From NCBI GenBank assembly GCA_964513345.1, contig CAZELY010000003.1, forward strand, positions 9,371-73,370: DNA of 64,000 nt, given 5' to 3'. The notes under the pieces were generated by a model, which was not told the origin of the DNA, made no database searches, and worked only from the letters and a program-made list of their open reading frames with translations. The translations under genes were made by a program, and so were the position numbers. Within the stretch, counting starts at the first letter, position 1. Each line of letters starts with the position of its first letter. The stretch is from an uncultured Muribaculaceae bacterium (GTDB taxonomy: Bacteria; Bacillota_I; Bacilli_A; RF39; UBA660). Of this stretch, positions 1-64,000 are shown piece after piece.

Positions 1-267
1 GCATATTGTTGATACTGGAGTAAATACTAAATAAAATAATGCTACCTTCATCATCGCAATCGGAATATTATTAGCAGCTCTAAAAGTAAAATTTCTATTT
101 AATGTAAAGTTCCAAACTACTGAAGCTATCAAAGCCACTAAATAATTAACCCAGTAGCCAAATGCAAAAAACTGATTTAAAAATGCAAAGACTACTATTT
201 CAATAATTCCTGCCGATATCGAAAACAACGTAAATTTTGTCATCCTAATTATTTCTTTTTTATTCAT
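1..267 (-). CDS. GtrA-family membrane protein (N-terminal part; gene runs off the left edge)
   Basis: My own minus-strand translation from the ATG at 267 gives MNKKEIIRMTKFTLFSISAGIIEIVVFAFLNQFFAFGYWVNYLVALIASVVWNFTLNRNFTFRAANNIP. The WNF-x-LNR-x-FTF pattern is typical of GtrA-like proteins. It is absent from the ORF track because it is truncated. Confidence 0.55.
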   Translation of the reverse strand, partial: MNKKEIIRMTKFTLFSISAGIIEIVVFAFLNQFFAFGYWVNYLVALIASVVWNFTLNRNFTFRAANNIPIAMMKVALFYLVFTPVSTIC

Positions 268-414
268 TGAAATTCTCCATTCATAGTGTTGCTTATACAA
301 TAATTATACAAAGTATTTAAAAAAAGGACAACATTTTTTATAAAAACTTTACACAGGAAATGTTTTCCTTGTAAAAATATAGTAATTAGTATAAAATAAT
401 AATAGGGTGATAAC

Positions 415-699
415 ATGAAAAAGAACGGATTTACACTAATAGAACTACTAGGTATTTTAGTATTACTTGGAATAATTATTTTAGTAGCTGTTCCCGCTAT
501 TATTAAATCAAACTCTACCGCTAAAACTAATGAAGGTAAAGAATTTGATCAAATAGCTAAAAATGCCTGTGAGGCATATGAAGCAGTATATGGTAAGGAT
601 GCAGCTAAAGATAAGACACTAGAAGAACTTAAAAATGCAGGTTACATACAAAAAGATTTGACTAAACCAAATGGAGCAACGTGGACTAAATGTTCTTAA
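415..699 (+). CDS. Prepilin-type N-terminal cleavage/methylation domain protein (small pseudopilin/ComGC-like)
   Basis: The N-terminus MKKNG|FTLIELLGILVLLGIII is a class III signal (G-1, F+1, E+5 plus a hydrophobic helix). It has a LKNAGYI motif and two Cys. It ends 24 nt before pgk with no terminator in between. Confidence 0.8.
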   Translation: MKKNGFTLIELLGILVLLGIIILVAVPAIIKSNSTAKTNEGKEFDQIAKNACEAYEAVYGKDAAKDKTLEELKNAGYIQKDLTKPNGATWTKCS

Positions 700-723
700 A
701 AATAATTAATAGGAGGCATACTC

Positions 724-1911
724 ATGAAAAAAACAGTACGTGATTATGATTTAAAAAATAAAAAAGTAATTATTAGGTGTGATTTAAACGTACCTATTTC
801 TAATGGGAAAATTACTGATGATAATCGTATTAGGGAAGCGTTAAAAACAATTAAATATGTAATTAGAAATAGTGGTAAAGTAATAATTTTATCACATTTA
901 GGAAGAGTAAAAACTGAAGATGATAAAAAAGATAAAAGCTTAAAAATTGTTGCCGATAGATTGTCAGAATTATTAAAAAGAAAAGTAAAATTTATCGATA
1001 AAACAAGAGGTAAAGAAGTTGAAGAAGCTATCGATAAAATGAAAAATAGGGAAGTTATTTTACTTGAAAATACGCGATTTGAAGATTTAAAAGGCGAAAA
1101 GGAAAGCAAAAACAATTCATTATTGGGTAAATACTGGGCGTCATTAGGTGATATTTTTATCAACGACGCTTTTGGAACTGCTCACAGGAAGCATGCATCT
1201 AATGTTGGTATTGCCAAACATTTACCAAACGGATTAGGTTTTTTGGTTATTAAAGAACTAAAATATTTAAATCAAACTTTAGAAAAACCAAAAAAACCTT
1301 TTGTTATTATTTTAGGTGGCGCTAAGGTAAGCGACAAAATAAAAGTCATTGATAATTTAGCAAAAAAAGCTGATTATGTATTAATTGGTGGAGCTATGGC
1401 ATTTACTTTTTTAAAGGCGGCAGGCTTCAAAGTTGGAAAATCTCCAGTTGAAAAAGACAGCCTAGAATTTTGTACTAAAATGCTTGCTAAATACGAAGAC
1501 AAAATTATTTTGCCTATTGACATTGTCACAAGTACTAGTTTAAAAGATAGTAAAGAAACTAAAAACCGATTTATTAATGAAATTGAAGAAAACGAAATTG
1601 GTTTAGATGTTGGACCAAGAACTATTAAAGTATTCAAACAATATATTGAAGATGCGAAAACAATTTTTTGGAATGGTCCACTAGGATATTTTGAATCTGA
1701 AAAATTCGCTAAAGGAACTAAAAAAGTACTAGAAATTGTTTCAAACACTAAAGCCACTACAATTATTGGTGGTGGTGACACGGCAAGTGCAGCTATTAAT
1801 CTAGGATACAAAGATAAATTTTCATTAATTTCCACGGGTGGTGGTGCAAGTTTGGAAATGCTTGAAGGAAAAGTTTTACCAGCAATCAAAGTAATTGATG
1901 AAAAAGAATAA
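724..1911 (+). CDS. pgk: Phosphoglycerate kinase
   Basis: 395 aa with RCDLNVP, NDAFGTAHR and GGGDTA motifs. AGGAGG RBS upstream. Confidence 0.95.
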   Translation: MKKTVRDYDLKNKKVIIRCDLNVPISNGKITDDNRIREALKTIKYVIRNSGKVIILSHLGRVKTEDDKKDKSLKIVADRLSELLKRKVKFIDKTRGKEVEEAIDKMKNREVILLENTRFEDLKGEKESKNNSLLGKYWASLGDIFINDAFGTAHRKHASNVGIAKHLPNGLGFLVIKELKYLNQTLEKPKKPFVIILGGAKVSDKIKVIDNLAKKADYVLIGGAMAFTFLKAAGFKVGKSPVEKDSLEFCTKMLAKYEDKIILPIDIVTSTSLKDSKETKNRFINEIEENEIGLDVGPRTIKVFKQYIEDAKTIFWNGPLGYFESEKFAKGTKKVLEIVSNTKATTIIGGGDTASAAINLGYKDKFSLISTGGGASLEMLEGKVLPAIKVIDEKE

Positions 1912-1930
1912 ACTTTAAGGAGGATTAACC

Positions 1931-3163
1931 ATGCGCATTGGAATTTTTACTGAGACGTATACCCCATATATAAGTGGATTAGTTACTAGTGAAGTAATGC
2001 TTAAAAAAGCCCTTGAAAAAAAAGGGCATGAAGTATATGTTGTGACAGCCAATTTAGAAGGTTTCCATTATGATTATGATGAAGAGGAAAAAGTTTTAAG
2101 AATTCCTGGAATTCCAACCGGTATATATGATTCTAGACTTACTAGTATTTATCCTATTAAAGCTATTAATAAAATAAAAAGTTGGAAACTAGATGTTATT
2201 CATTCACAAACTGAATTTGCGATTGGATCTTTTGCCAGATTGTTTGCTAAACAATACAATATACCAATTGTTCATACATATCATACAATGTATGAAGATT
2301 ACGTTCACTATATAACTAAAGGACATTTCAATAGATCAAGTAAAAAACTTGTAGAATATTTGACAAAATTCTATTGCGACAAGACTATTAATGAACTTAT
2401 TGTACCAACTAAAAAAGCATACAATTTGTTTAAAGAAAAATATAATGTTGAAAGAAATATTCATATTATTCCAACCGGTATTGAAGTTGAAAGATTTTAT
2501 AAAGAAAATATTAATCTTCGAAAACTAGCTGAATTAAAAAGAAAATGTAAAATTAAAGCAAATGATTTTGTCTTGATTTTTGTAGGTCGTATTGCTGAAG
2601 AAAAAAACATTCCTTTTGTTATTGATGTTGTTAGTGAACTATCTAAAACTAATAAAAATTTAAAACTATTGATAATTGGTGATGGCCCTGATAAAGAAAT
2701 ATATGAGGAATATGTAAAGCAAAAAAAGGCGACAAGCAATATTATTTTTACTGGAAAGGTCCCATGGGAAGATATTCCATTATATTATAGTCTGGGAAGC
2801 GCTTTTATTTCAGCGTCAACCACAGAAACGCAAGGACTTACTATTATTGAAGCTATGGCAGCCTCACTTCCAGCTTTATGTATTGATGATGAAAGCTTTA
2901 ATGGTACAGTTGTTGATGATTTAAATGGTTATTTATTTAAAGATGAGAAAGAATGTCGAGAATGTATTTTAAAACTACTTAAAAGTAAGAAAAAACTACT
3001 TTATTTAAGTAAGGGCGCAAGAGCGAGTGCCGAAAATCATTCATCTAAATATTTTGCTGAAAGAGTTTTAGATGTTTATAAAAAAGCCATAAGAAAAAAA
3101 GAAAAAAGTTTTTATAGCAAATTTAAAAAAAGAATTCAAAAGTTTAAATTTTGGAAAAAATAA
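1931..3163 (+). CDS. GT4 glycosyltransferase, probably a diacylglycerol alpha-glucosyltransferase (glycolipid synthase)
   Basis: The N-terminus MRIGIFTETYTPYISGLVTSEVMLKKALEKKGHEVYVVT resembles alpha-monoglucosyl-DAG synthases of Acholeplasma and Streptococcus. A GT4 E-x7-E region (TETQGLTIIEAMA) is present. Confidence 0.6.
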   Translation: MRIGIFTETYTPYISGLVTSEVMLKKALEKKGHEVYVVTANLEGFHYDYDEEEKVLRIPGIPTGIYDSRLTSIYPIKAINKIKSWKLDVIHSQTEFAIGSFARLFAKQYNIPIVHTYHTMYEDYVHYITKGHFNRSSKKLVEYLTKFYCDKTINELIVPTKKAYNLFKEKYNVERNIHIIPTGIEVERFYKENINLRKLAELKRKCKIKANDFVLIFVGRIAEEKNIPFVIDVVSELSKTNKNLKLLIIGDGPDKEIYEEYVKQKKATSNIIFTGKVPWEDIPLYYSLGSAFISASTTETQGLTIIEAMAASLPALCIDDESFNGTVVDDLNGYLFKDEKECRECILKLLKSKKKLLYLSKGARASAENHSSKYFAERVLDVYKKAIRKKEKSFYSKFKKRIQKFKFWKK

Positions 3164-3166
3164 ATA

Positions 3167-3197
3167 AGAGAAGTACTAAAATACTTCTCTTTATTTG
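3167..3197 (+). terminator. Rho-independent terminator after the GT4 gene
   Basis: AGAGAAGTA-ctaaaa-TACTTCTCT hairpin followed by a T-rich run. Confidence 0.7.
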
Positions 3198-3209
3198 TTC
3201 TTAAAAACA

Positions 3210-3216
3210 TTCGACA
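3210..3216. promoter_or_regulatory. Candidate Spo0A (0A) box upstream of spo0A
   Basis: TTCGACA is the exact reverse complement of the TGTCGAA 0A-box core. It lies about 75 nt upstream of the spo0A start. Confidence 0.4.
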
Positions 3217-3290
3217 AAATTAGCTATTATTTACTCTAGAAAATGAAAATTATGTTTTGTATAATTAAAAAAAGTAAAGGAGAATAAGAA

Positions 3291-4058
3291 ATGGAAACAA
3301 TAAATGTATTAATGATTGATGATAATGTAAACTTAATAGACATGGTTAAAGAATATTTTAAGGAAAAGAAAGGTGTTAATGTTATAAAAGAAGCCTACGA
3401 TGGAATTCAAGGACTAGAAATAATTAAAGAAAACTTAGATGAAATTGACTTAATTATTTTAGATTTGATTATGCCAAAAAAAGATGGAATTTATGTTTTA
3501 AAAGAGATGAAAAAGTTAGGAATTGATAAAAAAGTAATTGTCGCAACTAGTTATAATGCTGCCGAAGTGATTAGAGAAGTTTCAGAATATGGAGTTAATT
3601 ATTATATTTTAAAACCATTTGATTTAGAAGACTTAGAAAAAAGAATTCACGAAATAACCAACAAAAAAAATGAAAATAAAAATATTGATTTTTACAATAG
3701 TAATATTCAAGTGTCAATTACTAAAATGCTGCATGAGCTAGGTATTCCATCACATATTAAAGGGTACCAATATATTAGAGAAGCCGTCAACATTATTTTT
3801 AAAAATCCCGAAGTTATTGGCGGCATTACTAAAGAATTATACCCTGAACTAGCTACTAAATTTTCGACAACTGTATCTCGAGTTGAAAGAGCTATTAGGC
3901 ATGCCATTGAAGTTAGTTGGAATCGAGGTAATTTAGATTTTATGGAGGAATTATTTGGATATAGTGTTGATATTGATAAAGCTAAGCCAACAAATTCAGA
4001 GTTTATTGTCACTATTGCCGATAAACTAAGATTAGATTACCATAAAGTTGGCAATTAG
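3291..4058 (+). CDS. spo0A: Sporulation master response regulator Spo0A
   Basis: Receiver domain (DD at 10-11, D in [11 protein letters not shown]) plus the Spo0A-specific C-terminal domain ([23 protein letters not shown] ... [19 protein letters not shown]). Confidence 0.9.
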
Positions 4059-4113
4059 AAAGTTTATACTTTCTTTTTTTTAATTTCTATTATATAATTA
4101 TTATGGTGATACT

Positions 4114-4470
4114 ATGAAGAAAAATGGTTTTACATTAATTGAACTAGTAGGCGCAGTCGTTATTATAGCTATATTGGCATTAATCGCGTTTCCAGCCTTA
4201 GTTAGTATGTTAAATAAAGGTCAAGCTAAAATAGATAAATCAGTTAAGGAATTTGTTATGGCGGCTGTAGCGGAGTATGTTAATGATAATATTGATAGTT
4301 TAGGTACAAAACGTAGAATTGATGTAACTGCAGATTTAATAGAAAATGGGTATATTTCAACATCGTTTGCCGATAAGTACTGCGAAATCAAAAATGATTA
4401 TGTCATAATAGATTTGGGAACATCTTTAAAACAAAAATATCAGGAAGTCATGCCAGACGATAATTGTTAA
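4114..4470 (+). CDS. Prepilin-type N-terminal domain protein (pseudopilin-like)
   Basis: MKKNG|FTLIELVGAVVIIAILALIAFPAL, an LIENGYIS motif and a C-terminal Cys pair. It has its own -10 (TATAAT) and its own terminator (AAAACTATTT/AAATAGTTTTT). Confidence 0.8.
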   Translation: MKKNGFTLIELVGAVVIIAILALIAFPALVSMLNKGQAKIDKSVKEFVMAAVAEYVNDNIDSLGTKRRIDVTADLIENGYISTSFADKYCEIKNDYVIIDLGTSLKQKYQEVMPDDNC

Positions 4471-4547
4471 AAACTATTTTAAATAGTTTTTTTGTTTGCT
4501 AAAATTTATTTTTTATTATATAATACCTATCCAATGGGGGAATTAAT

Positions 4548-5024
4548 ATGAAAAATGTTCATTTTTTTGACAAAATTAAGGATGATAAATCATATAAATT
4601 AGCATTATCGACAGCCGTTCTAATAGCGGCTTTATTTCCAGTAAATGCCTATGCTTCTGAAGAACTTAGTGTAGAATATAAATATAATGGCACGCTAATT
4701 GATATGATTAATCCTACTAATTGGGATTATAATTATAACACAGCGATCATTAAAACAGCCAATACAAATATAACTATAAATAGTGAAGAGTTGGAAGCTT
4801 TAGTGGATACTGATGATGATACACTAACTATTAGTGACGGTGGAAGTACAATTACTTATAATAAGAGCGATTTAAAAAAGGAAATGATCAGTGCTAAAGA
4901 AAGTTATAATCCGAATGGCGAAAAAGTAAAAAAAATCATTTTAAATGGTGGTGTAACAATTACTTTTTTAGGAGCAACAGGATTATGTATTTACAATGAA
5001 ATGAAGGAAAGAAAAAGACGTTAG
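4548..5024 (+). CDS. Secreted protein with a C-terminal TM segment and basic tail (function unknown)
   Basis: Sec-type signal (..FPVNAYA|SEE) and a C-terminal NGGVTITFLGATGLCIY-NEMKERKRR. No LPXTG motif. Confidence 0.5.
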   Translation: MKNVHFFDKIKDDKSYKLALSTAVLIAALFPVNAYASEELSVEYKYNGTLIDMINPTNWDYNYNTAIIKTANTNITINSEELEALVDTDDDTLTISDGGSTITYNKSDLKKEMISAKESYNPNGEKVKKIILNGGVTITFLGATGLCIYNEMKERKRR

Positions 5025-5059
5025 TCTTTTTTTTATGATATAATGGTGGTGGTGATAAT

Positions 5060-6034
5060 ATGTGGAAAATTGGCAATGTTGAAATTAATAATAAAGTTGT
5101 TTTAGCGCCGATGGCTGGCATTTCAAATAGTGCGTATCGTCGTATTGTAAAAGAGATGGGCTGTGGACTAGTTGTATGTGAAATGGTTAGTGATAAAGCT
5201 ATTTTTTATGGTAGTACAAAAACCATTGACATGCTTTACATGACCGATTTTGAAAGGCCAATTTCCCAACAAATATTTGGAAGTGATTTAGAAAGTTTTA
5301 AAGTCGCTGCCAAATTTATTGAAGAAAAGATGCATCCAGATATTATTGATATTAATATGGGTTGTCCAGTTCCAAAAGTTGCGACTAGAGCACAAGCTGG
5401 AAGTGCATTATTAAAAAATCCAGAAAAAGTGTATGAAATTGTAAAGGCCGTTGCTGATACTGTGTCAGTTCCAGTAACTGTTAAAATTAGAAGTGGTTGG
5501 GATGCTAATAGTATCAACGCTGTAGAAATTGCTAAAGTATGTGAGAAAGCCGGAGCTAGTGCGATTGCTATTCATCCACGAACTCGTAGTCAAGGATATA
5601 GTGGCAAAGCCGATTGGACAATTATTAAAAAAGTGAAAGAAAGTGTGAATATTCCAGTCATTGGCAATGGGGACATCAAAAATCCAATAGATGCCAAAAG
5701 AATGATAGATGAAACGGGTTGCGATGCTGTAATGATAGGAAGAGCAGCGATTGGGAACCCTTGGTTGATACGTGATACTATTGAATATCTAGAAAATGAA
5801 ACTATTTTAGAAAAGCCAAGTTATAGTGAAATAATTGAAATGATAAAAAAACATTTAAATTATTTATTGGAAACTAAGAAAGAAAATATTGCGGTTAAAG
5901 AAATGAGAACTCATATCAGCTATTATTTAAAAGGAATGCCAAAAAGCAGTGAAGTCAAAGAAAAAGTTTTTAAAGTAACAACTAAAGATGAATTATTTAG
6001 CATTTTAGATGACTATTTACAAAAATTATCATAA
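5060..6034 (+). CDS. dusB: tRNA-dihydrouridine synthase
   Basis: LAPMAGISNSAYR, the INMGCP catalytic Cys region and MIGRAAIGNPW. Confidence 0.9.
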   Translation: MWKIGNVEINNKVVLAPMAGISNSAYRRIVKEMGCGLVVCEMVSDKAIFYGSTKTIDMLYMTDFERPISQQIFGSDLESFKVAAKFIEEKMHPDIIDINMGCPVPKVATRAQAGSALLKNPEKVYEIVKAVADTVSVPVTVKIRSGWDANSINAVEIAKVCEKAGASAIAIHPRTRSQGYSGKADWTIIKKVKESVNIPVIGNGDIKNPIDAKRMIDETGCDAVMIGRAAIGNPWLIRDTIEYLENETILEKPSYSEIIEMIKKHLNYLLETKKENIAVKEMRTHISYYLKGMPKSSEVKEKVFKVTTKDELFSILDDYLQKLS

Positions 6035-6087
6035 ATTTTTAATTTGTGGTACAATGAATATAGATATATATTAGATAGGGGCATGTT

Positions 6088-6615
6088 ATGAAGTTATATG
6101 TAGTTAGACATGGCGAGACACTTGCAAATCTTGAAGAAAGAGTTAGTGGTAGTAAAGAAAGCCCACTTACTTCTAAAGGGATCATGCAAGCAAAAAAATT
6201 AGGTGAGGAATTAAAAGATATATCATTTGATAGAGTTTTTTCGTCACCACTTTTGAGGACCATTGATACTGCTAGATTGATTACAAAAAAAACGGTAATT
6301 ATTGATGAAAGATTAATTGAAAGAGATTATGGTGACAACGAAGGTAAATTAAAGATCGAAACTAATCCCAATGAATTATGGGATTATAATTTAAACGTTG
6401 AAACTGGTGGCTGCGAAAAAGTCCATGATATTTTAAACAGGGCCAAAGACTTTATAAGTGACTTAAAAGAAAACTATCCTGATGAAACACTTTTGGTTGT
6501 TACGCACAGTGGTGTCGCAAGAGCAATTTATTATTCTTTGCATAAAATTCCTAAGGATGGAAATTTAAGAAAGATTGAGCTACCTAATTGTGGCTATCAA
6601 ATTTATGAATTATAG
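6088..6615 (+). CDS. Histidine phosphatase (phosphoglycerate-mutase-like) family protein
   Basis: The RHGET motif at the N-terminus (MKLYVVRHGETLAN) and a later THSGV histidine. Confidence 0.8.
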   Translation: MKLYVVRHGETLANLEERVSGSKESPLTSKGIMQAKKLGEELKDISFDRVFSSPLLRTIDTARLITKKTVIIDERLIERDYGDNEGKLKIETNPNELWDYNLNVETGGCEKVHDILNRAKDFISDLKENYPDETLLVVTHSGVARAIYYSLHKIPKDGNLRKIELPNCGYQIYEL

Positions 6616-6623
6616 GTGATAAT

Positions 6624-7577
6624 ATGAGCATATATGGACAAATATACAAAGAAATAAAAAATGCTGATACCATTGTTTTGGCTCGGCATATTGGGCCTGA
6701 TCCCGATGCTTTAGGCAGTACATTAGGCCTAAAAGAAGTAATTTTAAATACTTTCCCTAATAAAAAAGTATATGTTGTTGGGGCGCCTGCTAGTAAATTT
6801 AAATATTTAGGTGAATTAGATAAATTTAACAGTGATATGTACAATGGGCTTTTAATAGTTTTAGATACACCTGATGCGAAAAGAGTGGATGGCGTTGATG
6901 TTAAAAGATTTAATAAATCTATTAAAATAGATCATCATCCATTTATCGAAAAAATGTGTGATATCGAATGGATTGATGATTCGGCTTCATCAGCGGCGCA
7001 AATGATTATCGAACTTACTTATTATACTAAATTAAAGCTTTCAGATAGTGCTGCATTTAAACTTTATGCGGGGTTAGTATCTGATACAAATAGATTTCTA
7101 TTCAAATATTCAACTAATAAAACTTTTTATTTAGTTAGTTATTTATTACAAGAAACAAAATTAGATATTACGGAAGTGTATGAAAAATTATATTTAAGAC
7201 CATATTCTGAAATTAAATTCCATGGCTTTTTAGAACAGAATTTTAAATTTAGTGAAAATGGTGTTGGTTATATTATTATTTCAGAGGAAGATTTAAAAAA
7301 ATATAATATGGATGTAGCCACTTCTGGTAATATGATTAATGATTTTAATTACATAAATGAAATGCTAGTATGGGTAACATTTTCATATGACAAAGATGCT
7401 AAAAATTATCGGACATCAATTAGATCTAGAGGGCCAATTATAAATGACGTTGCTTCAGAGTTTGGTGGCGGCGGTCATATTTATGCATCTGGGGCTAAGG
7501 TTACTTCAAAAGAAGAAATTGACAAATTAATTAATGCACTGGATATAAAAGTTCAAAAATATTTAGAAAACAAATAA
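6624..7577 (+). CDS. nrnA: DHH/DHHA1 phosphoesterase (NrnA-type oligoribonuclease/pAp phosphatase)
   Basis: ARHIGPDPDALGS, a DHH-family layout and the GGGH motif (FGGGGHIYASG). Confidence 0.8.
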   Translation: MSIYGQIYKEIKNADTIVLARHIGPDPDALGSTLGLKEVILNTFPNKKVYVVGAPASKFKYLGELDKFNSDMYNGLLIVLDTPDAKRVDGVDVKRFNKSIKIDHHPFIEKMCDIEWIDDSASSAAQMIIELTYYTKLKLSDSAAFKLYAGLVSDTNRFLFKYSTNKTFYLVSYLLQETKLDITEVYEKLYLRPYSEIKFHGFLEQNFKFSENGVGYIIISEEDLKKYNMDVATSGNMINDFNYINEMLVWVTFSYDKDAKNYRTSIRSRGPIINDVASEFGGGGHIYASGAKVTSKEEIDKLINALDIKVQKYLENK

Positions 7578-7631
7578 ACATCTTTTGATGTTTTTTTTTA
7601 ATATTTTTGGTATAATTATAATGGTGGTAAG

Positions 7632-8246
7632 ATGGATTTATGGGCCTATGAAAAGGAATTGTTTGATCAAGGTATTAATATCATCGGAGGAACTGATGAA
7701 GCTGGCAGGGGGCCATTATTTGGGCCGGTTGTCGCAGCATGTGTCGTCTTACCGAAAGATTTTGTTTTAGAAGGTCTTACAGATTCAAAAAAACTATCTG
7801 AAAAGAAACGAAATATATTTTATGATTACATTATTAATAATAGTATTTGGGCTGTAGGAATTATTGAGCCAGAAGAAATCGACAGAATTAATATTTATGA
7901 AGCTAGTAGAAAAGCGATGATTAAAGCAATTAAAAAAGTTCAAAAACAAATTGACTTAGAGTATGTTTTATCAGATGCGATGCCAATAAATATTGATATT
8001 CCAGTCAAATCGATTATTAAAGGTGATGCCAAAAGTATAAGCATTGCAGCTGCTTCAGTAATTGCCAAAGTAACTAGAGACAGTATACTTTATGAAATCG
8101 ATAAAAAATATCCACAATATGGATTTGCCAATCACAAAGGTTATCCAACAAAAAAACATTTGGAAGCTTTAGAAAAGTATGGTTTAATTGATGGCTATCG
8201 TAAAACGTATGGACCGGTTAAAAAAATATTGGAGATGGTAAAATGA
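7632..8246 (+). CDS. rnhB: Ribonuclease HII
   Basis: GTDEAGRGPLFGPVVAA and KGDAKSISIAAASVIAKV. Confidence 0.9.
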   Translation: MDLWAYEKELFDQGINIIGGTDEAGRGPLFGPVVAACVVLPKDFVLEGLTDSKKLSEKKRNIFYDYIINNSIWAVGIIEPEEIDRINIYEASRKAMIKAIKKVQKQIDLEYVLSDAMPINIDIPVKSIIKGDAKSISIAAASVIAKVTRDSILYEIDKKYPQYGFANHKGYPTKKHLEALEKYGLIDGYRKTYGPVKKILEMVK

Positions 8247-8461
8247 TTATTAGAAGTGGTAATGAACCAGAGTTAAAAGGGACAGTCTTAAGAGGGTTTA
8301 ATCGTAAACCAGCGGATATTAAAGAGCAAATAGATAGAACGTTTATTCAAATGGAAGAATATAAAAATAGACAAAATAATATTGTAAAAGATCAACCTAA
8401 AATGTTTGATCCGAATAAACAACGCGAAATCATGAACAAAATGAATAGACTTAATAAGTAG
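8243..8461 (+). CDS. Small basic hypothetical protein, translationally coupled to rnhB (ATGA overlap)
   Basis: 72-aa ORF whose start overlaps the rnhB stop. No motif recognised. Confidence 0.4.
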   Translation: MIIRSGNEPELKGTVLRGFNRKPADIKEQIDRTFIQMEEYKNRQNNIVKDQPKMFDPNKQREIMNKMNRLNK

Positions 8462-8516
8462 TATTTATTTTTTAAAATTAAAATGTTATAATGAAAAAAA
8501 GGTAGGAGGCTTATTT

Positions 8517-9209
8517 ATGCTAATGGAAGGAACTGGACTTTATATTGGTCTACTTATTTTAATAATATTTATTGTTTATGCAACTTCTAAAATATGCTTA
8601 GGGAGTTTACTTAAAAGGGCTAAATTACCAGCCTGGAAAGGTTATGTACCAATTTATTCTACATATGTATTAGTAGATTTATTAGAAATGAAAAAATCTA
8701 TTTTCTTCTTAACATTGATTCCAATTTTAAATTTGTATTTTTATAATTTAATTATGGCTAAATTTTTAGAAGGATTTTCCCTAGATTCAAAAGATTCTAT
8801 ATGGTATCTTATAATTCCTATGTACAAATTTCCAGAATTGGTGTTTAGAAAACCGAAATTTACTTTGAATGCATATGATTTAACTGAAGAGTTTGTCAGC
8901 AACCAAAAAGCTTTATTTGATAAGCCTATAGAAGAAAAAGAACCAGTTAATATTGACAATAATCAAAATGCAAATAATTTTGAAAATAATTTGGTCGATA
9001 CTGAACCTAATATTTATGAAACTACAATTACCGAAGAAGAGAAACATCAAACCACATATGTTGAAGCTCCTAAAGAAGAAGAAAAGAAAGAAGAAAAACC
9101 AATTATTCAACCACTTGATGATGGAAGGTTAAAGTTATGTCCTAAATGTAATACTAAATTAACTGCCGGCGCTGAAACATGCTTCATGTGCGGTTACCAT
9201 TTTGACTGA
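8517..9209 (+). CDS. Membrane protein (DUF5684-like N-terminus) with a C-terminal zinc ribbon
   Basis: The AKLPAWKGYVPIYSTYVLVDL pattern, a low-complexity E/K/N linker, and CPKCNTKL..CFMCGYHF. Confidence 0.5.
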   Translation: MLMEGTGLYIGLLILIIFIVYATSKICLGSLLKRAKLPAWKGYVPIYSTYVLVDLLEMKKSIFFLTLIPILNLYFYNLIMAKFLEGFSLDSKDSIWYLIIPMYKFPELVFRKPKFTLNAYDLTEEFVSNQKALFDKPIEEKEPVNIDNNQNANNFENNLVDTEPNIYETTITEEEKHQTTYVEAPKEEEKKEEKPIIQPLDDGRLKLCPKCNTKLTAGAETCFMCGYHFD

Positions 9210-9244
9210 CAGATGTCAGTTTTTTCCTATAAGGAGGCGATAAA

Positions 9245-10516
9245 ATGTTTGTTGATGAAGCGATAGTAGAACTTTTCGCTGGTGATGGTGGAAATGGATG
9301 TAAAGCCTTTAGAAGAGAAAAAGGAGTTCCACTAGGAGGACCATTTGGCGGAAATGGCGGAAAGGGCTCAAGCATTATTTTTAAGGTTGACAACGGTTTA
9401 AATACGTTAGTTGATTTTCGTTATAAAAGAATAATTAAAGGTTCAAACGGTGAAAATGGGCTTGGAAAAGGCATGAATGGCAAAAATGCCGAAGATATAG
9501 TTATCATGGTTCCACCAGGGACAGTAATTACTGATCTTCATACTAAATTAATTGTTGCTGATTTAATTAAAGAAGGAGATCAAGCAGTCATCGTTGAAGG
9601 CGGCCGTGGAGGAAGAGGTAACATTGCTTTTGCTACTAAAAATAATCCGGCTCCAGATTTTGCTGAAAATGGTGAACCAGGAGAATATAGAAAAATAAAA
9701 CTTGAACTAAAATTAATTGCTGATGTTGGTTTAGTAGGACTTCCTAGTGTCGGAAAATCTACAATAATTTCTCGAGTATCCTCATCAAAACCAAAAATTG
9801 CCGACTACCCATTTACAACATTAAAACCAAATTTAGGCGTTGTAAAAGTAGAAGATGGTCGTTCATTTGTTCTTGCTGATTTACCAGGATTAATTGAAGG
9901 CGCTTCATTAGGCCATGGATTAGGTGATCAATTTTTAAAACACATTGAAAGAACTAGAATAATCGCCCATATTATTGATATGGGTGGATATACTGGAAGA
10001 GACCCTTATAAAGATTATGAAATAATCAATAATGAATTAAAAGCATTTAATGAAAAAATATTAGAAAAACCACAGATTATTATTGCTAATAAAATGGATA
10101 TGATTAATGCTGAGGAAAACTTGAAAAAGTTTAAAGAGCAAGTTGATTTACCAGTTTATAAAGTATCTGCTGTGACTGGATATGGACTACGACAAGTAAT
10201 GGCAAAACTTGCCGATATGCTAGATGAAATACCTAAAAATAATTTATATGAGGAAGAAAAATTTGAAAGCCATGTAATTTATAAATTTAAAGAAGAAAAA
10301 CCATTTACAATTACTAAGGAAAATGATGCCTGGGTTATTAAAGGAAAACAAATAGAAAAACTTCTTCGTATGAGTAGATTTGATACCAACGAAGCTATAC
10401 TTAGATTTGCTGCTAAATTAAGAAAATTAGGTATTGATGATGAGCTTAGAAAATTAGGCGCTGAAGACGGAGATACAGTCAAAATATTAGATTATGAATT
10501 TGAATTTAGTGAATAA
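9245..10516 (+). CDS. obg: GTPase Obg/CgtA
   Basis: Glycine-rich Obg fold (GDGGNG.., GGRGGRGN), G domain (GLPSVGKST, DLPGLIEGA, NKMD) and the C-terminal OCT domain. Confidence 0.95.
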   Translation: MFVDEAIVELFAGDGGNGCKAFRREKGVPLGGPFGGNGGKGSSIIFKVDNGLNTLVDFRYKRIIKGSNGENGLGKGMNGKNAEDIVIMVPPGTVITDLHTKLIVADLIKEGDQAVIVEGGRGGRGNIAFATKNNPAPDFAENGEPGEYRKIKLELKLIADVGLVGLPSVGKSTIISRVSSSKPKIADYPFTTLKPNLGVVKVEDGRSFVLADLPGLIEGASLGHGLGDQFLKHIERTRIIAHIIDMGGYTGRDPYKDYEIINNELKAFNEKILEKPQIIIANKMDMINAEENLKKFKEQVDLPVYKVSAVTGYGLRQVMAKLADMLDEIPKNNLYEEEKFESHVIYKFKEEKPFTITKENDAWVIKGKQIEKLLRMSRFDTNEAILRFAAKLRKLGIDDELRKLGAEDGDTVKILDYEFEFSE

Positions 10517-10529
10517 CTAAATTCTTTTT
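10502..10529 (+). repeat. Direct repeat copy 1 (last four obg codons, stop codon and the obg terminator hairpin)
   Basis: GAATTTAGTGAATAACTAAATTCTTTTT, with stem GAATTTAG/CTAAATTC followed by a T-run. Identical to 11766-11793. Confidence 0.95.
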
Positions 10530-10606
10530 AATGTAAAGCAGAATAATAATTGTTTGTAAAAAAAGGTGAATTATGCTATATTTAATGTAGAAAATAGGGT
10601 GATTAT

Positions 10607-11656
10607 ATGAATAAAACAAAACAAAAAAATATATTTATCATTAGCTTACTAGCTATAGTACTAATAATGGCCGTAGGCTATGCAGCTTTCGCAACAAATC
10701 TAACGGTAAATGGGACAGCAAGTATTTCATCAAATTGGTGTATAGGGTTTGATAGTACTAAAACTACAGATTATGTAGCAAGTAAAACTCATTCTACTGG
10801 AGACACACCAACAGGAAGTATTTCATTTAGTGGAAATGCATGTCAGACTAACTATAAAACAAATGCATCTTTAGTAGCTAATTTTAAACAACCAGGAGAT
10901 AAAATAGAATATACCCTAACAATAGCAAATAAAGGAAGTTTAGCAGCAGCAATAGAAAGTATCTTAGTAGATAATAATAACGTAACATCTAATCAAACAA
11001 TAACAAAAGGAAATGTAAAATATACAATAGAGATGCCATTAGATACATCATTAGCAGAAAATGAAACCACAACCATGCAAATAACAGCGGAGTTTCAAAA
11101 TGATACAAATATAAGCACCTCTAGTACAAGTACAGAAACCATAAGTGTTCAAATTAATGCCACCCAAGATGATGGTAGTGGAGGCTTCACTCCAACCCCA
11201 GCAGCGCAAACAGTATACGCAATCAATACAAGTAGTATATATAAAAACACATCAACGCTACAAGATATAGGAACAACGTATAATAGTTGTTCCGCAACAG
11301 GGAAGAATACATGTATAAGATATACTATAGAAAATGATATCGTAACAGGAGCAGAAGCTTGCTTTGTAAAAGGCGGAACTGAGTATTGCCTAAAAGGCTG
11401 GGTAGATGAGTGCTTGTATGATGGTAACGATTGTACATTTACAGGAACACAAACAGTATATAATGCCAATAAAACAACATTACAAACAGCCTTTACAGAA
11501 ACAAATGCCTGTTCTGATATTGGCTATGATTTCGGCTGCGATGCTTCCGGTTTCGATGCCAGCGCCAATAATGAGGGCGGCGTCTATGCGTACGATGGCG
11601 GCTGGAGCTGCTATGTCTATTCAGATGGCAATGCCGACTGCAGCGACAGCAGTTAG
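10607..11656 (+). CDS. Secreted protein: TasA/SipW-type leader, TasA(camelysin)-like N-domain, six-Cys C-terminal module
   Basis: The leader ..IMAVGYA|AFATNLTVNGTAS parallels TasA ..GGTWA|AFNDIKS..ASGTLDL. NFKQPGDKIEYTLTIANKGSLAAAI parallels TasA NLKPGDKLTKDFQFENNGSLAIKEV. The C-terminal Cys-rich module is shared with 52331-52933 and 61948-62928. Confidence 0.65.
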   Translation: MNKTKQKNIFIISLLAIVLIMAVGYAAFATNLTVNGTASISSNWCIGFDSTKTTDYVASKTHSTGDTPTGSISFSGNACQTNYKTNASLVANFKQPGDKIEYTLTIANKGSLAAAIESILVDNNNVTSNQTITKGNVKYTIEMPLDTSLAENETTTMQITAEFQNDTNISTSSTSTETISVQINATQDDGSGGFTPTPAAQTVYAINTSSIYKNTSTLQDIGTTYNSCSATGKNTCIRYTIENDIVTGAEACFVKGGTEYCLKGWVDECLYDGNDCTFTGTQTVYNANKTTLQTAFTETNACSDIGYDFGCDASGFDASANNEGGVYAYDGGWSCYVYSDGNADCSDSS

Positions 11657-11765
11657 TAGCCTAGTTGCGGTCCGCCCATCTTGAAATCTTGAATCCTTCA
11701 AGATAAAGGAAAGGCAAAATGTGTTTGCTATAAGCAAATTAATATAAAATAACAAAACATTTTAA

Positions 11766-11793
11766 GAATTTAGTGAATAACTAAATTCTTTTT
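11766..11793 (+). repeat. Direct repeat copy 2 (fossil obg 3' end and terminator, now terminating the cassette gene)
   Basis: Letter-for-letter identical to 10502-10529. The T-run is longer here. Confidence 0.95.
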
Positions 11794-11859
11794 TTGTCGA
11801 CTGAAAACATGTGTATATATATAAGATTATCATAGAATATATATGAAAGGAGAAATATC

Positions 11860-14133
11860 ATGTTTGCTAATTTTGAAGAAGAGGCTAGAAAAGTTTTAGT
11901 AATGGCTAAAAAAGAAATGCTTGATTTAAAACATCCTTATGTTTCATCTGAACACCTTCTACTTGCTATTTTAAGAAACAAAAATGAAGTATCTGAAAGA
12001 TTATTAAATTATGATATAAATTATACTCTTATAAAAAATGAAATTATTAAAATAATTGGTAAAGGTTCAAAAGAAAGTGAATATTTTTTATATACACCAC
12101 TTTTAAAAAGAATTATTGAAAATGCCTCGTTTGATGCCAAAGAAAACAACAAAAACACCGTCACCATAAATCATTTATTTTCATCATTATTAGAAGAAGG
12201 CGAAGGTGTAGCCATTAGAATATTAATTGGCATGGGAATTGATGTAGATCAGTTATATAGTGAATTTGCTTTTAAATTAATTAATAAAAGCAAGTCAAAA
12301 AAAATGCTTTTGGAACAGTTAGGTATCGATTTAAATAAAAAAGCTTTAAATAACGAAATAGATCCAATCACGGGAAGACATAGTGAAATTAATAGAGTGT
12401 TGGAAATATTATCTAGAAGAACCAAAAATAATCCGTTGTTAATTGGTGAAGCCGGAGTGGGAAAAACCGCAATCGTTGAAGGCATTGCCAGTAAAATAGT
12501 AAGTGGAGAAGTACCAATATCTTTAAAAAACAAAAGAATAATCAGTTTAGATATGGGGTCTTGTGTAGCTGGAACAAAATATCGCGGAGAATTTGAAGAA
12601 AGGATCCATAAAATTTTAAAAGAGCTCGAACAAAATAATGATATAATTCTTTTTATCGATGAGATTCATACATTAGTAGGAGCCGGAGGCGCTGAAGGCG
12701 CCATCGACGCTTCTAATTTATTTAAACCGGCTTTGGCTAGGGGAACTATTAGATGTATTGGGGCAACAACCACCGATGAATACAAAAAATATATTGAAAG
12801 GGAGGGAGCTTTAGAAAGAAGATTTCAAAAAGTAACAATTAAAGAGGCCAATCAAGAAGAAGTAAAAAATATTCTTTTGAATTTGAAAAACATTTATGAA
12901 AGTTACCACAAAGTAATCATAAATGAAGAAATAATAGATTTGATTGTTAATTTGTCAAAAAAATATATTTATAACCGCAAAGAACCAGATAGATCAATCG
13001 ACATATTAGATGAAGTATGTGCCAAAACCAGTTTAAAAGAAAGCAAAGATTTAATTAGATATAATACCAGCACTAAAAAATTAAAAGAAATCACCAGCAA
13101 AAAGAAAAAAGCAATCATTGATAATAATTTTTTAAAAGCGGCAGATTACAAAAAAGAAGAATGTAAATTAATGAATGAAATTAATAATTTAGAACTAAGT
13201 CTTTATAAACCAAAATTTAAAAAGGTAACAAAATATGATGTTGCGAGAGTAATTAATAATAAAACAGGAATTCCAGTTTATGAAATATTCGGTCAAAAAA
13301 GCAAAGAAAACAATTTAAAGCAAAAAATAATTGGACAAAATGAAGCTATTAAACAAGTAACTAATATTGCCAAAAAAATAAAAATGGGTTTAAATGATAA
13401 ATGTTATTCAATGCTTTTTTGCGGACCATCGGGGGTTGGAAAAACTGAACTTGCTAAAGTGTTTGGGGAAACGTTGGTTGGAAAAGATAATGTGATTAAA
13501 ATAGATTGCTCAGAATATAAAGAAGCCCATAGCATTTCCAAAATTATAGGTGCCCCACCAGGTTATGTTGGGTATGATGAAAATAATGTTTTAGAAGAAA
13601 TTAAAAACAAACCATATTCGGTTTTAATCTTAGACGAAATTGAAAAAGCTCATAACGATATTATAAATTTGTTTTTAGGTGTTTTAGACGAAGGTGTAAT
13701 TAAAAACAATAAAACAAAAACGATAAATTTTGATAACGTTGTTATTATTTTGACCTCTAATATTGGATTTCATAATATTAATGTCGGCTTTGTTAATAAT
13801 GATGATTTTAAAACAAAATTGAATGACAAATTTTCTATTCCCTTTATGAATAGAGTGGATAATGTTGTTATTTTTAATAATTTAACTAAAGAGGATATTA
13901 TTAAAATAACAAACAAAAAAATTAAAAAGTTGAAAAATAAATATAAAAATAAAATACTTATTAGAATTGGCAAACAAGTAATAGAAGACATCGTTGACAA
14001 ATCAAATTACGAGCAATATGGTGCCAGAAGAATAAGTAAAATAATTAAAGATGATATAGAAACGCAAATAATAGAAGCATTATTAAATAGAAAAGAAACA
14101 ATTTACATTAAAAAAACATTACAAAAAGTATAG
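11860..14133 (+). CDS. clpC: ATP-dependent Clp protease ATP-binding subunit ClpC
   Basis: Clp_N repeats, two AAA+ modules (GEAGVGKTAIVEG and GPSGVGKTELAK) and a UVR-like linker (FLKAADYKKEE). Confidence 0.9.
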   Translation: MFANFEEEARKVLVMAKKEMLDLKHPYVSSEHLLLAILRNKNEVSERLLNYDINYTLIKNEIIKIIGKGSKESEYFLYTPLLKRIIENASFDAKENNKNTVTINHLFSSLLEEGEGVAIRILIGMGIDVDQLYSEFAFKLINKSKSKKMLLEQLGIDLNKKALNNEIDPITGRHSEINRVLEILSRRTKNNPLLIGEAGVGKTAIVEGIASKIVSGEVPISLKNKRIISLDMGSCVAGTKYRGEFEERIHKILKELEQNNDIILFIDEIHTLVGAGGAEGAIDASNLFKPALARGTIRCIGATTTDEYKKYIEREGALERRFQKVTIKEANQEEVKNILLNLKNIYESYHKVIINEEIIDLIVNLSKKYIYNRKEPDRSIDILDEVCAKTSLKESKDLIRYNTSTKKLKEITSKKKKAIIDNNFLKAADYKKEECKLMNEINNLELSLYKPKFKKVTKYDVARVINNKTGIPVYEIFGQKSKENNLKQKIIGQNEAIKQVTNIAKKIKMGLNDKCYSMLFCGPSGVGKTELAKVFGETLVGKDNVIKIDCSEYKEAHSISKIIGAPPGYVGYDENNVLEEIKNKPYSVLILDEIEKAHNDIINLFLGVLDEGVIKNNKTKTINFDNVVIILTSNIGFHNINVGFVNNDDFKTKLNDKFSIPFMNRVDNVVIFNNLTKEDIIKITNKKIKKLKNKYKNKILIRIGKQVIEDIVDKSNYEQYGARRISKIIKDDIETQIIEALLNRKETIYIKKTLQKV

Positions 14134-14153
14134 ATATTAATCTATACTTTTTT
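14124..14153. terminator. Bidirectional terminator shared by the convergent clpC and asnB genes
   Basis: AAAAGTATAGAT-atta-ATCTATACTTTT: a 12-bp stem spanning both stop codons, with A/T runs on both sides. Confidence 0.8.
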
Positions 14154-15978
14154 CAAAATCAATAAAGAAAGTTTTGTACCAAATAAGGAATGCATAAACC
14201 GTCCAAATTTTGCGGCAATTGTTTTTTCTGCCTTTATAATGATCGTCAAGCATTTTATTCAATTTATTTATTTCAAAAAACTCTTTTGTAAAGTCCTGAT
14301 TAAATAAATCCTTAGCTAAATTATAATATTTTTCCTCTCTAAACCATTTAATAATTGGAACAGGGAATCCTTTTTTAGGTCTTTTGTACCAATCTTCAGG
14401 AATTCTTTTTGAGGCTGCTTGCCTTAAGGCATATTTAGTTGTGCCATGTGATATTTTATAATCCGTTTGAATAGTATTAGCTAAGGCAAATACCTCTTTG
14501 TCAAGTATTGGTACACGAAGCTCTAATGAATTTGCCATACTCATTTTATCAGCTTTTAGAAGAATATCATTAGGAAGCCAAAAGTGCATATCCAAATATT
14601 GCATTTTTGTAACATCATCTTCATTTTTAACTTCGTCAAAATAAGGTCGCGTAATATCTTGATACGTAGTACTATTTTTATATTTATCACTTAAAATATT
14701 ATTGGCACCTTTATTATCAAAAACGAAAGCTTCACCAACAAAGTAATCTTCAACTTTGCTGCCACCTTTAGTTAAGAAATTCTTACCGTGAAAATCAGGT
14801 AGGGGAGAAATAATAGTTTTAATAAATTTTCTTATAAAGAAAGGTAATTTACGGTATTTAATTAACAAATCATCTTCTTTATAAAATGGATAACCCCCAA
14901 ATAATTCGTCGGCACCCTCACCAGATAAAACAACCTTTACATATTTGCTTGCTAATGCTGATAAAAAATAAAGTGGCACTGCTGATAAATTAGCCGTTGG
15001 TTCATCAGCATAATATTCTACTTTATCTAAGCTTTCAAAAAAATCATCAGCATCTATTAATTCATTAATGTTTTCAATTTTTAAAATATCTGATAGTTCT
15101 TTAGCATAGGGCACTTCATTAAATATTTCATAATCAAAACCAACAGAAAAAGTCTTATCTGGTTTTAAATAAGAAACTACATATGAAGAATCAATTCCAC
15201 CAGACAAATACGCACCTAAAGGCACATCAGAAATTAAGTGAGTGTCAATTGATGAAGTAACAGTATCGTCGATCTTTTTAACTAAGCTATCAAAATCTTG
15301 ATTGGTTGGTTTAAATTCAATTTGATAATATTTATTAATTTTAAGGTCATTATTAATAAAATCATATATAAAATAGTGACCAGGCAATAGCTTGTAAACA
15401 TTTTTAAAAAATGTCTCTTCATATACAGAAGTTTGAAAAGTTAAAAAAGGTTTCAATGATTTTTCATTAATTTCTTTTACAAAATCAGGGTGATATAAAA
15501 AACTTTTTATTTCTGAACCAAACATAAAAGTATCATTCATATTCGTATAATAAAAAGGTTTTTGTCCAAAGTGATCTCTGGCTCCAAAAAGAATATTATT
15601 CTTTTTATCCCAAATAACGAAAGCAAACATTCCCCTTAAATGATCTAATACTTTTTCTTTGTATTCTTCGTAACCATGAAGTAATACTTCAGTATCCGAA
15701 TTAGTTTTGAAAATATGGCCCTTTTTAACTAAATCTTCTTTTATATCTTTAAAATTATAGATTTCACCATTGAAAGTAATAACATAATCGTTATCAAGCA
15801 TTGGTTGACGTCCATTTTGTAAATCAATAATTGATAATCTTCGAAACCCCATATTAATGTAGTTATCTTTATAGTAATTTTCATCATCTGGTCCTCGATG
15901 AGCAATCGCATCAGTCATTTTTTTAATATCTATTTCATTTTTTTCTTTTTTATTTATATATCCGCAAAAACCGCACAT
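14137..15978 (-). CDS. asnB: Asparagine synthase (glutamine-hydrolysing), AsnB family
   Basis: I place the start at MCGFCGY (Cys2 nucleophile), with GAAAGGAAG 7 nt upstream. The 9 extra codons in the ORF track are rejected. SGGIDSS PP-loop present. Confidence 0.85.
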   Translation of the reverse strand: MCGFCGYINKKEKNEIDIKKMTDAIAHRGPDDENYYKDNYINMGFRRLSIIDLQNGRQPMLDNDYVITFNGEIYNFKDIKEDLVKKGHIFKTNSDTEVLLHGYEEYKEKVLDHLRGMFAFVIWDKKNNILFGARDHFGQKPFYYTNMNDTFMFGSEIKSFLYHPDFVKEINEKSLKPFLTFQTSVYEETFFKNVYKLLPGHYFIYDFINNDLKINKYYQIEFKPTNQDFDSLVKKIDDTVTSSIDTHLISDVPLGAYLSGGIDSSYVVSYLKPDKTFSVGFDYEIFNEVPYAKELSDILKIENINELIDADDFFESLDKVEYYADEPTANLSAVPLYFLSALASKYVKVVLSGEGADELFGGYPFYKEDDLLIKYRKLPFFIRKFIKTIISPLPDFHGKNFLTKGGSKVEDYFVGEAFVFDNKGANNILSDKYKNSTTYQDITRPYFDEVKNEDDVTKMQYLDMHFWLPNDILLKADKMSMANSLELRVPILDKEVFALANTIQTDYKISHGTTKYALRQAASKRIPEDWYKRPKKGFPVPIIKWFREEKYYNLAKDLFNQDFTKEFFEINKLNKMLDDHYKGRKNNCRKIWTVYAFLIWYKTFFIDFEKSID

Positions 15979-15992
15979 AATATTCTTCCTTT

Positions 15993-17201
15993 CTAGGATT
16001 TCCAATATCCATTTTTGTAGTCTTTAAAATATCTAAAGTTTTTTCTTACAAGAAACAATATTCTTTTAAATGGCAAATCTTTTTTATAATAAAGAGGATT
16101 TACAACTTTTTTTTCTTTATAAAGCTTAAGAATTTCTTTTTTGAATTCTTCGTTTACAACATATTTTTTAACAATAGCTTTAGGAACGTAACTCAAAGCT
16201 ATTTTATTTTTGACAATTTGAAAATCATTGGTTTTATGATAAACCAAATCATCAACCACGTATTTTACTAAATTAAAACCAGCTGCTGTTACATAATAAC
16301 TACATCTACCTTGTCTAGCGTTAATTTCTAAAATTTTATATTTTGAATCACGATAATCATATTTAATATCTAATTCGGCTAATCCTTTAAAATTAATACT
16401 TTCCATAAAATCTTTAAATTTAGTAATAGTTTTTTCATCGTAACCATTGGTTGTAAAACCATTAATTAAACAAGCGGCGTTTCCAACCATTTTTGACGTA
16501 TGTTCCTGAAGACCAATTTGAGCAAAAGCGGCAAATTCACATTTACCATTAGAATTACAGTATACGACCATATCGTGAAGAGCACTATCATCGCCAGGAA
16601 TATATTCTTGGATGATTAATGTGTCAGTATAATCACTATTTTTAAAATAATTGATTGTTTCATTTACCTCATCCATATTATTTAATTTATATATTTTCTT
16701 TTTACCAGCAAATTCTATATGATTAAACATAATTACATTACTAGGTTTAATAATAACAGGAAAATCAAAATCTATTTTTAATTCATCTTTTAAATTATAA
16801 ATAATAGTTTTAGGAAGCAATCCAGAATCACCATACGTTTTAAAGAATAAATCTTTCATCATTAAAGAATCTAAGAATTTTAAATCAACATAATTGAAAA
16901 CAATACGATCGTCAAGCTTATCTTTATTGAAAACTAAATTTCTTGCATAAGTTTCATTAGAACTAATGCAAACAATTTTGGAAGCTTTAATATCAGAAAC
17001 ATATTCATTTAAGGCTTCGGCAAAAGTGTTAGTATCCCATAGTCGATTATCAATAGTTAAATTAATTATATTTGAATGGTTGACAAAACTCATTGATTTA
17101 ACAGCAATAACTCTAACTTTTTTTCCATATGCTTCATGAGCACATCTGGCCATATAATAAGCATTTGCATCGCTTCCAATAATAATGACTTCAAATTCCA
17201 T
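15993..17201 (-). CDS. ATP-grasp carboxylate-amine ligase, D-aspartate-ligase-like
   Basis: IIIGSDANAYYMARCAHEAYG, EYIPGDDSALHDM and LDIKYDYRDSKYKILEINARQGRCSYYVT match my recollection of the Enterococcus/Lactococcus D-Asp ligase (Asl) family. This is from memory, not a search. Confidence 0.55.
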   Translation of the reverse strand: MEFEVIIIGSDANAYYMARCAHEAYGKKVRVIAVKSMSFVNHSNIINLTIDNRLWDTNTFAEALNEYVSDIKASKIVCISSNETYARNLVFNKDKLDDRIVFNYVDLKFLDSLMMKDLFFKTYGDSGLLPKTIIYNLKDELKIDFDFPVIIKPSNVIMFNHIEFAGKKKIYKLNNMDEVNETINYFKNSDYTDTLIIQEYIPGDDSALHDMVVYCNSNGKCEFAAFAQIGLQEHTSKMVGNAACLINGFTTNGYDEKTITKFKDFMESINFKGLAELDIKYDYRDSKYKILEINARQGRCSYYVTAAGFNLVKYVVDDLVYHKTNDFQIVKNKIALSYVPKAIVKKYVVNEEFKKEILKLYKEKKVVNPLYYKKDLPFKRILFLVRKNFRYFKDYKNGYWKS

Positions 17202-17211
17202 AATTGTCCTC

Positions 17212-18366
17212 CTAGTATTTTATTTCAGTTTCTTTGTTATCCTCAATATATACTCTAGGAACTCTATTAGTAATACTTATAAATAATTGGTAAGCACTAA
17301 TTCCAAGTTCTTGAGATCTTTTTCTTATATTTTTATATATAATAACTTCATCATATAATTTAACACTATCATCGATTAAAACAGCGGTCATATCCATACC
17401 AATTTCGCCGATAATAGGATATTCTTTATCATTAATAGTAACATTTAATCCTTCATTTTGTTTTAATAATCCATCAGCATAGCCAATTGCCATAATACCA
17501 ATTTTGATATTTTTATTAGCTACAAATTTAGCTCCGTAACCTACATATTCACCTTTTCTAACATTTTTAATGGCGATAATTTCAGAATGTAGTGATAATG
17601 CTGTTTTTAAATTCAAATTATTTGTAAATGTTACTCTACTAATATTGTGTTTTTTCAAATAATGATTTCTTTTAATTAATCTAAGACCAGTTGGTTCGTT
17701 TAAACTTTGACTAAAACCATACATAATAATACCAAGTCTAACACCATTTACAAAAGATGGAAATTTATGTTGAACCATAGTAAGGGATCTGCCCAAATGA
17801 ATAATTGGTATTTTATTAAGGTCGATTAAACTAGTAATTTCTTTGAAATTTCTAAAGCCATCATCAAAATGTTTATCCCACATACCACTAGTCCCAAAGT
17901 GTGTATATATACCTTCAACTTCCATCTTGCTATTTAATAATTTATCAAAAACTTCTTTTAATTGATTCTTGTCTTTAAATCCAAGACGATTCATACCATT
18001 ATCAACTTTTAAATGAACTTTTAATTTTTTAGATAAATCTAATTTGTTAAAATAATCTATATCAGGAATAGTAATGGTAATGTTTTCTTTTTCACAAACA
18101 TCCAAAAAATCCACATGAATAGGTTCTAAACATAAAATAGGTATGTGTTTATTTCTTTTTCTAATTGAAATACATTCTTCCAAAGAAGAGGCTGCCAAAT
18201 AATTTATACCACCATCAATTAAAGAATTAACAACATAATCACCATGCCCATAAGCATTAGCTTTAACAACACCAATATAATATTGATAGTCGTATTTTTC
18301 TTTAATTTCCTTAATATTGTTTTTAAGTGTGTTACAATCAATTTTAACGTAAGTTTTTCGATACAT
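17212..18366 (-). CDS. alr: PLP-dependent alanine-racemase-fold racemase
   Basis: The VVKANAYGHGD motif (PLP lysine) and the C-terminal beta domain. First gene of a tightly packed three-gene minus-strand operon. Confidence 0.8.
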   Translation of the reverse strand: MYRKTYVKIDCNTLKNNIKEIKEKYDYQYYIGVVKANAYGHGDYVVNSLIDGGINYLAASSLEECISIRKRNKHIPILCLEPIHVDFLDVCEKENITITIPDIDYFNKLDLSKKLKVHLKVDNGMNRLGFKDKNQLKEVFDKLLNSKMEVEGIYTHFGTSGMWDKHFDDGFRNFKEITSLIDLNKIPIIHLGRSLTMVQHKFPSFVNGVRLGIIMYGFSQSLNEPTGLRLIKRNHYLKKHNISRVTFTNNLNLKTALSLHSEIIAIKNVRKGEYVGYGAKFVANKNIKIGIMAIGYADGLLKQNEGLNVTINDKEYPIIGEIGMDMTAVLIDDSVKLYDEVIIYKNIRKRSQELGISAYQLFISITNRVPRVYIEDNKETEIKY

Positions 18367-18514
18367 ATATTCACTTTCTTTCTTCTTAATAATTATATAA
18401 TATTTTAATTAGTAACGCAAATAAAAAAACGAGGAGATTTACAATAAATTTATATCATAATTCAAAAAATGTGGTATACTTATTAATAGAAGGATAATTG
18501 GAGTGTGTTGGCTT

Positions 18515-19123
18515 ATGTCACAAAAGAAATCATTACATATAAAAAGTGTTAATATTGATTATAATAAGGATTATTCATTTATAAGTCTCGTATTGCTTTT
18601 TTTCATATTTGCTTTTGTTGGATGGATTTGGGAAGTTTTTCTATGCTTAGTAATGGATGGTTCGCTAGCTAATAAAGGAACTTTGTTTGGACCATGGCTT
18701 CCTATATATGGTTTTGGTATGATTTTAATATTGGTACTATTAAGACCATTTAGAGGTAAATTAATTTTATATTTTTTCGCTTCAATGGCTTTAGCAATAG
18801 TACTAGAATATTTAACGGCTGTTTATTTGGAAACTATAATGCATATGAAATGGTGGGACTATAGTAATTATTATTTAAATTTTCAAGGGCGAATTTGTTT
18901 AGAAGGAGCATTGATGTTTGGACTAGGCAGCCTTTTAGTTACATATTTTGTAGCTCCAGTTTTGGATAACTGGTTCATGAGTCTTAGGCCTGATATTTTA
19001 ATCATGATATGTGTTATACTAGCAATATTCTTTTGCATCGATGTAATATATTCTAGTTATCATCCAAATAAAGGAGAAAACATAACTTCCTATAGGCCTG
19101 TGAATGCATATATTTATAAATAA
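18515..19123 (+). CDS. Polytopic membrane protein (DUF1113 / putative ABC-transporter type IV family)
   Basis: The FVGWIWEV...GTLFGPWLPIYGFG pattern. I prefer the ATG at 18515 to the GTG at 18503. Confidence 0.5.
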   Translation: MSQKKSLHIKSVNIDYNKDYSFISLVLLFFIFAFVGWIWEVFLCLVMDGSLANKGTLFGPWLPIYGFGMILILVLLRPFRGKLILYFFASMALAIVLEYLTAVYLETIMHMKWWDYSNYYLNFQGRICLEGALMFGLGSLLVTYFVAPVLDNWFMSLRPDILIMICVILAIFFCIDVIYSSYHPNKGENITSYRPVNAYIYK

Positions 19124-19185
19124 AAAGGGGACTTTCCTGTTGAAAAAGCCTCTTTTTACTTTACAATTACTTGACATTATACCCC

Positions 19186-19207
19186 TGTGGATAAGTGGTG
19201 TGGAAAA
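19186..19207. promoter_or_regulatory. Two same-orientation DnaA-box-like 9-mers
   Basis: TGTGGATAA (the exact complement of TTATCCACA) at 19186-19194 and TGTGGAAAA (one mismatch) at 19199-19207. Confidence 0.35.
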
Positions 19208-19333
19208 CTTCTTTATTTTTAAAGGAAAATTGAAAAAATAGTAAAATAAGTGTCAAAAAAAATTAAAACTTTGTAATTTTTTGATGTACTTTTAAAGAGG
19301 CTTGTGTTATAATATTGGACAGGTGATTGGATT

Positions 19334-19867
19334 ATGGTAGAAACGCTTAAAAATACTCTTAATGCAAATCAAAATATCACACCAGAGGTAAAGGAAAACC
19401 TCATAGAATTAATTGAACTTTTTAATAAAAAATTTCCAGATGTTGATCTAAATAACTTAAATGAAAGATTAAAAACATTAAAGATTAAAAGAGCTAGTAT
19501 GTTTTTAGTAAAGCTACCTTGCCAATATAATCCACACGCGAATGAGATAATGGTCAATCTTGGAAGGTTTGAACAAAGTGATGCAAGACACTGGATGATG
19601 CATGCATTACTTGGTATAATTACAGCAAAAGAAAACTACTATGGATTTAACAATGCTGATGATTCCTTAGTTGCTTTAAATGAGGGCTATACAGAAATAA
19701 TTACTAACTACTTAGTTGGTGATATAGAAGAAAATTTCTTCTTTGATGAAATCGTTATTACTAATTTAATAAGTAAGGCTATTGGTGAAGACGTATTATT
19801 TGATGCTTATTTTAGTAACGATTCTAAAAAGGTGCTGGAAGCGATGATTGAAGCGGAGGGTAAATAG
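19334..19867 (+). CDS. Hypothetical protein
   Basis: 177-aa ORF with a GGTGAT RBS. No motif recognised. Confidence 0.5.
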   Translation: MVETLKNTLNANQNITPEVKENLIELIELFNKKFPDVDLNNLNERLKTLKIKRASMFLVKLPCQYNPHANEIMVNLGRFEQSDARHWMMHALLGIITAKENYYGFNNADDSLVALNEGYTEIITNYLVGDIEENFFFDEIVITNLISKAIGEDVLFDAYFSNDSKKVLEAMIEAEGK

Positions 19868-19868
19868 T

Positions 19869-20168
19869 ATGTCAAAAACAGTTGAAAAAGTAGGAGCATT
19901 TCTTGATTTAACCAGAAAAAATTTGAGTATGAAACTTAGTAGTATGGAACATAATTCTTTGCTGCCTGATTTACAAAGCATGCTTCAAACGATGTATAAA
20001 AATATACCATTATTTAACTATGTTACTAATTCTAATTTGTGTCCAGATTTAGGAACATACAATATTCATTATCCAGAAGAAACGTTTGCGCCTTTGCAAC
20101 AAACATTACAAAAACAAGAACAAGACAAAACAGAAGTTTTAGAAGTAAAAACAAAAAGTAAAAAATAA
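19869..20168 (+). CDS. Hypothetical protein, coupled to the upstream ORF
   Basis: The ATG at 19869 lies 1 nt after the upstream stop and follows GGAGGG. The longer ORF-track start at 19848 is rejected. Confidence 0.45.
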   Translation: MSKTVEKVGAFLDLTRKNLSMKLSSMEHNSLLPDLQSMLQTMYKNIPLFNYVTNSNLCPDLGTYNIHYPEETFAPLQQTLQKQEQDKTEVLEVKTKSKK

Positions 20169-20235
20169 CTAACTAATGTTAGTTTTTTTGTGCCATAAAA
20201 TATATTTATAAACATATAATTTATTGGTGATATTT

Positions 20236-22140
20236 ATGTTTTTTAAAAGCATTCATAAAAGAATAAAAATAGTATTATTAATTATTCTTTTTTTGTTTTT
20301 GTTAGTCACTTTAAAAGTTTTTTATATTCAAGTAATTCAATATAAAAAAATAAATAAATTAGCTGAAAACTTGTGGAGTAGAAATTTGCCTATAAAAGCT
20401 GATAGGGGATTAATTTTTGATCGTAGTGGAAAAATTCTTGCTGATAATTTAACAACGACATCGCTTGTTTTAATACCAAATCAGATAAAAGATAAGGAAG
20501 CAGTTGCCAAAACATTATCACAAATATTAAATGTACCATATGAAGCAATGGCAAAGCATGTAAATAAAAAGGCTTCCATTGAACGGGTCCATCCAGAAGG
20601 AAGAAGACTCTCTTATGAAATTACGGATAGAATTAAAAATTTGAAACTAGATGGAGTATATTTATTAAAAGAATCAAAGCGATATTATCCAAATGATACA
20701 TATATGTCGCATACCCTTGGTTATGTCGGAATTGATAATCAAGGATTAAGTGGTCTTGAACTTATGTATGATGATTATCTAACTGGCGAAGATGGCGCAA
20801 TTAAATATTTTAGTGATGCTAAAGGTAATAGACTAAAATTATCAGAAGTTTATGAAAAACCACAAAAAGGCATGAACATTACTTTAACAATTAACAAAGA
20901 TATTCAAGCATCAATTGAAAGGGAACTAGATAATGCGGTAACTAAATACAATCCTGATCATGTAATTGGTCTAGCAATGGACCCTAACAATGGTGAAATA
21001 TTAGGTATATCGGCAAGACCAAATTTTTCGCCAAATAATTATCAAAAATATACAACTGAAGAGATTAATCGAAATCTACCAATTTGGGCCACTTATGAGC
21101 CAGGATCAACTTTTAAAATTATAACTTTGGCAGCCGCTTTAGAAGAGGGTGAAGTTGATTTAGAAAAAGATACCTTTCATGATAGTGGTAGTATTAAAGT
21201 GGAAAATGCCACCCTCCATTGTTGGAAGCATGGAGGTCATGGTAAAGAAACATTTTTAGAAGTAGTAGAAAATTCATGTAATCCAGGGTTTGTTGTTTTA
21301 GGGCAAAGGCTTGGCAAAGAAAAATTGTTTAGTTATATCAAAAAATTCGGTTTTGGTAAAAAAACAGGCATTGATTTAAATGGCGAATCTACAGGTATTC
21401 TTTTCAGTATGGATAAAATTGGGCCAGTTGAGTTGGCAACAACAGCTTTTGGTCAAGGTGTTTCTGTTACACCAATTCAACAAGTAACAGCTGTTTCGGC
21501 AGCTATAAATGGGGGTATATTATATCAACCATATATTGTGAAAAGCATTAATGAACCAGAGACAAATAACGTTATTGAAGAAAACAGAAAAGCAGTTATT
21601 CGTAAGGTGATAAGTGAAAAAACTAGTGAAAAAGTAAGATATGCTTTAGAAAATGTTGTCGCCAATGGAACAGGAAGAACAGCATATATTGATGGTTATC
21701 GCGTTGGTGGTAAAACGGGAACCGCACAAAAAGTATTTGAAGGGCACTACTTATTTAATAATTATATATTATCATTTATCGGTTTTTTGCCAGCCGATGA
21801 TCCAAAAGTCGTTGTTTATCTTGCAATTGATAATCCAAAAGGTGTGCCACAATATGGAGGAGTAATTGCTGGACCACCAGCTAAAAACATTTTAAGTGAT
21901 GCGGTGGAAGCATTAAATATTAAAAAACCAAAAGGTGGCATGGAAAAAAAGTATCAATATACTGACAAAAAATATACTACTGTTCCAAATTTTGTTGGCA
22001 TGACTATTAAAGAAGCAAAAGAACAAGTAACCAAAGTAAACATCGAAATTGAGGGAAGTGGCAATCAAGTTATTTATCAATCACCAGATGCTGGAAGTCA
22101 TATATATGAAGGTGAAGCTGTTAGATTATTTACTAATTAA
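20236..22140 (+). CDS. Class B penicillin-binding protein (PBP2B/SpoVD-type) with a C-terminal PASTA domain
   Basis: N-terminal TM, dimerisation domain, transpeptidase motifs STFK, SCN (ENSCNPG) and KTGTA, and a PASTA domain (VPNFVGMTIKEAKE). Confidence 0.9.
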   Translation: MFFKSIHKRIKIVLLIILFLFLLVTLKVFYIQVIQYKKINKLAENLWSRNLPIKADRGLIFDRSGKILADNLTTTSLVLIPNQIKDKEAVAKTLSQILNVPYEAMAKHVNKKASIERVHPEGRRLSYEITDRIKNLKLDGVYLLKESKRYYPNDTYMSHTLGYVGIDNQGLSGLELMYDDYLTGEDGAIKYFSDAKGNRLKLSEVYEKPQKGMNITLTINKDIQASIERELDNAVTKYNPDHVIGLAMDPNNGEILGISARPNFSPNNYQKYTTEEINRNLPIWATYEPGSTFKIITLAAALEEGEVDLEKDTFHDSGSIKVENATLHCWKHGGHGKETFLEVVENSCNPGFVVLGQRLGKEKLFSYIKKFGFGKKTGIDLNGESTGILFSMDKIGPVELATTAFGQGVSVTPIQQVTAVSAAINGGILYQPYIVKSINEPETNNVIEENRKAVIRKVISEKTSEKVRYALENVVANGTGRTAYIDGYRVGGKTGTAQKVFEGHYLFNNYILSFIGFLPADDPKVVVYLAIDNPKGVPQYGGVIAGPPAKNILSDAVEALNIKKPKGGMEKKYQYTDKKYTTVPNFVGMTIKEAKEQVTKVNIEIEGSGNQVIYQSPDAGSHIYEGEAVRLFTN

Positions 22141-22151
22141 GGGGTGATTAA

Positions 22152-23138
22152 ATGCTTACAAAATCAGTTATAGCGATGCTTATTGGTTTCATAACATCAA
22201 CTATTATGGCATTAATTTTAATTCCTATTTTGAAAAAACAGAAAGCCTCACAAAGCATTAGTATTTATCTTCAAAAAAGTCATGGTAATAAGAAAGACAC
22301 TCCGACAATGGGCGGCTTAATATTTATTATTTCCACTATTCTAATAGTTACTATTTTTTTACTAATCAATAAATTCAATTTTAGTTATACGTTAATAATT
22401 ATTTTATTTACATTATTTAGTTATTCATTAATAGGATTCATAGATGACTATTTAATAATTAGAAGAAAAAATAACGATGGCCTCAGCAGGTCGCAAAAAC
22501 TATTTTTACAGATGATAGTAGCTTTGATATTTTTTTATTTATTTATGAAAAGTGGTAATGAACCATTACTTTGGATTCATTCGCTACACTTTAAATTAAA
22601 TATTGGTTTTTTGTATGGAATTTTTATTCTTTTTGTTTTAGTTGCCTCATCCAACGCCGTAAATTTAACTGATGGCTTAGATGGTTTAGCTGGTGGGCTT
22701 TCATTAATATGTTTTTTTACGTTTGGGATTCTTTCATGGTATGCTGGATGGCTTGATGGTTATGAAGAAATTGCTGTTACATCTTTTATTTTAGTAGGTA
22801 GTTTATTAGGCTTTTTGATTTTTAACATTAATCCTGCCAAAATATTTATGGGTGATACAGGTTCTTTAGCTTTAGGCGCTACTTTAGGTGCTTATGCAAT
22901 TATGACGCGGCACGAAGTTTTATTAATATTAATTGGTTTAGTATTTGTTTTAGAAACCATGAGTTGTATTATCCAAATTATATATTATAAATTAACAAAG
23001 AAAAGATTTTTTTCAATGACACCAATTCATCATGCCTTTGAAAAAAAAGGTATAAAAGAAGTCAATGTTGTTAGAATATTTTGGTTAATTGGTTTACTTT
23101 CATCATTAATTGCTTTGATATATGGGGTGATTTTATGA
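22152..23138 (+). CDS. mraY: Phospho-N-acetylmuramoyl-pentapeptide transferase
   Basis: TPTMGG, NAVNLTDGLDGLA and MGDTGSLALG. Confidence 0.95.
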   Translation: MLTKSVIAMLIGFITSTIMALILIPILKKQKASQSISIYLQKSHGNKKDTPTMGGLIFIISTILIVTIFLLINKFNFSYTLIIILFTLFSYSLIGFIDDYLIIRRKNNDGLSRSQKLFLQMIVALIFFYLFMKSGNEPLLWIHSLHFKLNIGFLYGIFILFVLVASSNAVNLTDGLDGLAGGLSLICFFTFGILSWYAGWLDGYEEIAVTSFILVGSLLGFLIFNINPAKIFMGDTGSLALGATLGAYAIMTRHEVLLILIGLVFVLETMSCIIQIIYYKLTKKRFFSMTPIHHAFEKKGIKEVNVVRIFWLIGLLSSLIALIYGVIL

Positions 23139-24214
23139 AAAAAATCAATATATCTTTATTTATTACTATAGTTGTTATTTCGCTTTTAGGGTTATTGATG
23201 ATTTATTCATCTTCTTATGTCTGGGCTGAATACAAATTCAATGATCCATTTAAATATGTTAAAAATCAAAGCTTGTTTTTAATTGTCGGTATTTTACTTA
23301 TGTATTTAATAAGTAAAGTTGATTTTAAAAATTATTATAAATATGCCAATAAAATATTTTTAATTGGATTTATTTTGCTTATTTTAGTGTTAATTTTTGG
23401 AACTGAAAGAAATGGATCAAAAAGCTGGTTTGGGATAGGTTCTTTTGGAATTCAGCCTTCGGAATTTATGAAATTAGTAATGATTATTTTTACTAGTAAA
23501 TATTTATACAATAATCAAAAAAACATTAGGAATATTAGAAAAGGTATAATCCCGATACTTTTTTTGACATTTATTATTTTTGCTTTAATAATGCTTCAAC
23601 CTGATTTTGGCACCGGATTAATTTTAGTAATGGGAGTAATTGGTTTGTTATTTATTGGTGGGGTAGATGTGAAATTCTTTTTAAAAATTGGATTTTTTGG
23701 AATGGCTGGTATAGCTGGATTAATCATGGCTGCCCCATACAGATTAAAAAGAATACTCTCATTTTTAAATCCATGGCAAGATCCATTAGGAAGTGGATTT
23801 CAAATAATTCAGTCTCTTTATGCGATAGGCCCAGGTGGAATTTTCGGTTTTGGTTTAGGTAATTCAAGGCAAAAACACTTTTATTTACCAGAACCACAAA
23901 CGGATTTTATTTTTTCTATAATTAGTGAAGAATTTGGTTTTATAGGCATTTTAATTGTTTCAACACTTTTTATTGTAATAATAACTTTATCTATAAAAAT
24001 AGCTTTAAATTGTGAAAACTTATTTGGTAAATACTTAGCCTTTGGTATTGCTTTTGAGCTTGGCTTTCAAGCATTGCTTAATTTAATGGTAGTAGTTGGA
24101 TTAGTTCCAGTAACAGGAGTTACTTTACCATTTCTCTCTTATGGAGGAAGTAGTTTACTAATTACTTTACTAAGTATGGGAATTATACTTAATATATCAA
24201 GGTACCAAAAATAG
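23135..24214 (+). CDS. ftsW: SEDS-family peptidoglycan polymerase FtsW/SpoVE
   Basis: The start ATG overlaps the mraY stop (ATGA). FQPSEFMKL, TDFIFS and LPFLSYGGSS motifs. Confidence 0.9.
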   Translation: MKKINISLFITIVVISLLGLLMIYSSSYVWAEYKFNDPFKYVKNQSLFLIVGILLMYLISKVDFKNYYKYANKIFLIGFILLILVLIFGTERNGSKSWFGIGSFGIQPSEFMKLVMIIFTSKYLYNNQKNIRNIRKGIIPILFLTFIIFALIMLQPDFGTGLILVMGVIGLLFIGGVDVKFFLKIGFFGMAGIAGLIMAAPYRLKRILSFLNPWQDPLGSGFQIIQSLYAIGPGGIFGFGLGNSRQKHFYLPEPQTDFIFSIISEEFGFIGILIVSTLFIVIITLSIKIALNCENLFGKYLAFGIAFELGFQALLNLMVVVGLVPVTGVTLPFLSYGGSSLLITLLSMGIILNISRYQK

Positions 24215-24268
24215 AATTGACACACGAACAAACATTTGCTATTGTATAATTAAGGGGGAATAGCAAAT

Positions 24269-25126
24269 ATGAATAATACACTAGAAAAAGAAAAAATTGA
24301 AAACTTAATTTATGTAATAAGAGGAAAGCAAGTGATTTTAGCTTCCGATGTGGCTAGATTATACGAATCAGAAACAAAAATAATAAACCAAGTCGTAAAA
24401 AGAAATATAAATCGTTTTCCTGAAAACTTTTGTTTTCAACTTACGAACGAAGAATATATTTCTTTAAGGTCACAAACTGTGACCTTAAAAGAAACTGGAC
24501 GTGGCCGCCATATTAAATATTTACCCTATGCTTTTACAGAACATGGGATAATGATGCTTTCTGGATTATTAAAAAGTAATATTGCAGCAAAAGTTAATGT
24601 AGAAATTATAAATGCTTTTGTTGCAATGAGAAAATACATCTCTACAAATTTAATTGAGCAAAATTATATTAATGAACTTGTATTAAGAGATAGCAAAAGA
24701 ATTGATTTAATAGAAGAAACCTTATCTAGCTTTAAAGAGAAGAATAATCATCTATTCTTTGAAGGACAAATATATGATGCATATTCTTTATTACTTGATA
24801 TAGTTAATAAAAGTAAAAATGAAATCATAATCATCGATAACTATATTGATAAACATATTTTGGATATATTATCCAAAACAAAAAAGCAGATTATTTTAAT
24901 CACAAATAGATATAATAATAATGATTATAATGTATATAAATCTCAATACAAAAACATAAGAATGATTATCAACAATAAATTTCATGATAGATTTATCATA
25001 ATTGATAGAAGTGTTTTATATCATTGTGGAGCTAGTTTTAAAGATTTAGGAAATAAGTGTTTTGCAATAACAAAAATTGAAGATGGTGAATATTTAAATG
25101 AAATTATTAAAAAAACAGCCATATAG
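24269..25126 (+). CDS. ORF6N (KilA-N-like) DNA-binding domain protein with a conserved uncharacterised C-terminal domain
   Basis: IYVIRGKQVILASDVARLYESETKIINQVVKRNINRFPENFCFQLT is the ORF6N pattern. The C-terminal part carries FHDRFIIIDRSVLYHCGASFKDLG. Confidence 0.7.
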   Translation: MNNTLEKEKIENLIYVIRGKQVILASDVARLYESETKIINQVVKRNINRFPENFCFQLTNEEYISLRSQTVTLKETGRGRHIKYLPYAFTEHGIMMLSGLLKSNIAAKVNVEIINAFVAMRKYISTNLIEQNYINELVLRDSKRIDLIEETLSSFKEKNNHLFFEGQIYDAYSLLLDIVNKSKNEIIIIDNYIDKHILDILSKTKKQIILITNRYNNNDYNVYKSQYKNIRMIINNKFHDRFIIIDRSVLYHCGASFKDLGNKCFAITKIEDGEYLNEIIKKTAI

Positions 25127-25168
25127 ATTTTATTTTTCAATTATTATATAATTTAAGTAGGTGATAGT

Positions 25169-27322
25169 ATGTATGCAGAAGTACTGGTAGAAATTAAAGC
25201 AAAGGCAGTTGACAAAACTTTTACTTATAAAATTCCTGAAAATTTTAATATTGAAGTAGGTAAAAGAGTATTAGTTCCTTTTGGTAATAGAAAATTAGAA
25301 GGCTTTGTTTTAAAAATTGATAATAAAGAAGTGGACTATGAAGTAAAAAACATAATTGACGTTATTGATGAAAAACCAGTTATTAATGAAGAAATGCTTA
25401 AATTAGGAATTTATATTAGCAAAAAAACACTATCACCATTAATCAGTTGTTATCAAACGATGTTACCTAAAGCTTTAAAAGCTAAACATAATACTATTAT
25501 TCACAAAAAAATGGTAAGTTATTTATTGATTACTGATAAAACTAATGATTTAAAAAGTGAAAAGCAAATTAATATTTATAATTTAATTAAAAAAAATAAA
25601 AAGGTTTTAAAAACTGAAATGAATAATATTTCTACTTCAGTTGTAAAAACATTATTAAAAAACGGGTATATTAAAGAAGAAACAGAAGAAGTATATCGTC
25701 TTGATGATGATGTAAAACAAGAAAAATATAATTATAAATTAACCGATGATCAAAAAAGAGTTATTACTTCGGTTGATTTATCATGTTTCAAACCTTATTT
25801 ATTACATGGTGTTACAGGCAGTGGCAAAACATTAGTATATATTAAAATAATTGAAGAAGTTATAAAACAAGGCAAAGAAGCTATTTTGCTAGTTCCTGAA
25901 ATAAGTTTAACGCCGCAAGTAGTCAATATTTTTAAAAAGCATTTTGGTAAAGTTGTTGCCATTTTACATAGTGGTTTGAATGATGGCGAAAAATATGATG
26001 AATGGCGTAAAATAGAAGAAAAAAAAGTTTCTATCGTTATTGGTGCCAGAAGTGCAATATTTGCACCATTTACAAACATAGGCGTTATTATTATTGATGA
26101 AGAACACTCAGAAACGTACAAACAAGAAAATACTCCTAAATATAATACGGTGGATATTGCCATAAAAAGAAGCCAAACACATAATTGCCCACTTATTTTA
26201 GGAAGTGCTACACCATCTATTCAAAGTTATACTAGAGCTAAAACAAATAATTATGAACTTTTAGAATTAAAAGAAAGAATCAATCATAATTTACCAAAAG
26301 TATCTTTAGTTGATATGAAAAATGAATTTAAAAAAGGCAATAGAGTATTTTCTGAAAAATTAAAAAACTTGATTAATATAGCTTTAGAAAAAGATGAACA
26401 GGTTATAATACTTTTAAATAGAAGAGGTTTTAACACAGTCATTACGTGTAAAGAATGTGGTTTTACACACAAGTGTCCAAATTGTGATATTCCCCTTACT
26501 TATCATAAAAACACGAATACGATGAAATGTCACTATTGCAATTATACGACTCACAAATTATTTGAGTGTCCAACTTGCCATAGTAAAAGTATTAATTCTA
26601 AAGGAATGGGTACTGAAAAACTAGAAGAACTTTTAAAAGAAGAATTTTCACAAGCTAAAGTAGTAAGAATGGATATTGATACGACTAGAAAAAAAGGCAT
26701 GCATGCAAAAATAATAACTGATTTTAAAAATGGTAAATATAATATTTTAGTTGGGACGCAGATGATTTCTAAAGGATTAGATTTTCCAAATGTCACAGTT
26801 GTTGGTGTTATTAATGGTGATAATTCTTTAAATATTCCTGACTATAGAAGTTCAGAAAGGACTTTTTGTCTTTTGAATCAGATCGCTGGAAGAGCCGGAA
26901 GAGCTGACAAAGAAGGACAAGTTGTTATTCAAGGATTTAATATGGACCATTACAGCATTGTTGCGGCTAGTTTACACAATTATCAAATGTTTTATAAAGA
27001 AGAAATCAAAATTAGAAAAATACTAAAATACCCGCCTTTTTATAATTTATGTTATATCAAAATATCATCTAAAGATTACAATATGGCTTTTGATGAGGCT
27101 GATAAAATTTCTCATTATTTACAAAAAGAGATACCAAATAATATTATTTTAGGGCCATCACCAGCCAGTATGCCTAAGATAAATAATATTTATTACTTTG
27201 GTATTATTATTAAATTTAAAAATACTAAAGAAATAATAGAGAGTCTATATTTTGTCGATAACAAGTATAAAACGAGTAATAAAGTAAAGGTGGAAATAGA
27301 CTTAAATCCATCAAAAATATAG
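25169..27322 (+). CDS. priA: Primosomal protein N' (replication restart helicase PriA)
   Basis: GVTGSGKT, DEEH and the Cys-rich zinc region CKECGFTHKCPNCD..CHYC..CPTC. Confidence 0.95.
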   Translation: MYAEVLVEIKAKAVDKTFTYKIPENFNIEVGKRVLVPFGNRKLEGFVLKIDNKEVDYEVKNIIDVIDEKPVINEEMLKLGIYISKKTLSPLISCYQTMLPKALKAKHNTIIHKKMVSYLLITDKTNDLKSEKQINIYNLIKKNKKVLKTEMNNISTSVVKTLLKNGYIKEETEEVYRLDDDVKQEKYNYKLTDDQKRVITSVDLSCFKPYLLHGVTGSGKTLVYIKIIEEVIKQGKEAILLVPEISLTPQVVNIFKKHFGKVVAILHSGLNDGEKYDEWRKIEEKKVSIVIGARSAIFAPFTNIGVIIIDEEHSETYKQENTPKYNTVDIAIKRSQTHNCPLILGSATPSIQSYTRAKTNNYELLELKERINHNLPKVSLVDMKNEFKKGNRVFSEKLKNLINIALEKDEQVIILLNRRGFNTVITCKECGFTHKCPNCDIPLTYHKNTNTMKCHYCNYTTHKLFECPTCHSKSINSKGMGTEKLEELLKEEFSQAKVVRMDIDTTRKKGMHAKIITDFKNGKYNILVGTQMISKGLDFPNVTVVGVINGDNSLNIPDYRSSERTFCLLNQIAGRAGRADKEGQVVIQGFNMDHYSIVAASLHNYQMFYKEEIKIRKILKYPPFYNLCYIKISSKDYNMAFDEADKISHYLQKEIPNNIILGPSPASMPKINNIYYFGIIIKFKNTKEIIESLYFVDNKYKTSNKVKVEIDLNPSKI

Positions 27323-27367
27323 TTATTTATAAAAAAATATGATAAAATTGAAGATAGGGTGAAACAT

Positions 27368-28324
27368 ATGGATATAGATAGTATTGAAATAAAACATGAC
27401 CCAATAATTATTTTTATGGGAACACCAGAATTTAGTAAAGAAGTCTTAGAAGGATTGATTCAAAATTATAAAATCAAAGCTATTGTAACGCAACCAGATA
27501 GACCAGTTGGAAGAGGTGGCAATGTTAAGCAATCTCCAGTTAAAGAAGTAGCTTTAGAAAATAATATTTTGTGCTTGCAACCGAATAAAATTAATGAAGC
27601 TTTGGAGGAAATTAATTCATTAGAACCAGATCTTATTATAACTTGTGCTTATGGTCAAATTTTACCATTGGAGCTATTGTTAATTCCTAAATTAGGATGT
27701 ATTAATGTGCACGCTTCATTGCTGCCAAAACTAAGAGGTGGAGCTCCAATTCACCGAGCTATTATAAATGGTTATTCAAAAACGGGTGTAACTATTATGT
27801 ACATGTCTAAAGATATGGATGCTGGGGATATCATCAGCACTAAAGAAGTAGAGATTACTGATATTGATACAGCCGAAACACTTCATGATAAACTTAAAAT
27901 AGTCGGAAAAGAATTACTGCTAGAAACACTTCCTAGTATTTTAAATAAAACAAATAGTAGAATAAAGCAAGAGGAATCTGAAGTCACTTATGCTCCAATT
28001 ATCACTAGGGAAGATGAAAAAATAGATTTTACCAAAAACAAAAGAGACATTGTGAATTTAGTACGTGGGCTTAATTCATGGCCAGGTGCATATTGCTATT
28101 TCGAAGATAAAATTATGAAAGTTTGGTCTTGTTATCGAACCGAAAATATATTTGACACGAAATTACCTGGTGAAATAACGGCCATCTATCCCGATGGGTT
28201 TGGAGTAAAAGTTTTAAATGGCGAAGTTGTATTTACAATTATTCAGCCTGAGGGTAAAGCTAAAATGAAATCCATTGATTTTATTCATGGCCATCCTGAT
28301 TTAGTCGGGAAAGTCTTAAGATAG
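27368..28324 (+). CDS. fmt: Methionyl-tRNA formyltransferase
   Basis: IIFMGTPEFS, INVHASLLPKLRGGAPI. The ATG at 27368 after GGGTGA is preferred to the GTG at 27359. Confidence 0.9.
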   Translation: MDIDSIEIKHDPIIIFMGTPEFSKEVLEGLIQNYKIKAIVTQPDRPVGRGGNVKQSPVKEVALENNILCLQPNKINEALEEINSLEPDLIITCAYGQILPLELLLIPKLGCINVHASLLPKLRGGAPIHRAIINGYSKTGVTIMYMSKDMDAGDIISTKEVEITDIDTAETLHDKLKIVGKELLLETLPSILNKTNSRIKQEESEVTYAPIITREDEKIDFTKNKRDIVNLVRGLNSWPGAYCYFEDKIMKVWSCYRTENIFDTKLPGEITAIYPDGFGVKVLNGEVVFTIIQPEGKAKMKSIDFIHGHPDLVGKVLR

Positions 28325-28334
28325 AGGTAGTAAG

Positions 28335-29033
28335 ATGTTTAAAAAAATAAAAGAAAATGAAAAGGTACAAAAAATAATTGAACTTTGGAAAAACCCTAAA
28401 ACTCACGACTTAATAGTTTTGGCTTTTTGGCTTATATTTATTTTCATTGTTATTATATTTGCTAGAAGTGTGGCATCACCAAATGTAAAAAATGTTGATG
28501 TAAAAGCTTATACAAACAGCTTTGAATATATTAATAATTATGATTTTACATATGAGTCACTTGATTATAAGGTTCATGGATCTTACTATGATGATAAATT
28601 AGTTTTCTACTTAGATAATAAACGCTATTATTATCATGAGAACACTTATTTGATTGATAAAGAAGCAACCTTAGTTCCAAATTATGATTTAGGTATTTTA
28701 AAGATCAACCCTAAAATGCTTAATAATTTAGTAGGTGGTATAACGCCAAGTGAAAATGGTGAATTTAAACAATATTCAGTGCCGCTTGATCGATTTATAA
28801 ATTTATATGAAATTGATACCGATGTTGATTTATCTAAAGCTGCTACATATAATGTAGTTATAAAAGTTTATTTAGTAGATAATGAAATATCGAAAGTTAT
28901 TTTAGATTTATCAAATTATTATTTAATGAAAGGTAATTTGATTAATAACCCAGTAACCATTTATTATTATAATATAAATAATATTAGTGATTTTAGTAAA
29001 GGTTATGACAAACTATTGGAGGTGAAGGAATGA
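28335..29033 (+). CDS. Membrane-anchored hypothetical protein
   Basis: One N-terminal TM followed by a Tyr/Asn-rich extracytoplasmic domain. No motif recognised. Confidence 0.45.
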   Translation: MFKKIKENEKVQKIIELWKNPKTHDLIVLAFWLIFIFIVIIFARSVASPNVKNVDVKAYTNSFEYINNYDFTYESLDYKVHGSYYDDKLVFYLDNKRYYYHENTYLIDKEATLVPNYDLGILKINPKMLNNLVGGITPSENGEFKQYSVPLDRFINLYEIDTDVDLSKAATYNVVIKVYLVDNEISKVILDLSNYYLMKGNLINNPVTIYYYNINNISDFSKGYDKLLEVKE

Positions 29034-29338
29034 CAATTCAATTATTAATTTTTGTTCTAGCGCTAGTAGCCATAATATTTTTCTTCAAAAACTTTAATGC
29101 TTGTGTATATTTTATCGTGATGGTTGATATTTTTCTTAGAATTGTTACTTACCTTACAGCGCATTATTTTAGAGCCGATGCTTTTAGTTTTTTAGATTCG
29201 ATTCCCGAAAGTGTTCTAGCAATTTTAAATAGCTTTGAACTGGGAGTAATTAATGAAATATTGGTCATCATCTATATTATTGTTTATATCATTTTTGAGG
29301 TTTTGCTAATTAGATTTTTTGTTAAAAGAAAATTTTAG
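29030..29338 (+). CDS. Small integral membrane protein (hypothetical)
   Basis: 102 aa, three hydrophobic segments, 4-nt overlap with the upstream ORF. Confidence 0.4.
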   Translation: MTIQLLIFVLALVAIIFFFKNFNACVYFIVMVDIFLRIVTYLTAHYFRADAFSFLDSIPESVLAILNSFELGVINEILVIIYIIVYIIFEVLLIRFFVKRKF

Positions 29339-29387
29339 ATTTTCTTTTTTTTATAAAGAAATATGTTATAATGAAAGTGGTGATAAC

Positions 29388-29939
29388 ATGTATGATTATA
29401 TAAAAGGTAAAGTAATTTCAATTGAAAGTAATTATATTGTTTTAGACAATAATGGTATAGGCTATTTAATATATACAGCGAACCCTTATTCTTTTGACGA
29501 AGGCGAAGAATATCTAATATATTTGTATCAGTATGTAAGAGAAGATGAAATTAGTTTATTTGGTTTTAAAACTAAAGAAGAAAAAGATTTGTTTTTAAAA
29601 TTAATTAGCGTTAAAGGTTTAGGTTGTAAAATGGCTTTGCCGATGATCGCTTCAGGCTCGCCTAGTGGCATTATCGATGCTATTGAAAGAGAAAACATTT
29701 TATATTTGAAAAAATTCCCAAAAATAGGTGATAAGGTAGCTAGACAAATTATTTTGGATTTAAAAGGGAAATTAGTATCTAAAGAAGAAGCAGCTACAAA
29801 TAATTTTGAAGAACTTACAGAAGCTTTAAAAGGTTTAGGGTATAAATCTAGTGACATTAATAAAATTACAAAACAAATCAATCCAAATGACGAGATTGAA
29901 ACTCAAATAAAAGAGGCCCTAAGACTATTACTTAAGTAG
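29388..29939 (+). CDS. ruvA: Holliday junction DNA helicase subunit RuvA
   Basis: MYDYIKGKV..., LISVKGLGCKMAL (HhH). The start at 29388 follows GGTGAT; the upstream extension from 29319 is rejected. Confidence 0.9.
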   Translation: MYDYIKGKVISIESNYIVLDNNGIGYLIYTANPYSFDEGEEYLIYLYQYVREDEISLFGFKTKEEKDLFLKLISVKGLGCKMALPMIASGSPSGIIDAIERENILYLKKFPKIGDKVARQIILDLKGKLVSKEEAATNNFEELTEALKGLGYKSSDINKITKQINPNDEIETQIKEALRLLLK

Positions 29940-29947
29940 GTGGTAAA

Positions 29948-30559
29948 ATGGCAAAATTGCATTTTAAATATGCAACAATGAATTCTGGCAAAAGTATTGA
30001 TTTAATTAGGACTGTTTACAATTATGAAGAAAATGGTTTTCAAGTATTAGTTATGAAACCAGAAATTGATACAAAAGCGGGAAATAATATTCAAACTAGA
30101 ATCGGTTTAGAAAGAAATGTTGATATTTTAATTAAACAAAAAAGTAGTATTTTAAGTTTACTAAAAGGTAAATTAAAAAAAGTTGATGCAATTTTTATTG
30201 ACGAAGTTCAATTTTTAAGCAAAAAACAAATTGATGAATTATTTACGATTAGTAAAGTAATGGATATTCCAGTTATTTGTTATGGACTTCGTAATAATTT
30301 TATGATGAAGTCATTTGAAGGAAGTAGAAGATTATTAGAAATTGCTGACGTTTTAGAAGAGTTTCAAACATTATGTAGCTGTGGTAATATCGCACGTTTT
30401 GTTGGTCGCAAACACAATGGTAATTTTCAAAGAGATGGAAAGGAAGTTGTCATTGATGGAGAGGCTAAATACGAGTATGTTCCACTATGCGGGAAATGTT
30501 ATTTAAAAGAAGTAAAAAAGATTAATTTCGATAATTTTTTCAAGAAATTAGATAAATAG
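29948..30559 (+). CDS. tdk: Thymidine kinase
   Basis: MNSGKS P-loop, IDEVQF and a C-terminal zinc motif (CSCG..CGKC). Confidence 0.9.
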   Translation: MAKLHFKYATMNSGKSIDLIRTVYNYEENGFQVLVMKPEIDTKAGNNIQTRIGLERNVDILIKQKSSILSLLKGKLKKVDAIFIDEVQFLSKKQIDELFTISKVMDIPVICYGLRNNFMMKSFEGSRRLLEIADVLEEFQTLCSCGNIARFVGRKHNGNFQRDGKEVVIDGEAKYEYVPLCGKCYLKEVKKINFDNFFKKLDK

Positions 30560-30565
30560 AAATCC

Positions 30566-30594
30566 TTGACACAAGAACGTTTGTTTTATACAAT
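30566..30594 (+). promoter_or_regulatory. Sigma-A-type promoter of ruvB with an embedded LexA (Cheo-box)-like site
   Basis: TTGACA-17 nt-TACAAT. The spacer contains AGAACGTTTGTTTT (GAAC-N4-GTTT, against the consensus GAAC-N4-GTTC). Confidence 0.4.
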
Positions 30595-30626
30595 ATAAGT
30601 AAGAAAAATATGTAGAAGGTGATAAC

Positions 30627-31634
30627 GTGGAAGAAAGAATTGTAACCAATCATGAGTTATCGGAAGATACTTTTGAGGGCACCATTAGACCAGATAGTCT
30701 TGATGAATATATAGGTCAATCTGAAGTGAAAGAAAATTTAGATGTTTTTATTAAAGCCGCTAAAATGCGTGATGAAGCATTAGATCATGTCTTATTATAT
30801 GGCCCACCGGGTTTAGGAAAAACAACTTTGGCATATATTATTGCCAACGAACTTGAAAGTAATATCAAAACAACAAGTGGACCCGCAATTGAAAAAAGTG
30901 GGGACCTAGCTGCAGTTTTAAGCACATTAGAAAATGGTGATGTTCTTTTTATCGATGAAATTCATAGAATTCCTAGATACATTGAAGAAATATTATATTC
31001 GGCTATGGAAGATTTTACTTTAGATATTATCGTTGGTAGTGATTCTTCCAGCAGAAATATTAAAATTGATTTACCACCATTTACTTTAGTAGGAGCAACA
31101 ACTAGAGCTGGTGATTTAACAGGCCCACTTCGTGATAGATTTGGAATTGTGGCCAAATTAAACTATTATACCGAAGAAGAACTTACTGATATTGTTAAAA
31201 GAACAAGTAGAGTTTTAGATACTGATATAGAAGAAAAAGCCGCTATTGAACTTGCTAGAAGAAGTAGAGGCACGCCAAGAATTGCCAATAGATTATTTAA
31301 AAGAGTTCGTGATTATGCTTTAGTTAAAGGTAGTGGATCAATTGATTTAGAAATCACAAAAATTGCCTTAGATAAATTAAAAGTTGATGAGCTTGGTTTG
31401 GATGAAACTGATTACAATTTATTAAAATCAATTATTGAAAAATTTAACGGAGGTCCCGTTGGCATTGATGCTTTAGCTTCATCAATTGGTGAAGAAGCTA
31501 CAACGATTGAAGATGTTTATGAACCATATTTACTTCAAAATGGTTTTTTGAAAAGAACATCTAGAGGTCGAATTGTGACAGATAAAGCTTATGAACATTT
31601 AAAAGTTAATAAACAAGGAAGCTTATTCGAATAG
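30627..31634 (+). CDS. ruvB: Holliday junction DNA helicase RuvB
   Basis: GTG start. [17 protein letters not shown] and RTPRIANRL. Confidence 0.95.
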
Positions 31635-31644
31635 GGGTGATAAA

Positions 31645-32667
31645 GTGACAACCAATGATTTTGATTTTGAATTACCAGAAGAGTTAATTGCGCAAACACC
31701 TTTAGAAAAAAGAGATGCATCGAGGATGCTAGTTCTAGATAAAAAAACTGGAAAAATTGAACATAAGCACTTTAAAGATATTGTTGATTATTTAAATGAG
31801 GGAGACACTTTGGTTTTAAATGATACCAAAGTAATTCCAGCTAGATTAATTGGAGTAAAAGAAGATACTAACGCGGTAATTGAGCTTTTGATGTTAAAAG
31901 AAGTAAAGCCTAATGTTTGGGAGTGTCTTACGAAACCAGCTAAAAGAATTAAGGAAGGAACTATAGTTAGTTTTAGTGATAAATTACAGGCTAAATGTAT
32001 TTATATTGGTGAAGAAGGCATAAGACATTTTGAGCTGATTTATAAAGGTATTTTATATGAAATACTAGATGAATTAGGTGAAATGCCTTTACCACCTTAT
32101 ATTCATGAAAAATTGAAAGATAAAGATCGCTATCAAACAGTCTATGCTAAAAATATAGGTAGTGCAGCTGCTCCTACAGCGGGTTTGCATTTTACTAATG
32201 AATTACTTCAAGCAATAGAAAAAAAAGGCATAAATATTGCCTACGTCACTCTACATGTTGGACTTGGCACTTTTAGACCGGTGAGTGTAGAAAATATAAA
32301 AGATCATAAAATGCATAGTGAATATTATTGTATGGATGAAAGAACAGCCCAATTGCTTAATGACACAAAAAATAACAATCATAGTGTCATTGCAGTTGGT
32401 ACTACTAGTACCAGAACATTGGAAACAATTATTAATTTGTATGGAAATTTTAAAGAATGTTCGGGCTGGACTGATATTTTTATTTATCCGGGTTATGAAT
32501 TTAAGGCCATTGACAAATTAATTACTAATTTTCATTTGCCAAAATCAACTTTAGTGATGTTAGTAAGTGCTTTAGCGGGTAAAGAAAATATCATAAATGC
32601 TTATAACGAAGCTATAAAAGAAAAATATCGCTTTTTTTCATTTGGCGATAGTATGTTTATAAAGTAG
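31645..32667 (+). CDS. queA: S-adenosylmethionine:tRNA ribosyltransferase-isomerase
   Basis: [29 protein letters not shown]. Confidence 0.95.
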
Positions 32668-33333
32668 GTGATGAATATAGTAAAAGCCGTTATTTTTGAT
32701 ATGGATGGTTTAATGTTTGATACCGAAAAATTATGGGAAGACGCTTTTTATCATATTGGTAAGGATTTTAATGTAACGCTTGATGCAAAATTTCATATGA
32801 GAACAATTGGCATTACAGAAAAAAACATTTGTGCTATATTTAAGAAAGAATTTGGTCAAGATTTTCCTTTTGATGAGTTTCTTTATAAATGTCGTCAATA
32901 TATGGATGATATTATTAAAAAAGGCGGTTTAAAGCAAAAAAAAGGATTAAAAGAATTATTGGAATATTTACATTCTAATAACTATTTAATTGCTATTGCT
33001 TCTTCATCTAAAAGAAAGAGAATTCTTTGGTATTTAGAATGTGCTGGTATTGATAGAAATATATTTCAAACTATTATCAGTGGTGAGGATGTTACTAATG
33101 GAAAACCAAATCCTGAAATTTTTCTTAAAGCAAGCAAGCTTTTAAAGACTATTCCAGAAGAGACGATAGTATTAGAAGATTCTAATAATGGTTTAAATGC
33201 GGCCATTGCGGGCGAATTTATAAGTATAGCTATTCCTGATATAGATATCATAAAAAAAGATGTTCTAGATAAAGTTGATTATAAATTTGAATCATTATTA
33301 GATGTAATTGATTTATTAAAAGAAGGTGAATAA
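32668..33333 (+). CDS. HAD-IA family hydrolase (beta-phosphoglucomutase-like)
   Basis: Motif I FDMDGLMFDTE, S-S motif II, and K...EDS..G motifs III/IV. Confidence 0.8.
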   Translation: MMNIVKAVIFDMDGLMFDTEKLWEDAFYHIGKDFNVTLDAKFHMRTIGITEKNICAIFKKEFGQDFPFDEFLYKCRQYMDDIIKKGGLKQKKGLKELLEYLHSNNYLIAIASSSKRKRILWYLECAGIDRNIFQTIISGEDVTNGKPNPEIFLKASKLLKTIPEETIVLEDSNNGLNAAIAGEFISIAIPDIDIIKKDVLDKVDYKFESLLDVIDLLKEGE

Positions 33334-33334
33334 T

Positions 33335-34210
33335 ATGGTTATTGTTATAACTGGCCCAACGGCGACTGGCAAATCAGAATTAAGTTTGTTCTTAGCTAAA
33401 AAGTTAAAAGGTGAGATTATTAATGCAGATAGTACACAGGTATATGAAGGACTTGATATTGCCACGAATAAAATTCAAGATAAAAAACATATTTATCATC
33501 ATTTGTTTGATATTATTCCAATAGTTGAAGATTATACAGTTTTTGATTATCAAAAAGATACGAGAAAAATAATTGATCGCATTTTAGAGCAAGGAAAAAC
33601 ACCTATTTTAGTCGGTGGCACGGGGCTTTATATAAAAGCCGCTTTATATGATTATGAATTCACCAAAAAAGAAAAAAACACATATGAGGGGATTGATAAT
33701 GAAAAACTTTATAAAAAACTATTAAGTATTGATCCTGATACTGATATTCATAAAAATAATCGTGTGAGAATAATTAATGCCCTAAATTATTATGAAGCTA
33801 ATCATAAACCATATAGTAAAAAAGAAAAAAACGAAAAATTATTATATGATACACTATTTATTGGACTTACAGCTGATAGAAAAATTCTTTATGATAAAAT
33901 TAATACAAGAGTTGACAACATGTTTGAAGAAGGTCTTTTGGAAGAAGCAAGAAGATTGTATGATTCAAAAATTAGAACAAAAGCAATTATGACACCAATA
34001 GGATATAAAGAATTGTTTGATTATTTTGAAGGTAATATAACATTAGAAGAGGCTACAGAGCTTATAAAAAGACATAGCCGCAACTATGCTAAGAGGCAAT
34101 ATACATGGTTTAATAATCAAATGAAATTAAAATGGTTTAATACTGATTATGATGATTTTAAAAATACTGAAAATGAAGTTTTAGAATATATTAATAGTAA
34201 GAAAAAATAA
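33335..34210 (+). CDS. miaA: tRNA dimethylallyltransferase
   Basis: ITGPTATGKS P-loop, VGGTGLY and RQYTWF. The ATG at 33335 is preferred to the GTG at 33326. Confidence 0.9.
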   Translation: MVIVITGPTATGKSELSLFLAKKLKGEIINADSTQVYEGLDIATNKIQDKKHIYHHLFDIIPIVEDYTVFDYQKDTRKIIDRILEQGKTPILVGGTGLYIKAALYDYEFTKKEKNTYEGIDNEKLYKKLLSIDPDTDIHKNNRVRIINALNYYEANHKPYSKKEKNEKLLYDTLFIGLTADRKILYDKINTRVDNMFEEGLLEEARRLYDSKIRTKAIMTPIGYKELFDYFEGNITLEEATELIKRHSRNYAKRQYTWFNNQMKLKWFNTDYDDFKNTENEVLEYINSKKK

Positions 34211-34231
34211 ATATTTTTTCTTTACACAAAT

Positions 34232-34260
34232 TTGACATTTTTCATAATTTGTGCTAAAAT
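34232..34260 (+). promoter_or_regulatory. Strong sigma-A-type promoter driving the large noncoding region
   Basis: TTGACA (34232-34237), a 17-nt spacer, then TGc-TAAAAT (extended -10, 34252-34260). Confidence 0.65.
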
Positions 34261-34265
34261 TTTAA

Positions 34266-34735
34266 GTGTTGTGGTGCATTATTCTAGTTACATAACGCTA
34301 AAGGAAGGTAGGCCTAAAAATCTACCGGTTGCTGTAACGACACTTTATATATTTGCTTTTTCTGCCCAAGTTAGGGTGAATATATAATTTAAAGATCTAG
34401 GAACTCTATAATGGCATATAGTAGCTACTCCTGGATTTGCGTCATTATCAATCAAATCGGCAGGTCGTGAGTGGTATTGTGGGATAAACTTTTAACGATT
34501 AATACCCTGATCAGGTTTTAAATCTTTTGAAAACAATACTGCAAAAGCGGATAAGCTTAGCTCATTATGTATTAGGGAAAACCTCTAGAGTGTATATATT
34601 ATAAGTCTTGTAGTGCGGACCGAATGGCAATCGAGTCATTAATTCGGCGACGATTAATTGCTTTCTTTAAATAGAAATAGCCGGTGGGTAACCTAAGGTA
34701 GAAAGTAGAGAAATTCAACTCGACCACAGCCGTAA
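34266..34735 (+). ncRNA. Large structured noncoding RNA candidate (possibly OLE-class); not RNase P or tmRNA by motif
   Basis: No ORF in 567 nt of intergenic DNA, which is visibly more G+C-rich than the flanks. A long-range closing helix pairs GTTGTGGT (34268-34275) with ACCACAGC (34723-34730). There are many local hairpins: GGTAG/CTACC 34307-34326, GATTTG/CAAATC plus CCTG/CAGG 34430-34464, GGTATT/AATACC 34473-34506, and CCGAAT/ATTCGG 34620-34647. No terminator precedes the downstream four-TM gene. Confidence 0.6.
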
Positions 34736-34777
34736 AATTAATTTATAATATACCATAATGTTTTTTAAGGTGATCAA

Positions 34778-35290
34778 ATGAAAAGAGATAATTGGATTTT
34801 AATTATATTTATATTAACGTTCATATTGTCTTTTTTATTTAGTTCTATTTCTAATTTAATTTCCAATTTTAATATAGTTGCGATGATAATAATATTACTT
34901 GCTACTATATGCTTTGGTGTTGTTTTCGATATGATTGGTGTTGCCGTATTAAGTGCTAATGAAGCCACTTTTCATGCTAAAGCAGCTAACAAAATATATG
35001 GATCTAAAAAGAGTATAGAACTAATTAAAAATGCCAATAGAACTAGTAGTATTTGTAATGACGTTGTCGGTGATATTTGTGGAATTATTTCTGGTGCTCT
35101 AGCAGCTGGATTAATTATCATGCTGTGGGATACGCCAATTTTTGCTGCCATAATTACAGCTATTGTTTCGAGCCTTACGGTTGGCTTTAAAGCCATCGGT
35201 AAAAAAATGGCCATTAAACATGCTGACAATATTGTGGAAAAAGTTGGCATTATTATTAGTAGAATAGAATTTAAAAGAAAAGAAAAATAG
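34778..35290 (+). CDS. Small four-TM membrane protein with basic loops (OapA-like position)
   Basis: 170 aa with four hydrophobic helices, acidic motifs in the helices (FDMIGVA, NDVVGDICG), and Lys/Arg-rich loop and tail. Lies directly downstream of the structured RNA. Confidence 0.6.
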   Translation: MKRDNWILIIFILTFILSFLFSSISNLISNFNIVAMIIILLATICFGVVFDMIGVAVLSANEATFHAKAANKIYGSKKSIELIKNANRTSSICNDVVGDICGIISGALAAGLIIMLWDTPIFAAIITAIVSSLTVGFKAIGKKMAIKHADNIVEKVGIIISRIEFKRKEK

Positions 35291-35308
35291 ATCAAATTGA
35301 TCTATTTT

Positions 35309-36205
35309 TTATTGACCTTCTACATAATAAGCATAATATTCTTCTAAAGTAAGGTTTTCATCTTTAATTATTTTAGCTACTTCTTTTCCGACATAGCGGT
35401 AGTGCCATGATTCATAAGTATACCCTGTAACATCTTCTTTATTCTTTGGAAATCTTAAAATAAATCCATATTTATGAGCGTTTTTATCTAGCCATTTAAA
35501 AGCATCAGTGTTTTCAAATCCACTATTTATTTGATTAATATCGGTAGCTAAGCCAGTTTGATGTTCAGAAAAACCAGGCCTTGCTGAATATGTATCAGCG
35601 GCTTCTTTGCCATCTTTGGAAACGTAGTTATTGTATAAAGTAACTTGGTAGTCATAGCTTCTAAAAGCGGATGCATTTTTAATCGAAATATTTTCTAGCA
35701 ATGCGGCATTACTCATTTCCATAAATGCATCAGCGGCCACTTTACGCATTGTATTGTTTTTGCCAATATTATATTCATCGGTTAATACAACTAGATCATT
35801 AGGTATATAATTATCTTTCAAATAGTAATATTTATTTACTAACATTAGATTACCTTTACTTAAATCTGTTTCAAAAACATCTTTGTATTTTTCTTTGTCT
35901 AAATTGGCATTAACATCAGTAATAACTTTATTTAGTGATAAACTATTATTCTTATTGTAATAGTCGACATAGCGTTTCAAATTGTTTTTGATAAAATACT
36001 TTTCTTGCGCTAATTTTTCTTCAAGTGTAATTTCATCTTTGGTGTTGTCTTTTGTATCTTCTGTAACATTTGCTTGTTTCACATTATCACCAGTTTCTTT
36101 TGGGTTATTAGTAATAAAATAAATTCCTATTATAATTAATACTATGAATATAAATAAAACAATACTTTTATTTTTTTTCTTTCTTTTTCGAACCATCGCT
36201 AACAT
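35309..36205 (-). CDS. Membrane-anchored M15B (VanY-type) D,D-carboxypeptidase
   Basis: SEHQTGLATDI and ESWHYRYVG zinc-site motifs, plus an N-terminal TM. Confidence 0.85.
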   Translation of the reverse strand: MLAMVRKRKKKNKSIVLFIFIVLIIIGIYFITNNPKETGDNVKQANVTEDTKDNTKDEITLEEKLAQEKYFIKNNLKRYVDYYNKNNSLSLNKVITDVNANLDKEKYKDVFETDLSKGNLMLVNKYYYLKDNYIPNDLVVLTDEYNIGKNNTMRKVAADAFMEMSNAALLENISIKNASAFRSYDYQVTLYNNYVSKDGKEAADTYSARPGFSEHQTGLATDINQINSGFENTDAFKWLDKNAHKYGFILRFPKNKEDVTGYTYESWHYRYVGKEVAKIIKDENLTLEEYYAYYVEGQ

Positions 36206-37154
36206 CCTTATCTAAATAAAATGCATAATATTCATCATATGTCAAACCAGAATTTTTAACTTTAGTGGCTAAATCTTGACCTAAATAACGGTAGTGCCAA
36301 GATTCATAAGAATAGCCTGTAATATTTTCTTTATCCTTAGGATACCTTAAAATAAAGCCGTATTTATGAGCATTTTTACTAAGCCATTTGAAAGCATCGG
36401 TCTGGTCAAAGTTTTTACCATTTGCTCCATAAGTAATAATATCAATAGCTAAACCGGTTTGGTGTTCAGAGTGATTTGGTCTAGCAGCATAGCCATCAGC
36501 ATATTCTTCACCTTTAGTGTTTTTATAATTATCATATAATCCTTTTTGATATTCATAAGTGCGAAAACCAGAATTTATGATTAGAGTTATATTTTCTTTT
36601 TTGGCAGCGTTAAACATATTCTTAAAAGCATCATATACTTCGCTTCTTAAACTATTATCACCATAGGCATATTGATTACTGGCTTTTACAAGATCTTCGG
36701 GTTTATATTTTTCAGGCAAAGAATAATACTTATTAACTAAAATCGAATATCCATTATCCATATTAGTTTCTTTAATGTGAGTATAGTAATCATAATTACG
36801 TTTAACATTTACAATAGTAATAATTTCGCTGTAATCTATTTTATTAGTTTCTTGTTTTTTCTTATTTATATATTCCTTATAAGTATTATAGTTTTTCCAA
36901 ATAAAGTATTTTTCGCTAGTTAAAGGAATTAACTCTTTATCATATTTTGTTAGCGCTTTATCGATAACTTTTTGGTCTGATTTTATTAGTGTGCTAATTT
37001 CGCTTTCATTGTACCCAATCTGACCAAGTTTATATTCATAACTATTATAATATTTATATAGTTTAAAACCAACAATTCCGCCAATTATCAGTAACACAAA
37101 AATTATTAAAATAACGATTGGCCATTTTTTAATTCTTCTTCTTGTTTGATACAT
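36168..37154 (-). CDS. Membrane-anchored M15B (VanY-type) D,D-carboxypeptidase, tandem paralog
   Basis: SEHQTGLAIDI and ESWHYRYLG, plus an N-terminal TM. The start is taken at MYQTRRR (37154). Confidence 0.85.
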   Translation of the reverse strand: MYQTRRRIKKWPIVILIIFVLLIIGGIVGFKLYKYYNSYEYKLGQIGYNESEISTLIKSDQKVIDKALTKYDKELIPLTSEKYFIWKNYNTYKEYINKKKQETNKIDYSEIITIVNVKRNYDYYTHIKETNMDNGYSILVNKYYSLPEKYKPEDLVKASNQYAYGDNSLRSEVYDAFKNMFNAAKKENITLIINSGFRTYEYQKGLYDNYKNTKGEEYADGYAARPNHSEHQTGLAIDIITYGANGKNFDQTDAFKWLSKNAHKYGFILRYPKDKENITGYSYESWHYRYLGQDLATKVKNSGLTYDEYYAFYLDKDVSDGSKKKEKK

Positions 37155-37279
37155 AAAGTCACTACCTTTCATAACAAAATTGTATCATAGTTTTTACACT
37201 TTAAAAAAAGAAAAATTTGTTTTTTGATTTACGATGTAAAGTAAAAGTGATATAATGTAATAAAGAATAGGGTGAATCT

Positions 37280-38395
37280 ATGAGAGGATTAAGAAGACAT
37301 AGAAATAGAAAACAAGTAAAAATAGTACTTTGTATGGCCATATGTTTATTAACTATCATGACAGTTGGCTATGCTGCTTTTAGTACTAATATTGGATTAA
37401 ACGCTAAGGGGAATTTGATAGAGTGCTATCAAAACAGAAAATGGGATTTTGATCATAAAAAAGAAGCTCAAGAAATTACCATTTCTTGCCCGGGAGTTTA
37501 TCTGTTTGAGCTGTGGGGCGCAGGAAACAATTATTCTGGCGGTGGTTATACTTCTGGTAAAATAAGCTTGCAAAGAAATGACAAATTTTATCTATATGTT
37601 GGTGAACAAGGCCATGATAATAACAGTGATACAATTGGGGGATGGAATGGTGGTGGCAACACCATTGCGACAACACAGGGTAAATCTGGAATGACTGGTA
37701 GTGGTTCAACTGATGTAAGGACAGTATCAGGTGACTGGGATAATTTTAATTCTTTAAAGTCAAGAATTATGGTTGCTGGAGGCGCTGGAGGAGTAGGAGG
37801 CGCAAACCAAGGTGCCAATGGTGGCGGCTTGGTTGGTTATGATGGATCCTCTACTAATACAGATTATTTAATTTATTTAGGTAAAGGTGGTACCCAAACA
37901 GCCGGAGGCGCTGCACCTACCAAATATGATGCTGCTCAATCTAATGGCACACCTGGTTTGTTTGGTAAAGGTGGCACCGGTGGCGCAAGTCGCGATGATA
38001 CTTCGACCGGTGGTGGCGGAGCTGGTGGTGGCGGCTACTTTGGTGGTTCAGGAGCCAGTGGACTTTCCAATGGCACGTTTGCTGCTGGTGGTGGATCATC
38101 ATTTATATCAGGGCATGTTGGTTGTATAGCTATTGATCAAAATTCTACTGAAAGTAATATTCAGCAAAGAAAAGGAACAAATAATGCAACTTGTGTAGAT
38201 AATTCCACTGATGTATTATGTTCACGTCATTATTCAAATTATATATTTACCGAAACTGAGATAATTGATGGTAAAGGTTATGGATGGACAAACAATATTG
38301 GAAGTTATGAAGGTCAACCACAACCAGATAGTACTATTGCTGCTGGACATATTGGTAATGGCCACGCTAGAATAACATTGATCTCACTTAATTAA
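37280..38395 (+). CDS. Secreted glycine-rich-domain protein with a TasA/SipW-type leader
   Basis: Leader ..TIMTVGYA|AFSTNIGLNAKGN. The body reads CPGVYLFELWGAG..GGGYTSG..LYVGEQG..GGWNGGG..GSGSTDVR..IMVAGGAGGVGG..GGGGAGGGGYFGGSGA..GGGSSFI, which resembles the bacterial 'glycine rich protein' family related to the ALK/LTK glycine-rich domain. Confidence 0.6.
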   Translation: MRGLRRHRNRKQVKIVLCMAICLLTIMTVGYAAFSTNIGLNAKGNLIECYQNRKWDFDHKKEAQEITISCPGVYLFELWGAGNNYSGGGYTSGKISLQRNDKFYLYVGEQGHDNNSDTIGGWNGGGNTIATTQGKSGMTGSGSTDVRTVSGDWDNFNSLKSRIMVAGGAGGVGGANQGANGGGLVGYDGSSTNTDYLIYLGKGGTQTAGGAAPTKYDAAQSNGTPGLFGKGGTGGASRDDTSTGGGGAGGGGYFGGSGASGLSNGTFAAGGGSSFISGHVGCIAIDQNSTESNIQQRKGTNNATCVDNSTDVLCSRHYSNYIFTETEIIDGKGYGWTNNIGSYEGQPQPDSTIAAGHIGNGHARITLISLN

Positions 38396-38516
38396 ATTAG
38401 TAGAGAATTAAATCTACTAATTTTCTTTTGTAAAATTATTATTAAATTAAAAAAATACTATACTTTTTTTAAAATAAATGTTAAAATGATAGTGTATTCA
38501 AATAGAGGGTGGTTAT

Positions 38517-38936
38517 GTGAAGTATTTAGGTTTGGATCTTGGAACAAGAACGCTCGGTATTGCCGTATCTGATATAACCAAAACTATTGCTTCTTCATTA
38601 AAAACCATTCATTTTTCGGAAGAAAATTATGAAGAGGCTATTGAAAAACTAATCCCTGTAATTGAAGAAGAAAAGGTTGAGTTGATAGTTTTAGGACTTC
38701 CTAAAAACATGAACAATTCAATTGGTCCACGGGCAGAGGTTACAATGGAGTTTAAAAAAATGCTTGAGGAGGCCTTTAATATTGAAGTAGTTATGCAGGA
38801 CGAAAGACTATCGACTAAAGAAGCCAGTAGTTATATGATAGAAGCTGACATGTCTAGAAAAAAAAGGAAGAAAAAAATAGACAGTTTAGCCGCTACTATA
38901 ATACTACAGACATATTTAGATAAAAGAAAGGATTGA
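38517..38936 (+). CDS. ruvX: Holliday junction resolvase-like nuclease RuvX/YqgF
   Basis: GTG start. YLGLDLGTRTLGIAVSD and DERLST. Confidence 0.9.
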   Translation: MKYLGLDLGTRTLGIAVSDITKTIASSLKTIHFSEENYEEAIEKLIPVIEEEKVELIVLGLPKNMNNSIGPRAEVTMEFKKMLEEAFNIEVVMQDERLSTKEASSYMIEADMSRKKRKKKIDSLAATIILQTYLDKRKD

Positions 38937-38940
38937 TAAT

Positions 38941-39255
38941 ATGCCAGAAAACACTGAATTACAAGAATTAAAATTTAAAGCCGTAGATGCGGAAGGAAGA
39001 CAAATCGATTGTGATGCTTTATTTATGTTTGAATCTCCAGAAACAGGAAAGAATTATATAGTTTATACTGATAATTCAATCGATGAAGAAGGTAATACTA
39101 GAGTATATGCTTCAATTTACAAACCTGAAGATTTAAAAATGAATGAGGGCGAAGAATTAGCTGCTTTAGAACTTATTCCTATTGAAACAGATAAAGAATG
39201 GAAGATTATTGAAACTATTTTAGAAGAAATGCAAAATGAAGTAGAAGAAGCATAA
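38941..39255 (+). CDS. DUF1292 (YrzB-like) protein
   Basis: An acidic 104-aa protein in the conserved position between ruvX and mltG. YIVYTDNSIDEEGNTRVYASIY pattern. Confidence 0.7.
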   Translation: MPENTELQELKFKAVDAEGRQIDCDALFMFESPETGKNYIVYTDNSIDEEGNTRVYASIYKPEDLKMNEGEELAALELIPIETDKEWKIIETILEEMQNEVEEA

Positions 39256-39260
39256 GCACT

Positions 39261-40340
39261 GTGAAAAGACGTAAGTTTTCATTTAGAAAAACTGCACTAT
39301 TTTTTATAGTGCTTATTCTTTTGATAATCCTTGTTTTTTTAGGACTTTATAAATTTAATACATCTAGTGTTGGTGGTAATGACAAAGCTATTAGTATTGC
39401 AGTTGAAAAAGGTGACAATTACTATACGATTGCCAGCAAATTAAAAAACAAAGATTTAATAAGATCTGAATTCTTCTATAAAATCTTCTTAAAACTTCAT
39501 AAACCAAGCAAATTAGTTTTGGGTGAATATGATTTAAATAAATCAATGAATGTCTCAAAAATAGTAGAAACTTTATCTGATGAGAAAAATGTTAAGAAAA
39601 ACATTGTTAAATTAACTTTAAAAGAAGGTACAAATGTTAGACAAATGGCTAAAGCTATTGAAGAAAAAACTGGCATTAAAGCTGACGATTTCTTAAATAA
39701 AATTAATGACGAGACGTATATAAATACATTGATTGACAAGTATTGGTTTATTACCGATGCAGTTAAAAACCCACAAATATATTATGATTTAGAGGGATAT
39801 TTATATCCAGATACATATATATTCGAAGATAATCAAATGACTATAGATATAATATTATCAACAATTTTAAAAAATACTGACAAAAAACTTACAGAGTTAA
39901 AATCGGATATTGAAAAAAGTGGATATTCTGTTCACCAAATATTAACAATGGCCTCTTTAGTAGAATTAGAGGCGGTAACAGAAAGCGATAGAAAAACTGT
40001 GGCTGGTGTATTTTACAATCGTTTAAACAATAAATGGAGCTTAGGCAGTGATGTAACAACATATTATGCTTCTAAAAAATCAATGACCGAAGCATTGACT
40101 GGTGATGATTTAAATGCTTGCAATGGCTATAATACGAGATGTAAAACTATGCAGGGTCTACCAGTTGGACCGATTGCCAATTCATCATTAACTGCAATTA
40201 AGGCCGCAATTAATCCTGAAAAGACAGATTATTATTATTTTGTCGCCGATAGTTCAAAAAAAGTATATTTTACAAAAAATGCCACCGAACACGCGAATAT
40301 CATTGCGAAACTTAAAAAGGAAGGCAAATGGATAGGTTAG
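39261..40340 (+). CDS. mltG: Endolytic murein transglycosylase MltG (YceG-like)
   Basis: N-terminal TM, LysM-like region, and ASLVELEA plus GLPVGPIANSS motifs. Confidence 0.9.
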   Translation: MKRRKFSFRKTALFFIVLILLIILVFLGLYKFNTSSVGGNDKAISIAVEKGDNYYTIASKLKNKDLIRSEFFYKIFLKLHKPSKLVLGEYDLNKSMNVSKIVETLSDEKNVKKNIVKLTLKEGTNVRQMAKAIEEKTGIKADDFLNKINDETYINTLIDKYWFITDAVKNPQIYYDLEGYLYPDTYIFEDNQMTIDIILSTILKNTDKKLTELKSDIEKSGYSVHQILTMASLVELEAVTESDRKTVAGVFYNRLNNKWSLGSDVTTYYASKKSMTEALTGDDLNACNGYNTRCKTMQGLPVGPIANSSLTAIKAAINPEKTDYYYFVADSSKKVYFTKNATEHANIIAKLKKEGKWIG

Positions 40341-40897
40341 AGAAATATGCTAAAGAAAACAAAATTCCCATTATGCAAAAGGATGGGATTTTGTTTTTAA
40401 CTAATTATATTAAAAAAAACAACATAACTAAAATATTAGAAATTGGAACAGCAATTGGATATTCGGCAATAAATATGGCATTAGTTTCTAAAGATATTGA
40501 AGTCACAACAATTGAAAGAGATGAAAATAGATATAAAGAAGCTATCAAAAACATCAAAGAATTTAACGTAGAGAAACAAATTAAAGTTATTTTAGGTGAT
40601 GCTTTAGAAACAAATATTAGCGGTAAATACGATTTAATATTTATTGATGCAGCAAAAGCTCAATATATAAAATTTTTTGAAAAATATAAACACAATTTAA
40701 ATAAAAATGGTGTTATTATATCAGATAATTTAGATTTTCATGGGCTTACTCATGAAGATGTTATTATCAAAAACAAAAATTTAAAACAATTAGTTAAAAA
40801 AATTAATAATTATAAAGCCTTTTTAAAAGAAAACAAGGAATTCACTACTGATTTCATAGAAATTGGTGATGGAATTGGAATTAGTAGGAAAATTTAA
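40328..40897 (+). CDS. trmR: SAM-dependent O-methyltransferase (TrmR/YrrM-like)
   Basis: Class I methyltransferase motif ILEIGTAIGYS, FIDAAK, and synteny with mltG and the U32 genes. Confidence 0.75.
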   Translation: MDRLEKYAKENKIPIMQKDGILFLTNYIKKNNITKILEIGTAIGYSAINMALVSKDIEVTTIERDENRYKEAIKNIKEFNVEKQIKVILGDALETNISGKYDLIFIDAAKAQYIKFFEKYKHNLNKNGVIISDNLDFHGLTHEDVIIKNKNLKQLVKKINNYKAFLKENKEFTTDFIEIGDGIGISRKI

Positions 40898-40974
40898 TTT
40901 TTGAAAAATTAAAAAAAAGTTAAAAAAAAAGTAAAATTATGATATACTTAATAGTAGGGAGAGGGGCATGTCAT

Positions 40975-41853
40975 ATGAATAGTTCAAAATTAAAAGCCAA
41001 AGCAAGAAAAAATTTAAAGAAAAATTTATATCCATTTACAATCGCAACAACTATATTTATTGCTTTAATATTGTTTTGCTCATTAATCGGATTTATTGTT
41101 CAAAAGGATTGGTTAGCATCATTATTAATGATTGTTGTTGAAGGATTGTTCATGATGGGATTAATTAGAATGGCTAATAAAACAGCTGACAATAAGACAG
41201 TAACGATAAATGATTTTTCATCTAGGACGGAGTTGTTTTTCAAATATATTGGTCTATATTTGGTAATATTCTTTATTATATTTGTACTTTTCTTATTACT
41301 TACGATTGCCTTTAAATCATTAGTTGCTATTATGTTCTATCATGGCGAAATCTCAATGGCTTTATCAATATTTATGATTGCTTTAGGACTACTTTTAGTC
41401 GTTGCCATATTACTAGTTACCCTATATATTGGTATTTCATTTTCACAAGTATTATTTATTTTAGATGAAGAACCAAAACTTTCAATTAGAGAAATTCTTG
41501 GTAGGAGCTTTGATTTAACAGAAGGTTATGCCGTTGATTATTTTAGTCTTCTTTTGAGTTTCATTGGTTGGTTTATATTAGGCATATTGACCTTGGGAAT
41601 TTTATTTATTTGGATTGCACCATATATGATGGTTACAATGGCTTGTTTCTATCAACAGCTAAAAAAAGACTATCAAAAATACATAGGAAAGCAAAAAGTT
41701 GAAAAAATTATAAATGATGCTGATGCTTTAGAAGCAACAATAACCGAAAAAATAGAAGAGGTTAAAGAAACAACAACTAAAAAAACTGTAAAGCCAAAAA
41801 CCTCAAAGGCAAAGCCAAAAACATCAAAGGCAAAATCAAAAAAAACAAAATAG
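40975..41853 (+). CDS. DUF975-family membrane protein with a Lys-rich repeated tail
   Basis: A start at MNSSKLKAKARKNLKKNLYP is typical of DUF975. The tail KPKTSKAKPKTSKAKSKKTK is encoded by tandem roughly 18-nt repeats. Confidence 0.6.
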   Translation: MNSSKLKAKARKNLKKNLYPFTIATTIFIALILFCSLIGFIVQKDWLASLLMIVVEGLFMMGLIRMANKTADNKTVTINDFSSRTELFFKYIGLYLVIFFIIFVLFLLLTIAFKSLVAIMFYHGEISMALSIFMIALGLLLVVAILLVTLYIGISFSQVLFILDEEPKLSIREILGRSFDLTEGYAVDYFSLLLSFIGWFILGILTLGILFIWIAPYMMVTMACFYQQLKKDYQKYIGKQKVEKIINDADALEATITEKIEEVKETTTKKTVKPKTSKAKPKTSKAKSKKTK

Positions 41854-41900
41854 TAGCAATGTCTACTATTTTTTGATATAATTACACCTGAGGTGTAATT

Positions 41901-42710
41901 ATGTTAGTTTCAGCAGTTGTTAAGTCAGTAAATCAAGCCAAGAAACTAGAAAATTTAGTTTCTAGTTTTATTGTGCCTTTAGATGATTTAAGTGTCAATT
42001 ATGAAAAAACTTTATCATTAAGTGATGCTAAAGAAGTAAATAATATTAAAAAATCATTTATCGTTTTAAATAAAAATATTCATAATAATGAACTGAATAA
42101 ATTAGAAGAAACTTTAAAAGAAATTGAAAAAATGGATTTCTTGGGTATAATTTTTTATGATATTTCATTAATTAATTTAAAACAAAAATTAAATCTCGAA
42201 ACACCTCTTGTTTGGGCTCAAGAGCACTTAACTACGAACTATGGAACGGCAAATTATTGGTATGAGCATGGATCAGAGTATGCTTATTTATCATCAGAAC
42301 TTACAAAGAAGGAACTTGATGAAATTGCCTCAAAAACTAAAGCTAAAACATTAGTAAATGTTTTTGGTTATTTACCGATGTTTACTTCCAGAAGACATTT
42401 AGTAAATAATTATATGGAAAACTTTAACCTAGAAGATAATCATCAAAAGCACTTATTTAAAGAAGACAAAAATTATATAATTCAAGATAAAAACTACGGA
42501 ACAACTGTATTTTCTGATTATATATTAAATGCTTTAGACGAAGATTTTAGTAAGTTTGATTATATTGTTTTTAATAGTAATTATATTAGCGATAGCGATT
42601 TTTATGAAGTCCTTTTAAACTATAAAGAAAATAAAAAAGAATATAAATTTCCTTTTAATCATGGTTTTTTATATCAAGAAACTATATATAGGGTGAAAAA
42701 AGATGCGTAA
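41901..42710 (+). CDS. Peptidase U32 family protein (YrrN/TrhP1-like)
   Basis: U32-like core (VFGYLPMFTSRRHL) and synteny with the next gene. Confidence 0.6.
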   Translation: MLVSAVVKSVNQAKKLENLVSSFIVPLDDLSVNYEKTLSLSDAKEVNNIKKSFIVLNKNIHNNELNKLEETLKEIEKMDFLGIIFYDISLINLKQKLNLETPLVWAQEHLTTNYGTANYWYEHGSEYAYLSSELTKKELDEIASKTKAKTLVNVFGYLPMFTSRRHLVNNYMENFNLEDNHQKHLFKEDKNYIIQDKNYGTTVFSDYILNALDEDFSKFDYIVFNSNYISDSDFYEVLLNYKENKKEYKFPFNHGFLYQETIYRVKKDA

Positions 42711-43896
42711 GATTGAATTATTGGCCCCTGCAGGGGATATAGAAAGGCTTAAAATAGCCTTAATGTATGGCGCTGATGCGGTTTACATTGGCGGACTTTA
42801 TAGTTTAAGGGCAAATGCTGATAATGGTACTATTGATGAGTTAAAAGAGGGTATAGATTATGCGCATAGGTTGAATAAAAAAGTTTATGTTACTGTAAAT
42901 ATTGCGATGCATAATCAAGAGTTGAATCAAATTAAAGATTATTTAATTGAATTAGACAAAATAAAAGCTGACGCTATTATAATTAGCGATCCAGCTATTA
43001 TAAAAATTGCTAGAAAATATACTAATTTAAACATTCATTTATCAACTCAAGCGTCTTCTTTAAATAAAGAAGCAATTGAATTTTGGAAAAACGAAGGTGT
43101 TAGCCGTGTCGTTTTGGCACGTGAATGTACGAAAGAAGACATAGAAGACATTAAAAAGAATGTTGATATTGAGCTTGAAACATTCATTCATGGAGCCATG
43201 TGTGCTTCATATAGTGGTAGATGTGTTCTTTCCAATTTTTTAACTAATCGCGACTCTAATAGGGGTGGATGTAGTCAAATATGTAGATGGGATTTTGATT
43301 TAATTGGTAAAGAACCATTAAAAGGTGAAAAACCATTTACCTTCTGCACAAAAGATTTATCATTACTTAAATATATTCCAGATTTAATCGATATGGGTGT
43401 TGATAGCCTAAAAATAGAAGGACGTATGAGATCAAGTTATTATATTGCCACAGTTATTAGAACATATCGAAAGGTTATCGATGAATATATGCATAATAAA
43501 GAAAATTATAAATATAATATTTTATATGAGAAGATACTTCGAAGATGCGCTAATCGCGATTCTGTCCCGCAATTTTTTGATGGTTCATTCGATAAAAACA
43601 CTCAATACTATAATGGTAGAGTAGAGCTTACAAATCAAGATTTTTTAGCCGAAGTACTCGCATATGACGAAAAAAGTTCTATGGCCAAATTACAACAAAG
43701 AAATTATTTTAAAAAGGGTGATAAAGTAACGATTTTTGGCCCTAAAGATGAATTTTCTTTTGAAATAGATGAAATATATGATGAGGACATGAATTTGATT
43801 GATATTGTTCGCCATCCTAAGCAAATTATTTATATAAAAATGCCATGTAATGTCGGTAAAAATTATATGTTAAAAAAATTCTTGACAAACGACTAA
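42703..43896 (+). CDS. Peptidase U32 family protein (YrrO/TrhP2-like, tRNA ho5U pathway)
   Basis: The U32 signature ETFIHGAMCASYSGRCVLS and EGRMRS. Confidence 0.8.
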   Translation: MRKIELLAPAGDIERLKIALMYGADAVYIGGLYSLRANADNGTIDELKEGIDYAHRLNKKVYVTVNIAMHNQELNQIKDYLIELDKIKADAIIISDPAIIKIARKYTNLNIHLSTQASSLNKEAIEFWKNEGVSRVVLARECTKEDIEDIKKNVDIELETFIHGAMCASYSGRCVLSNFLTNRDSNRGGCSQICRWDFDLIGKEPLKGEKPFTFCTKDLSLLKYIPDLIDMGVDSLKIEGRMRSSYYIATVIRTYRKVIDEYMHNKENYKYNILYEKILRRCANRDSVPQFFDGSFDKNTQYYNGRVELTNQDFLAEVLAYDEKSSMAKLQQRNYFKKGDKVTIFGPKDEFSFEIDEIYDEDMNLIDIVRHPKQIIYIKMPCNVGKNYMLKKFLTND

Positions 43897-43947
43897 TTGT
43901 GTAGTATCATTTTGTGAAGTCAAGACATTAGAAGCGAGGTGAATGAC

Positions 43948-44412
43948 ATGACTGAAAAAACATATGTAACTAAAGAGGGCTTTGAAAATATGAAAAAAGA
44001 ATTAGAAATGTTACAAACTGAAAAAAGACCTCAAGTTATCGAAGCACTAAAAGAAGCTCGTGCACTTGGCGACTTAAGTGAAAACGCTGAATATGATGCT
44101 GCTAGAACTGAACAAGCGGAAGTTGAAGCTCGTATTGTAACTTTAACTAGAATGATTGAAAATGCTGAAGTTATTGAAGAAGCTGGTACTGATGAAGTTT
44201 CAATTGGAAACATCGTTGAAATAGAATATACAGAAGATAAAGAAAGGGAAACTTATACTATTGTAGGTAGTTCAGAAGCCGATCCTTTTGCTAACAAAAT
44301 TTCTAATGAATCTCCAATTGCGATAGCTATTATGGGTAAGAAAAAAGGTGAAAAAGCCAAAGTAGCTAGCCCAAATGGTGAGTATGAAGTAAAAATCATT
44401 AAAATTAAATAG
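43948..44412 (+). CDS. greA: Transcription elongation factor GreA
   Basis: ALKEARALGDLSENAEYDAAR. The ATG at 43948 follows GAGGTGA. Confidence 0.9.
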   Translation: MTEKTYVTKEGFENMKKELEMLQTEKRPQVIEALKEARALGDLSENAEYDAARTEQAEVEARIVTLTRMIENAEVIEEAGTDEVSIGNIVEIEYTEDKERETYTIVGSSEADPFANKISNESPIAIAIMGKKKGEKAKVASPNGEYEVKIIKIK

Positions 44413-44520
44413 ACCAAATTGGTCTTTTTTTTTATTTTTTGGTGAATTTTACTTTTTAAAATTGAAAAAAATTGGTATAATTAAAATGATAGTATTAAAG
44501 TAGTGCAAAGGGGCGATTCT

Positions 44521-46923
44521 ATGTATAACTTAGGCGAGCATTTCAAAATTGATATGGAAAAAGCCAAAGCCAATGAAAAAAGTATTATCGCTGGCGATAA
44601 ATACCGTTTTACTGTTTTATCACCAAGATTAATACGTTTGGAATATAATATTGGTGGCGATTTTTTAGATAATCCAACGGAATTTGCTTTGTATCGTAAT
44701 TTTGATCCAGTTTCATTTGATTCTAAGGATACATCTTCAACTGTCGAAATAAGCACAAAATATTTTAAGTTAACCTATACTAAAAATGCGGTATTTGAAG
44801 GAAATAAAGTTAATCCATATGCCAATTTAAAAGTTGAATTGATCGGTACTGATAGATCATGGTACTATGGCTCAGATGAAATTCGTAATTTTAAAGTTCC
44901 TTCTGGCAATCTTGAAAAAGAAGTTTTAAATGGACGTGGATTATATTCGGCTGATGGTATAGCGAGTTTTAATGACTCTGCTTCTTTAGCATTTAACGAA
45001 GATGGTACAGTCAATGTCCGCACGGATAATAGTACTGATGTTTATTTATTTATGTATGGTAAAGATTACGAAGAAGCCCTACAAGATTATTATAAATTAA
45101 CTGGCTATCCAGCCTTAATTCCAAGATTTGCATTAGGAAATTGGTGGAGTAGAAATATTTCATATGATGATTTAGAATTAAAAGATCTTGTGGATACTTT
45201 TGAGAAAAAAGAAATTCCGATTTCAATAGTTTTGCTTAATCAAGAATGGCATAAGAAAAAAATGAATGGTAAAAAAGCCTTGCATACAGGATTTACTTTT
45301 AATAATGAATATTTTAAAAATCCAACTGCGATGCTTAATTATTTACACTCTAAAAATATTCATCTAGGATTAAATGTTAATCCATTAGAAGGTCTTACAG
45401 ACGTTGATACATATTATAGTGAAGCCATTAAATTTATTGAAACGGATAAAGATGGCGTTATACCATTCAATGCATTAAATCCGAAATTTATTGATGCTTA
45501 TTTGAAATTATTTATTCATCCACTTGATATGTTGGGTATTGATTTTTTCTGGTTAGATGCCTATAGCGATAGTAAGCTAGTAGAATTATCATTATTAAAG
45601 CATTATCAGTTTTATGACACGTCAAGGGACTATAAACGTTGTTCCTTAGTTCTAGCGCCAGATACGAAGATTGCGCCTCACCGTTATCCTGTACTTTATT
45701 CGGGACAAACTACTGTTAGTTGGGATACTCTTAAAAAAGTTCCATTTTATAATGCTTCAGCATTTAATAATGGAGTGAGTTTTTGGGCCCATGATATTGG
45801 TGGATATCATAAAGGTGCTGAAGATGGCGAACTTTATACAAGATTTGTCCAATTAGGAACTTTTTCACCAATTTTAAAATTTGGTGTAGAAAAAGGGAAA
45901 TATTATAAGCGTGAACCATGGCTTTGGGATATTAAAACATATACAATTGTTAAAGATTATTTACAGCTTCGTCATAAATTAATTCCATACATTTATAGTG
46001 AAGCTTATAAATATCATAAATTTGGTTTACCTTTAGTAAAACCAGTCTATTTTACTAATCCAGAATTTTATGATGACGTTTTATATCGTAATGAATATTA
46101 CTTTGGTGGTGAATTATTGGTTTGTCCAATAGTCTCTAAAAAGGATTATGTCATGAATAGGGTTGTTCATAATTTCCATGTTCCCGATGGTATGTGGTAC
46201 GATTTTGTGACTGGTAAAAAATTCCCTGGTGGGCATAATTATATTTCGTTCTTTAAGGATGAAGATTATCCAGTGTTCGCTCGTTCAGGAGCTATTATTC
46301 CAATGGGAACTAATGAGAACATTAATGATACAACGCCACCTACGGATATGGAAATTCATATTTTCCCAGGTCAGAACAATACCTATACATTATTTGAAGA
46401 TGATGGGTTAAGTGATTTATATCGTAAAGATTTCTACTTACTTACGGAAATTGAATATAATTATCTTCCAAATAATTACAGCGTAATTATTAGGTCTAAA
46501 GAAGGTAAGAGTGGTATTGTCCCAGACAAGAGGAATTACAAAATTGTCTTTAGAAATACAAAACGTACTGAAGATGTAACGATTTATAGTAATCAAGATA
46601 AAGTATCATTTAAAACTTACGTCGATGGACCTGATTTCATTATTGAAGTTGAAAACATTAAAACTGTTGGTCAGTTAACAATTAACTGTAAGGGTAATGA
46701 TATTGAAATTGATGCGGCTTATCTTATTAACAAAGATGTTGAAAGTATTATTAATGATTTATTAATTCCAACTGAGATGAAAGAAATCATTGATGGTATA
46801 CTATTTAGTAATTTGTCAATTCAAAAGAAACGTATTGAAATAAGAAAACTTGGTAAAAAAGGTTTGGAGAAAAAATTTATTCGTATGTTTATTAAATTAC
46901 TGGAGTATATTAATACAATTTAA
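44521..46923 (+). CDS. Glycoside hydrolase family 31 protein (alpha-glucosidase/xylosidase-like)
   Basis: LTGYPALIPRFALGNWWSRN, GIDFFWLDA and FWAHDIGGY are GH31-type catalytic-region patterns. Confidence 0.7.
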   Translation: MYNLGEHFKIDMEKAKANEKSIIAGDKYRFTVLSPRLIRLEYNIGGDFLDNPTEFALYRNFDPVSFDSKDTSSTVEISTKYFKLTYTKNAVFEGNKVNPYANLKVELIGTDRSWYYGSDEIRNFKVPSGNLEKEVLNGRGLYSADGIASFNDSASLAFNEDGTVNVRTDNSTDVYLFMYGKDYEEALQDYYKLTGYPALIPRFALGNWWSRNISYDDLELKDLVDTFEKKEIPISIVLLNQEWHKKKMNGKKALHTGFTFNNEYFKNPTAMLNYLHSKNIHLGLNVNPLEGLTDVDTYYSEAIKFIETDKDGVIPFNALNPKFIDAYLKLFIHPLDMLGIDFFWLDAYSDSKLVELSLLKHYQFYDTSRDYKRCSLVLAPDTKIAPHRYPVLYSGQTTVSWDTLKKVPFYNASAFNNGVSFWAHDIGGYHKGAEDGELYTRFVQLGTFSPILKFGVEKGKYYKREPWLWDIKTYTIVKDYLQLRHKLIPYIYSEAYKYHKFGLPLVKPVYFTNPEFYDDVLYRNEYYFGGELLVCPIVSKKDYVMNRVVHNFHVPDGMWYDFVTGKKFPGGHNYISFFKDEDYPVFARSGAIIPMGTNENINDTTPPTDMEIHIFPGQNNTYTLFEDDGLSDLYRKDFYLLTEIEYNYLPNNYSVIIRSKEGKSGIVPDKRNYKIVFRNTKRTEDVTIYSNQDKVSFKTYVDGPDFIIEVENIKTVGQLTINCKGNDIEIDAAYLINKDVESIINDLLIPTEMKEIIDGILFSNLSIQKKRIEIRKLGKKGLEKKFIRMFIKLLEYINTI

Positions 46924-46989
46924 AGACTTTATAAAAAGTCTTTTTGTTTATACTTGAATTAAACTTTAATTTGTACTATAATTATTTTA

Positions 46990-47200
46990 ATTGCGATGAA
47001 TAAGAGTAGTAATAATTTATTTGTTTTAAAGAGAGAAAACGGTTGGTGAAAGTTTTTAAATAAAGGTTATGAACTTACTTAGGAGCTGCATATATGATAA
47101 GTATATGCCGTATGTGGTGCGTTAAACTATTGAGATAATTAAAGCATTATAAAATAAGGTGGTACCACGTTCAATACGTCCTTATGCATAATGCTTTTTA
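46990..47200 (+). promoter_or_regulatory. T-box leader (Leu, specifier CUU)
   Basis: Promoter TTGAAT-17 nt-TATAAT (46954-46982). Stem I elements AGAGA and GGTTGGTGAAAG, a GAA-CUU-A specifier at 47071-47077, the T-box AAGGTGGTACCACG at 47156-47169, and a terminator ending in TTTTT. Confidence 0.85.
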
Positions 47201-47214
47201 TATTAGGAGGACTT

Positions 47215-47559
47215 ATGAAATATTTATTAACGTTTATTTTTAGTTTTGTTATTATTTATTTGCTTTATTATTTAACGGTTGTAAGACGTGACAAGGGGAT
47301 TGAAGCATTCAAACAAGGAAAACAACTTTTATTTTTTAAAAATGCTTATAAATTAAATATTGATAAGTTGAATTATAAAAAATTTGCTAATGCACTAGCG
47401 ATAACTAATGCTTTTATCGTGGCATCAGTTGTAACGATTATTGAATGCGTAAATGGCTATATCCTTAAGCTACTCGTTGGCTTTGTAATTTTAATTCCGC
47501 TTATTTTAATTTGTTATTACATTTTAGGACGCATTTATAAAAAGAAAGAGGGTAAATAA
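47215..47559 (+). CDS. Small membrane protein between the T-box leader and leuS
   Basis: AGGAGG RBS; 114 aa with N-terminal and C-terminal TM segments. Its stop lies 1 nt before the leuS ATG. Confidence 0.5.
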   Translation: MKYLLTFIFSFVIIYLLYYLTVVRRDKGIEAFKQGKQLLFFKNAYKLNIDKLNYKKFANALAITNAFIVASVVTIIECVNGYILKLLVGFVILIPLILICYYILGRIYKKKEGK

Positions 47560-47560
47560 A

Positions 47561-49975
47561 ATGTATGATTATAAAAAAATAGAAAAGAAATGGCAAGAAT
47601 ATTGGGATAAGAATAAAACTTTTAAAACTGATAGTTGGGATTTTTCTAAACCTAAGTTTTATGCCCTTGATATGTTTCCATATCCATCAGGAGTTGGACT
47701 TCATGCTGGACATCCAGAAGGATATACGGCAACAGATGTTGTTTGTCGTATGAAAAGAATGCAAGGTTATAATGTTCTTCATCCAATGGGTTATGATTCT
47801 TTCGGACTTCCTGCTGAACAATATGCTATTCAAACGGGTAACCACCCAGCTATATTTACTAATGAAAATATTAAAACTTTTAGAGGGCAATTAAAATCAC
47901 TTGGTTTTTCGTATGATTGGGATAGAGAAATATCAACTTCTGATCCCGAATACTATAAATGGACCCAATGGATTTTTAAAAGACTTTTTGAAGATGGTCT
48001 TGCTAAATATGTTGATATGCCTGTCAATTGGTGTGAAGGATTAGGTACAGTTTTATCAAATGATGAAATTGTTGATGGAAAATCAGAACGCGGAGGATTT
48101 CCAGTCGTTAGAAAAAATATGAAACAATGGGTTATTGATATTCCGAAGTATGCCGAAAAATTGCTTGAAGGATTAGATGAATTAGATTGGCCAGAATCAA
48201 CTAAAGAAATCCAAAGAAATTGGATTGGTAAATCAAAAGGTGTCGAAGTTAAATTTAATATTAAAGGTGGCGGTTTTTTCAAAATATATACAACGTGTAT
48301 TGAAACTATATATGGTATTACTTTTATGGTTCTAGCGCCTGAAAATCCTTTAGTTGATGAGCTTAAAGATAGAATAGGTAACTGGGATGAAGTAGTTAAA
48401 TATAGAGAAGAAACTGCTACAAAATCGGATATCGATAGAACCGAATTAAATAAAGAAAAAAATGGTGTTATTCTTGAAGGTGTATATGCGATTAACCCTG
48501 TGAATAATAAAGAAGTGCCGATTTATTTAGGTGACTTTGTTCTAGCAAGTTATGGAACTGGTGCTGTGATGGCTGTACCATCACACGATCAAAGAGATTT
48601 CGAATATGCTTTAAAATATGATATTCCAATGATTCAAGTTATCGAAGGTAAAGATACGTCTAATGAGGCTTTTGAAAAGCAAGATTATTTAGGTAAAGAT
48701 TGCAAACTTATCAATAGTGATGAATTTAATGGAATGACAGTTGAAGAGGCTAAACCAGCAATTACTAAAAAATTAATTGATATGGGCGTTGGTGAAGAAA
48801 AAACCAATTATAGATTAAGAGAATGGATTTTTGCTCGTCAAAGATATTGGGGTGAACCAGTGCCGATTATCCATTTAGAAGATGGAAAAAGTATAGCTTT
48901 ATCTGATGATGAATTACCATTAATTTTGCCAACATTAGATGACTATCAAGGTAAAAAAGGGAAAGCTCCTTTGGAAAATGATCAAAATTGGGTTAATGTC
49001 GAAGTGAATGGTAAAAAAGGAAGACGCGAAACATCAACGATGCCAGGCTCAGCTGGATCTAGTTGGTATTTCTTACGATACATCGATCCACATAACGAAA
49101 AAGAATTTGCTGATTATGAATTGTTAAAACATTGGATGCCAGTTGATCTATACGTTGGAGGCCCTGAACACGCTGTTGGTCATTTGCTTTACTCCAGAAT
49201 GTGGAATGAATATTTATATGATAAAGGATTAGTTCCATGCAGTGAACCATTTAAAAAATTAGTTCATCAAGGAATGATTTTGGGCTCTAATGGACTTAAA
49301 ATGGGTAAACGTTTTCCTAAATATTGTATTAATCCATCGGATATTGTAAGGGATTTTGGTGCAGATACATTAAGGCTTTATGAGATGTTTATGGGGCCAC
49401 TTGATGCCGACAAACCATGGAGTGATGCTGGAGTCGTTGGCGCCAAAAAGTTTATTGACAAAGTATTCAAATTATATACTGAAGAAAACAAAATCTCTGA
49501 TGAAGAAAATAAAAATCTCGAAATGATTTATCATCAGACCGTAAAGAAAGTTACTAATGATTATGAAACATTAAATATAAATACGGCAATATCACAAATG
49601 ATGATATTTATGAATGCCGTTCAAAAAGAAAATACATATCCAAGAAAATATGCCGAAGGGTTTATTAAACTTTTAAATCCACTTTGCCCACATGTAACTG
49701 AAGAACTATGGGAAATATTAGGTCACGAGGATACTATTGCTTACGAAGATTGGCCTATATATGATGAAGAAAAGACAATTGATTCATCATATGAACTAGT
49801 TATTCAAGTTAATGGCAAGGTAAGAGGTAAGATAACATTACCAATGGACTCTCCTAAAGAAGAAATGGAAAAAGCTGCGATGGAAAATGAAAATACTAGA
49901 AAGTTTATTCAAGATAAAGAAATTGTCAAGGTTATTTCTATTCCAAACAAACTTGTAAATATTGTTGTAAAATAA
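47561..49975 (+). CDS. leuS: Leucine-tRNA ligase
   Basis: HAGHPEGY (HIGH region), KMGKR (KMSKS-like), 804 aa. Confidence 0.95.
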   Translation: MYDYKKIEKKWQEYWDKNKTFKTDSWDFSKPKFYALDMFPYPSGVGLHAGHPEGYTATDVVCRMKRMQGYNVLHPMGYDSFGLPAEQYAIQTGNHPAIFTNENIKTFRGQLKSLGFSYDWDREISTSDPEYYKWTQWIFKRLFEDGLAKYVDMPVNWCEGLGTVLSNDEIVDGKSERGGFPVVRKNMKQWVIDIPKYAEKLLEGLDELDWPESTKEIQRNWIGKSKGVEVKFNIKGGGFFKIYTTCIETIYGITFMVLAPENPLVDELKDRIGNWDEVVKYREETATKSDIDRTELNKEKNGVILEGVYAINPVNNKEVPIYLGDFVLASYGTGAVMAVPSHDQRDFEYALKYDIPMIQVIEGKDTSNEAFEKQDYLGKDCKLINSDEFNGMTVEEAKPAITKKLIDMGVGEEKTNYRLREWIFARQRYWGEPVPIIHLEDGKSIALSDDELPLILPTLDDYQGKKGKAPLENDQNWVNVEVNGKKGRRETSTMPGSAGSSWYFLRYIDPHNEKEFADYELLKHWMPVDLYVGGPEHAVGHLLYSRMWNEYLYDKGLVPCSEPFKKLVHQGMILGSNGLKMGKRFPKYCINPSDIVRDFGADTLRLYEMFMGPLDADKPWSDAGVVGAKKFIDKVFKLYTEENKISDEENKNLEMIYHQTVKKVTNDYETLNINTAISQMMIFMNAVQKENTYPRKYAEGFIKLLNPLCPHVTEELWEILGHEDTIAYEDWPIYDEEKTIDSSYELVIQVNGKVRGKITLPMDSPKEEMEKAAMENENTRKFIQDKEIVKVISIPNKLVNIVVK

Positions 49976-49978
49976 TTG

Positions 49979-50007
49979 AAAAAGCTATAGAAAACTATAG
50001 CTTTTTA
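49979..50007. terminator. Bidirectional terminator between leuS and the convergent small gene
   Basis: AAAGCTATAG-aaaa-CTATAGCTTT flanked by A and T runs. Confidence 0.8.
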
Positions 50008-50190
50008 ATATGGCCTATAGCCATAATATGGATAAGGATAATAATAGTAAGTGTTATAAGGTCTATTGTATCCACCATAAAATAATGGTGCTACTAAACC
50101 ACCAGTTAGTCCGCCTAATAAAAATGGACCTAAAAATCCACCGCCCAAATTGTTATTAGGACGAAATGATCGCGATCTTCCATAATTCAT
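50005..50190 (-). CDS. 61-aa Gly/Tyr/Pro-rich small protein (spore-coat-like composition)
   Basis: MNYGRSRSFRPNNNLGGGFLGPFLLGGLTGGLVAPLFYGGYNRPYNTYYYYPYPYYGYRPY. GAGGGGG RBS 8 nt upstream; the longer ORF-track start is rejected. Confidence 0.55.
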   Translation of the reverse strand: MNYGRSRSFRPNNNLGGGFLGPFLLGGLTGGLVAPLFYGGYNRPYNTYYYYPYPYYGYRPY

Positions 50191-50259
50191 ATTTATGCCC
50201 CCTCTCATAATATAATATGAAAAATCATTTAACATGTTTATAAAACATATAATTATTAC

Positions 50260-50562
50260 ATGAAAAAACTATTCCGTATTATCGGGGTTATAAGCTTACT
50301 TATTGGAAGTTTTATGTATAATGAAACAGTAGAAACGGTTTTTAAATATGAAAATGGTATAAAAAGAAATGTTACATTAATTTTGGTAGAAAGCAATAAC
50401 AATGCGATAGCTAAAAATCCATTTATATATGTTAAGAATAATTTAAAACCTAATAGTGTTTTTATAATTAAAAAAAATGATCAAACAAAAAAAGAATTAC
50501 AAGCCATAATTAATTATATTAAAGCTAAAGGTTATGAAATAAATTTAGTGGATAAAGAATAA
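50260..50562 (+). CDS. Hypothetical membrane-anchored protein
   Basis: 100-aa ORF with an N-terminal TM. No obvious RBS. Confidence 0.35.
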   Translation: MKKLFRIIGVISLLIGSFMYNETVETVFKYENGIKRNVTLILVESNNNAIAKNPFIYVKNNLKPNSVFIIKKNDQTKKELQAIINYIKAKGYEINLVDKE

Positions 50563-50601
50563 AAAACAAAAACAAAAATATAATTATATAGGAGGTTCAA
50601 A

Positions 50602-51198
50602 ATGAAAAAAACAGTGCCATTTAAAAAAGAAATTGTTTTTGATAATAATATTGATGAAATTAATAGTATTTCATTAGAATATGAAGTAAATGAAAAAAGT
50701 AATAATTTAATAAAGGGTAATTTTATAATTAATGGAGATTATCGTATGGCTAGTGGTAGTTCTAATCTCGATACATTTTCATATAATTTGCCATTTAGTA
50801 TCAATGTTGACAGCAAATACAATATCGATGAAGCGGAAATCGAAATTAGTGATTTTTATTATGAGGTTGTAAATAATAAAATATTATCGGTTAATATTGA
50901 ATTAGAAGTCGATAATATTTTAGAAAACGAGCAAAACATAAAACTAGAAGTAGATGAGCCAGTAAAAGAGGCTGAAGTAATTGAAACTCAGTCTACTGAA
51001 ACAATTAAATCACTATTCGATAATTTAGAAGATAATGAAACATATACAACGTATAAAGTTCATATCGTAACAGAAAATGATACCATAGAATCGATAATAG
51101 TAGATTATGAAATAACTAAAGAAAAATTAGAAAATTATAATAATTTAACTGATATTAAAATTGGCGATAAAATTATTATCCCAGCCAATGAAAATTAA
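50602..51198 (+). CDS. spoVID: SpoVID-like spore coat morphogenetic protein (N-terminal SpoVID-type region, acidic linker, C-terminal LysM)
   Basis: LysM at the C-terminus (YKVHIVTENDTIESIIVDYEITKEKLENYNNL..IGDKIIIP), a highly acidic middle, and a CotS/YsxE-like gene downstream as in B. subtilis spoVID-ysxE. Confidence 0.55.
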   Translation: MKKTVPFKKEIVFDNNIDEINSISLEYEVNEKSNNLIKGNFIINGDYRMASGSSNLDTFSYNLPFSINVDSKYNIDEAEIEISDFYYEVVNNKILSVNIELEVDNILENEQNIKLEVDEPVKEAEVIETQSTETIKSLFDNLEDNETYTTYKVHIVTENDTIESIIVDYEITKEKLENYNNLTDIKIGDKIIIPANEN

Positions 51199-52057
51199 TG
51201 AAGATTTAAAAAAGTATTCTTTGATACCAAAACGCTATACAAAAAAGAATAAGTCATTTATTATTGATACCAATAAAGGAAAATTTGTATATAAAAACTC
51301 TAAACCCAAAAAAGAAATTTTGGATTATTTAAAAACGAGAAATTTTGATTATATACCAAAATATATAACTAAATCATTTGACAATTATCAAATAACTGAA
51401 TATTTAGAAAATTACAATATTCCGAAAGAACAAAAAATATTAGATATGATTAATTTAGTTTCTCTTTTACATAGTAAAACCACCCATTATAAAGAAATTG
51501 ATATTAATGAATATGAAAAGATATATGAAGAAGTAATTAATAATATTGATTATTTAAGAGGTTATTATACTGATTTAATAACAATTATTGAAAGCAAAGT
51601 ATATCCGAGCCCAAGCGAATATTTACTTGAACGTAATATTAGTATTATTTTTGGTACTTTAAATAGTTTAAACGAGCGTCTTGAAAAATTTAATACTTTA
51701 ATTACAAATAAAAAAACTGATAGAAATGTTATTTTACACAATAATTTAAAATTGGATCATTTTATTAGAAATAATAAATCATATTTAATTAATTGGGATT
51801 ATGCAAAAATAGGAAATCCTATATTTGATATTTATAAACTATATAAAAACCATGTTAGTGATTTTGATTTTTTAGAATTATTAAAAGCATATGAAAAAAA
51901 TTATCCTTTAAAAGATGATGAAAAGGAACTTTTGTTTATTTTAATAAGTTTACCGGATAAAATAGAATTTAATGATAATGAATATGAGATGTGTAAAAAA
52001 ATAAGTAAATTTGTCGATGAATTATATAAAACAAATAATTTTACCAAAACAATTTAA
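51188..52057 (+). CDS. ysxE: CotS/YsxE-family spore coat protein (kinase-like fold)
   Basis: The LHNNLKLDHFI and NWDYAKIGNPIFDI patterns (aminoglycoside/choline-kinase-like), overlapping the spoVID-like stop. Confidence 0.55.
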   Translation: MKINEDLKKYSLIPKRYTKKNKSFIIDTNKGKFVYKNSKPKKEILDYLKTRNFDYIPKYITKSFDNYQITEYLENYNIPKEQKILDMINLVSLLHSKTTHYKEIDINEYEKIYEEVINNIDYLRGYYTDLITIIESKVYPSPSEYLLERNISIIFGTLNSLNERLEKFNTLITNKKTDRNVILHNNLKLDHFIRNNKSYLINWDYAKIGNPIFDIYKLYKNHVSDFDFLELLKAYEKNYPLKDDEKELLFILISLPDKIEFNDNEYEMCKKISKFVDELYKTNNFTKTI

Positions 52058-52215
52058 AAAATGATAAAAAGCATAATAAAAGGAAAATAATTACTAAAAA
52101 TAAATTAAATCTTGTTAAAATAAACAATGTTAAAATTAATTGATAAAATAACAAAATAATACTAACTAATCCGCAAATACACCATATTCCACGATTTGGC
52201 CACCATTGTTTCATA
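52041..52215 (-). pseudogene. Possible frameshifted small hydrophobic ORF
   Basis: AGGTGAT RBS followed by ATG AAA CAA TGG TGG G. After the GGG run the reading frame stops at codon 18, whereas the adjacent frame is open for 56 hydrophobic codons (..GIWCICGLVSIILLFYQLILTLFIL..) but has no start codon. Confidence 0.3.
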
Positions 52216-52330
52216 ATATCACCTAATATAATTTATGATAATAAAATAGACTAGTAATAATACTAGTCTATTTTTCTTGAAACTTTATCATAAATATTAT
52301 ATAATTAATAGAGAATAGGAGCGGGTAGGT

Positions 52331-52933
52331 ATGAATCAAAAAGGATTTATTGCTTCATCACTTTTATATGGTATGCTGGCGCTTTTCTTAACATTAATGA
52401 TAAGTACCTTATTTATTTTTGGTAATAATAAATTAAGTATGGATAGATTAAAAGAAAAAGCTTTGAATGATTTAGGAACACCAGTAGAAATTATTAGTAT
52501 TCGCCAAGTTTATGCATATCATTTGGATCAGAAGACTATCGGTACAAGTACAATTACAGATGGTGTTGAGGATTATACAGCTTTAAGTTCATATCAAAAT
52601 GGTAAAAAATGGTTTTTAAAATATGAAATTAATTCAAGTAATGTAATTCAAAAAGCATGGGCCTGCATGAAATATGATTTTATAACAGAACCTGTATGTA
52701 TTCAAGGTGGCGGAAGCGAATTTTATAGTCCTAACAGAGAATTATTACAAGGATTAACGGATCTTTTTACGTCAAATGGTGGTTCATGCGTTCCAGCATC
52801 AAATCGAATTGATTGTTCTGCCGGCGAGTTGGAAATTACTAATATGAATACAAATAATTATTTGACTTGGAATGATTCTTTAATGGAGTATTGTGAAATA
52901 AATGGGAATAAGGCTTATTGTGGTCAAGAATAA
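52331..52933 (+). CDS. Pilin-like protein with a degenerate class III leader and the six-Cys C-terminal module
   Basis: MNQKG|FIASSLLYGMLALFLTLMISTLFIF has G-F but no Glu at +5. The C-terminal part (ACMKYDFITEPVCIQGGG..C-x8-C-x25-C-x8-C) is shared with 10607-11656 and 61948-62928. Confidence 0.6.
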   Translation: MNQKGFIASSLLYGMLALFLTLMISTLFIFGNNKLSMDRLKEKALNDLGTPVEIISIRQVYAYHLDQKTIGTSTITDGVEDYTALSSYQNGKKWFLKYEINSSNVIQKAWACMKYDFITEPVCIQGGGSEFYSPNRELLQGLTDLFTSNGGSCVPASNRIDCSAGELEITNMNTNNYLTWNDSLMEYCEINGNKAYCGQE

Positions 52934-52975
52934 TAGATTATTGACAAAACAAACATAAAAGATTATAATTTATAG

Positions 52976-53190
52976 AAAACGAAGAACAAGAGGAGTAGAG
53001 TATATATTTTTTAAAGAGAGTTAGTGGTTGGTGAAAACTAATAAAAATAATATTTGAAGGTAGCTTGGGAGTTGATGCACGAATAGTTAATGTACTCCGC
53101 TAAAACGGCGTTATTGTTTTAAGGTAATTAATAATTACAAATTAAGGTGGTACCACGTGCAAAACGTCCTTATACAGGGGCGTTTTTTTA
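52976..53190 (+). promoter_or_regulatory. T-box leader (Val, specifier GUA)
   Basis: Promoter TTGACA-17 nt-TATAAT (52941-52969). AGAGAG and GGTTGGTGAAAAC, specifier region GAAGGUAG at 53056-53063, the T-box AAGGTGGTACCACG, and the terminator AACGTCC..GGGGCGTTTTTTT. Confidence 0.85.
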
Positions 53191-53207
53191 TTGGAAAGGA
53201 TGATAAC

Positions 53208-55730
53208 ATGTTAGATAAGAAATACAATCATTTAAAAGTTGAAGAAGGAAAGTATGAAAAATGGAAGGAAAAAGGTTATTTTGCTAGCGGAGACACTTCA
53301 TTAAAGCCATATTCCATTGTAATACCCCCTCCAAATGTAACAGGGAAATTACATTTAGGTCATGCATGGGATACAACACTTCAAGACATTTTAATTAGAT
53401 TTAAAAGAATGCAAGGGTATGATGCATTATGGCTTCCTGGCATGGATCATGCGGGTATTGCCACACAGGCTAAAGTTGATGCCAGACTTCGTGAAAATGG
53501 TATTAATCCTCGTGAGATGAGTAGAGAAGAATGGCTTAAAGCCGCTTGGGCTTGGAAAGAAGAGTATGCTGCTAACATCCATGATCAATGGGCAAAATTA
53601 GGGCTTTCATTAGATTATTCTAAGGAAAGATTTACTTTAGATGAAGGCTTATCTGAGGCTGTTCGTCACGTTTTTGTTACTTTATATGAAAAAGGTTTAA
53701 TTTATCAAGGTGAAAGAATAATAAACTGGGATCCCGTTCAAATGACAGCTTTGTCTAATGAAGAAGTTGTTTATAAAGAAGAACCTGGTAAATTTTACCA
53801 TATTAAATATTTTATTGAAGGAACTGATGAATATTTAGATGTTGCAACAACTAGACCAGAAACTCTATTCGGCGATACTGCTGTAGCGGTTAATTCTAAA
53901 GACAAAAGATATAAAAAATATATTGGTAAGAATGCCATTTTACCAGTTTTAAATAAACCAATTCCAATTATTGCTGATGAGCATGCTGATATGGAAAAGG
54001 GAACTGGTGTTGTTAAGATTACCCCTGCTCATGATCCAAATGACTTTGAAGTTGGAGAAAGACATAATTTAGAAAAAATTGTTATCATGAATAAAGATGC
54101 TACTATGAATGAAATATGTGGTAAATATGCAGACATGGATAGATATGAATGTCGCAAGGAACTTTTAAAAGATTTAGAAAAAGACGGATTATTAATCGGT
54201 ATGGAAGATATTGTCCACTCAGTTGGTCACTCCGAAAGAAGTGGGACGGCAGTAGAACCATATCTTTCAAAACAATGGTTTGTTAAAATGCGTCCATTGG
54301 CTGATAACGTTTTGAAAAATCAAAAAGATAAAGATAAGAAAGTAAATTTTGTACCATCAAGATATGAAAAAACTATGAACCACTGGATGGAAATTACTTA
54401 TGATTGGTGTATTTCTAGACAATTGTGGTGGGGTCATAGAATACCAGCTTGGTATAAAGGCGATGAAGTATATGTTGGTATGGAAGCACCAACTGAAGAA
54501 GGTTGGGTACAAGATGAAGACGTATTAGACACTTGGTTTTCATCAGCTTTATGGCCATTTAGTACGATGGGCTGGCCAAAGAAAACAGAAATGATGGAAA
54601 GATATTATCCTAATAATGTTTTAGTAACAGGATTTGATATTATTTTCTTTTGGGTTAGTAGAATGGTATTCCAGGGATTAGAATTTACGGGGGAAAGACC
54701 ATTTAAAGATTGTCTTATCCATGGACTTATTCGTTCAAAAGATGGAAGGAAAATGAGTAAAAGCTTAGGCAATGGTGTTGATCCAATTGACATGATAGAA
54801 GAATATGGTGCCGATGCTTTAAGGTTTTATCTATCTACTTCAGCAGCAGCCGGAACTGATTTAAAATTTGATGAAGATAAAGTTAAATCAACTTGGAATT
54901 TTATTAACAAATTATGGAATGCTTCAAGATATGTTTTAATGAATACCGAAGAATATAATGAGACTTTAGATGATTTAACACTGGCGGACAAATGGATTTT
55001 AACTAAGTTAAATAAAACAATTAAACAAGTTACTAAAAATATGGAAAAATATGAATTTAATTTAGTTGGTTCTACCTTACATTCATTTATTTGGGATGAT
55101 TTCTGTGATTGGTATATTGAACTTTCTAAAATAAATATGAATGATACAACTAAAACTGTTTTAGTTAAAGTATTAAAAGATATTTTAAAGATGTTACATC
55201 CATTTATGCCATTTGTAACTGAAGAAATTTACACTAAAATTTCTGCCGAAGCAACAATTATGAAGTCTAAATATCCAGAATATGATAAAAAATGTGTTTT
55301 TGAAGAAGCAAATGACATGGATAACATTATTGAACTAATCACTAAAGTTCGTAAATTAAAACTAGAAAATAATATTAAGGAACTCTATTTGAAATATGAT
55401 AGTGACATTTTAAACAAAAACAAAGATATTATAGATAAATTATTAAAAGTAAAATACATTGATAACTATGCTAATTTGGATAGCTTTGAAATTAACTTTA
55501 ATGGTGAAAGTATATATTTATATTATGATGGGTCTGCCAATAAAGAAGCTGAAATTGATGGCTTACAAAAAGAAAAAGAAAGATTAGAAGCCTCAATTAT
55601 TAGGAGAGAAAAACTTCTTTCTAATGAAAACTATGTCAACAAAGCTCCTAAAAATATAGTAGATACTGAAAAAGCTAATTTAGAAAAAGAAAAACAAGAA
55701 TTAGAAATTATAATTAATAAATTAAAGTAA
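53208..55730 (+). CDS. valS: Valine-tRNA ligase
   Basis: The start at MLDKKYN follows the T-box terminator. [13 protein letters not shown] (HIGH), KMSKSLGN, and a C-terminal coiled coil. Confidence 0.95.
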
Positions 55731-55823
55731 AATAGTGTCTAAAATATATTTTGCATAAATTTTGATTGATTTTTTAAAATAATTGTGTTATATTTGTTAT
55801 ATAGAATACAAGGAGGATTTAAT

Positions 55824-56270
55824 ATGAATAAGAAAGGTTTTACTTTAGTTGAGTTATTAGCCGTTATCGTTATTTTAGCTATCATTGCATTAATTACCGC
55901 ACCAGCAATATTGAATGTCATTAATGATGCTCGTCAAAAAGGAGCAGAAGATAAAGCTTGGGGTACAATTGATGCCGTTAGACTTGCTTATACTCAAGAA
56001 CAAGGGTTTGGCACATCAACACTTACAAGAAATGATGGATCTACTAGTGGGGATGAAAAATATATTGTAACATTTGGAACAACTACGGGGAATGCACATG
56101 AAGTTGTTGGATCTCGTTCAATCACTGTAAGTGGTGAAAAACCAGTATCTGGTAAAGTAATAATAAATTTAACTTCTGGTCAAATTTCTTGTGAAAACTT
56201 AGAATTTACTGCCAATGGTAAATTTAAATGTTCTTCATCAGGTAACACAATGACTTGTACTGCACAATAA
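55824..56270 (+). CDS. Prepilin-type N-terminal domain protein (type IV pilin/pseudopilin-like)
   Basis: MNKKG|FTLVELLAVIVILAIIALITAPAIL, three C-terminal Cys, AGGAGG RBS and its own terminator (AAGCACTTT/AAAGTGCTT). Confidence 0.85.
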   Translation: MNKKGFTLVELLAVIVILAIIALITAPAILNVINDARQKGAEDKAWGTIDAVRLAYTQEQGFGTSTLTRNDGSTSGDEKYIVTFGTTTGNAHEVVGSRSITVSGEKPVSGKVIINLTSGQISCENLEFTANGKFKCSSSGNTMTCTAQ

Positions 56271-56353
56271 TAATTAAGCACTTTAAAAAGTGCTTTTTTC
56301 TTGCTTATTTTTTTATATCATGATAAAATAAATGAAGATAGAGGTATAAAAAG

Positions 56354-56773
56354 ATGCAAGAAAAGGGTATTGAATTTATGGTAATCGTAATATTATTAAT
56401 GGTTGTTGGCATTTTGCTTTTTCCAATATGCAAAAAAATGGTATATAACGCACAAGATTCTTCAGCTTCTACTAGTGTCTATAATATGATCGATTCAGTT
56501 AAAAATTTATATTTAGTAGAAAATCAGCAATTGGATAATAAAGTCTATCTACCATTTGCGGTTGAATATAATGAAGAAAGTTATAAAACATATTGTAATG
56601 GTAATGAGGTAGATCTTCCAACTAAGTTGAAATTAGAAGGTAACAAACCAACTTCTGGAACAATTGTATGGCGTAAGGACAATAGTATTGTAGTTAATGA
56701 TTTAGTATATAATAATCATACGTGTAATAAACTTCCTGAAGGTGACGTAGAATGTGTCAGAAACTCTAAATAG
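56354..56773 (+). CDS. Pilin-like paralog with an eroded cleavage motif
   Basis: MQEKG|IEFMVIVILLMVVGILL looks like KG-FTL-IE with the FTL missing. It shares a G-x-KP-x-SG-x-(V/I) motif with the upstream pilin (SGEKPVSGKVI versus EGNKPTSGTIV). Confidence 0.55.
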   Translation: MQEKGIEFMVIVILLMVVGILLFPICKKMVYNAQDSSASTSVYNMIDSVKNLYLVENQQLDNKVYLPFAVEYNEESYKTYCNGNEVDLPTKLKLEGNKPTSGTIVWRKDNSIVVNDLVYNNHTCNKLPEGDVECVRNSK

Positions 56774-56819
56774 AGTTTTTTTTCTTTGTTAAAAATGGTA
56801 TAATGGTTGTGGTGGTAGT

Positions 56820-58619
56820 ATGAATCAAAACAACATTCGCAATTTTTCTATCATTGCCCATATTGATCATGGTAAAAGTACGATTGCCGATAGGATATTA
56901 GAATTAACTGGGGCAATAACTGATCGTGAAAAACAAGATCAATTACTTGACAGTATGGATATTGAAAGAGAAAGAGGCATTACAATAAAATTAAATGCGG
57001 TTCAATTAAATTATCATTATAAAAATGAAGATTATATTTTACATCTGATCGATACTCCGGGTCATGTGGATTTTTCCTATGAAGTATCGCGCAGTTTAGC
57101 AGCTTGTGAAGGTGCTGTTTTAGTCGTTGATGCTGCTCAAGGAATAGAAGCTCAAACACTTGCTAATATTTATTTAGCTTTAGATAATAATTTAGAAATA
57201 ATTCCTGTTATTAACAAAATTGATTTACCAAATGCTGATGTTCCAAAAGTTAAAAAGGAACTTATGGATACTTTTGGTTTCAAGGAAGAAGAAATTATTT
57301 TAACTAGTGCGAAAACTGGTGAAGGAATTAAAGAATTAGTGGACGCCATTGTTGAAAGGATTCCTGCTCCAGAAGGAAATATTAATGGTAAGTTACAGGC
57401 ATTAGTTTTTGATAGCTATTTTGATTCATATAAAGGTGTGATTGCTTTAGTTAGAATTGTTAATGGTAAAGTAAGCACAAAAGATAAGATAAAAATGATG
57501 GCAACTTCAGCTGTGCATGATGTCGTGGAACTTGGTGTCCATAATCCAAAAGAAGTAGTTAAAGATGAACTAGTTACTGGCGAAGTTGGGTATATATGCG
57601 GCAGTATAAAAAGTATTAGTGATGTTAAAGTAGGAGATACTATTACTTTAGCCAATGATCCTGCTTCAAAAACACTACCGGGTTATAAACCAATGAAACC
57701 TATGGTTTTTTGTGGATTGTACCCAATTGAATCAAATAAATACCCAATGTTAAGAGAAGCTTTAGAAAAATTAAAATTAAATGATGCAGCCCTAGAGTTT
57801 GAACCAGAAACATCTAAAGCCTTAGGGTTTGGTTTTAGATGTGGTTTTTTAGGCTTATTACACATGGAAATAACTACTGAAAGAATTAAAAGAGAATTTA
57901 ATATTGACATTATTGCGACAGCGCCATCAGTAATTTATAAAATAACGAAAACTGATAATGAAACTATTTATATTGATTCTCCAGCTAAAATGCCGGAAAA
58001 ACAAAAAATTAGAATAATTGAAGAACCATATATTAAAACCGATATTTTAGTACCAAGTGATTATATTGGCCCAGTAATGGAACTATGTCAAAACAAAAGA
58101 GGTAATTACATAAGTATGGATTATTTAAATCAAACAAGAGTAAATATTCATTATGAAATACCACTTTCAGAAATAGTCTATGACTTTTTTGACAAATTAA
58201 AAGGAAGCACTAAAGGTTATGCTTCATTCGATTATGATTTAATCGGTTATAAAGAAAGCAATTTAGTAAAAATGGATATTTTATTAAACGGATCAATTGT
58301 TGATGCCCTAAGTTTAATTGTCCATAAAGATTTTGCTTATAAAAGGGGAAGAAATATTGTCGAAGCTTTAAGAAAGCAAATTCCAAGACAAATGTTTGAA
58401 GTGCCTATTCAAGCTGTAATTGGTACTAAAGCTATCGCCCGAGCAGATATTAAAGCCATGCGCAAAAATGTTTTAGCTAAATGTTATGGTGGCGATGTTT
58501 CAAGAAAACGAAAACTATTAGAAAAACAAAAAGAAGGTAAAAAGAAAATGAAAATGGTAGGTAATGTCGAAGTGCCGCAAGAGGCCTTCTTAGCTGTTTT
58601 AAGTATGGATGAAGAATAA
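56820..58619 (+). CDS. lepA: Elongation factor 4 (LepA)
   Basis: [23 protein letters not shown], and the LepA C-terminal domain. Confidence 0.95.
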
Positions 58620-58630
58620 GGAGGAATTAA

Positions 58631-59701
58631 ATGATATCAGTTTATATTCATATTCCTTTTTGCAAGGGCATTTGTAATTATTGTGATTTTTGTAAAATGT
58701 ATAAACATGATCTTTGGATAGACAAATACTTAATGGCTTTAGAAAGAGAGATCAGAAAATATTATGCTTTTGATAAAGTTAAGACTTTGTACTTTGGTGG
58801 TGGAACGCCAAGTTCTTTAAATATTGAACAATTAGAAAAACTATTTGAAATAACAAAAGTTTTTGATTTAGATGAAAATGCCGAAATTACTTTTGAATGT
58901 AATGTCGAAGATTTAACCATTGAAAAACTTAAGTTTTTAAAAAATAAAGTTAATAGATTAAGCATTGGCGTGCAAACATTTGATAGTTCTACATTAGAAG
59001 AGCTTGGAAGAAAAAATATCGATATGAATAAAATAATTAGAGCTAAAAAATATTTTAAAAACATCAACATCGATCTGATGTACGGATTTCAAAAAGGCAC
59101 GCTTAAAAATTTAAAAAACGATTTAAAACTTTTTTTAGAACTAGATGTACCACATTTATCAGCATATAATCTTATTTTAGAAGAGCATACAATGCTATAT
59201 CTTAACGATTATAAAATTAAAGAAGACATAAGATTTGATAAGCTAATTGATGATATGCTCACTAAACATGGATATAAACATTATGAAATAAGTAACTATG
59301 CTAAAGAAGGTTATGAATCAAAACATAATTTAACATATTGGAATAATGAAAAATATTATGGCTTTGGATTAGGCGCATGCGGATATTTATATGATGCCAG
59401 ATATGAAAACACTAGAAGTTTAAATAAATATTTAATGGGTGAATTTCGAAAAAAAAGGGACACTCTAGATGAAAATGAAAAAATTCAAAATGAATTTATT
59501 TTAGGTCTTCGAAAAATTGATGGTATAAATAAAGAAGAGTTTAGAAAAAAATATAAGAGGGATATTAAAGATATTAAACATGTAAAAACATTACTAAGGA
59601 AAAAACAATTACTGGAAAATGAAAGTAATATTTATATTAATCCTGAATATATTTATGTTTCCAATGATATTCTAGTAAATTTTATAGATGACCTTTTATA
59701 A
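58631..59701 (+). CDS. hemW: Radical SAM HemN-like protein (heme chaperone HemW)
   Basis: CxxxCxxC (CKGICNYCDFC) and GGGTPS. Lies downstream of lepA as in Bacillus. Confidence 0.85.
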   Translation: MISVYIHIPFCKGICNYCDFCKMYKHDLWIDKYLMALEREIRKYYAFDKVKTLYFGGGTPSSLNIEQLEKLFEITKVFDLDENAEITFECNVEDLTIEKLKFLKNKVNRLSIGVQTFDSSTLEELGRKNIDMNKIIRAKKYFKNINIDLMYGFQKGTLKNLKNDLKLFLELDVPHLSAYNLILEEHTMLYLNDYKIKEDIRFDKLIDDMLTKHGYKHYEISNYAKEGYESKHNLTYWNNEKYYGFGLGACGYLYDARYENTRSLNKYLMGEFRKKRDTLDENEKIQNEFILGLRKIDGINKEEFRKKYKRDIKDIKHVKTLLRKKQLLENESNIYINPEYIYVSNDILVNFIDDLL

Positions 59702-59758
59702 AAAATATGGTATTATTAAAAGCAGTAAAAGGGGCCTTTATAGAAAGAAGGTTTTATA

Positions 59759-60715
59759 GTGACAAAATGGGATGAATTATACCTAGAATTATGTAAAAGA
59801 ATATTAGATGAGGGAATTGAAGTAGAAAATCGAACAGGAATTAATACAATAAAAGTACCTTCACATCATTTTCGTTTTGATGTTGGTGAGGAATTTCCAA
59901 TTTTAACTACTAAACAATTATATATAAGACAAGCTGTTTTAGAAATGCTTTGGATATATCAAGCCCAAAGCAATGATGTAAGATGGCTCCAAGAAAGAGG
60001 CGTTCATATATGGGATCAATGGGAAGCTGATGAAAAAGGTGACTACGTTGATAACGATGGAACAATAAGGCATTTTGGGAGCGACTTTGCCTATACTATT
60101 GGAACGGCATATGGTTATATAGTTAATAAATTTAAACTAACCGATAATTTAATAGAAAGTATCAAAAATAATCCTAATGATCGTCGTAAAATAATGAGTT
60201 TATGGCAAAATGATTATTTACCAACTGCCGTTTTACCATCATGTGTATTTCTAAGCATGTGGGATGTTACTGATAATAAATTAAATGCCACTGTCATTCA
60301 AAGAAGTTGTGATGTTCCACTAGGACTTCCATTTAATGTTACTCAGTATTCAGTTTTATTAAGTATGCTGGCAAAAGAAACTAATTTAAAACCAGGTACT
60401 ATTGACTGGATGATCAAAGATGCGCATATATATGTAAATCAAATTGATGGTATTAGAGAACAACTACAAAGACAAGCCACATTTAATAACCTTGAAAAAT
60501 TATCAAAAGATGAATTGCTTGCTTTAAAAGAAAAAGTAAAAGACGAATCAGAAGTTAGAATGGTTGATATGCTTTTAGAGCCAGAAAAACCAGAATTATG
60601 GTTAAATCCTGAAGTTCAAAGCTTCTATGATTATGACAATTCGAAAGAATGTAAAGACATTAAAGTGAAAAAATATAAACACATGGGAAAAATTGATTTT
60701 CCACTTGCGAGGTAA
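59759..60715 (+). CDS. thyA: Thymidylate synthase (long ThyA form)
   Basis: GTG start. RTGINT, LPSCVFLSMW (catalytic Cys), QRSCDVPLGLPFN and DAHIY. Confidence 0.9.
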   Translation: MTKWDELYLELCKRILDEGIEVENRTGINTIKVPSHHFRFDVGEEFPILTTKQLYIRQAVLEMLWIYQAQSNDVRWLQERGVHIWDQWEADEKGDYVDNDGTIRHFGSDFAYTIGTAYGYIVNKFKLTDNLIESIKNNPNDRRKIMSLWQNDYLPTAVLPSCVFLSMWDVTDNKLNATVIQRSCDVPLGLPFNVTQYSVLLSMLAKETNLKPGTIDWMIKDAHIYVNQIDGIREQLQRQATFNNLEKLSKDELLALKEKVKDESEVRMVDMLLEPEKPELWLNPEVQSFYDYDNSKECKDIKVKKYKHMGKIDFPLAR

Positions 60716-60719
60716 TATT

Positions 60720-61205
60720 ATGAATTTATCAATAATTGCGGCTATAGGCAAAAATAATGAACTCGGTAAAGATAATGATTTAATTTGGCATTTAAAAGAT
60801 GATATGAAATTTTTTAAAGAAACCACATGGGGTCATACAGTAGTTATGGGAAGAAAAACCTTTGATTCACTTCCAGGATTACTTAAAGGAAGAAACCATA
60901 TTGTAATTTCAAGAAAAACTTTAGAACTTCCGAAAGAAGTGAAGCTTTATAAAAGTCCACAAGAATTTTTAGAAGATTATGAAAATAGTGATGAAGAAAT
61001 ATTTAATATTGGTGGAGCTTCAATGTATAAAGAACTATTGGATTATGCTAATAAATTATATTTAACAGAAATTGATGCAGAAGCAAAAGCTGATGTTTAT
61101 TTTCCTTATTTTGATAAAAATGATTATGATAGAGAAATATTAGGAGTTCATGAGAATCAAGAAATTAATTTTAAACATGTACTTTATAAAAGGAGACAAA
61201 TATGA
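60720..61205 (+). CDS. folA: Dihydrofolate reductase
   Basis: IAAIGKNNELGKDNDLIWH, VVMGRKTFDSL and IGGASMY. The start at 60720 is preferred to the ORF-track 60693. Confidence 0.9.
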   Translation: MNLSIIAAIGKNNELGKDNDLIWHLKDDMKFFKETTWGHTVVMGRKTFDSLPGLLKGRNHIVISRKTLELPKEVKLYKSPQEFLEDYENSDEEIFNIGGASMYKELLDYANKLYLTEIDAEAKADVYFPYFDKNDYDREILGVHENQEINFKHVLYKRRQI

Positions 61206-61879
61206 GGGGTAAATTAATAGTAATCGAAGGAACTGATTGTTCTGGTAAAGAAACACAAACAAATTTATTGATTGAAAAATTAAGAGACAAAGACATTAAA
61301 GTTGATAATTTTAGCTTTCCAAATTATAATTCACCAACAGGCAAAATAGTGGGTGGGCCTTATTTAGGGAAAGACTATATATCAGATACTTATTTTGAAG
61401 AAGGACCAACACAAGTTGACCCTAAAGTAGCATCTTTATATTATGCAGCGGATAGAAAATATAATATTAGTAAAATTATTTTCCTTTTAGAAAATGGCTA
61501 CAATGTTATATTAGATCGATATATATATTCAAACATGGCTCATCAAGGTGGCAAAATATTTGATGATAAAGAGCGAAATAGCATATATAATTGGCTAGAA
61601 AAATTAGAATTTGATCTATTGGAATTACCAAAACCTGATATCGCCATTTTTCTTCATATGCCAACTAATTATTCACAAGTTTTAAAAGCCGAAAGAAATG
61701 AAAAACCAGATGGACATGAACAAGATATTAATCATTTAAAACACGCCGAAAAAGCTTATGTTGAACTAGCTAAAAGATATAAAATGCATACTATCGAATG
61801 TGTTAAAAATGATATTATTAGAAATATTGATGATATAAGTGATGAAGTATATGATTATGTTATGGATAAATTAAAGTAG
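61202..61879 (+). CDS. tmk: Thymidylate kinase family protein
   Basis: IVIEGTDCSGKETQ P-loop and DRYIYSNMAHQG (DRY motif). Overlaps the folA stop. Confidence 0.7.
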   Translation: MRGKLIVIEGTDCSGKETQTNLLIEKLRDKDIKVDNFSFPNYNSPTGKIVGGPYLGKDYISDTYFEEGPTQVDPKVASLYYAADRKYNISKIIFLLENGYNVILDRYIYSNMAHQGGKIFDDKERNSIYNWLEKLEFDLLELPKPDIAIFLHMPTNYSQVLKAERNEKPDGHEQDINHLKHAEKAYVELAKRYKMHTIECVKNDIIRNIDDISDEVYDYVMDKLK

Positions 61880-61898
61880 GTGTCAACCTACTTTTTTT
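61874..61898 (+). terminator. Terminator after tmk
   Basis: AAGTAGGT-gtca-ACCTACTT followed by T7. Confidence 0.8.
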
Positions 61899-61947
61899 GT
61901 TGTTGAAAATAAATAAAAAATCGATTATAATTAAAATGGGTGAGAGC

Positions 61948-62928
61948 ATGAGTAAAAAAGGGTTTACGTTAATCGAATTACTTGTTGTAATTGTTATACT
62001 TGCAATTATTGCTTTAGTAGCTGTCCCGGTGATAATTGGTGTCATTAATAGTTCCAAAGAAAAAGCATATCAGGAACAGGAAAGAGCTATTGTCACAGCA
62101 GCTAGAAATTATATTGCTAAAAATTCAAAAGAAATGCCAACAATGAAAGGTGCAAGTAAATGTATACCGGTTGAAACTTTAAAAAACGCTGGATTATTAA
62201 AAGATCAGACAATTCAAAATCCAGTTGGAGTTAATTATAAAGATTACACCGAAAAAGATGACAATTTTAACGGCGGTGTTTTAGTTGAAAATAATAACAA
62301 CAATTATACATATAATTATGTTGATGACTGCTCAACTATAACATTTACTGGAACGATATATAGAAATAATCAAGTTGGAGCAGGCATTGGAAGTTCGATA
62401 ATACCAGTAAGTGGGACTAAGTACGTTATAACTAACGGCGAGTATGTTGCCCCAGTTGGCCCATATAATAGTCAAAATGAATGCCAAACGGCATTAACAG
62501 AACATGGGGCCCCCGAAGAATTTTATTGTGAAAAACAAACTGGAACATTTGGGGGAATCGGTGAATACACAAAAGATGCTTCAGGTTTGAATAAAAAACA
62601 TTATTTAAAACACGAAGTAGTAGACAATATAATAACTGCATCATATGCATGTTTTGTAACGGACAAAGAATATTGTATGCAAGGGGGAAATGCATCTTAT
62701 TATGCTGCCAACCAAGCAATATTACAAAGCCAAGATGCGTGGTTTAATAACAGCGATGGTTACTGCTATATTGAATCTGAATTTTCAGGTTGTTACAGTT
62801 ATAATAAATATAATATTGGTGCAAATTCATATGGTGAGGTTTATACTAGATCATCTGACATTCTTGGATGTATAGTGGAGAAAGATGGCTTTTCCCACTG
62901 TAATAAAAGAGAAGAATCGGCTATGTAG
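61948..62928 (+). CDS. Type IV pilin-like protein carrying the six-Cys C-terminal module
   Basis: MSKKG|FTLIELLVVIVILAIIALVAVPVI, a pilin-type Cys pair (KC..DC) and a LKNAGLL motif. These are followed by an extra roughly 190-aa region ending in ACFVTDKEYCMQGGN..C-x8-C-x25-C-x9-C. Confidence 0.8.
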   Translation: MSKKGFTLIELLVVIVILAIIALVAVPVIIGVINSSKEKAYQEQERAIVTAARNYIAKNSKEMPTMKGASKCIPVETLKNAGLLKDQTIQNPVGVNYKDYTEKDDNFNGGVLVENNNNNYTYNYVDDCSTITFTGTIYRNNQVGAGIGSSIIPVSGTKYVITNGEYVAPVGPYNSQNECQTALTEHGAPEEFYCEKQTGTFGGIGEYTKDASGLNKKHYLKHEVVDNIITASYACFVTDKEYCMQGGNASYYAANQAILQSQDAWFNNSDGYCYIESEFSGCYSYNKYNIGANSYGEVYTRSSDILGCIVEKDGFSHCNKREESAM

Positions 62929-62992
62929 TATCATAGCTACATATGAGTAATTATTTTATAGCATTCGAGTTTTCTGGATAAATAAAAAAACA

Positions 62993-63262
62993 CTACTTTG
63001 TAGTGCTTTTTTTATTTTCAATTTTTTCTTCAATAAAGCTTCCTATATATGATCCAATTAATGAACCAAGCGCATAAAAGAAAATTTTAATGGGATCATT
63101 TTTAATATTCATAATGACATTACCAGTTACAATAATCCAAATCAAGGCCACAAAAAACTGTAAAATAGCGCCTAATATTTTTTTGCCATTGGCAATAACA
63201 ATAATCCTAAGTGTTTTCAAAGCTTCCTCAATAATCATAAAAATAAAGATAAATATATACAT
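62993..63262 (-). CDS. Small membrane protein (DUF5698-like)
   Basis: 89 aa with the LRIIVIANGKK..GAILQFFVALIWI pattern, as in the N-terminal module of DUF2179/YitT-type proteins. Confidence 0.45.
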   Translation of the reverse strand: MYIFIFIFMIIEEALKTLRIIVIANGKKILGAILQFFVALIWIIVTGNVIMNIKNDPIKIFFYALGSLIGSYIGSFIEEKIENKKSTTK

Positions 63263-63317
63263 ACTTATAGTGTTTACAATTCACAAAATTTTATAAGTTG
63301 CATAAATTTTTATTTTT

Positions 63318-63344
63318 TTAGCATTCTATTATTGACAGTGCTAA
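63318..63344. promoter_or_regulatory. CIRCE operator 1, overlapping the -35 of the hrcA promoter
   Basis: TTAGCATTC-N9-CAGTGCTAA against the consensus TTAGCACTC-N9-GAGTGCTAA. Promoter TTGACA (63332-63337), 17 nt, TATAAT (63355-63360). Confidence 0.85.
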
Positions 63345-63363
63345 AATAAGGTGCTATAATGTA

Positions 63364-63390
63364 GTAGCAATCATCCGATAAGACTGCTAA
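63364..63390. promoter_or_regulatory. CIRCE-like operator 2 in the hrcA leader
   Basis: GTAGCAATC-N9-GACTGCTAA, a weaker match immediately downstream of the -10. Confidence 0.6.
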
Positions 63391-63404
63391 AAAAGAGGTG
63401 AAGT

Positions 63405-64000
63405 ATGATAACCGAAAGACAAGAAGGATTATTAAAATTAATTGTTGAAGAGTATATTAAAACGGCAAAACCTGTTGGTTCTAAAGCCTTATGTGATGCA
63501 ATGAAATGTTCTTCAGCTACCATTAGAAATGAAATGGCATCGTTAGAGGAAACTGGATTACTTGAAAAAACGCATACATCTTCTGGAAGGATTCCTAGTG
63601 ATAAAGGGTACAGATATTATGTTGATAATATTATGCAACCTAAAGAATTAACTGGGGAAGATATGTTGAAACTACAAACGATTTTTAAAAATAATTCATT
63701 AGTTTTAAGTGATGCAATTATTAAAAGTATGGAAATTGTTTCTGAACTTACAAATTATACGGCGATCGTGCTAGGAGAAGCATCTTATGATAATAAAGTT
63801 GCGAAAGTCGAAGTTGTTCCAACGGGCGAGAATAAATTAACAGCTTTAGTAATTACTGATAAAGGCCACGTTGAAAATAGAAATGTTGTTTTAGAAGAAA
63901 AAGTCTCACCAGAAGAAGTAAGACAAACGGTTGATATTATTAATAAATTAATCGTTGGCGTGCCACTTTCAGAAGTTAGTCAAGTTTTGGAATTTGATGT
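63405..64000 (+). CDS. hrcA: Heat-inducible transcription repressor HrcA (N-terminal part; runs off the right edge)
   Basis: MITERQEGLLKLIVEEYIKTAKPVGSKAL...SSATIRNEMASLEETGLLEKTHTSSGRIPSDKGYRYYVD. Confidence 0.9.
   Translation, partial: MITERQEGLLKLIVEEYIKTAKPVGSKALCDAMKCSSATIRNEMASLEETGLLEKTHTSSGRIPSDKGYRYYVDNIMQPKELTGEDMLKLQTIFKNNSLVLSDAIIKSMEIVSELTNYTAIVLGEASYDNKVAKVEVVPTGENKLTALVITDKGHVENRNVVLEEKVSPEEVRQTVDIINKLIVGVPLSEVSQVLEFD

Follow-up and report, generated by a model that had tools for sequence, protein, structure and literature searches.

The window, the whole 64-kb stretch of DNA analysed here, derives from an uncultured gut Bacilli species of a lineage without cultured representatives, and it raises the question of how the extreme 3' end of obg, with its stop codon and terminator hairpin, came to stand on both sides of a neighbouring gene. 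An earlier note on this DNA had read the interval as a single-gene insertion into the obg terminator. The cassette gene is here labelled cas, and the features of the locus are as follows.

9245 to 10516, plus strand: obg, open reading frame for the GTPase ObgE, 423 aa (Pfam GTP1_OBG 2e-55, MMR_HSR1, DUF1967)
10502 to 10529, plus strand: copy 1 (T1), the last four obg codons, TAA stop, hairpin and 5-T tract
10530 to 11694, plus strand: shared cas expression unit (promoter, open reading frame and conserved 3'UTR), also present at a second locus
10554 to 10582, plus strand: promoter-like site TTGTAA-17 nt-TATATT with an extended -10 TG (TGCTATATT)
10607 to 11656, plus strand: cas open reading frame, 349 aa, without a Pfam or NCBIfam match
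11501 to 11656, plus strand: hypervariable GC-rich C-terminal tail of the cas open reading frame
11657 to 11694, plus strand: conserved 3'UTR element TAGCCTAGTTGCGGTCCGCCCATCTTGAAATCTTGAAT, right edge of the shared unit
11686 to 11704, plus strand: hairpin ATCTTGAA-TCC-TTCAAGAT (-6.5 kcal/mol, z -2.5)
11695 to 11765, plus strand: 71-nt spacer specific to the obg locus, between the shared unit and copy 2
11766 to 11793, plus strand: copy 2 (T2), displaced duplicate of the obg end and terminator
11796 to 11859, plus strand: clpC promoter and 5'UTR with the core TCATAGAAT..GAAAGGAG, kept in the relatives L089, L095 and L099
11860 to 14133, plus strand: clpC-like AAA+ ATPase gene

The repeat (GAATTTAGTGAATAACTAAATTCTTTTT) is located at exactly two sites in the 64 kb, 10502-10529 and 11766-11793, both on the plus strand and with 0 mismatches, as had been claimed from the sequence, and no third site with 3 or fewer mismatches exists on either strand of the window. 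Its chance expectation is 0 (100 shuffles gave 0 matches), and it cannot be extended, as TTT stands opposite TAA upstream and A opposite T after the fifth T. The two copies are identical in every same-species assembly spanning them, the divergent strain L005 included, and since identical copies are found in contigs from four other samples produced with different assemblers (L001, L002/L006, L003 and L005), the repeat is not an assembly artefact. Among the other loci compared, an exact 23-nt core is matched only by same-species contigs covering the obg-cas-clpC locus, with no match in the 21-kb contig L102, which is assigned to the same species. Hairpins of the form TTTAG..CTAAA followed by a T-run occur in 1.27 Mb of related DNA only at the obg-end and cas-terminator sites treated here. 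In viral contigs neither the site (queried as the 23-mer) nor Obg fragments nor the cas family were found, and an Rfam search over 10300-12000 returned nothing credible.

In T1 the codons GAA TTT AGT GAA (EFSE) and the subsequent TAA are part of a hairpin in which 10502-10510 pairs with 10516-10524, the arms being GAATTTAG(T)/(A)CTAAATTC, with a fold of -8.8 kcal/mol (z -3.8) followed by 5 U. A 5' arm made of the last obg codons characterises the obg terminator in this lineage. Because the same hairpin spans the obg stop codon in L091, the closest relative (82% identity in Obg), T1 is, on comparative grounds, the native obg terminator, its T-tract apparently cut from seven to five through the insertion, which makes T2 the displaced duplicate. 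No cas gene lies near the L091 hairpin, which bears out the view of the earlier note that the second copy is a displaced obg end. Behind the L091 hairpin stands ancestral DNA (CCATAATTTCCC, then RR-HK) that L009 also has at this place, so that the obg-end hairpin predates cas and is independent of it. The upstream order RNase HII, a 72-aa gene, DUF5684 and obg is common to the window and L009, and RNase HII and obg are also found in L091.

Copy 2 lacks an obg body, since a TAA is located directly upstream and in frame. Its stem is extended (11764-11774 with 11780-11790) and its 7-T tract ends at 11795, giving a fold of -10.6 kcal/mol (z about -3.8) with two additional A-U pairs compared to T1 and 7 U; the AA to its left pairs with the U-tract and merely lengthens the stem. 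A TTTAA left of T2, as in L009, was discarded as too short to count in AT-rich DNA, and ACATTTTA, which forms the right end in the window and the left flank in L093, is likewise too short to carry weight in such DNA. Neither T1 nor T2 was called by a consensus terminator scan, as the stem has only 2 G-C pairs. Both, with a stem-loop and a U-tract right after an open reading frame, have the make-up of intrinsic (Rho-independent) terminators, and hairpin, U-tract and location, along with a compensatory change of the stem in L009 (GAATATAG/CTATATTC), suggest that they terminate transcription. T2 would then serve as the cas terminator and as an insulator ahead of clpC, downstream of which the order asnB (minus strand), a 402-aa gene (minus strand) and alr (minus strand) is common to relatives.

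The interval between the copies contains the extended -10 promoter, the one open reading frame, the GC-rich tail and the odd hairpin that had been described for it. The stretch 10550-10606 is 100% identical in L093 and L094, while the allele of L005 and L126 differs at 5 positions. The cas protein consists of an N-terminal hydrophobic helix, a beta-sandwich domain, a GSGGFTPTP linker and a Cys-rich C-terminal domain, with the residues C45, C79, C252, C261, C302, C311 and C335 invariant in the alignment, and is probably a variable secreted protein. Its 218 homologues, none of them named, form a multi-copy family confined to uncultured gut and rumen Bacilli. The description of the gene as 'TasA-like' does not hold: no Pfam family is matched at E<=0.1 and nothing relevant in NCBIfam at E<=1, and a Foldseek search of the PDB with the AlphaFold2 model (pLDDT 82) gave no match with E<=0.001 and no TasA in the top 50. 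A loose resemblance to TasA in an N-terminal AAF(A/S)T motif is all that remains by our own reading. The zone 11475-11699 has 49-54% GC against about 30%, and identity between cas alleles falls from 87-99% in the N-domain to 57-85% in the tail. The 3'UTR element at 11657..11694 is 95-100% identical in the window, L005, L127 and L126, and 63-66% identical when compared to L093. The 3' arm of the hairpin at 11686..11704 is specific to the obg locus, absent in L093 and L126, and marks the point where homology with the second locus stops.

The NNC-rich hypervariable tail, the conserved GC-rich element and a hairpin resembling a VR with IMH suggested a DGR target. This was rejected: the window holds no second copy of 11400-11800 that could be a template repeat, the Pfam lists of the neighbourhoods examined contain no RT, and among the allele differences are many synonymous C/T third-position changes as well as indels, which fit mosaic recombination and not A-to-N mutagenesis.

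At the second locus the cas unit is located between alaS and a P-type ATPase gene. In a blastn comparison L093 covers 10530-11702 of the window, beginning directly behind T1. The contig L126 also has its start at AATGTAAAG (= 10530) and matches to about 11694-11702. The left boundary of the insert is thus sharp, and the earlier note was right to regard the interval as inserted DNA. On the right the shared unit ends at 11694, 71 nt short of T2, and the right junction of the incoming DNA is therefore undefined. Compared to the second locus the 71-nt spacer has 41-45% identity, which is background; it has no homologue in the loci compared outside the window species, is present in L127 and is partly divergent in L005. 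A homology of the spacer to the second-locus terminator and ATPase promoter, suggestive by eye, was dropped, as global alignment gave only this identity.

The cas alleles are mosaic. Those of L005 (obg locus) and L126 (second locus) are 100% identical in the promoter and 99% in the N-domain, but only 79% in the C-domain and 65% in the tail, and such shuffling of alleles between loci is a pattern typical of surface variation. The window cas protein is 82-93% identical to copies at other loci, 75% to the tandem paralogue P0005 and 53% to the copy in L089. Bracketing by terminators as a general property of the family was considered and rejected, using 25 cas-family genes (230 nt upstream against 300 nt downstream) and a cross-pair null: the only outliers are the window and L005, plus two cases of tandem duplication, L102 and L092. 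The L102 bracket is in our reading not an insertion, but rather a tandem gene duplication with an internal deletion between CAAGAT microhomologies.

A parallel insertion is found in L091. There the insert joins the same terminator T-tract on its left after T6 of T7 (T5 of T7 in the window), the displaced second copy reads GAATTTAGTGATTAACTAAATTC plus T7, and the cargo of the 2.5-kb insert is different, namely a DUF4176 gene with two further genes of unknown function. The insert is flanked by a duplication of the obg 3' end of 186 nt with 96% identity. The last 70 nt of this repeat contain three coding mismatches, all at synonymous third positions, as would be expected of two obg alleles (donor and recipient) and not of fossil decay. 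Neither the L091 insert nor its flanking 10 kb contains an integrase or transposase. This insertion is independent of the one in the window and shows that such events recur. Type VII secretion genes are located upstream in L091.

All contigs with the window-type Obg also carry the cassette junction. An empty site (obg, a single T and clpC) was found in no strain or relative sampled, and the pre-insertion state is for that reason inferred. The search for empty sites proposed in the earlier note was uninformative, because the obg-clpC adjacency is unique to the window species, as judged from an Obg scan of 80 genomes, the closest Obg homologues and ClpC homologues. In none of the 80 relatives is clpC downstream of obg (in L036 it lies about 5 kb upstream), and in none does the obg end recur downstream over at least 17 nt, save for an unrelated 41-nt repeat in L061. 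A cas-family gene at obg is absent in most of them, distant ones being present in L022, L032, L033 and L034.

The reading judged somewhat probable is a duplicative, recombination-mediated insertion (single-crossover or homology-anchored) of the cas unit into the T-tract of the obg terminator. A self-contained unit, composed of promoter, open reading frame and 3'UTR plus the 71 nt, would have recombined into the native terminator and doubled 28 nt, leaving an identical T2 behind the new gene. The likeliest route would be recombination-dependent and need no transposase: incoming or circularised DNA with a short homology to the obg 3' end could have entered by a single crossover or, alternatively, been held by a homologous anchor and joined illegitimately upstream of the anchor's end. 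Either would put the homologous segment on both sides of the insert, and the presumed direction of transfer is into the obg locus. T1, with 5 U left, would still end obg, cas would be transcribed from its own extended -10 promoter, and T2, with its longer stem and 7 U, would end cas and shield clpC. This fits the finding that the repeat is a stretch of chromosomal homology and that the insert is foreign to the locus in most relatives. Besides the lack of an empty site and the 71 nt that separate the shared unit from T2, several observations count against the insertion. A repeat of 28 nt is short for a RecA-dependent crossover, and in four relatives a cas-family gene directly follows obg without duplication. 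L127, of the same species and with downstream DNA 99-100% identical, has cas, the 71 nt, T2 and clpC behind a different 232-nt upstream flank lacking obg and T1, and L089 (Obg 73% identical) has the order cas-clpC-asnB-402-alr without obg. Thus, of the earlier claim of a lone cassette placed between obg and clpC, the foreign nature of the insert stands, whereas the L127 flank and the cas-clpC arrangement of L089 mean that this is not the sole possible history.

These same two arrangements favour a synteny breakpoint, in which obg was moved by a rearrangement to an older block, cas-(71 nt)-terminator-clpC, and the 28-nt identity is secondary, through gene conversion or microhomology-mediated repair between similar AT-rich hairpins. 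The L089 cas terminator (AAACTTTAG..CTAAAGTTTTTTTTGTC) and the TTTTTTTGTC following it resemble T2, its clpC promoter is clearly orthologous, L115 has a similar terminator (AACTTTAG..CTAAAGTT) directly 3' of a cas-family gene, and the DNA upstream of clpC and downstream of obg is rearranged in every relative examined. However, the 28/28 identity takes in a 7-nt loop and 15 nt of the obg reading frame, which convergence would not be expected to produce, and gene conversion is improbable where two sites agree at only about 70% over about 25 nt. The match to the second locus sets in directly behind T1, and because the nearest counterparts of the window cas stand at other loci and the L089 gene is much more distant, orthology with the latter is doubtful. 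A breakpoint origin is therefore regarded as unlikely. A discrete segment flanked by direct repeats could also result from the target-site duplication of a transposon or from a terminator repeat dispersed in the manner of REP elements. Target-site duplications of transposons and IS elements are short (2-14 bp), though, and the repeats of 28 nt and 186 nt (L091) are far beyond this range; the two ends of the cassette (AATGTAAAG... and ...CATTTTAA) do not form an inverted repeat, and the Pfam hits of the neighbouring genes include no transposase. Nor is the 28-mer REP-like, its core and comparable hairpins being restricted, in the DNA compared, to the sites already described, and this explanation is effectively refuted.

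Site-specific integration, with the 28-mer as the att identity segment and the cassette as a decayed, integrase-less element resembling a CIME (as defined in PMC5704250), would leave a repeat of a housekeeping gene's 3' end with the gene kept intact, as is seen here. A recombinase encoded elsewhere might then still excise or mobilise the cassette. The repeats in the window and L091 are both target-derived identity segments (28 nt and 186 nt), share their right limit in the T-tract and differ in cargo and length, as expected if separate elements brought along longer or shorter pieces of the target gene. Against this, no integrase, transposase or other recombinase is present in either insert or within about 10 kb according to the Pfam lists of neighbours, as had been noted for the window, and neither an empty attB nor excision products, nor any such polymorphism, occur among the assemblies sampled. 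The second locus of the cassette has no flanking att-like repeat or 28-mer-like site, and the viral contigs lack the site, Obg fragments and the cas family. The idea that the interval could loop out between att cores thus found no support, and a site-specific origin is considered quite unlikely.

Known systems resemble the proposed recombinational insertion in part. In Campbell-type insertion-duplication a segment is likewise repeated directly on both sides of an insert, the target gene stays intact and the element need not encode an enzyme. When circularised fragments integrate by a single crossover, the insert ends up between duplicates of the homologous locus that are 109-950 bp long (PMC3240628); the 186 nt of L091 fall within this range, whereas the 28 nt of the window are much shorter, the circular donor would have to be assumed here, and the events are natural ones that have become fixed in the species. 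Homology-facilitated illegitimate recombination in natural transformation (PMC3240628, introduction) also joins foreign DNA illegitimately at one end while a conserved gene serves as anchor at the other, and the synonymous differences in L091 fit donor and recipient alleles, although its classic outcome is an insertion with a recipient deletion and not a duplication as here. Pilin-like genes with N_methyl motifs, possibly of competence type, are carried in the window. Elements integrating into gene 3' ends share with this locus the repeat of a conserved gene end and the fossil end on the far side of the insert, and CIMEs the att-core repeat length and the lack of an integrase in the remnant. 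Among such elements, e14 and phage 21 integrate in the 3' end of the housekeeping gene icd of E. coli, and ICESt1 and ICESt3 in fda with repeats of about 27 bp. They differ in that here no integrase is near, no excision or empty-site polymorphism is seen, and the cargo is one gene, present at another locus too but there without such repeats; to our knowledge no att site has been described at an obg terminator hairpin. Variable surface-protein (contingency) families subject to gene conversion between paralogues have similarly mosaic alleles with variation in a C-terminal tail, but no silent-cassette archive, invertase or DGR was found here.

A more far-reaching version, to which only a slender chance is given, is that the obg terminator T-tract is the specific target of an undescribed mechanism without an integrase in cis. 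Either a recombinase acting in trans, or capture coupled to a hairpin or to termination, would then have loaded varied cargo behind obg repeatedly while duplicating variable lengths of the obg 3' end: 28 nt with a surface-protein gene in the window, 186 nt with a DUF4176 gene in L091 and possibly a decayed scar in L009 and L010. The direct repeats would in that case permit loop-out.

The best reading is that the locus is a scar of recombinational insertion and not an active mobile element, and known biology is not overturned by the mechanism suggested. If true, it would be a natural example of the end of an essential, conserved gene used as a landing pad, where DNA is added behind obg without damage and the duplication itself supplies a terminator, which would also protect clpC. 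In related uncultured gut Bacilli this T-tract has received two independent insertions with different cargo, which points to a hot spot of recombination, and the cargo in the window is a promoter-bearing unit of a large, unannotated family of Cys-rich, putatively secreted proteins.

The 28-nt sequence GAATTTAGTGAATAACTAAATTCTTTTT occurs at 10502-10529 (T1, at the end of obg) and at 11766-11793 (T2, before clpC), with no third match at three or fewer mismatches and with 0 matches in 100 dinucleotide-preserving shuffles. Contigs from four further samples, made with different assemblers, carry both copies unchanged, and so does the divergent strain L005 among them, although its allele of the enclosed gene has only 82% identity. 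The perfect direct repeat described in the earlier note is thus confirmed by mismatch search, shuffles and independent assemblies, and is real and non-random. In T1 the bases GAA TTT AGT GAA TAA represent the final four codons and the stop of obg, and double as the 5' arm and loop of a hairpin with CTAAATTC as its 3' arm. The T1 RNA fold (-8.8 kcal/mol) is followed by five U, and that of T2 (-10.6 kcal/mol, with two A-U pairs added by the flanks) by seven. Because an in-frame TAA stands before T2, this copy has no obg body, in line with its earlier description as a fossil obg end. The promoter, single ORF, GC-rich tail and odd hairpin reported inside the interval are all present:

9245-10516, obg, with GTP1_OBG, MMR_HSR1 and DUF1967 domains, ending in T1
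10554-10582, promoter-like site with an extended -10, between T1 and T2
10607-11656, ORF of 349 aa, here called cas for convenience, the sole ORF between T1 and T2
11686-11704, small hairpin between T1 and T2
between T1 and T2, GC-rich zone of 49-54% versus about 30%

In L091, the closest relative reached (Obg 82% identical to that of the window), obg ends with GAATTTAGTGATTAA and the same 3' arm as T1, the terminator overlaps the obg stop codon as in the window, and there is no cas gene at that place. The relatives L009 and L010 (Obg 80%) carry a free-standing hairpin, GAATATAG-GAAGAA-CTATATTC followed by T7, 13 nt past the obg stop, with a stem that differs from T1 by a compensatory pair. 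Downstream of the hairpin all three have the common DNA CCATAATTTCCC, and the two examined further (L009 and L091) a response regulator and then a histidine kinase. As these relatives have the obg hairpin before common downstream DNA, it is, judged by this comparison, the native obg terminator of the clade, with T1 in place and T2 as the displaced duplicate that the earlier note had taken it for. A motif, CCATAATTTCCCA(C/T)A, recurs across many related species just past the obg terminator (L009 at about 5990-6005; L091 as a tandem pair at 12009-12046 and 12107-12144; also L010, L018, L026, L029, L054, L056, L059, L076 and L080), with none in the window.

Relatives, a second locus and L091 provide three lines of evidence by which the T1-T2 interval reads as an insertion, as first proposed. 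In the 80 related genomes fetched with Obg, other genes are found downstream of obg, clpC in none of them, and an obg-end repeat of at least 17 nt was not found, save an unrelated 41-nt repeat in L061. The promoter-ORF-3'UTR unit of cas is also located between tRNA-synthetase and P-type ATPase genes (contigs L093, L094 and L126), where blastn homology to the window extends from 10530, the first base past T1, to about 11700; contig L126 starts at exactly the equivalent of base 10530, where the assembly graph would branch. At the same obg terminator L091 holds a 2.5-kb insert of three genes (101 aa, a DUF4176 protein and 582 aa), with type VII secretion genes (EssC, WXG100) upstream, and beyond the insert come a second obg 3' end (96% identical), an intact terminator and the ancestral downstream DNA:

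L091 9101-9286 and 11821-12006, direct repeat of the obg 3' end, 186 nt, bracketing the 2.5-kb insert

The fossil obg end of L091 was called as a 64-aa DUF1967 ORF. The junction lies in the terminator T-tract, after the sixth of seven T in L091 and the fifth of seven in the window, and the L091 insertion is independent of that in the window, at the same place. Within their last 70 nt the L091 repeat copies differ at three coding sites, all of them synonymous third positions (p about 0.04), so that the copies may represent two obg alleles (donor and recipient) rather than fossil decay, which three sites render only suggestive.

The explanation adopted here is a duplicative, recombination-mediated insertion into the T-tract of the obg terminator. 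Single-crossover integration of a circularised fragment would leave the insert between two homologous segments, and duplications of 109-950 bp are documented for such events (PMC3240628), compared to 28 nt and 186 nt here; the same architecture would result if obg served as a homologous anchor and an illegitimate join were made upstream of where that anchor ends. After insertion T1, left with only five U, may leak, cas would run from its own promoter, and T2 would end cas transcription and insulate clpC. The core idea of the earlier note, a displaced obg end that marks the insertion and donates a terminator, is upheld by these sequences. The same picture would be expected from a site-specific recombinase that recognises an att site in the obg end; this would explain neatly why the inserts in the window and L091 have a common right limit of the repeat, and mirrors elements targeting housekeeping-gene 3' ends and their integrase-less remnants (CIMEs; PMC5704250). 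However, neither insert has a recombinase in or near it, no empty site was found, and the second locus of the cassette is without an att-like repeat. The active excisable cassette or att core suggested previously therefore has no direct support. The reported lack of an integrase or transposase in or beside the cassette extends to about 10 kb around it.

Also alive is a history of rearrangement and conversion that would have brought obg next to cas-T2-clpC. The empty site (obg, single terminator, clpC) that the earlier note proposed to look for is found in none of the strains or relatives in the data, obg-clpC adjacency is seen only in this species among the loci compared, and the region upstream of clpC differs per relative (polC in L095, a PD-(D/E)XK gene in L099, cas in L089). 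In L089 (Obg 73%) the order is cas-terminator-clpC-asnB-402aa-alr, without obg, and the cas terminator, AAACTTTAG-AAAATTT-CTAAAGTTT plus TTTTTTTGTC, resembles T2, as does that after a cas-family gene in L115. The same-species contig L127 (1.6 kb) is 99-100% identical downstream (71-nt spacer, T2, clpC start); its positions 1-232 are a different flank upstream of cas, with a (TA)13 microsatellite, another promoter resembling that of a truncated cas paralogue, and no obg or T1 within these 232 nt. That strain has additional DNA separating obg from cas, or else its cas-T2-clpC block is situated away from obg; the flank points to structural polymorphism at the cas locus within the species. Moreover, the unit common to the second locus stops at 11694, and the 71 nt from there to T2 have no detectable homologue outside this species in the fetched loci. 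In four of the 80 relatives a distant cas-family gene directly follows obg without obg-end duplication, which reflects long-standing linkage or else a hot spot:

L022 about 7466, distant cas-family gene downstream of obg
L032 7581, the same
L033 5355, the same
L034 7437, the same

A history of rearrangement and conversion nevertheless has to account for a 28/28 identity that takes in 15 coding nt of obg as well as a loop of 7 nt, something that convergence cannot do. Several other candidates were rejected. A transposon is contradicted by repeats of 28 and 186 nt and by the lack of a transposase and of terminal inverted repeats, a phage link by the absence of the 23-nt core, Obg and the cas family from viral contigs, and a known RNA element by an Rfam search of 10300-12000 with no credible hit. 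The dispersed REP-like element at many terminators, named earlier as the refuting case, was not seen: the 28-mer occurs only twice in 64 kb, its exact 23-nt core matches, among other fetched loci, only same-species contigs covering the obg-clpC locus, and in 1.27 Mb of DNA from relatives hairpins of this kind are confined to the sites named in this text. A DGR target was tested because a GC-rich, NNC-rich hypervariable tail precedes a conserved GC-rich element; the window has no template repeat, no neighbourhood examined has a reverse transcriptase, and indels and synonymous C/T changes are among the differences between alleles.

The host belongs to the uncultured Bacilli of gut and rumen; its species is absent from 185,579 representative genomes (best Obg match 80%), and its relatives are labelled 'Bacilli bacterium', 'uncultured Tenericutes' or 'Candidatus Coprosoma'. 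The 218 homologues of cas, none of them named, all derive from uncultured gut/rumen Bacilli-type metagenome-assembled genomes, several per genome. A confident AlphaFold2 model (40 homologues as input, pLDDT 82) predicts a hydrophobic helix at the N-terminus, then a beta-sandwich (about residues 28-190) and, past a Gly/Pro linker, an alpha/beta domain at the C-terminus; in this last domain the alignment shows five invariant cysteines and one nearly invariant. As cas matches no Pfam or NCBIfam family and its model gave nothing significant with Foldseek against the PDB, the former label 'TasA-like' is unsupported; as far as the evidence goes, the product is a putatively secreted or membrane-anchored, Cys-rich, variable protein. 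The L005 allele at the obg locus and the L126 allele at the second locus are 100% identical in the promoter and 99% in the N-domain, but only 79% in the C-domain and 65% in the tail, and the C-domain of the window allele has 96% identity to that of L126; variation peaks in the tail (11501-11656) whichever alleles are compared (window, L005, L126, L127, L093). The alleles (unit 10530-11694) are thus mosaics exchanged between two loci, in a family that diversifies through recombination among paralogues. The same-species contig L102 has a tandem cas pair, one truncated (187 aa, N-domain only, 9345-9908) and one full-length (341 aa, 10001-11026), each with the terminator AATTAAAAACCAGT..ACTGGTTTTTT behind it; the shorter gene seems to have lost the segment between two CAAGAT microhomologies, one in the domain linker and one in the 3'UTR. 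Three type IV pilin-like N-termini (N_methyl motif) are found in the window (405-504, 4104-4203 and 61938-62037). In ORF 61897-62928 the C-terminal part (62342-62692) is 70-79% identical in DNA to the C-terminal parts of L092 genes that resemble cas, which suggests an exchange of C-domains between N-termini of the pilin-like and the cas-like kind.

Elsewhere in the window, a full-length OLE (ornate large extremophilic) RNA (RF01071; 34255-34772, plus strand, 229 bits against a gathering score of 50) lies directly 5' of a 170-aa ORF (34778-35290). Two T-box leaders (RF00230, plus strand; 46987-47186 and 52973-53174, 125 and 123 bits), also recovered as direct-repeat families D4 and D8, precede a 122-aa ORF (then 804 aa) and an 857-aa ORF, respectively. 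A 159-nt direct repeat, 79% identical (35360-35518 and 36252-36410), lies inside the adjacent minus-strand ORFs 35309-36205 and 36168-37172, probably tandem paralogues.

A mechanism dedicated to insertion at terminators is considered improbable. Duplication of a conserved gene 3' end around inserted DNA is known; new here is a duplication shrunk to the terminator hairpin, with no recombinase in cis, at a T-tract where such an event has occurred in two lineages.

Follow-up and report, generated by a model that had tools for sequence, protein, structure and literature searches.

Diversity-generating retroelements (DGRs) diversify a protein with a reverse transcriptase (RT) by copying a template repeat (TR), with misincorporation at its adenines, and by replacing the variable region (VR) of a target gene with the product, a mechanism that is established for DGRs generally. 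To our knowledge, they are the only natural systems of targeted protein hypermutation outside adaptive immunity. The DGR of Bordetella phage BPP-1 comprises the VR of mtd, an IMH (the sequence that marks the 3' limit of the VR), a downstream hairpin/cruciform and the arrangement avd-TR-brt (Guo et al., 2011, PMC3240598). The hairpin lies just 3' of the VR and is required; its GC-rich stem is 7-10 bp long and is closed by a 4-nt GRNA loop (PMC3240598). In Treponema denticola the DGR acts on TvpA and on remote targets; remote or non-adjacent targets have been catalogued, and DGRs with the MutS-like accessory protein MSL have been grouped as 'Architecture D' (Wu et al., 2018, PMC5758913). C-type-lectin folds are reported to be the systematic scaffold of DGR VRs (Roux et al., 2021, PMC8144416). 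Remote targets and orphan VRs, like DGRs themselves, are already known; what is new here is a cysteine-rich and apparently non-lectin scaffold, a conserved ATCT tandem flank, and TR cassettes that lie by their targets and apart from the RT core.

The locus described here lies in a window of 64,000 nt (the whole stretch of DNA that was analysed; contig CAZELY010000003.1, positions 9,371 to 73,370, of assembly GCA_964513345.1) and its features are collected in Table 1. An AT-rich gene ends in a GC-rich tail, which is very probably the VR of a DGR target gene together with its target-site flank, at a locus from which the template cassette is missing. The tail is identified as a VR because alleles vary in the tail only, because they do so at sites that match template adenines and because homologous TR/Avd/RT systems are found in congeners. 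Judged from these sequence comparisons, the VR in the window would itself have been written by such a DGR element.

As in BPP-1, the VR occupies the very last part of the target ORF, the GC-rich IMH of the family is common to VR and TR except for its end (the copy in the TR being termed IMH*), and a VR-specific inverted repeat lies just downstream of the VR in the window. Also as in BPP-1, congeners carry Avd and an RT, together with adenine-specific TR-to-VR differences; the RT of the congener G077 has the Bordetella phage BPP-1 bRT (8ub7) as its best solved relative (E = 1e-20). Unlike in BPP-1, the locus in the window is devoid of TR, Avd and RT, and the host is the chromosome of a small-genome rumen/gut Bacilli lineage rather than a phage. 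[quoted passage not shown]

In Treponema denticola and other remote-target DGRs one element serves several scattered VR genes, each of which has just a VR and a 3' recognition flank. The same is seen in the congener G001, in which one TR and three VRs are spread over three contigs and 19-20 of the 24-29 mismatches fall at A. Unlike in those systems, where the TR is beside the RT, the TR cassettes of this genus adjoin their targets, in some cases a long way from any RT (G050, G004 and G077:C8), and no element is known for the VR in the window. The RT core of G050, sited upstream of thiI, has the order MutS_I-like, bAvd, RT and so contains the accessory set described for Architecture D. Unlike Architecture D, the six-Cys TR of G050 is on a different contig from this core, which has its own classical '..AVRP..' TR, and the six-Cys element of G077 is a TR-Avd-RT element without MSL. 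With Mtd, TvpA, AvpA and TaqVP the target shares a C-terminal VR of ~45 residues, with randomised codons of the Asn type set between those of an invariant scaffold, as well as surface exposure and, presumably, ligand binding. Unlike these proteins, it carries a six-Cys module with conserved cysteines.

Table 1. Features of the target gene and its flanks; positions are those of the window.
Feature	Position	Strand	Basis or remark
28-nt direct repeat, copy 1	10502-10529		Comprises obg stop and terminator
Target gene, 349 aa	10607-11656	+	ORF list
Very probable variable region (VR) of DGR, adenine-depleted, 55-57% GC, runs through stop codon	11519-11658	+	Allele pattern and homologous VR/TR pairs
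IMH-like GC-rich stretch TAGCCTAGTTGCGGTCCGCCC, 21 nt	11657-11677	+	Last sequence common to VR and TR in the family
Tandem motif ATCTTGAA ATCTTGAA TC	11678-11695	+	Local form of genus-wide ATCT-N4-ATCT-N4-TC
Hairpin ATCTTGAA-TCC-TTCAAGAT	11686-11704	+	8-bp AT-rich stem, 3-nt loop
GGCAAAATG, right arm that remains of the post-VR hairpin usual in the family	11713-11721	+	Comparison with G050, G001, G066 and G077
Junction: L054 continues into TR cassette, window into obg terminator repeat copy 2	11739-11765	+	Alignment with L054 and L024
28-nt direct repeat, copy 2	11766-11793	+	Stem GAATTTAG/CTAAATTC, then T-run

The compositional switch falls within the target ORF and concerns its last ~45 codons, which read ..GCDASGFDASANNEGGVYAYDGGWSCYVYSDGNADCSDSS*. 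An exact recount of 11521-11680 gave 91 G/C in 160 nt (56.9%), in agreement with the original prediction; for the 60 nt upstream of the switch (11461-11520) the recount gave 19 G/C where 22 had been reported, a trivial miscount, and the background of roughly 30% GC that had been estimated by eye corresponds to 29.2% for the window and 29.9% for the genome. Regions with at least 50% GC over 160 nt number only 19 in the 886-kb assembly. Synonymous sites take part in the switch, with a GC3 of 0.64 for the tail against 0.18 for the gene body, and amino-acid composition alone was rejected on these figures as the source of the tail GC. The content of A falls from 42% in the body to 19% in the tail and, at third codon positions, from 49 to 2%. 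T stays at 25%, so that the change is an adenine depletion and not a general shift in GC.

Proteins that are 82-93% identical to the target protein are near-identical to it up to ..TETNACSD and then show scattered differences; the fixed scaffold of the tail among homologues is F.C..SG.....G.V.A...W.C.V.S.G.A.C. At the nucleotide level, the window and allele L023 differ at 44 of 914 positions in the gene body (27 at codon position 3) and at 21 of 133 in the tail (20 at positions 1-2), and the corresponding figures for L024 are 66 of 890 (37 at position 3) and 27 of 133 (24 at positions 1-2). Over the 38 nt past the stop codon, one difference from L023 and none from L024 were found. When four alleles were compared, 40 of 135 tail sites were variable, 35 of these 40 at codon positions 1-2, and A was present in only five of the 95 invariant columns; the gene body showed ordinary third-position divergence among alleles. 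Hypervariability is confined to the tail tract, as had been anticipated in a proposed comparison between strains. The adenines of the G050 TR aligned with 28 of the 40 variable sites versus 11 of the 95 invariant sites (Fisher p = 3e-11), and the same test gave p = 9e-10 with the G001 TR and 1e-10 with the L048 TR, all three being heterologous TRs from sister species. The predicted template for the VR in the window starts GCATGTTCTGATAATGACTATAATTTCAGCTGCAATGCATCCGGTTTCAATGCCAAC.

These TRs were encountered as weak matches to the tail in a genus-wide BLAST search. In G050 (contig C11) a non-coding TR copy rich in AAC/AAT lies 340 nt downstream of the homologous gene, and of the 25 mismatches between TR and VR over 137 nt, 22 fall on adenines of the TR. 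Contig C13 of G004 has another TR and VR, which are cognate chiefly over the 3' part. One contig of G077 (C80) carries a complete element, in the order target, VR, IMH, ATCT motif, hairpin, TR (with IMH*), Avd and RT, and 25 mismatches between TR and VR lie at TR adenines. The TRs are accompanied by an upstream motif, ATGTTTTTATAGGGWTATYCTGWTTAAGG. RT genes are present in 44 of 61 congeneric genomes; no RT was detectable in the TR-bearing genomes G004, G016 and G066 (bins that are 63-89% complete).

The TRs also account for the composition of the tail. Their scaffold codons (Cys, Gly, Ala, Val, Phe, Trp and Ser) are exactly the A-free codons, and A makes up 2-7% of their third positions. The TR of G050 has 44% GC and 29% A and its VR 53% GC and 13% A, and the VR in the window has 55% GC and 17% A; the VRs drop about three quarters of the As at randomised positions. 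The 57% GC of the tail is explained in two ways: the template has A neither at scaffold positions nor, for the most part, at third positions, and at the variable positions A is lost through mutation. In the mechanism that we propose, a dedicated RT with Avd would copy a non-coding TR RNA and misincorporate opposite the template adenines. The cDNA would then replace the VR, the GC-rich IMH setting the 3' limit and VR-specific flanking DNA, here the ATCT tandem motif and the hairpin, aiding replacement. The A-free codons would stay as an unchanging scaffold and the intervening AAY-type codons would be randomised, so that one face of a small disulfide-rich β-module would be diversified.

Diversifying selection and gene conversion among paralogous six-Cys modules could in principle produce a variable tail with no retroelement at all, the high GC then arising from GC-biased repair at a recombination hot spot. 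Such a history would suit a highly paralogous family whose gene cassette changes its locus between strains with 99% identity in the rest of the sequence, an indication that recombination is active around the gene, and it would suit a genome that itself has neither TR nor RT. It does not predict the bias towards codon positions 1-2 or the coincidence with TR adenines; moreover, no donor paralogue matches the tail, the sole other genomic copy of this region being 54-62% identical, and homologous tails have TR/Avd/RT partners. We regard it as improbable. Still less credence is given to a mosaic tract acquired from a donor lineage of higher GC content by horizontal transfer or recombination, which is how the original prediction had read the tail. 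The abrupt switch inside the ORF, synonymous positions included, is what such an event would leave behind. The six-Cys homology and a separate writing of the tail, now template-directed, were upheld, and the foreign origin was not: searches of phage, plasmid, viral and metagenome collections returned no donor-like matches, the same A-depleted tail recurs across the genus in orthologues, paralogues and their TRs, the depletion is specific to A, and the flanks are native on both sides. Since avoidance of A and adenine mutagenesis explain the composition, no foreign donor is needed. That reads from another organism were joined to the 3' end of the gene during assembly or binning, conceivable for a 31-contig metagenome bin of 84% completeness, is already refuted by independent assemblies: at least three others contain this protein and its DNA, with 0-1 differences over the 4-kb locus in two, which excludes an assembly artefact, and both the reading frame and the cysteine scaffold of the family are preserved through the tail. 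The clone and its sister strains are represented in the samples ERZ28018901, ERZ28654662, ERZ28654821, ERZ28654795 and ERZ27234821. The exact VR of the window is present in four assemblies of the clone, the contigs of which are essentially identical throughout; this shows that the clone is stable across the sampled material.

The interpretation of the tail as a DGR VR extends to the sequence that follows the stop codon. The IMH-like stretch is near-invariant among alleles (0-1 difference) and, by alignment with the stretch shared by VR and TR in congeners, is read as the IMH; no cognate IMH* was seen. In G077 and G001 the flanks of VR and TR are identical through this GC-rich stretch, have a one-base difference at its end and then diverge completely. 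The VR flank of G077 is TAGCGTCAGCCCAGCC and its TR flank ..CCCAGCA; in G001 the corresponding sequences are ..GGCGCCCGC and ..GGCGCCCAC. For the TR of L048 the 3' flank is GTAGCCTGTGCCCGCC.

The tandem and inverted structure that had been noted past the stop codon, ATCTTGAA-ATCTTGAA-TCC-TTCAAGAT without a T-run, was found as described at 11678-11704, and for want of a T-run the hairpin was rejected as an intrinsic terminator. The pattern ATCT-N4-ATCT-N4-TC occurs at the same post-VR place at 11 loci in seven species and is absent after TRs. It is expected by chance 0.3 times per window and becomes significant only because other species conserve it at the equivalent position. Homology of the window to cassette copies in another genomic context stops right after the ATCT motif. 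The hairpin is thermodynamically unexceptional (z = -1.6; 16 of 200 shuffled sequences fold as well); it is retained in allele L054 and present as a 7-bp variant in L024. Most other species have a different post-VR hairpin, ATTTTGCC-NNN-GGCAAAAT, the left arm of which has been replaced at the locus in the window. The conserved elements are the tandem ATCT motif and some hairpin after it, the inverted arm TTCAAGAT being lineage-specific. The suggestion of a recombination or protein-binding site is plausible to this extent, as a VR-specific flank in seven species, and is not supported for the particular inverted arm. By analogy with described DGRs, the hairpin may correspond to the hairpin/cruciform of DGR targets, and the ATCT motif and hairpin may act together in target recognition.

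No machinery for this VR was found in its own genome. A search for RVT_1 and tblastn/HMMER searches with the RTs of G050 and G009 gave no RT in the 84%-complete assembly, tblastn with G050 and G009 proteins gave no Avd or MSL (all E > 0.3), and the genome has ezrA-like genes instead of an RT core at the site upstream of thiI that is occupied in G050. Neither BLAST with a word size of 7 nor a scan, all against all, for repeat pairs with A or T bias yielded a second copy or TR of the tail in the assembly; a 57-nt AT-rich repeat pair (C24/C6), the sole TR candidate of the scan, was taken as a chance match. The template repeat and the reverse transcriptase that had been proposed as things to look for were thus both missing at home and were met with in sister species, as TRs with adenine-specific differences and as Avd and RT for the module. 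Together with the comparison of alleles, these proposed checks were the ones that decided what the feature is. An element in the unassembled 16% of the genome may still rewrite the VR in trans. Among 65 congeneric genomes, BLAST with the tail did not find the cognate TR and gave only 66-68% matches, all of them heterologous TRs or VRs. A degenerate VR/TR pattern had 0 matches in metagenome and viral contigs.

The sister allele L054 (contig k141_47399) bears on what happened at the locus. It shares the flank of the window to ~11738 and then enters a TR cassette, which is placed ~60-170 nt downstream and shows conserved upstream hairpins, ..ATGTTTTTATAGGGTTATCCTGATTACGG and a TR start before the contig ends; the visible TR start is not cognate to the 5' part of the adjacent L054 VR. 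Where L054 has the cassette, the window and L024 both continue with copy 2 of the 28-nt obg-terminator repeat, from which it follows that the template cassette was lost at the locus in the window. The target gene is probably terminated by this repeat copy (terminator at 11766-11797).

The target protein consists of an N-terminal signal/TM hydrophobic helix, a β-sandwich domain and the C-terminal cysteine-rich module, and is a secreted, probably fibre-forming, surface protein. No Pfam or NCBIfam family matches it. The AF2 model of the protein has a pLDDT of 88.8 and that of the C-terminal module (residues 196-349) a pLDDT of 94.8 and a pTM of 0.88. The module is predicted to be mostly β with one helix, and in the modelled VR variable and invariant residues, conserved cysteines among them, alternate along six short β-strands. 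Foldseek searches of the PDB and BFVD returned no significant match for the whole protein; for the C-terminal module no structure reached E <= 0.001 (best TM <= 0.30), and the top 50 included neither Mtd nor TvpA nor any other DGR variable protein of lectin fold. A PDB-sequence profile search and Pfam gave no match for the module. The N-domain showed weak Foldseek resemblance only to the β-sandwiches of adaptin-ear, AAP and TasA. We conclude with moderate confidence that the VR scaffold is not a C-type lectin, a conclusion that is drawn from a negative Foldseek result for a predicted model and does not amount to proof. In the literature searched, the term cysteine-rich was not found for DGRs.

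A wider reading is offered tentatively and only as a whole. The six-Cys β-module may constitute a second, non-C-type-lectin DGR scaffold that is borne by more than one kind of surface fibre (TasA-like subunits as well as type IV pilins) in small-genome rumen/gut Bacilli. It might have a recognition signal of its own, made up of ATCT-N4-ATCT-N4-TC and a hairpin with an AT-rich stem and a loop of 3 nt, and free-standing TR cassettes beside the targets that might be gained and lost independently of the RT-Avd core. If so, gain or loss of a TR cassette would switch single targets between an 'evolvable' and a 'frozen' state. The set of scaffolds that tolerate massive variation would then be wider, which would be useful for the engineering of binders; a new target-site signal would be added, as would a route by which small-genome gut and rumen bacteria diversify the adhesins at their fibre tips. 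For annotation, an abrupt A-poor and GC-rich 3' tail in an AT-rich genome flags orphan DGR targets, even with no RT nearby.

The target belongs to a large, genus-restricted family of paralogues, with homologues in 24 of 24 congeneric genomes and in 0 of 16 other genera. The congeners are rumen and gut metagenome bins of ~1-1.5 Mb that carry labels such as RUG357 and RUG12855. In its own genome, a paralogue with 75% identity is found on contig C9. The window itself contains a type IV pilin (61897-62928) that bears the same module in an AT-rich form, with Lys, Glu and Met at equivalent positions.

The whole target-gene cassette (∼10530–11695) is flanked on both sides by a perfect 28-nt repeat; coordinates of this and other features are given in the table below. 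In a sister strain that is 99.2–99.9% identical elsewhere, a 93%-identical cassette is located between alaS and a P-type ATPase gene (locus L053, 9877–11119). The same site is empty in the source assembly GCA_964513345.1 (contig C9, 34625–34644) and the alaS terminator there differs. Taken together, the flanking repeat, the differently placed cassette of the sister strain and the empty site show that the cassette is a presence/absence or relocating unit.

Location of the features compared
Feature	Location	Strand	Remarks
28-nt repeat	window 10502–10529 and 11766–11793		obg stop and terminator
Glycine-rich secreted protein	window 37280–38395	+	holds second GC-rich patch
Type IV prepilin	window 61897–62928	+	GFTLIELL leader; six-Cys module at end
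Paralogue of target gene	C9:18838–19839 of own genome, outside window	−	75% amino-acid identity
L048 region compared	JGI contig AUXO013756206.1, 457–1762
L029 region compared	G004:C13, 1617–2470

The tail of the paralogue on contig C9 is A-poor (∼50% GC) and nearly constant between strains, with 3–4 of 50 residues differing. In the flank after its stop codon, 10 nt of the ATCT tandem, the motif found 3′ of variable regions (VRs), have gone and CTTGAAATTCAAGAT is left. This paralogue could be a natural case of a VR frozen through damage to the target flank. The six-Cys module of the type IV prepilin is encoded by ordinary, AT-rich codons, and at the sites that vary in copies written by a diversity-generating retroelement (DGR) it has Lys, Glu and Met; it represents the scaffold in undiversified form, mounted on a different fibre.

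Among the congeneric genomes, G050 contains a core consisting of a MutS_I-like gene, bAvd and the reverse transcriptase (RT) together with its own classical ‘..AVRP..’ template repeat (TR) (locus L044, contig C78, 1–2502), and the end of a VR matching this TR is present at the same locus. The six-Cys TR of G050 is found on a separate contig from this core, and two template types thus occur within one ∼1-Mb genome. The DGR density of G077 is unusually high: five DGR-type RT genes, 47–64% identical to the G050 RT, were found in one ∼1-Mb, 94%-complete genome (contigs C10, C41, C52, C80 and C107).

In G001 (locus L046, contig C30) a VR-like, A-mutated copy ends a 174-aa ORF (VR ∼374–508, reverse strand) and is followed by a TR-type spacer (..CCCACTAGATTTTCC..) without the VR-type ATCT flank. 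This copy is a VR/TR hybrid that perhaps arose by recombination. The spacer 3′ of the TR is conserved among L048, G004 and G077; it is followed in L048 by a short Avd-like ORF and a RhuM/Fic-type gene, and in G004 by a terminator and gyrB. These different genes after a conserved spacer show that the Avd–RT part has been lost or replaced repeatedly.

In Foldseek comparisons, an AF2 model of the N-terminal domain (window 10607–11190) weakly resembled the AAP pilus subunit of Sulfolobus (PDB entry 8q30, probability 0.92) and the TasA fibre (PDB entry 8aur), and tandem arrays of ∼190-aa paralogues occur in the genus. Together, these features hint at fibres built by donor-strand exchange. The leader type of the target protein (..TVGYAAFSTN..) is shared by the glycine-rich secreted protein, which contains the only other such GC-rich patch in the window (37860–38151, ∼50% GC); the GC content of this patch is explained by amino-acid composition.

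Follow-up and report, generated by a model that had tools for sequence, protein, structure and literature searches.

Three genes of the window (the whole 64-kb stretch of DNA that was analysed), here called A, B and C, encode proteins whose C-termini have in common a module of ~140 amino acids with six conserved cysteines (Table 1). The AF2 model of A, built on a 102-sequence alignment, reached a pLDDT of 87 and showed a helix (residues 3–31), a sandwich (46–187) and the module (201–349), the latter with pLDDT above 90 over most of its length. The homologues of A, 217 of them, were all unnamed proteins from Bacilli MAGs. A gene caller placed the start of B at the ATG at 61936, and B was found identical on five contigs; A lies on an NCBI contig of 79.5 kb, and C is on record on contigs of up to 214 kb, the samples concerned being ERZ28018901, ERZ28654821 and ERZ28654662. 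In addition, three other canonical type IV pilins are encoded along the window, the 94 aa one being a candidate major or minor component of the filament on which B and C would be displayed. The window ORFs read or scanned included no prepilin peptidase, PilB-type ATPase or PilC platform.

Table 1. Genes and sequence features discussed in the text, with their positions in the window.
Feature	Position	Strand	Basis
Small canonical type IV pilin, 94 aa, MKKNG/FTLIELL	415..699	+	Leader scan
Small canonical type IV pilin, 118 aa	4114..4470	+	N_methyl, leader scan
Gene A, 349 aa: "VGYAAF" N-terminal helix, beta-sandwich and six-Cys module with DGR-type VR end	10607..11656	+	ORF, AF2
A-type leader or signal anchor: MNKTKQKN, hydrophobic stretch, VGYA/AFATNL	10607..10699	+	Leader alignment
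Six-Cys module of A, residues ~201–349	11207..11656	+	Alignments, HMM 4e-57, AF2
Putative DGR VR of A, residues 302–349, Cys3 to stop	11510..11656	+	Composition, allele comparison
GC-rich post-stop block, candidate IMH (marks VR 3' end)	11657..11697	+	Conservation vs P0154
Second protein with A-type "TVGYAAF" leader, fused to ALK/LTK-type glycine-rich domain	37280..38395	+	Pfam PF12810 1.7e-38, leader scan
Gene C, 200 aa, degenerate prepilin-like leader (MNQKG/FIASS) joined almost directly to six-Cys module	52331..52933	+	ORF
Six-Cys module of C, apparently fixed copy without VR signature	52499..52930	+	HMM 3.9e-62
Canonical type IV pilin, about 157 aa, MNKKG/FTLVELL	55797..56270	+	N_methyl, leader scan
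Gene B, canonical type IV prepilin (MSKKG/FTLIELL), pilin body and six-Cys module	61948..62928	+	Pfam N_methyl, TIGR02532
Six-Cys module of B, apparently fixed copy without VR signature	62518..62925	+	HMM 3.6e-64

The six-cysteine module and its family

The initial annotation had described, by eye, a six-cysteine module shared by the C-termini of three ORFs. All these ORFs exist, and their C-termini aligned by BLASTP with E=2e-7 for A and B (27% identity over 139 aa) and E=2e-10 for B and C. The pairwise alignment of A with C was marginal (E=0.07), so A is tied to C through B and the family profile. The proposed spacing C-x8-C-x23/25-C-x8/9-C was exact in the three proteins, and the motif given as LQ-x3-F actually reads LQ-x2-F in A and LQ-x5-F in B and C. 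The conserved cysteines of A are C252, C261, C302, C311, C335 and C345, and its module holds four additional ones in the pairs C228/C236 and C269/C276. The search of the six-frame translation of the window with the module HMM recovered exactly three copies (E from 1e-57 to 1e-64), the next match having E=0.6. An exhaustive profile search gathered 429 cluster representatives of the family. The profile search gave 149 representatives at E<=1e-10 with the six invariant cysteines in register, as they are also in alignments of 7 and of 28 modules. The module is nearly always located at the extreme C-terminus, at 2 residues or fewer from it in 104 of 153 members.

N, S, G and Y abound in the tails, and a likeness by composition (Cys/Gly/Asn/Tyr-rich low complexity), rather than by homology, would also agree with the marginal value between A and C. 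However, BLASTP with compositional adjustment still gave the two significant values above, the conserved core (FLKYE..NVIQ.AWAC...EPVC.QGG) is not of low complexity, and AF2 folds the module with high pLDDT. The profile statistics already refute the compositional explanation, to which we give practically no credit.

The module had not been recognised as a named family, and the searches agreed, as no relative was found in Pfam, NCBIfam, PDB-sequence or Foldseek searches. Pfam gave no match at E<=1 for 28 modules, CLec-type domains included, and with Foldseek neither PDB nor BFVD yielded a CLec match, or any match at E<=1e-3, with the high-confidence model searched whole and not as the module alone. 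An early AF2 model of the B module, built on the 7-sequence alignment, was poor (pLDDT 66), so the fold search with that model was uninformative. The module represents a genuine family without a name. A relationship of the module to CLec, DUF1566 or DUF6273 domains was rejected at the sensitivity available (Pfam, Foldseek, hhalign), with an hhalign probability of 0.5% against the DUF6273 heads of the same scaffolds.

The variable region of relatives and its signature in gene A

In a diversity-generating retroelement (DGR), a reverse transcriptase (RT) and its partner Avd make cDNA from a template repeat (TR), with misincorporation at template adenines. This cDNA takes the place of the 3' end of its target, and AAY codons are randomised. 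To our knowledge, DGRs are the only prokaryotic system of targeted protein hypermutation. The segment from Cys3 to Cys6, the last third of the module, is a DGR variable region (VR), as shown directly in two relatives, L002 and L009. Locus L002 presented the order module gene, TR, bAvd (PF22296) and RT (RVT_1), and 24 of the 27 mismatches between its VR (552–720) and TR (979–1147) fell at TR adenines. Locus L009 showed the same layout, with 24 of 28 TR/VR mismatches at TR adenines by sensitive blastn and, downstream, homologues of the Avd and RT of L002 (E of 1e-63 and 1e-181, respectively). In addition, one MAG contained three module genes with 3' ends of 76–81% identity extending beyond the stop codon. 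Along the whole family, K, E, Q and M, residues that AAY mutagenesis is unable to yield, made up 4.2% of the segment from Cys3 to the end and 13.9% of the upstream part. The canonical pilins P0119 and P0280 presented the VR signature as in the proven VRs. No DGR cassette was detected at up to 10 kb from these pilin-type genes, from the A orthologue P0170 or from the related copy P0157; a profile scan of genome contigs found 4 module loci, and that of metagenome contigs found 9, mostly short, and an RT in none of these 9.

Gene A carries the VR signature and looks diversified, on indirect but strong evidence from its sequence. Its end is GC-rich and made of NNC codons, with GC of 0.54 and GC3 of 0.58 over the last 144 nt, values that agree with those of the VRs proven in L002 and L009, against a GC3 of 0.18 upstream. 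Besides this end, the 64 kb contain a single other GC island (37621–38140), which was considered as a TR and rejected, as the glycine codons of the ALK_LTK_GRD protein account for it. The K/E/Q/M content of the A VR was 2.2%, and its invariant residues are encoded by TGT, TGC, TCC, GGC, GTC, GCG, TGG, TCA and GCC, none with A at positions 1–2. By the established DGR mechanism, codons that lack adenine at these positions protect the residues of the scaffold (Cys, Gly, Trp, Val, Ala, Ser).

Comparison of A with the 93% identical P0154 revealed 22 differences along the 144 nt of the VR, 21 of them at codon positions 1–2, whereas just upstream of it 6 of 11 differences lay at position 3 and 5 at positions 1–2. 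At the protein level, 18 of 26 differences were within the last 50 aa, and the variable positions recurred between P0154 and P0155 (p=0.005). The downstream neighbours of P0154 and P0156 differ from those of A, so both may be paralogues instead of alleles, in which case gene conversion plus selection could contribute to the pattern. The post-stop block of A (GC 0.50) showed a single difference in 41 nt with respect to P0154, and the DNA beyond it is unrelated (52% differences). This block contains a weak hairpin, ATCTTGAA/TTCAAGAT, with a fold z-score of only -1.9, and bears no resemblance to the IMH region of either L002 or L009.

In contrast to A, genes B and C look like fixed copies without the VR signature. 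The last 144 nt of B had GC of 0.33 and GC3 of 0.21, with 12.8% K/E/Q/M (94th percentile of the family) and only 3 differences from P0016, and the module end of C had GC of 0.33 and GC3 of 0.25, with 15.2% K/E/Q/M (96th percentile) and 4 scattered differences from P0001. The signature was also missing in the syntenic orthologue that A has in another MAG (P0170). Its loss in P0170, B and C indicates that loss of diversification clearly happens in the module family, and these copies would also suit a different explanation, in which A, B and C are ordinary non-DGR adhesin domains here and the end of A is a DGR relic, or the product of paralogue recombination under diversifying selection, with no functional cassette. 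Also in its favour, RT, Avd and TR were not detected in the window (phmmer on six frames with the L002 RT and Avd, repeat search, and blastn of the three gene ends) or in ~10 kb downstream of gene B past the window end. Three samples yielded identical copies of protein A, which is also the sole member of its 90% cluster, so no ongoing diversification was seen. The template pattern of A, with third codon positions fixed, had 0 matches in the metagenome contigs, where the A VR itself was also unmatched, the organism being absent there. However, a tract with GC3 of 0.58 in a genome of 29% GC should decay fast if it is not renewed (cf. B, C and P0170), the 21:1 bias to codon positions 1–2 and the K/E/Q/M depletion are predicted by adenine mutagenesis and not by recombination, and the post-stop block of A is conserved. 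We consider this explanation unlikely.

Leaders and scaffolds of the module proteins

The scaffolds found under the module were type IV prepilins, degenerate prepilins, beta-sandwich proteins with the "VGYAAF" leader and others, and the same scaffolds can bear DUF6273 heads instead, with CLec-like tails. Related Bacilli pilins bear LRR_5, Flg_new, TSP1, Big_2, Laminin_G_3 or DUF6273 modules. The prepilin leaders that the initial annotation had read in B (canonical) and C (degenerate) were both recovered: that of B matched PF07963 N_methyl (3.3e-8) and TIGR02532 (1.1e-8), and that of C keeps G-1 and F+1 but has Ser in place of Glu at +5 and matched no model, so it is pilin-like only. Gene A lacks Gly at -1 and Glu5 and matched no prepilin model, so its product is not a type IV pilin; its best Foldseek neighbour was the archaeal type IV pilin 8q30 (probability 0.99, E 7.6e-3). 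Cleavage of the A leader by signal peptidase I is predicted as possible between A25 and A26, with small residues at -3 and -1, and A26, A27, F28 and L32 were invariant or almost so in 102 homologues. The presence of the leader on the glycine-rich protein as well shows that, in this organism, it is a signal of general use for export or anchoring, and its recurrence points, in these uncultured Bacilli, to a system for export, anchoring or fibre formation that is uncharacterised.

The leader and scaffold of A had been assigned to the TasA/SipW type. Protein A does resemble TasA and camelysin in its basic n-region, hydrophobic stretch, small-residue/aromatic "A-AF" motif and beta-sandwich body, and its flexible, conserved N-terminal strand could in principle serve as a donor strand. 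However, the assignment failed in every test, by Pfam, NCBIfam, PDB profile and Foldseek: Peptidase_M73 and SipW-cognate models matched neither full A at E<=1 nor five A-type N-termini at E<=10, the 102-sequence A profile found no TasA among PDB sequences, and no TasA appeared among the best 50 Foldseek matches of the pLDDT-87 model. No SipW-type gene was found among the window ORFs read or scanned. Of the proposed shuffling between two unrelated fibre systems, the unrelated N-terminal scaffolds were confirmed, and the TasA-type scaffold of A was not.

As the module rides on fibre-type scaffolds, and as AFATNLTVNGTA in A, a highly conserved and disordered stretch (pLDDT under 50 at residues 31–40), could be a donor strand, the module might instead be a polymerisation or anchoring domain shared by TasA-like and pilus-like fibres, and not a variable ligand-binding head. 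Besides the missing TasA similarity, one would expect conservation in an assembly interface, but one third of the module is hypervariable and templated by a DGR, and the position of the module is distal, nearly always at the extreme C-terminus. Such an assembly role seems very improbable to us.

A probable diversified binding head and its known counterparts

Most likely, the module is a hypervariable binding head on pilins and other surface proteins. We consider it probable that it represents the C-terminal, DGR-diversified, ligand-binding head of surface proteins of uncultured gut Bacilli, with A as a current or recent target and B and C not diversified. The last ~48 residues, from Cys3 to Cys6, would form the DGR variable region as six short beta-strands, probably stapled by Cys3–Cys4 and Cys5–Cys6 disulfides. 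Interchangeable scaffolds would carry this head, canonical type IV pilins giving rise to modular pilins such as B, the E5-less, prepilin-like C possibly standing at the filament tip, and A displaying it on a stalk made of the "VGYAAF"-leader helix and the beta-sandwich. Gene A would be a target in trans of a cassette located at another place of the genome, and B and C would be paralogues whose heads are no longer, or never were, diversified and presumably bind fixed ligands. From these data we infer the binding function, the disulfide pairing, the placement at the pilus tip and the persistence of a template for A. The adhesive or tip module suggested in the initial annotation thus remains the best reading, as a distal adhesive or binding role, and that annotation is partly supported as a whole, having missed both the VR property and the non-equivalence of A with B and C.

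DGR variable proteins with C-type-lectin folds include Mtd of BPP-1, TvpA of Treponema denticola and LdtA of Legionella, as well as the DUF1566/FGE-sulfatase classes CLec1-3, and DGRs with remote targets have been documented (Wu et al. 2018, PMC5758913). The DGR surveys consulted placed almost all VRs in the C-type-lectin fold and a few, tentatively, in Ig folds. The module family resembles the CLec proteins in the VR at the extreme C-terminus, the TR adjoining Avd and RT, the adenine-specific mismatches, the adenine-free positions 1–2 of scaffold codons, the surface display, and the service of several targets, some of them remote, by one cassette. In contrast, it shows no CLec similarity in sequence or fold, its VR is predicted as six short, Cys-stapled beta-strands, and its carriers are type IV pilins and "VGYAAF"-leader proteins of Gram-positive bacteria. 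The module is best taken as a non-C-type-lectin DGR head on modular pilins. Tentatively, and with somewhat less than even confidence, we propose a third structural class of DGR variable domain, neither CLec nor Ig, consisting of a disulfide-stapled beta-meander on a small alpha/beta core, and the first retroelement-diversified type IV pili. This proposal also covers its grafting by gut Bacilli onto type IV pilins and onto an undescribed "VGYAAF" helix-plus-sandwich scaffold, and the presence of diversifying and frozen paralogues together in one genome. A Cys-stapled, non-CLec variable head would, if true, widen the scaffolds known to bear massive diversification, with interest for protein engineering.

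Modular type IV pilins are known in Gram-positive bacteria, as in Streptococcus sanguinis PilB (vWA module) and PilC (lectin module). Like them, B joins a class III signal peptide and a pilin body to a functional module grafted at the C-terminus; unlike theirs, the grafted module of B belongs to a DGR-targeted hypervariable family. We know of no characterised modular pilin that is diversified by a retroelement. The finding of the module on canonical type IV pilins points to a capacity, in some Gram-positive gut bacteria, to reprogram the adhesion of their pili within the time frame of colonisation.

Such diversification of type IV pili would parallel recent findings in Bacteroides, where DGRs diversify the tip adhesins of type V pili (bioRxiv 10.1101/2024.11.15.621889). 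There too, in a gut bacterium, a DGR varies the adhesive, distal component of a pilus, and phages do not carry the elements, which are chromosomal or mobile. The two cases differ in phylum, in the family of the variable domain and in assembly, which proceeds by the lipoprotein/strand-exchange route in type V pili and by the type IV prepilin pathway here; moreover, unlike in Bacteroides, the module target genes are scattered among housekeeping genes, far from the cassette. Finally, an apparently diversifying A beside the frozen B, C and P0170 would constitute a natural experiment on the recruitment and retirement of DGR targets.

Carriers of the six-cysteine module

Reading of the ORFs and BLASTP with compositional adjustment bore out that the products of three window genes, here A, B and C, share a homologous C-terminal region of about 140 residues, the tails of A and B matching at E=2e-7, those of B and C at E=2e-10 and those of A and C marginally (E=0.07), so that the last two are connected via B. 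When its six-frame translation was searched with a module HMM, the window gave three copies and no more (E 1e-57 to 1e-64; next match at 0.6). As the initial annotation had proposed, the six cysteines were conserved, being invariant in 7- and 28-sequence alignments (spacing C-x8-C-x23/25-C-x8/9-C), and the module belongs to no named family, as Pfam and NCBIfam hold no model for it.

Features of the window and of the predicted structure of protein A
Feature	Position	Strand	Description
Gene A	10607-11656	+	ORF, 349 aa
Gene B	61948-62928	+	ORF, 326 aa; gene-caller start ATG 61936
Gene C	52331-52933	+	ORF, 200 aa
A, helix	residues 3-31		AF2
A, 'NLTVNGTASI'	residues 31-40		AF2, low confidence
A, beta-sandwich	residues 46-187		AF2
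A, six-Cys module	residues 201-349		AF2, mostly pLDDT >90
A, three module strands	residues 235-263		AF2
A, module helix	residues 283-295		AF2
A, six short strands	residues 302-347		AF2; coincident with variable region
Small canonical pilin	415-699		Solo gene, prepilin-type leader
Small canonical pilin	4114-4470		Solo gene, prepilin-type leader
Small canonical pilin	55797-56270		Solo gene, prepilin-type leader
'TVGYAAF' ORF	37280-38395	+	ALK_LTK_GRD, PF12810, 1.7e-38
Second GC island	37621-38140		GC up to 0.62
Spo0A	3291-4058
OLE RNA, full-length	34255-34772	+	RF01071, 229 bits, E 2e-63
ORF 3' of OLE RNA	34778-35290		170-aa membrane protein
VanY-type paralogue	35309-36205	-	D-Ala-D-Ala carboxypeptidase
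VanY-type paralogue	36168-37172	-	D-Ala-D-Ala carboxypeptidase
T-box leader	46987-47186	+	RF00230, 125 bits; upstream of LeuRS (47561-49975)
Small ORF	47191-47559		122-aa membrane protein
Peptide	50005-50235	-	76 aa, rich in Gly/Tyr/Pro
ORF	50602-51198		LysM-tailed look, by eye
ORF	51161-52057		CotS-type kinase look, by eye
T-box leader	52973-53174	+	RF00230, 123 bits; upstream of ValRS (53157-55730)

A word-indexed search returned only five module relatives, and when 1.84 billion cluster representatives were searched exhaustively with a profile, 429 matched at E<=1e-3, 149 of them at E<=1e-10. The sole source name recorded was 'hypothetical protein [Bacilli bacterium]', from MAGs of animal gut and ruminants. 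The module ended at most 2 residues from the C-terminus in 104 of 153 members, and at most 10 in 135. By rough counts, the commonest N-terminal class had a hydrophobic helix, preceded by a basic stretch and followed by a 'VGYAAF(A/S)xxLxINGT' motif; the others were prepilins of the canonical kind (KGFTLIELL), leaders that are degenerate or resemble those of minor pilins, and a signal anchor followed by 'NVQDAIDEL'. Since these unrelated classes all carry the module, the domain shuffling suggested by the window's three proteins is real, and extends far beyond them.

Variable regions in relatives and a probable one in gene A

The sequences of relatives show that the last third of the module (Cys3-Cys6) is the variable region (VR) of a diversity-generating retroelement (DGR). 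In locus L002 (GCA_017511225.1), a 169-nt repeat of the 3' end of the module gene lies downstream of that gene, and after it come a gene for bAvd (PF22296), partner of the reverse transcriptase (RT), and then the RT itself (RVT_1). Gene and intergenic copies are 84% identical, and 24 of the 27 mismatches fall at adenines of the latter (A>G 15, A>T 7, A>C 2), which is the defining DGR signature. The same layout was found in L009 (CALVIK010000080.1), an independent MAG contig, where template adenines account for 24 of the 28 mismatches; the VR runs from Cys3 to the stop codon. A third MAG, RGIG6191, carries three module genes whose 3' ends are 76-81% identical and continue so beyond the stop, as expected if one template served several VRs. 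Across 249 sequences, the residues out of reach of AAY-codon mutagenesis (K/E/Q/M) had a median of 4.2% in the Cys3-to-end segment vs 13.9% in the upstream module. At this family level, we hold the DGR assignment with more confidence than the claim for gene A.

Gene A itself is quite probably a current or recent DGR target, and bears all the indirect marks of a VR. The final 144 nt, one of just two GC islands in 64 kb, have a GC of 0.54 and a GC3 of 0.58 (0.18 in the remainder of the gene); in the proven VRs, GC/GC3 is 0.59/0.71 (L002) and 0.54/0.52 (L009). A homologue 93% identical to A, P0154, has 18 of its 26 amino-acid differences within the last 50 residues. At the DNA level, 21 of 22 differences in the 144-nt VR are at codon positions 1-2, vs 6 of 11 at position 3 in the 183 nt directly upstream; in the 41 nt 3' of the stop a single base differs, and farther downstream the sequences are unrelated, making this block a candidate IMH, the sequence marking the 3' end of a VR. 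The positions variable in P0154 and in another homologue, P0155 (16 and 19 of 48), coincide at 11 (p=0.005). The VR residues invariant in twelve A-type sequences are C302 (TGT), C311 (TGC), S314 (TCC), G324 (GGC), V326 (GTC), A328 (GCG), W333 (TGG), C335 (TGC), S339 (TCA), G341 (GGC), A343 (GCC) and C345 (TGC), none of the 12 codons having adenine at position 1 or 2; the template inferred for A holds many AAT and AAC codons.

No RT, Avd or template repeat (TR) was found in the 64-kb window, an ordinary chromosome segment (Pgk, Spo0A, Obg, ClpC, MraY, FtsW, PriA, RuvAB, LeuRS, ValRS, LepA, ThyA, DHFR, Tmk). A pattern that tolerated changes at adenines, scanned against the metagenome collection, gave no match to the template, nor even to the VR itself; the collection therefore does not include this organism. 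Protein A was identical across three samples, with no variants at >=90% identity on record, and P0154 and P0156 may be paralogues rather than alleles of A, since their downstream neighbours differ from those of A. For these three reasons, we stop short of certainty for gene A.

P0157, 75% identical to A (loci L010/L011) and found in the same samples as protein A (ERZ28018901, ERZ28654662), has an intermediate VR signature (GC3 0.38) and another context (DnaE, LtaS, SspI). This gene may represent an additional A-type copy, carried by the genome of A or by a sister of it; since neither its VR nor its post-stop block is the same as that of A, another template would be required.

In contrast to A, genes B and C have none of these marks: their last 144 nt have GC/GC3 of 0.33/0.21 and 0.33/0.25, their K/E/Q/M contents (12.8% and 15.2%) put them at the 94th and 96th percentiles within the family, and only 3 and 4 residues separate them from near-identical relatives. 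The orthologue of A at the syntenic position in another MAG, P0170, which likewise precedes ClpC, AsnB and Alr, is 'frozen' too, without the VR signature. Diversification is thus switched on and off within the family. Two canonical type IV pilins with the module, P0119 and P0280, show the VR signature (GC3 0.42-0.46 vs 0.10-0.11); each stands singly among housekeeping genes with no DGR cassette within 10 kb, and remote targets are documented for non-phage DGRs (PMC5758913).

Several module genes (L006, L007, L149, L002, L009) lie at contig ends, their N-terminus truncated or the contig stopping just after the VR. Breakage of metagenome assemblies at hypervariable or repeated VR/TR sequences would explain this, and may be why cassettes are rarely seen beside targets in these data.

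Predicted structure and known systems

The AF2 model of full-length A, from a 102-sequence alignment, had a mean pLDDT of 87. Cys252/261, Cys302/311 and Cys335/345 lie on adjacent hairpin strands, from which consecutive pairing of the disulfides (1-2, 3-4, 5-6) is naturally predicted. Queried as a whole protein, the model gave no Foldseek match at E<=1e-3 in PDB and BFVD; the best meaningful match was the archaeal AAP pilin 8q30, helix-plus-sandwich (probability 0.99, E 7.6e-3), and C-type lectin, Mtd, TvpA and TasA were absent among the matches. Profile searches against PDB sequences gave none, and DUF1566, Fib_succ_major and FGE-sulfatase matched 0 of 28 modules.

PF19789/DUF6273 heads occur on the A-type scaffold (P0230, P0232, P0233, P0240) and on the prepilin scaffold (P0311, P0328 and others), so both seem to accept alternative variable heads. 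Their 'WWLxS...GVRPV' tails, which we take to be CLec-like, resemble the variable regions of the classical C-type lectin class of DGR proteins; profile-profile comparison of the DUF6273 head with the six-Cys module gave a probability of 0.5%. At the sensitivity available, with a good model searched as a whole protein, the module was rejected as a member of the known VR classes, CLec1-3 and Ig1-2 (PMC5758913).

The mode of action is like that of the DGR variable proteins Mtd, TvpA and LdtA, and like that of the Bacteroides type V pilus tip adhesins for which DGR diversification was described recently (bioRxiv 10.1101/2024.11.15.621889); a 'GspG-type pilin' domain is among the rare VR-holding proteins of one survey (PMC11661182). 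What appears to be new is a variable domain that is stapled by cysteines and is not of the CLec type, its use on modular type IV pilins of Gram-positive bacteria and on the 'VGYAAF' scaffold, and the presence side by side of paralogues that diversify and paralogues that are frozen.

Leaders, pilins and other window features

As first described, the leader of B is that of a canonical type IV prepilin (N_methyl 3e-8), and that of C is degenerate. The C leader keeps G-1 and F+1, is missing Glu5 and runs almost straight into the module. Minor pilins lacking E5, such as GspK, cap pseudopilus tips, which makes a filament-tip site plausible for C. The TasA/SipW-type leader assigned to A failed every test (family models, PDB profile search, Foldseek); the leader of A is instead a distinct, highly conserved signal, which may act as a signal anchor or undergo cleavage between VGYA and AF. 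The same leader, as 'TVGYAAF', is joined to an ALK/LTK-type glycine-rich domain in the ORF that makes the second GC island, in which no internal repeats or TR-like copy were found.

The five prepilin-type genes (B, C and the three small pilins) are dispersed singly among housekeeping genes, and in several of them the leader DNA and the promoter/RBS sequence upstream are nearly identical (repeat families D1, D4); no pilB, pilC or pilD turned up in those ORFs of the window that were read or scanned.

The peptide, LysM-tailed and CotS-like ORFs form a probable spore-coat cluster, to judge from their sequences, which together with Spo0A points to a spore-forming lineage. The membrane protein directly 3' of the ornate large extremophilic (OLE) RNA occupies the position of the OLE-associated protein OapA, and the 122-aa membrane ORF lies between the first T-box leader and leuS. 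Finally, the tandem VanY-type paralogues share a 159-nt direct repeat of 79% identity (repeat family D2).

Follow-up and report, generated by a model that had tools for sequence, protein, structure and literature searches.

An alanine racemase-fold enzyme, an ATP-grasp ligase and an AsnB-type amidotransferase form a candidate peptidoglycan side-branch module in an uncultured gut bacterium

Introduction

The closest described counterparts of the operon analysed here are the RacD/AslA/AsnH system of Lactococcus lactis and the Racfm/Aslfm system of Enterococcus faecium, which constitute the D-Asp/D-iso-Asn cross-bridge pathway (PMC4155827). In this classical pathway the gene for a cofactor-independent Asp/Glu-type racemase lies next to that of an ATP-grasp ligase, and an AsnB-family amidotransferase acts after the ligase. 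Elsewhere in the AsnB family, AsnB of Bacillus subtilis and LtsA of Corynebacterium glutamicum amidate meso-diaminopimelate (mDAP), as does AsnB1 of Lactiplantibacillus plantarum, whose gene is adjacent to murE. Alanine racemase (Alr)-fold paralogs that supply a non-standard cell-wall D-amino acid, with their gene beside that of the ligase using it, are known as well, namely the serine racemase VanT and the broad-spectrum and lysine racemases.

Here, we describe a minus-strand gene trio from an uncultured gut bacterium with a tiny genome, found in a stretch of 64 000 nucleotides (the window) and encoding an Alr-fold racemase, an ATP-grasp ligase and an AsnB amidotransferase. With a probability of roughly 70%, we consider the trio to be a peptidoglycan side-branch (cross-bridge) module. 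The overall kind of pathway is known; the racemase–ligase pairing is unusual, and we found no publication on an Alr-type racemase–ligase module in the literature.

Results and discussion

Operon organization and conservation

The features of the locus are collected in Table 1. The AsnB reading frame as called (14137–16005, with a TTG start) is wrong: translation from the ATG at 15978 gives an N-terminus MCGFCG, with Cys2 as the nucleophile of Ntn amidotransferases. With this start the intergenic gaps are 10 nt (17202–17211) and 14 nt (15979–15992), in agreement with the tight operon of the original prediction, and each gap contains a ribosome-binding-like AGGAGG or AAGGAAG sequence. The operon promoter is presumed to lie in the upstream spacer.

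Table 1. Features of the racemase–ligase–amidotransferase locus (window coordinates)
Feature	Position	Strand	Basis or description
Alr-fold racemase, ligase-linked clade, 384 aa, operon gene 1	17212–18366	minus	Pfam, TIGR00492, tree
ATP-grasp carboxylate-amine ligase, D-aspartate-ligase family (by comparison), Alr-linked clade, 402 aa	15993–17201	minus	Homology, tree, AlphaFold
Gln-dependent AsnB-family amidotransferase, AsnH-like, 613 aa, operon gene 3	14137–15978	minus	Motifs, TIGR01536
Operon upstream intergenic region	18367–18502		136-nt AT-rich spacer; divergent gene starts at 18503

The three-gene arrangement is not due to chance, because the same order with similar spacing is found again in dozens of species-level loci. 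A full Alr-like gene lies directly upstream of a ligase of the same clade in 59 of 63 loci, with one further locus in which the 3' end of an Alr gene reaches the contig edge; among evaluable species-level loci the Alr-like gene directly precedes the ligase in 60 of 62. AsnB follows the ligase directly in 42 of the 63, and RacD was never seen beside a ligase of this clade in the loci examined. Order and tight spacing are kept across Bacilli, Clostridia and other lineages, and all clade members found are from uncultured MAGs.

The surroundings point to the cell wall. In some Clostridia the Alr–ligase pair is found within the dcw cluster, flanked by ftsL and ftsI; in other lineages it is followed by murE, and in the window the operon is 2 kb away from PBP–mraY–ftsW.

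Racemase

Profile searches identify both Ala_racemase_N (PF01168, E = 1e-42) and Ala_racemase_C (PF00842, E = 5e-28), and the protein scores 262 bits against TIGR00492 (cut-off 168). Together with the motif VVKANAYGHGD this confirms an alanine racemase-fold PLP enzyme. In an alignment with Bacillus anthracis Alr and canonical Alrs, the equivalents of Lys35 (in VVKANAYGHG), the tyrosine of VGYG, Arg136, Arg219, Ser204 and Tyr354 are all retained. Other segments differ from the canonical enzymes, with HLGRSLT in place of HxxNSAA, THFGTSG for THFATAD, GMDM for CMDQ and AYQ for NYE. The resulting substitutions (N203R, D171G, Q314M and the loss of Glu355) add an arginine close to the active site and take away two acidic residues there; the two domains are separated by a basic insert of about 20 amino acids. 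The altered segments hold active-site and entryway residues in canonical Alrs, where the Tyr354 gate limits the side chain to small residues (PMC4517790). That the window racemase passes the alanine racemase equivalog and keeps this gate speaks against an acidic substrate.

These changes characterize a whole clade. Ligase-linked Alrs throughout carry HxGRSLT, THFATSG, xMDM and AY[QHTK], unlike 16 canonical Alrs, and a tree of 62 ligase-linked and 15 canonical sequences is split by one branch with 100% support, so that the window enzyme does not group with the housekeeping Alrs. Judged from this phylogeny and the conserved active-site changes, the ligase-linked Alrs appear to be dedicated racemases. 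They are distinct from VanT: the VanT hallmark, Tyr354 to Asn, is absent from the window racemase, its own substitutions and basic insert differ from those of VanT, and its scores against VanT models are far below the cut-offs.

Ligase

ATP-grasp families match the ligase only below threshold in profile searches, and no curated family is assigned. Its AlphaFold2 model (pLDDT 89.6, pTM 0.87) has a three-domain ATP-grasp fold. All top Foldseek matches are ATP-grasp proteins (probability 1.0, TM 0.5–0.6), the best being an L-amino-acid ligase (PDB entry 3VOT), PylC (PDB entry 4FFL), biotin carboxylases, PurK and Ddl. PylC resembles the proposed ligase in joining the carboxyl group of a D-amino acid to a lysine ɛ-amine; it is only 13% identical, belongs to another pathway (pyrrolysine) and shares no family with it. 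The predicted Mg/ATP-binding Asp…Glu-x-Asn residues are Asp278 on the model strand 273–282 and Glu292 and Asn294 on strand 287–294, which we take to correspond to the metal/ATP residues of Ddl. Asp278 and Asn294 are invariant in all three ligase clades, and Glu292 is invariant in a ten-sequence alignment. Glu276, on the same active-site strand near Asp278, is specific to and invariant in the Alr-linked clade; RacD-linked and Planococcaceae ligases have Asn.

The ligase is 29–31% identical over 82–99% of its length to ligases of Lactobacillus crispatus, Latilactobacillus curvatus and Limosilactobacillus fermentum (full-length alignments in two of the three cases), each with asnB or the gene of an Asp-type racemase as a neighbour. 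The nearest clusters in a protein atlas are named 'D-aspartate ligase', which we use as a lead only; ligase–RacD and FemAB–ligase fusions also occur in that family. On comparison with the lactobacillus ligases, the window ligase is a putative member of the D-aspartate-ligase family (Asl; EC 6.3.1.12). The predicted resemblance to D-Asp ligases thus holds at the family level, and the protein groups with Asl and not with Ddl. On the tree it nevertheless stands apart from ligases of species with D-Asp bridges: those of lactobacilli, together with the RacD-linked ones, make up a 22-row clade (98% support), and the window ligase joins the Planococcaceae ligases in another, of 38 rows (99% support). 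Within the latter, the Alr-linked ligases, which sit behind an Alr-like gene, are a clade of their own (100% support). Identity to the classical Asl ligases is 29–37%.

The sister clade, 36–41% identical, comes from Planococcus, Sporosarcina and relatives and holds the nearest relatives of the Alr-linked ligases in cultured organisms. These Planococcaceae ligases have neither a racemase nor AsnB adjacent to them. Their hosts have L-Lys-D-Glu or L-Lys-D-Asp peptidoglycan (PMC7294307 for Planococcus).

AsnB amidotransferase

AsnB combines GATase_7 and Asn_synthase domains, scores 518 bits against TIGR01536 (cut-off 267), and has MCGF at residues 1–4 and the PP-loop SGGIDS, as anticipated for a glutamine-dependent AsnB-type amidotransferase. 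It falls in a 48-row clade (99% support) of ligase-adjacent AsnBs from both of the cassette types described below, which also includes the AsnB encoded beside the L. crispatus ligase. The second AsnB of this genome is encoded on another contig (C22), is murE-linked like L. plantarum AsnB1, is 51% identical to the window AsnB and lies outside this clade. Tree position and gene linkage suggest that the window AsnB is orthologous to the ligase-associated (AsnH-like) rather than the murE-associated (AsnB1-like) paralogs, mirroring the split between AsnH and AsnB1 (PMC4155827). Translational coupling of AsnB to the ligase is kept across phyla, with gaps of 5–25 nt in 42 loci and with both types of cassette.

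Cassette exchange among congeners

In congeneric genomes the identical site, between clpC/asnB and a conserved gene for a product of 177 aa, holds either the Alr–ligase pair or the classical version, a RacD-type racemase with a classical ligase, next to an orthologous AsnB. The AsnBs at this site are 73–82% identical across congeners of both cassette types, and the RacD-linked ligase is only 35–37% identical to the window type. At the DNA level the flanks are 82–92% identical between types; the cassettes share almost no similarity (one weak match of 270 nt at 68% in one pair). The upstream breakpoint in the relatives falls within the spacer that corresponds to 18367–18502. On an AsnB tree of 17 close relatives the cassette type switches at least six times, and AsnB pairs with either cassette without co-divergence. 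One congener (G016) has both types.

We regard the racemase–ligase pair as a cassette in its own right, which takes the place of the RacD + Asl (D-aspartate) pair. Close relatives swap the two, probably by recombining within the conserved flanking DNA, and AsnB remains in place.

Alr, Ddl and MurF across genomes

The original prediction had counted a sole, housekeeping alr as evidence against itself. A second Alr-family gene was indeed not found in this genome. The reading is not thereby refuted, because the ligase-linked Alrs are a separate clade with an altered active site, 12 of 46 genomes (the larger ones) have a canonical Alr too, and most congeners with a RacD cassette lack Alr altogether. 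The ligase-linked Alr is likewise the sole Alr-family gene in about 27 further small genomes. An Asp/Glu-type racemase (PF01177) was not found in this genome, where the partner of the ligase is the Alr-fold enzyme, and no RacD-type gene was found in most genomes with the module. Neither Ddl (PF07478) nor MurF was detected, and the Ddl–MurF block is missing from its syntenic site.

This inventory bears on two simpler explanations. According to the first, the genes share no pathway, Alr making stem D-Ala, AsnB asparagine and the ATP-grasp enzyme a product outside peptidoglycan. A sole Alr-family gene, the passing of both the alr and asnB equivalog models and a ligase that lacks a curated family are all compatible with it. 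It is nevertheless very improbable given the order and spacing conserved over several lineages, the separation from canonical Alrs and the presence of a second AsnB paralog, linked to murE, in addition to the one beside the ligase. Moreover, the lack of Alr in RacD-cassette congeners indicates that the genus does not keep Alr as a fixed housekeeping gene, and without detectable Ddl or MurF the main housekeeping use of D-Ala is gone.

The second explanation makes the ATP-grasp enzyme a non-orthologous D-Ala-D-Ala ligase, supplied by the adjacent Alr where Ddl is missing. An alr gene beside a D-Ala-using ATP-grasp gene would be a natural operon, and the missing PF07478 match and Ddl–MurF block fit as well. 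We regard it as more improbable still: canonical Ddl is present in 34 of 46 module-bearing genomes and in four of seven type-A congeners, its absence together with MurF is as common in RacD-cassette genomes, MurF as the user of the dipeptide is itself missing here, and the ligase groups with Asl and not Ddl.

Proposed pathway and substrate

In the side-branch pathway that we favour, the Alr-like enzyme would racemize an L-amino acid. The ligase would then activate a carboxyl group of the D-amino acid as an acyl phosphate and couple it to the stem of the UDP-MurNAc-peptide, at the free amino group of residue three. AsnB would finally amidate the remaining free carboxyl group of the branch with glutamine and ATP. 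In this scheme the acceptor, the sequence of steps and the substrate are inferred, whereas gene identities, fold, clade structure, linkage, cassette exchange and cell-wall context are observed. The last two steps equal those of the L. lactis and E. faecium systems; the racemase differs in being a PLP-dependent Alr-fold enzyme, and the acceptor is probably mDAP instead of Lys, because the MurE of this genome has a DNPR motif. The 'make, ligate, amidate' scheme of the original prediction is thus supported by the ligase family, the dcw/murE context and the RacD cassette at the same site.

As the substrate we lean, at somewhat less than even odds, to an acidic D-amino acid, with D-Asp the likeliest, which the PLP-dependent Alr-fold racemase would produce. 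This leaning follows from the arginine gain and acid loss at the active site, the pairing of AsnB with either cassette and the absence of RacD from most module genomes. The invariant change from Asn to Glu at position 276 and a clade never seen with RacD in the examined loci argue for a substrate other than D-Asp, while the congener that has both cassettes argues against their redundancy. As the only Alr-family gene here and in the other small genomes, the racemase could simply supply D-Ala.

The chief alternative is a small neutral residue, either D-Ala or D-Ser. It would be attached through its α-carboxyl group to the stem diamino acid, and AsnB would amidate a stem carboxyl (mDAP or D-Glu); in a variant, the ligase activates the stem carboxyl and adds D-Ala by its amino group, and AsnB produces a D-alanine amide. 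We consider such a branch unlikely, although several features suit it. The racemase passes TIGR00492 with its gate and catalytic residues intact, and the ligase forms a distinct clade with Glu276, an Alr-like partner in 60 of 62 evaluable loci and, in those examined, never RacD beside it. PylC, a near structural match, uses the α-carboxyl group of a D-amino acid in its lysine ligation. Furthermore, MurT was not found among the three Mur ligases of this genome, so that D-Glu amidation could need an AsnB. Against this, the coupling of AsnB to the ligase with both cassettes is most simply explained by AsnB acting on the ligase product, and the murE-linked AsnB is already available for a stem carboxyl. 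The Alr-like gene would be redundant for D-Ala in the 12 genomes that retain it in addition to a canonical Alr, and each swap with a D-Asp cassette would alter the acceptor residue met by the transpeptidases.

Returning to the acidic branch, we tentatively suggest, with slightly less confidence than for the substrate itself, that the ligase-linked Alrs may represent a new Alr-fold activity, PLP-dependent racemases of Asp (or another non-Ala residue) that feed a branch ligase, and that the two cassettes may be alternating alleles that are repeatedly exchanged among closely related gut bacteria. If true, this alternation would perhaps be selected by bacteriocins, by the lysins of phages or by a host that recognizes the wall.

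Architecture of the operon

The three ORFs all lie on the minus strand and carry the domains that the original prediction read from them: an Alr-like racemase, an ATP-grasp ligase and an AsnB-type amidotransferase. A mechanical call had placed the start of gene 3 at TTG 16005. This is wrong: the ATG at 15978 yields MCGFCG, with the N-terminal Cys nucleophile of glutamine amidotransferases. With it the predicted intergenic gaps of 10 and 14 nt are recovered, each containing a purine run that resembles a ribosome-binding site. The operon is convergent to clpC, and 2 kb separates it from the genes for a class B PBP, mraY and ftsW. A promoter and terminator scan of this DNA (28% GC; 28–30% over the window) gave no informative signal. 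The source genome is an assembly of 886 kb in 31 contigs, 84% complete, and its nearest public relatives are labelled as uncultured gut 'Bacilli bacterium' MAGs.

Three further ORFs of the window are conserved without Pfam matches, and two of these, which flank the locus, keep their position across the genus. In the congeners G021 and G007 the operon and the 177-aa gene are spaced by ∼150–260 nt, leaving no room for the CmpB-like gene.

Features of the operon, its surroundings and related loci in the genus
Feature	Position	Description
Gene 1, Alr-like racemase	17212–18366 (−)	Both alanine-racemase domains; passes NCBIfam alr equivalog (262 bits, cut-off 168)
Gene 2, ATP-grasp ligase	15993–17201 (−)	ATP-grasp matches, all sub-threshold in family-model searches
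Gene 3, AsnB amidotransferase	14137–15978 (−)	GATase and Asn_synthase domains; PP-loop; passes TIGR01536
CmpB-like membrane protein	18503–19123 (+)	PF06541; between operon and 177-aa gene
349-aa ORF	10607–11656	Conserved; 0 Pfam, 0 NCBIfam matches
177-aa ORF	19334–19867	Conserved; 0 Pfam, 0 NCBIfam matches
232-aa ORF	28335–29033	Conserved; 0 Pfam matches
Second AsnB, window's genome	Contig C22, 3294–6985 region	607 aa; MCGF start; two genes upstream of murE
Second cluster, congener G016	L018, 5498–11162	Type-A-like, with own AsnB; on another contig than its type B cassette
MurF–Ddl block, congener G002	L128, 754–4340	Alpha/beta hydrolase, 534-aa MurF-like ligase and 399-aa Ddl between 165-aa and 927-aa genes
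Same site, window's genome	Contig C8, 33455–33625	165-aa and 927-aa genes adjacent; block absent

Linkage across species

A scan of one genome per species returned 80 ligase loci, 63 of them with a ligase 40–81% identical to that of the window. A full Alr-like gene lies directly upstream in 59 of these 63 and its 3' end is seen at the contig edge in one more, while two have no such gene directly upstream. AsnB follows the ligase directly in 42 of the 63, with a murE-like gene next in several. In three Clostridia loci the Alr–ligase pair lies within the dcw cluster, on the opposite strand, with ftsL on one side and ftsI on the other. The MurE-like genes adjoining the module in other loci have EDAR, EDPR, EDPG or VDPY as specificity motif. 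One locus (L032) has a 210-aa ORF separating the ligase from AsnB; it was suspected to be RacD, which was ruled out.

The ligase and its family

The AlphaFold2 model of the ligase is confident (pLDDT 89.6) and its best structural matches in the PDB are all ATP-grasp enzymes: the L-amino-acid ligase 3VOT, PylC (4FFL), biotin carboxylases, PurK and Ddl. A sequence search of the PDB gave no matches. A role of the ligase as a replacement for Ddl was rejected, as canonical Ddl is present in 34 of the 46 module genomes.

Using tblastn against a plasmid collection, full-length homologs (29–31% identity) were found on large Lactobacillaceae replicons, directly after an 'amino acid racemase' gene in Latilactobacillus curvatus and directly after asnB in Lactobacillus crispatus. 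In L. lactis and most lactobacilli D-Asp bridges are the rule; AslA works with RacD to form them, and AsnH adds the amide (PMC4155827). The term 'D-Asp ligase' is anchored here in lactobacillus homologs from species with known D-Asp bridges, not in the characterised Aslfm and AslA proteins. When 1.8 billion representatives were searched with a profile, 487 relatives were found at E < 1e-30, among them natural fusions of the ligase to an Asp/Glu racemase (RacD), to FemAB, to a DegT aminotransferase (one also with FemAB) and to a response regulator (proteins P0128, P0150, P0253, P0176, P0178, P0221, P0245, P0246 and P0204). The D-Asp context of the lactobacillus homologs and the RacD and FemAB fusions tie the family to peptidoglycan branching, and some members probably act on sugars.

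In our trees, most of them built with FastTree or quick IQ-TREE, the Alr-linked ligases form a single clade with 100% support. Its members come from MAGs only, and the cluster names that we looked up are all uncultured, with no cultured carrier among them. The ligases of the sister clade come from cultured organisms, namely Planococcaceae, Virgibacillus and Nesterenkonia, whose bridges contain D-Glu or D-Asp (L-Lys-D-Glu in Planococcus; PMC7294307); no racemase gene adjoins these ligases. The lactobacillus and RacD-linked ligases fall into a separate clade. The Alr-linked, Planococcaceae-type and RacD-linked groups have 33 residues in common. Position 276, two residues ahead of the invariant Asp278, is Glu in the Alr-linked clade alone and Asn in the other ligases. 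Both positions lie on a strand whose counterpart in Ddl provides the Mg-binding Asp as well as the catalytic Arg.

The racemase

One fully supported branch parts 62 ligase-linked Alrs from 15 canonical Alrs. The ligase-linked enzymes retain the catalytic pair Lys and Tyr, the two Arg residues and the counterpart of Tyr354. HxxNSAA is replaced by HxGRSLT (Arg at the Asn203 position), THFATAD by THFATSG with loss of the entryway Asp, CMDQ by xMDM and NYE by AY[Q/H/T/K]; the roles of the entryway residues are taken from PMC4517790. A basic insert of ∼20 aa is located between the two domains.

The original prediction called for a check on whether a second, housekeeping alr exists. None was found in this genome (84%-complete assembly), where the operon copy is the sole Alr-family gene, but a canonical Alr accompanies that of the module in 12 of the 46 module genomes, all larger Clostridia, sometimes only 3.6 kb away. 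In ∼27 small genomes of the 46 the module's Alr is the only copy. Because it forms a separate clade and coexists with canonical Alr, it is a dedicated paralog and not simply the housekeeping gene. A literature search for an Alr-fold aspartate racemase found none.

Two cassettes at one site

A ligase homolog is present in all 24 sampled congeners (68–94% complete), in two forms. In type A (the window's genome and six others) the Alr-like gene is followed by a ligase 76–79% identical to that of the window and by AsnB. In type B a ligase only 35–37% identical precedes a 225-aa Asp/Glu-type racemase (TIGR00035, 193 bits) and AsnB. Both occupy the same position, between clpC/asnB and the conserved 177-aa gene, and their AsnB proteins are 73–82% identical. 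When loci of the two types are aligned as DNA, the flanks are 82–92% identical, whereas the cassettes (1.9 kb against 2.4 kb) have almost no detectable similarity, with one weak match (270 nt, 68%) in one pair. The exchange has one breakpoint where asnB begins and a second within the upstream spacer. On an AsnB tree of 17 congeneric genomes the cassette type switches at least six times, and some sister pairs with AsnBs only a few percent apart hold different cassettes.

Type A genomes contain exactly one Alr, the operon copy, and type B genomes none, with a single exception where alr adjoins a short ddl. These Alr-free congeners contradict a mere housekeeping trio, as do the conserved linkage and the placement of the module's Alr in a clade of its own.

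Two AsnB paralogs, 51% identical, are encoded in the window's genome. The second is linked to a murE whose product has DNPR as its motif, as is usual for enzymes that add mDAP. The layout resembles the asnB1–murE link reported for mDAP amidation in L. plantarum (PMC4155827). In a tree the AsnB of the window falls together with those that adjoin a ligase, whether in type A or type B loci or in L. crispatus, and the murE-linked paralog lies outside this group. The simplest reading of these sequences is that one AsnB would serve the stem and the other the branch.

The proposed branch residue

We favour, with a probability of about 40%, an acidic branch residue made by the Alr-fold enzyme; most simply this would be D-Asp, the same product as that of the RacD cassette. 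A branch-linked AsnB needs a free branch carboxyl, and AsnB serves both cassettes without co-divergence. Swaps between the cassettes are frequent, and a change of cross-link acceptor with them would be disruptive. The racemase gains one positive and loses two negative charges, and most module genomes are without RacD-type genes. Each of these points argues for an acidic residue. A route in which a D-amino-acid transaminase uses D-Ala to form D-Glu or D-Asp was rejected: a class-IV aminotransferase occurs in none of the 24 congeners and is absent from 37 of the 46 module genomes.

A small neutral branch residue, D-Ala or D-Ser with AsnB acting on the stem, seems less likely to us. In its favour, the racemase retains the Tyr354 gate and scores as alr, and the ligases form a clade of their own that has acquired a Glu in the active site. 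Racemase and ligase types are also always paired in the loci examined, and one genome, G016, holds both cassettes: type B at the conserved site and a second, type-A-like cluster, followed by a MurE paralog with DDLH instead of DNPR as specificity motif. Other substrates or an inverted ligation take up what probability remains.

Missing wall genes in the genus

The 165-aa and 927-aa genes that enclose the MurF–Ddl block of G002 are adjacent in the window's genome and in G007, G010, G011 and G014, and neither Ddl nor MurF was found anywhere in these five assemblies (84–94% complete). An assembly gap at the usual site can be dismissed, as in each of the five a single contig carries both flanking genes without a break. 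Both genes are absent in 10 of the 24 congeners, including both cassette types, and Ddl was not found in 12 of the 46 other module genomes. MurC, MurD, MurE, MraY, FtsW and a PBP are present. DAP epimerase, MurB and L,D-transpeptidase were not found in the window's genome, where the MurB region is rearranged relative to G021. MurI is not detectable in many module genomes. The RacD-cassette congeners, including the closed 1.5-Mb G009, have no class-IV aminotransferase and, the one exception aside, no Alr-family gene. Scavenging or promiscuous racemases could supply D-Ala and D-Glu in these tiny genomes.

Relation to the classical pathway and significance

The module follows the same working logic as the RacD/AslA/AsnH pathway and draws its ligase and AsnB from the same families. 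It differs from the classical D-Asp system in racemase type and ligase clade; no description of an Asl-like ligase with an Alr-type racemase as its partner was found in a literature search. The window adds the same-site exchange with the classical cassette, recurring among close relatives within one genus, the two-paralog AsnB arrangement and the clade-specific Glu276.

With over sixty species-level loci from one scan, the module is widespread among uncultured gut Firmicutes. Cross-bridge chemistry determines the cross-linking of the wall, the lysins, bacteriocins and lysozymes to which it is susceptible and the fragments seen by host receptors. The clean, repeated swap of two racemase–ligase cassettes at one locus offers a natural experiment on the diversification of wall chemistry. 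If the Alr-like enzyme makes a product other than D-alanine, a fold well studied as a drug target would have gained a new racemase specificity, and the partner ligase would represent a novel activity in building peptidoglycan.
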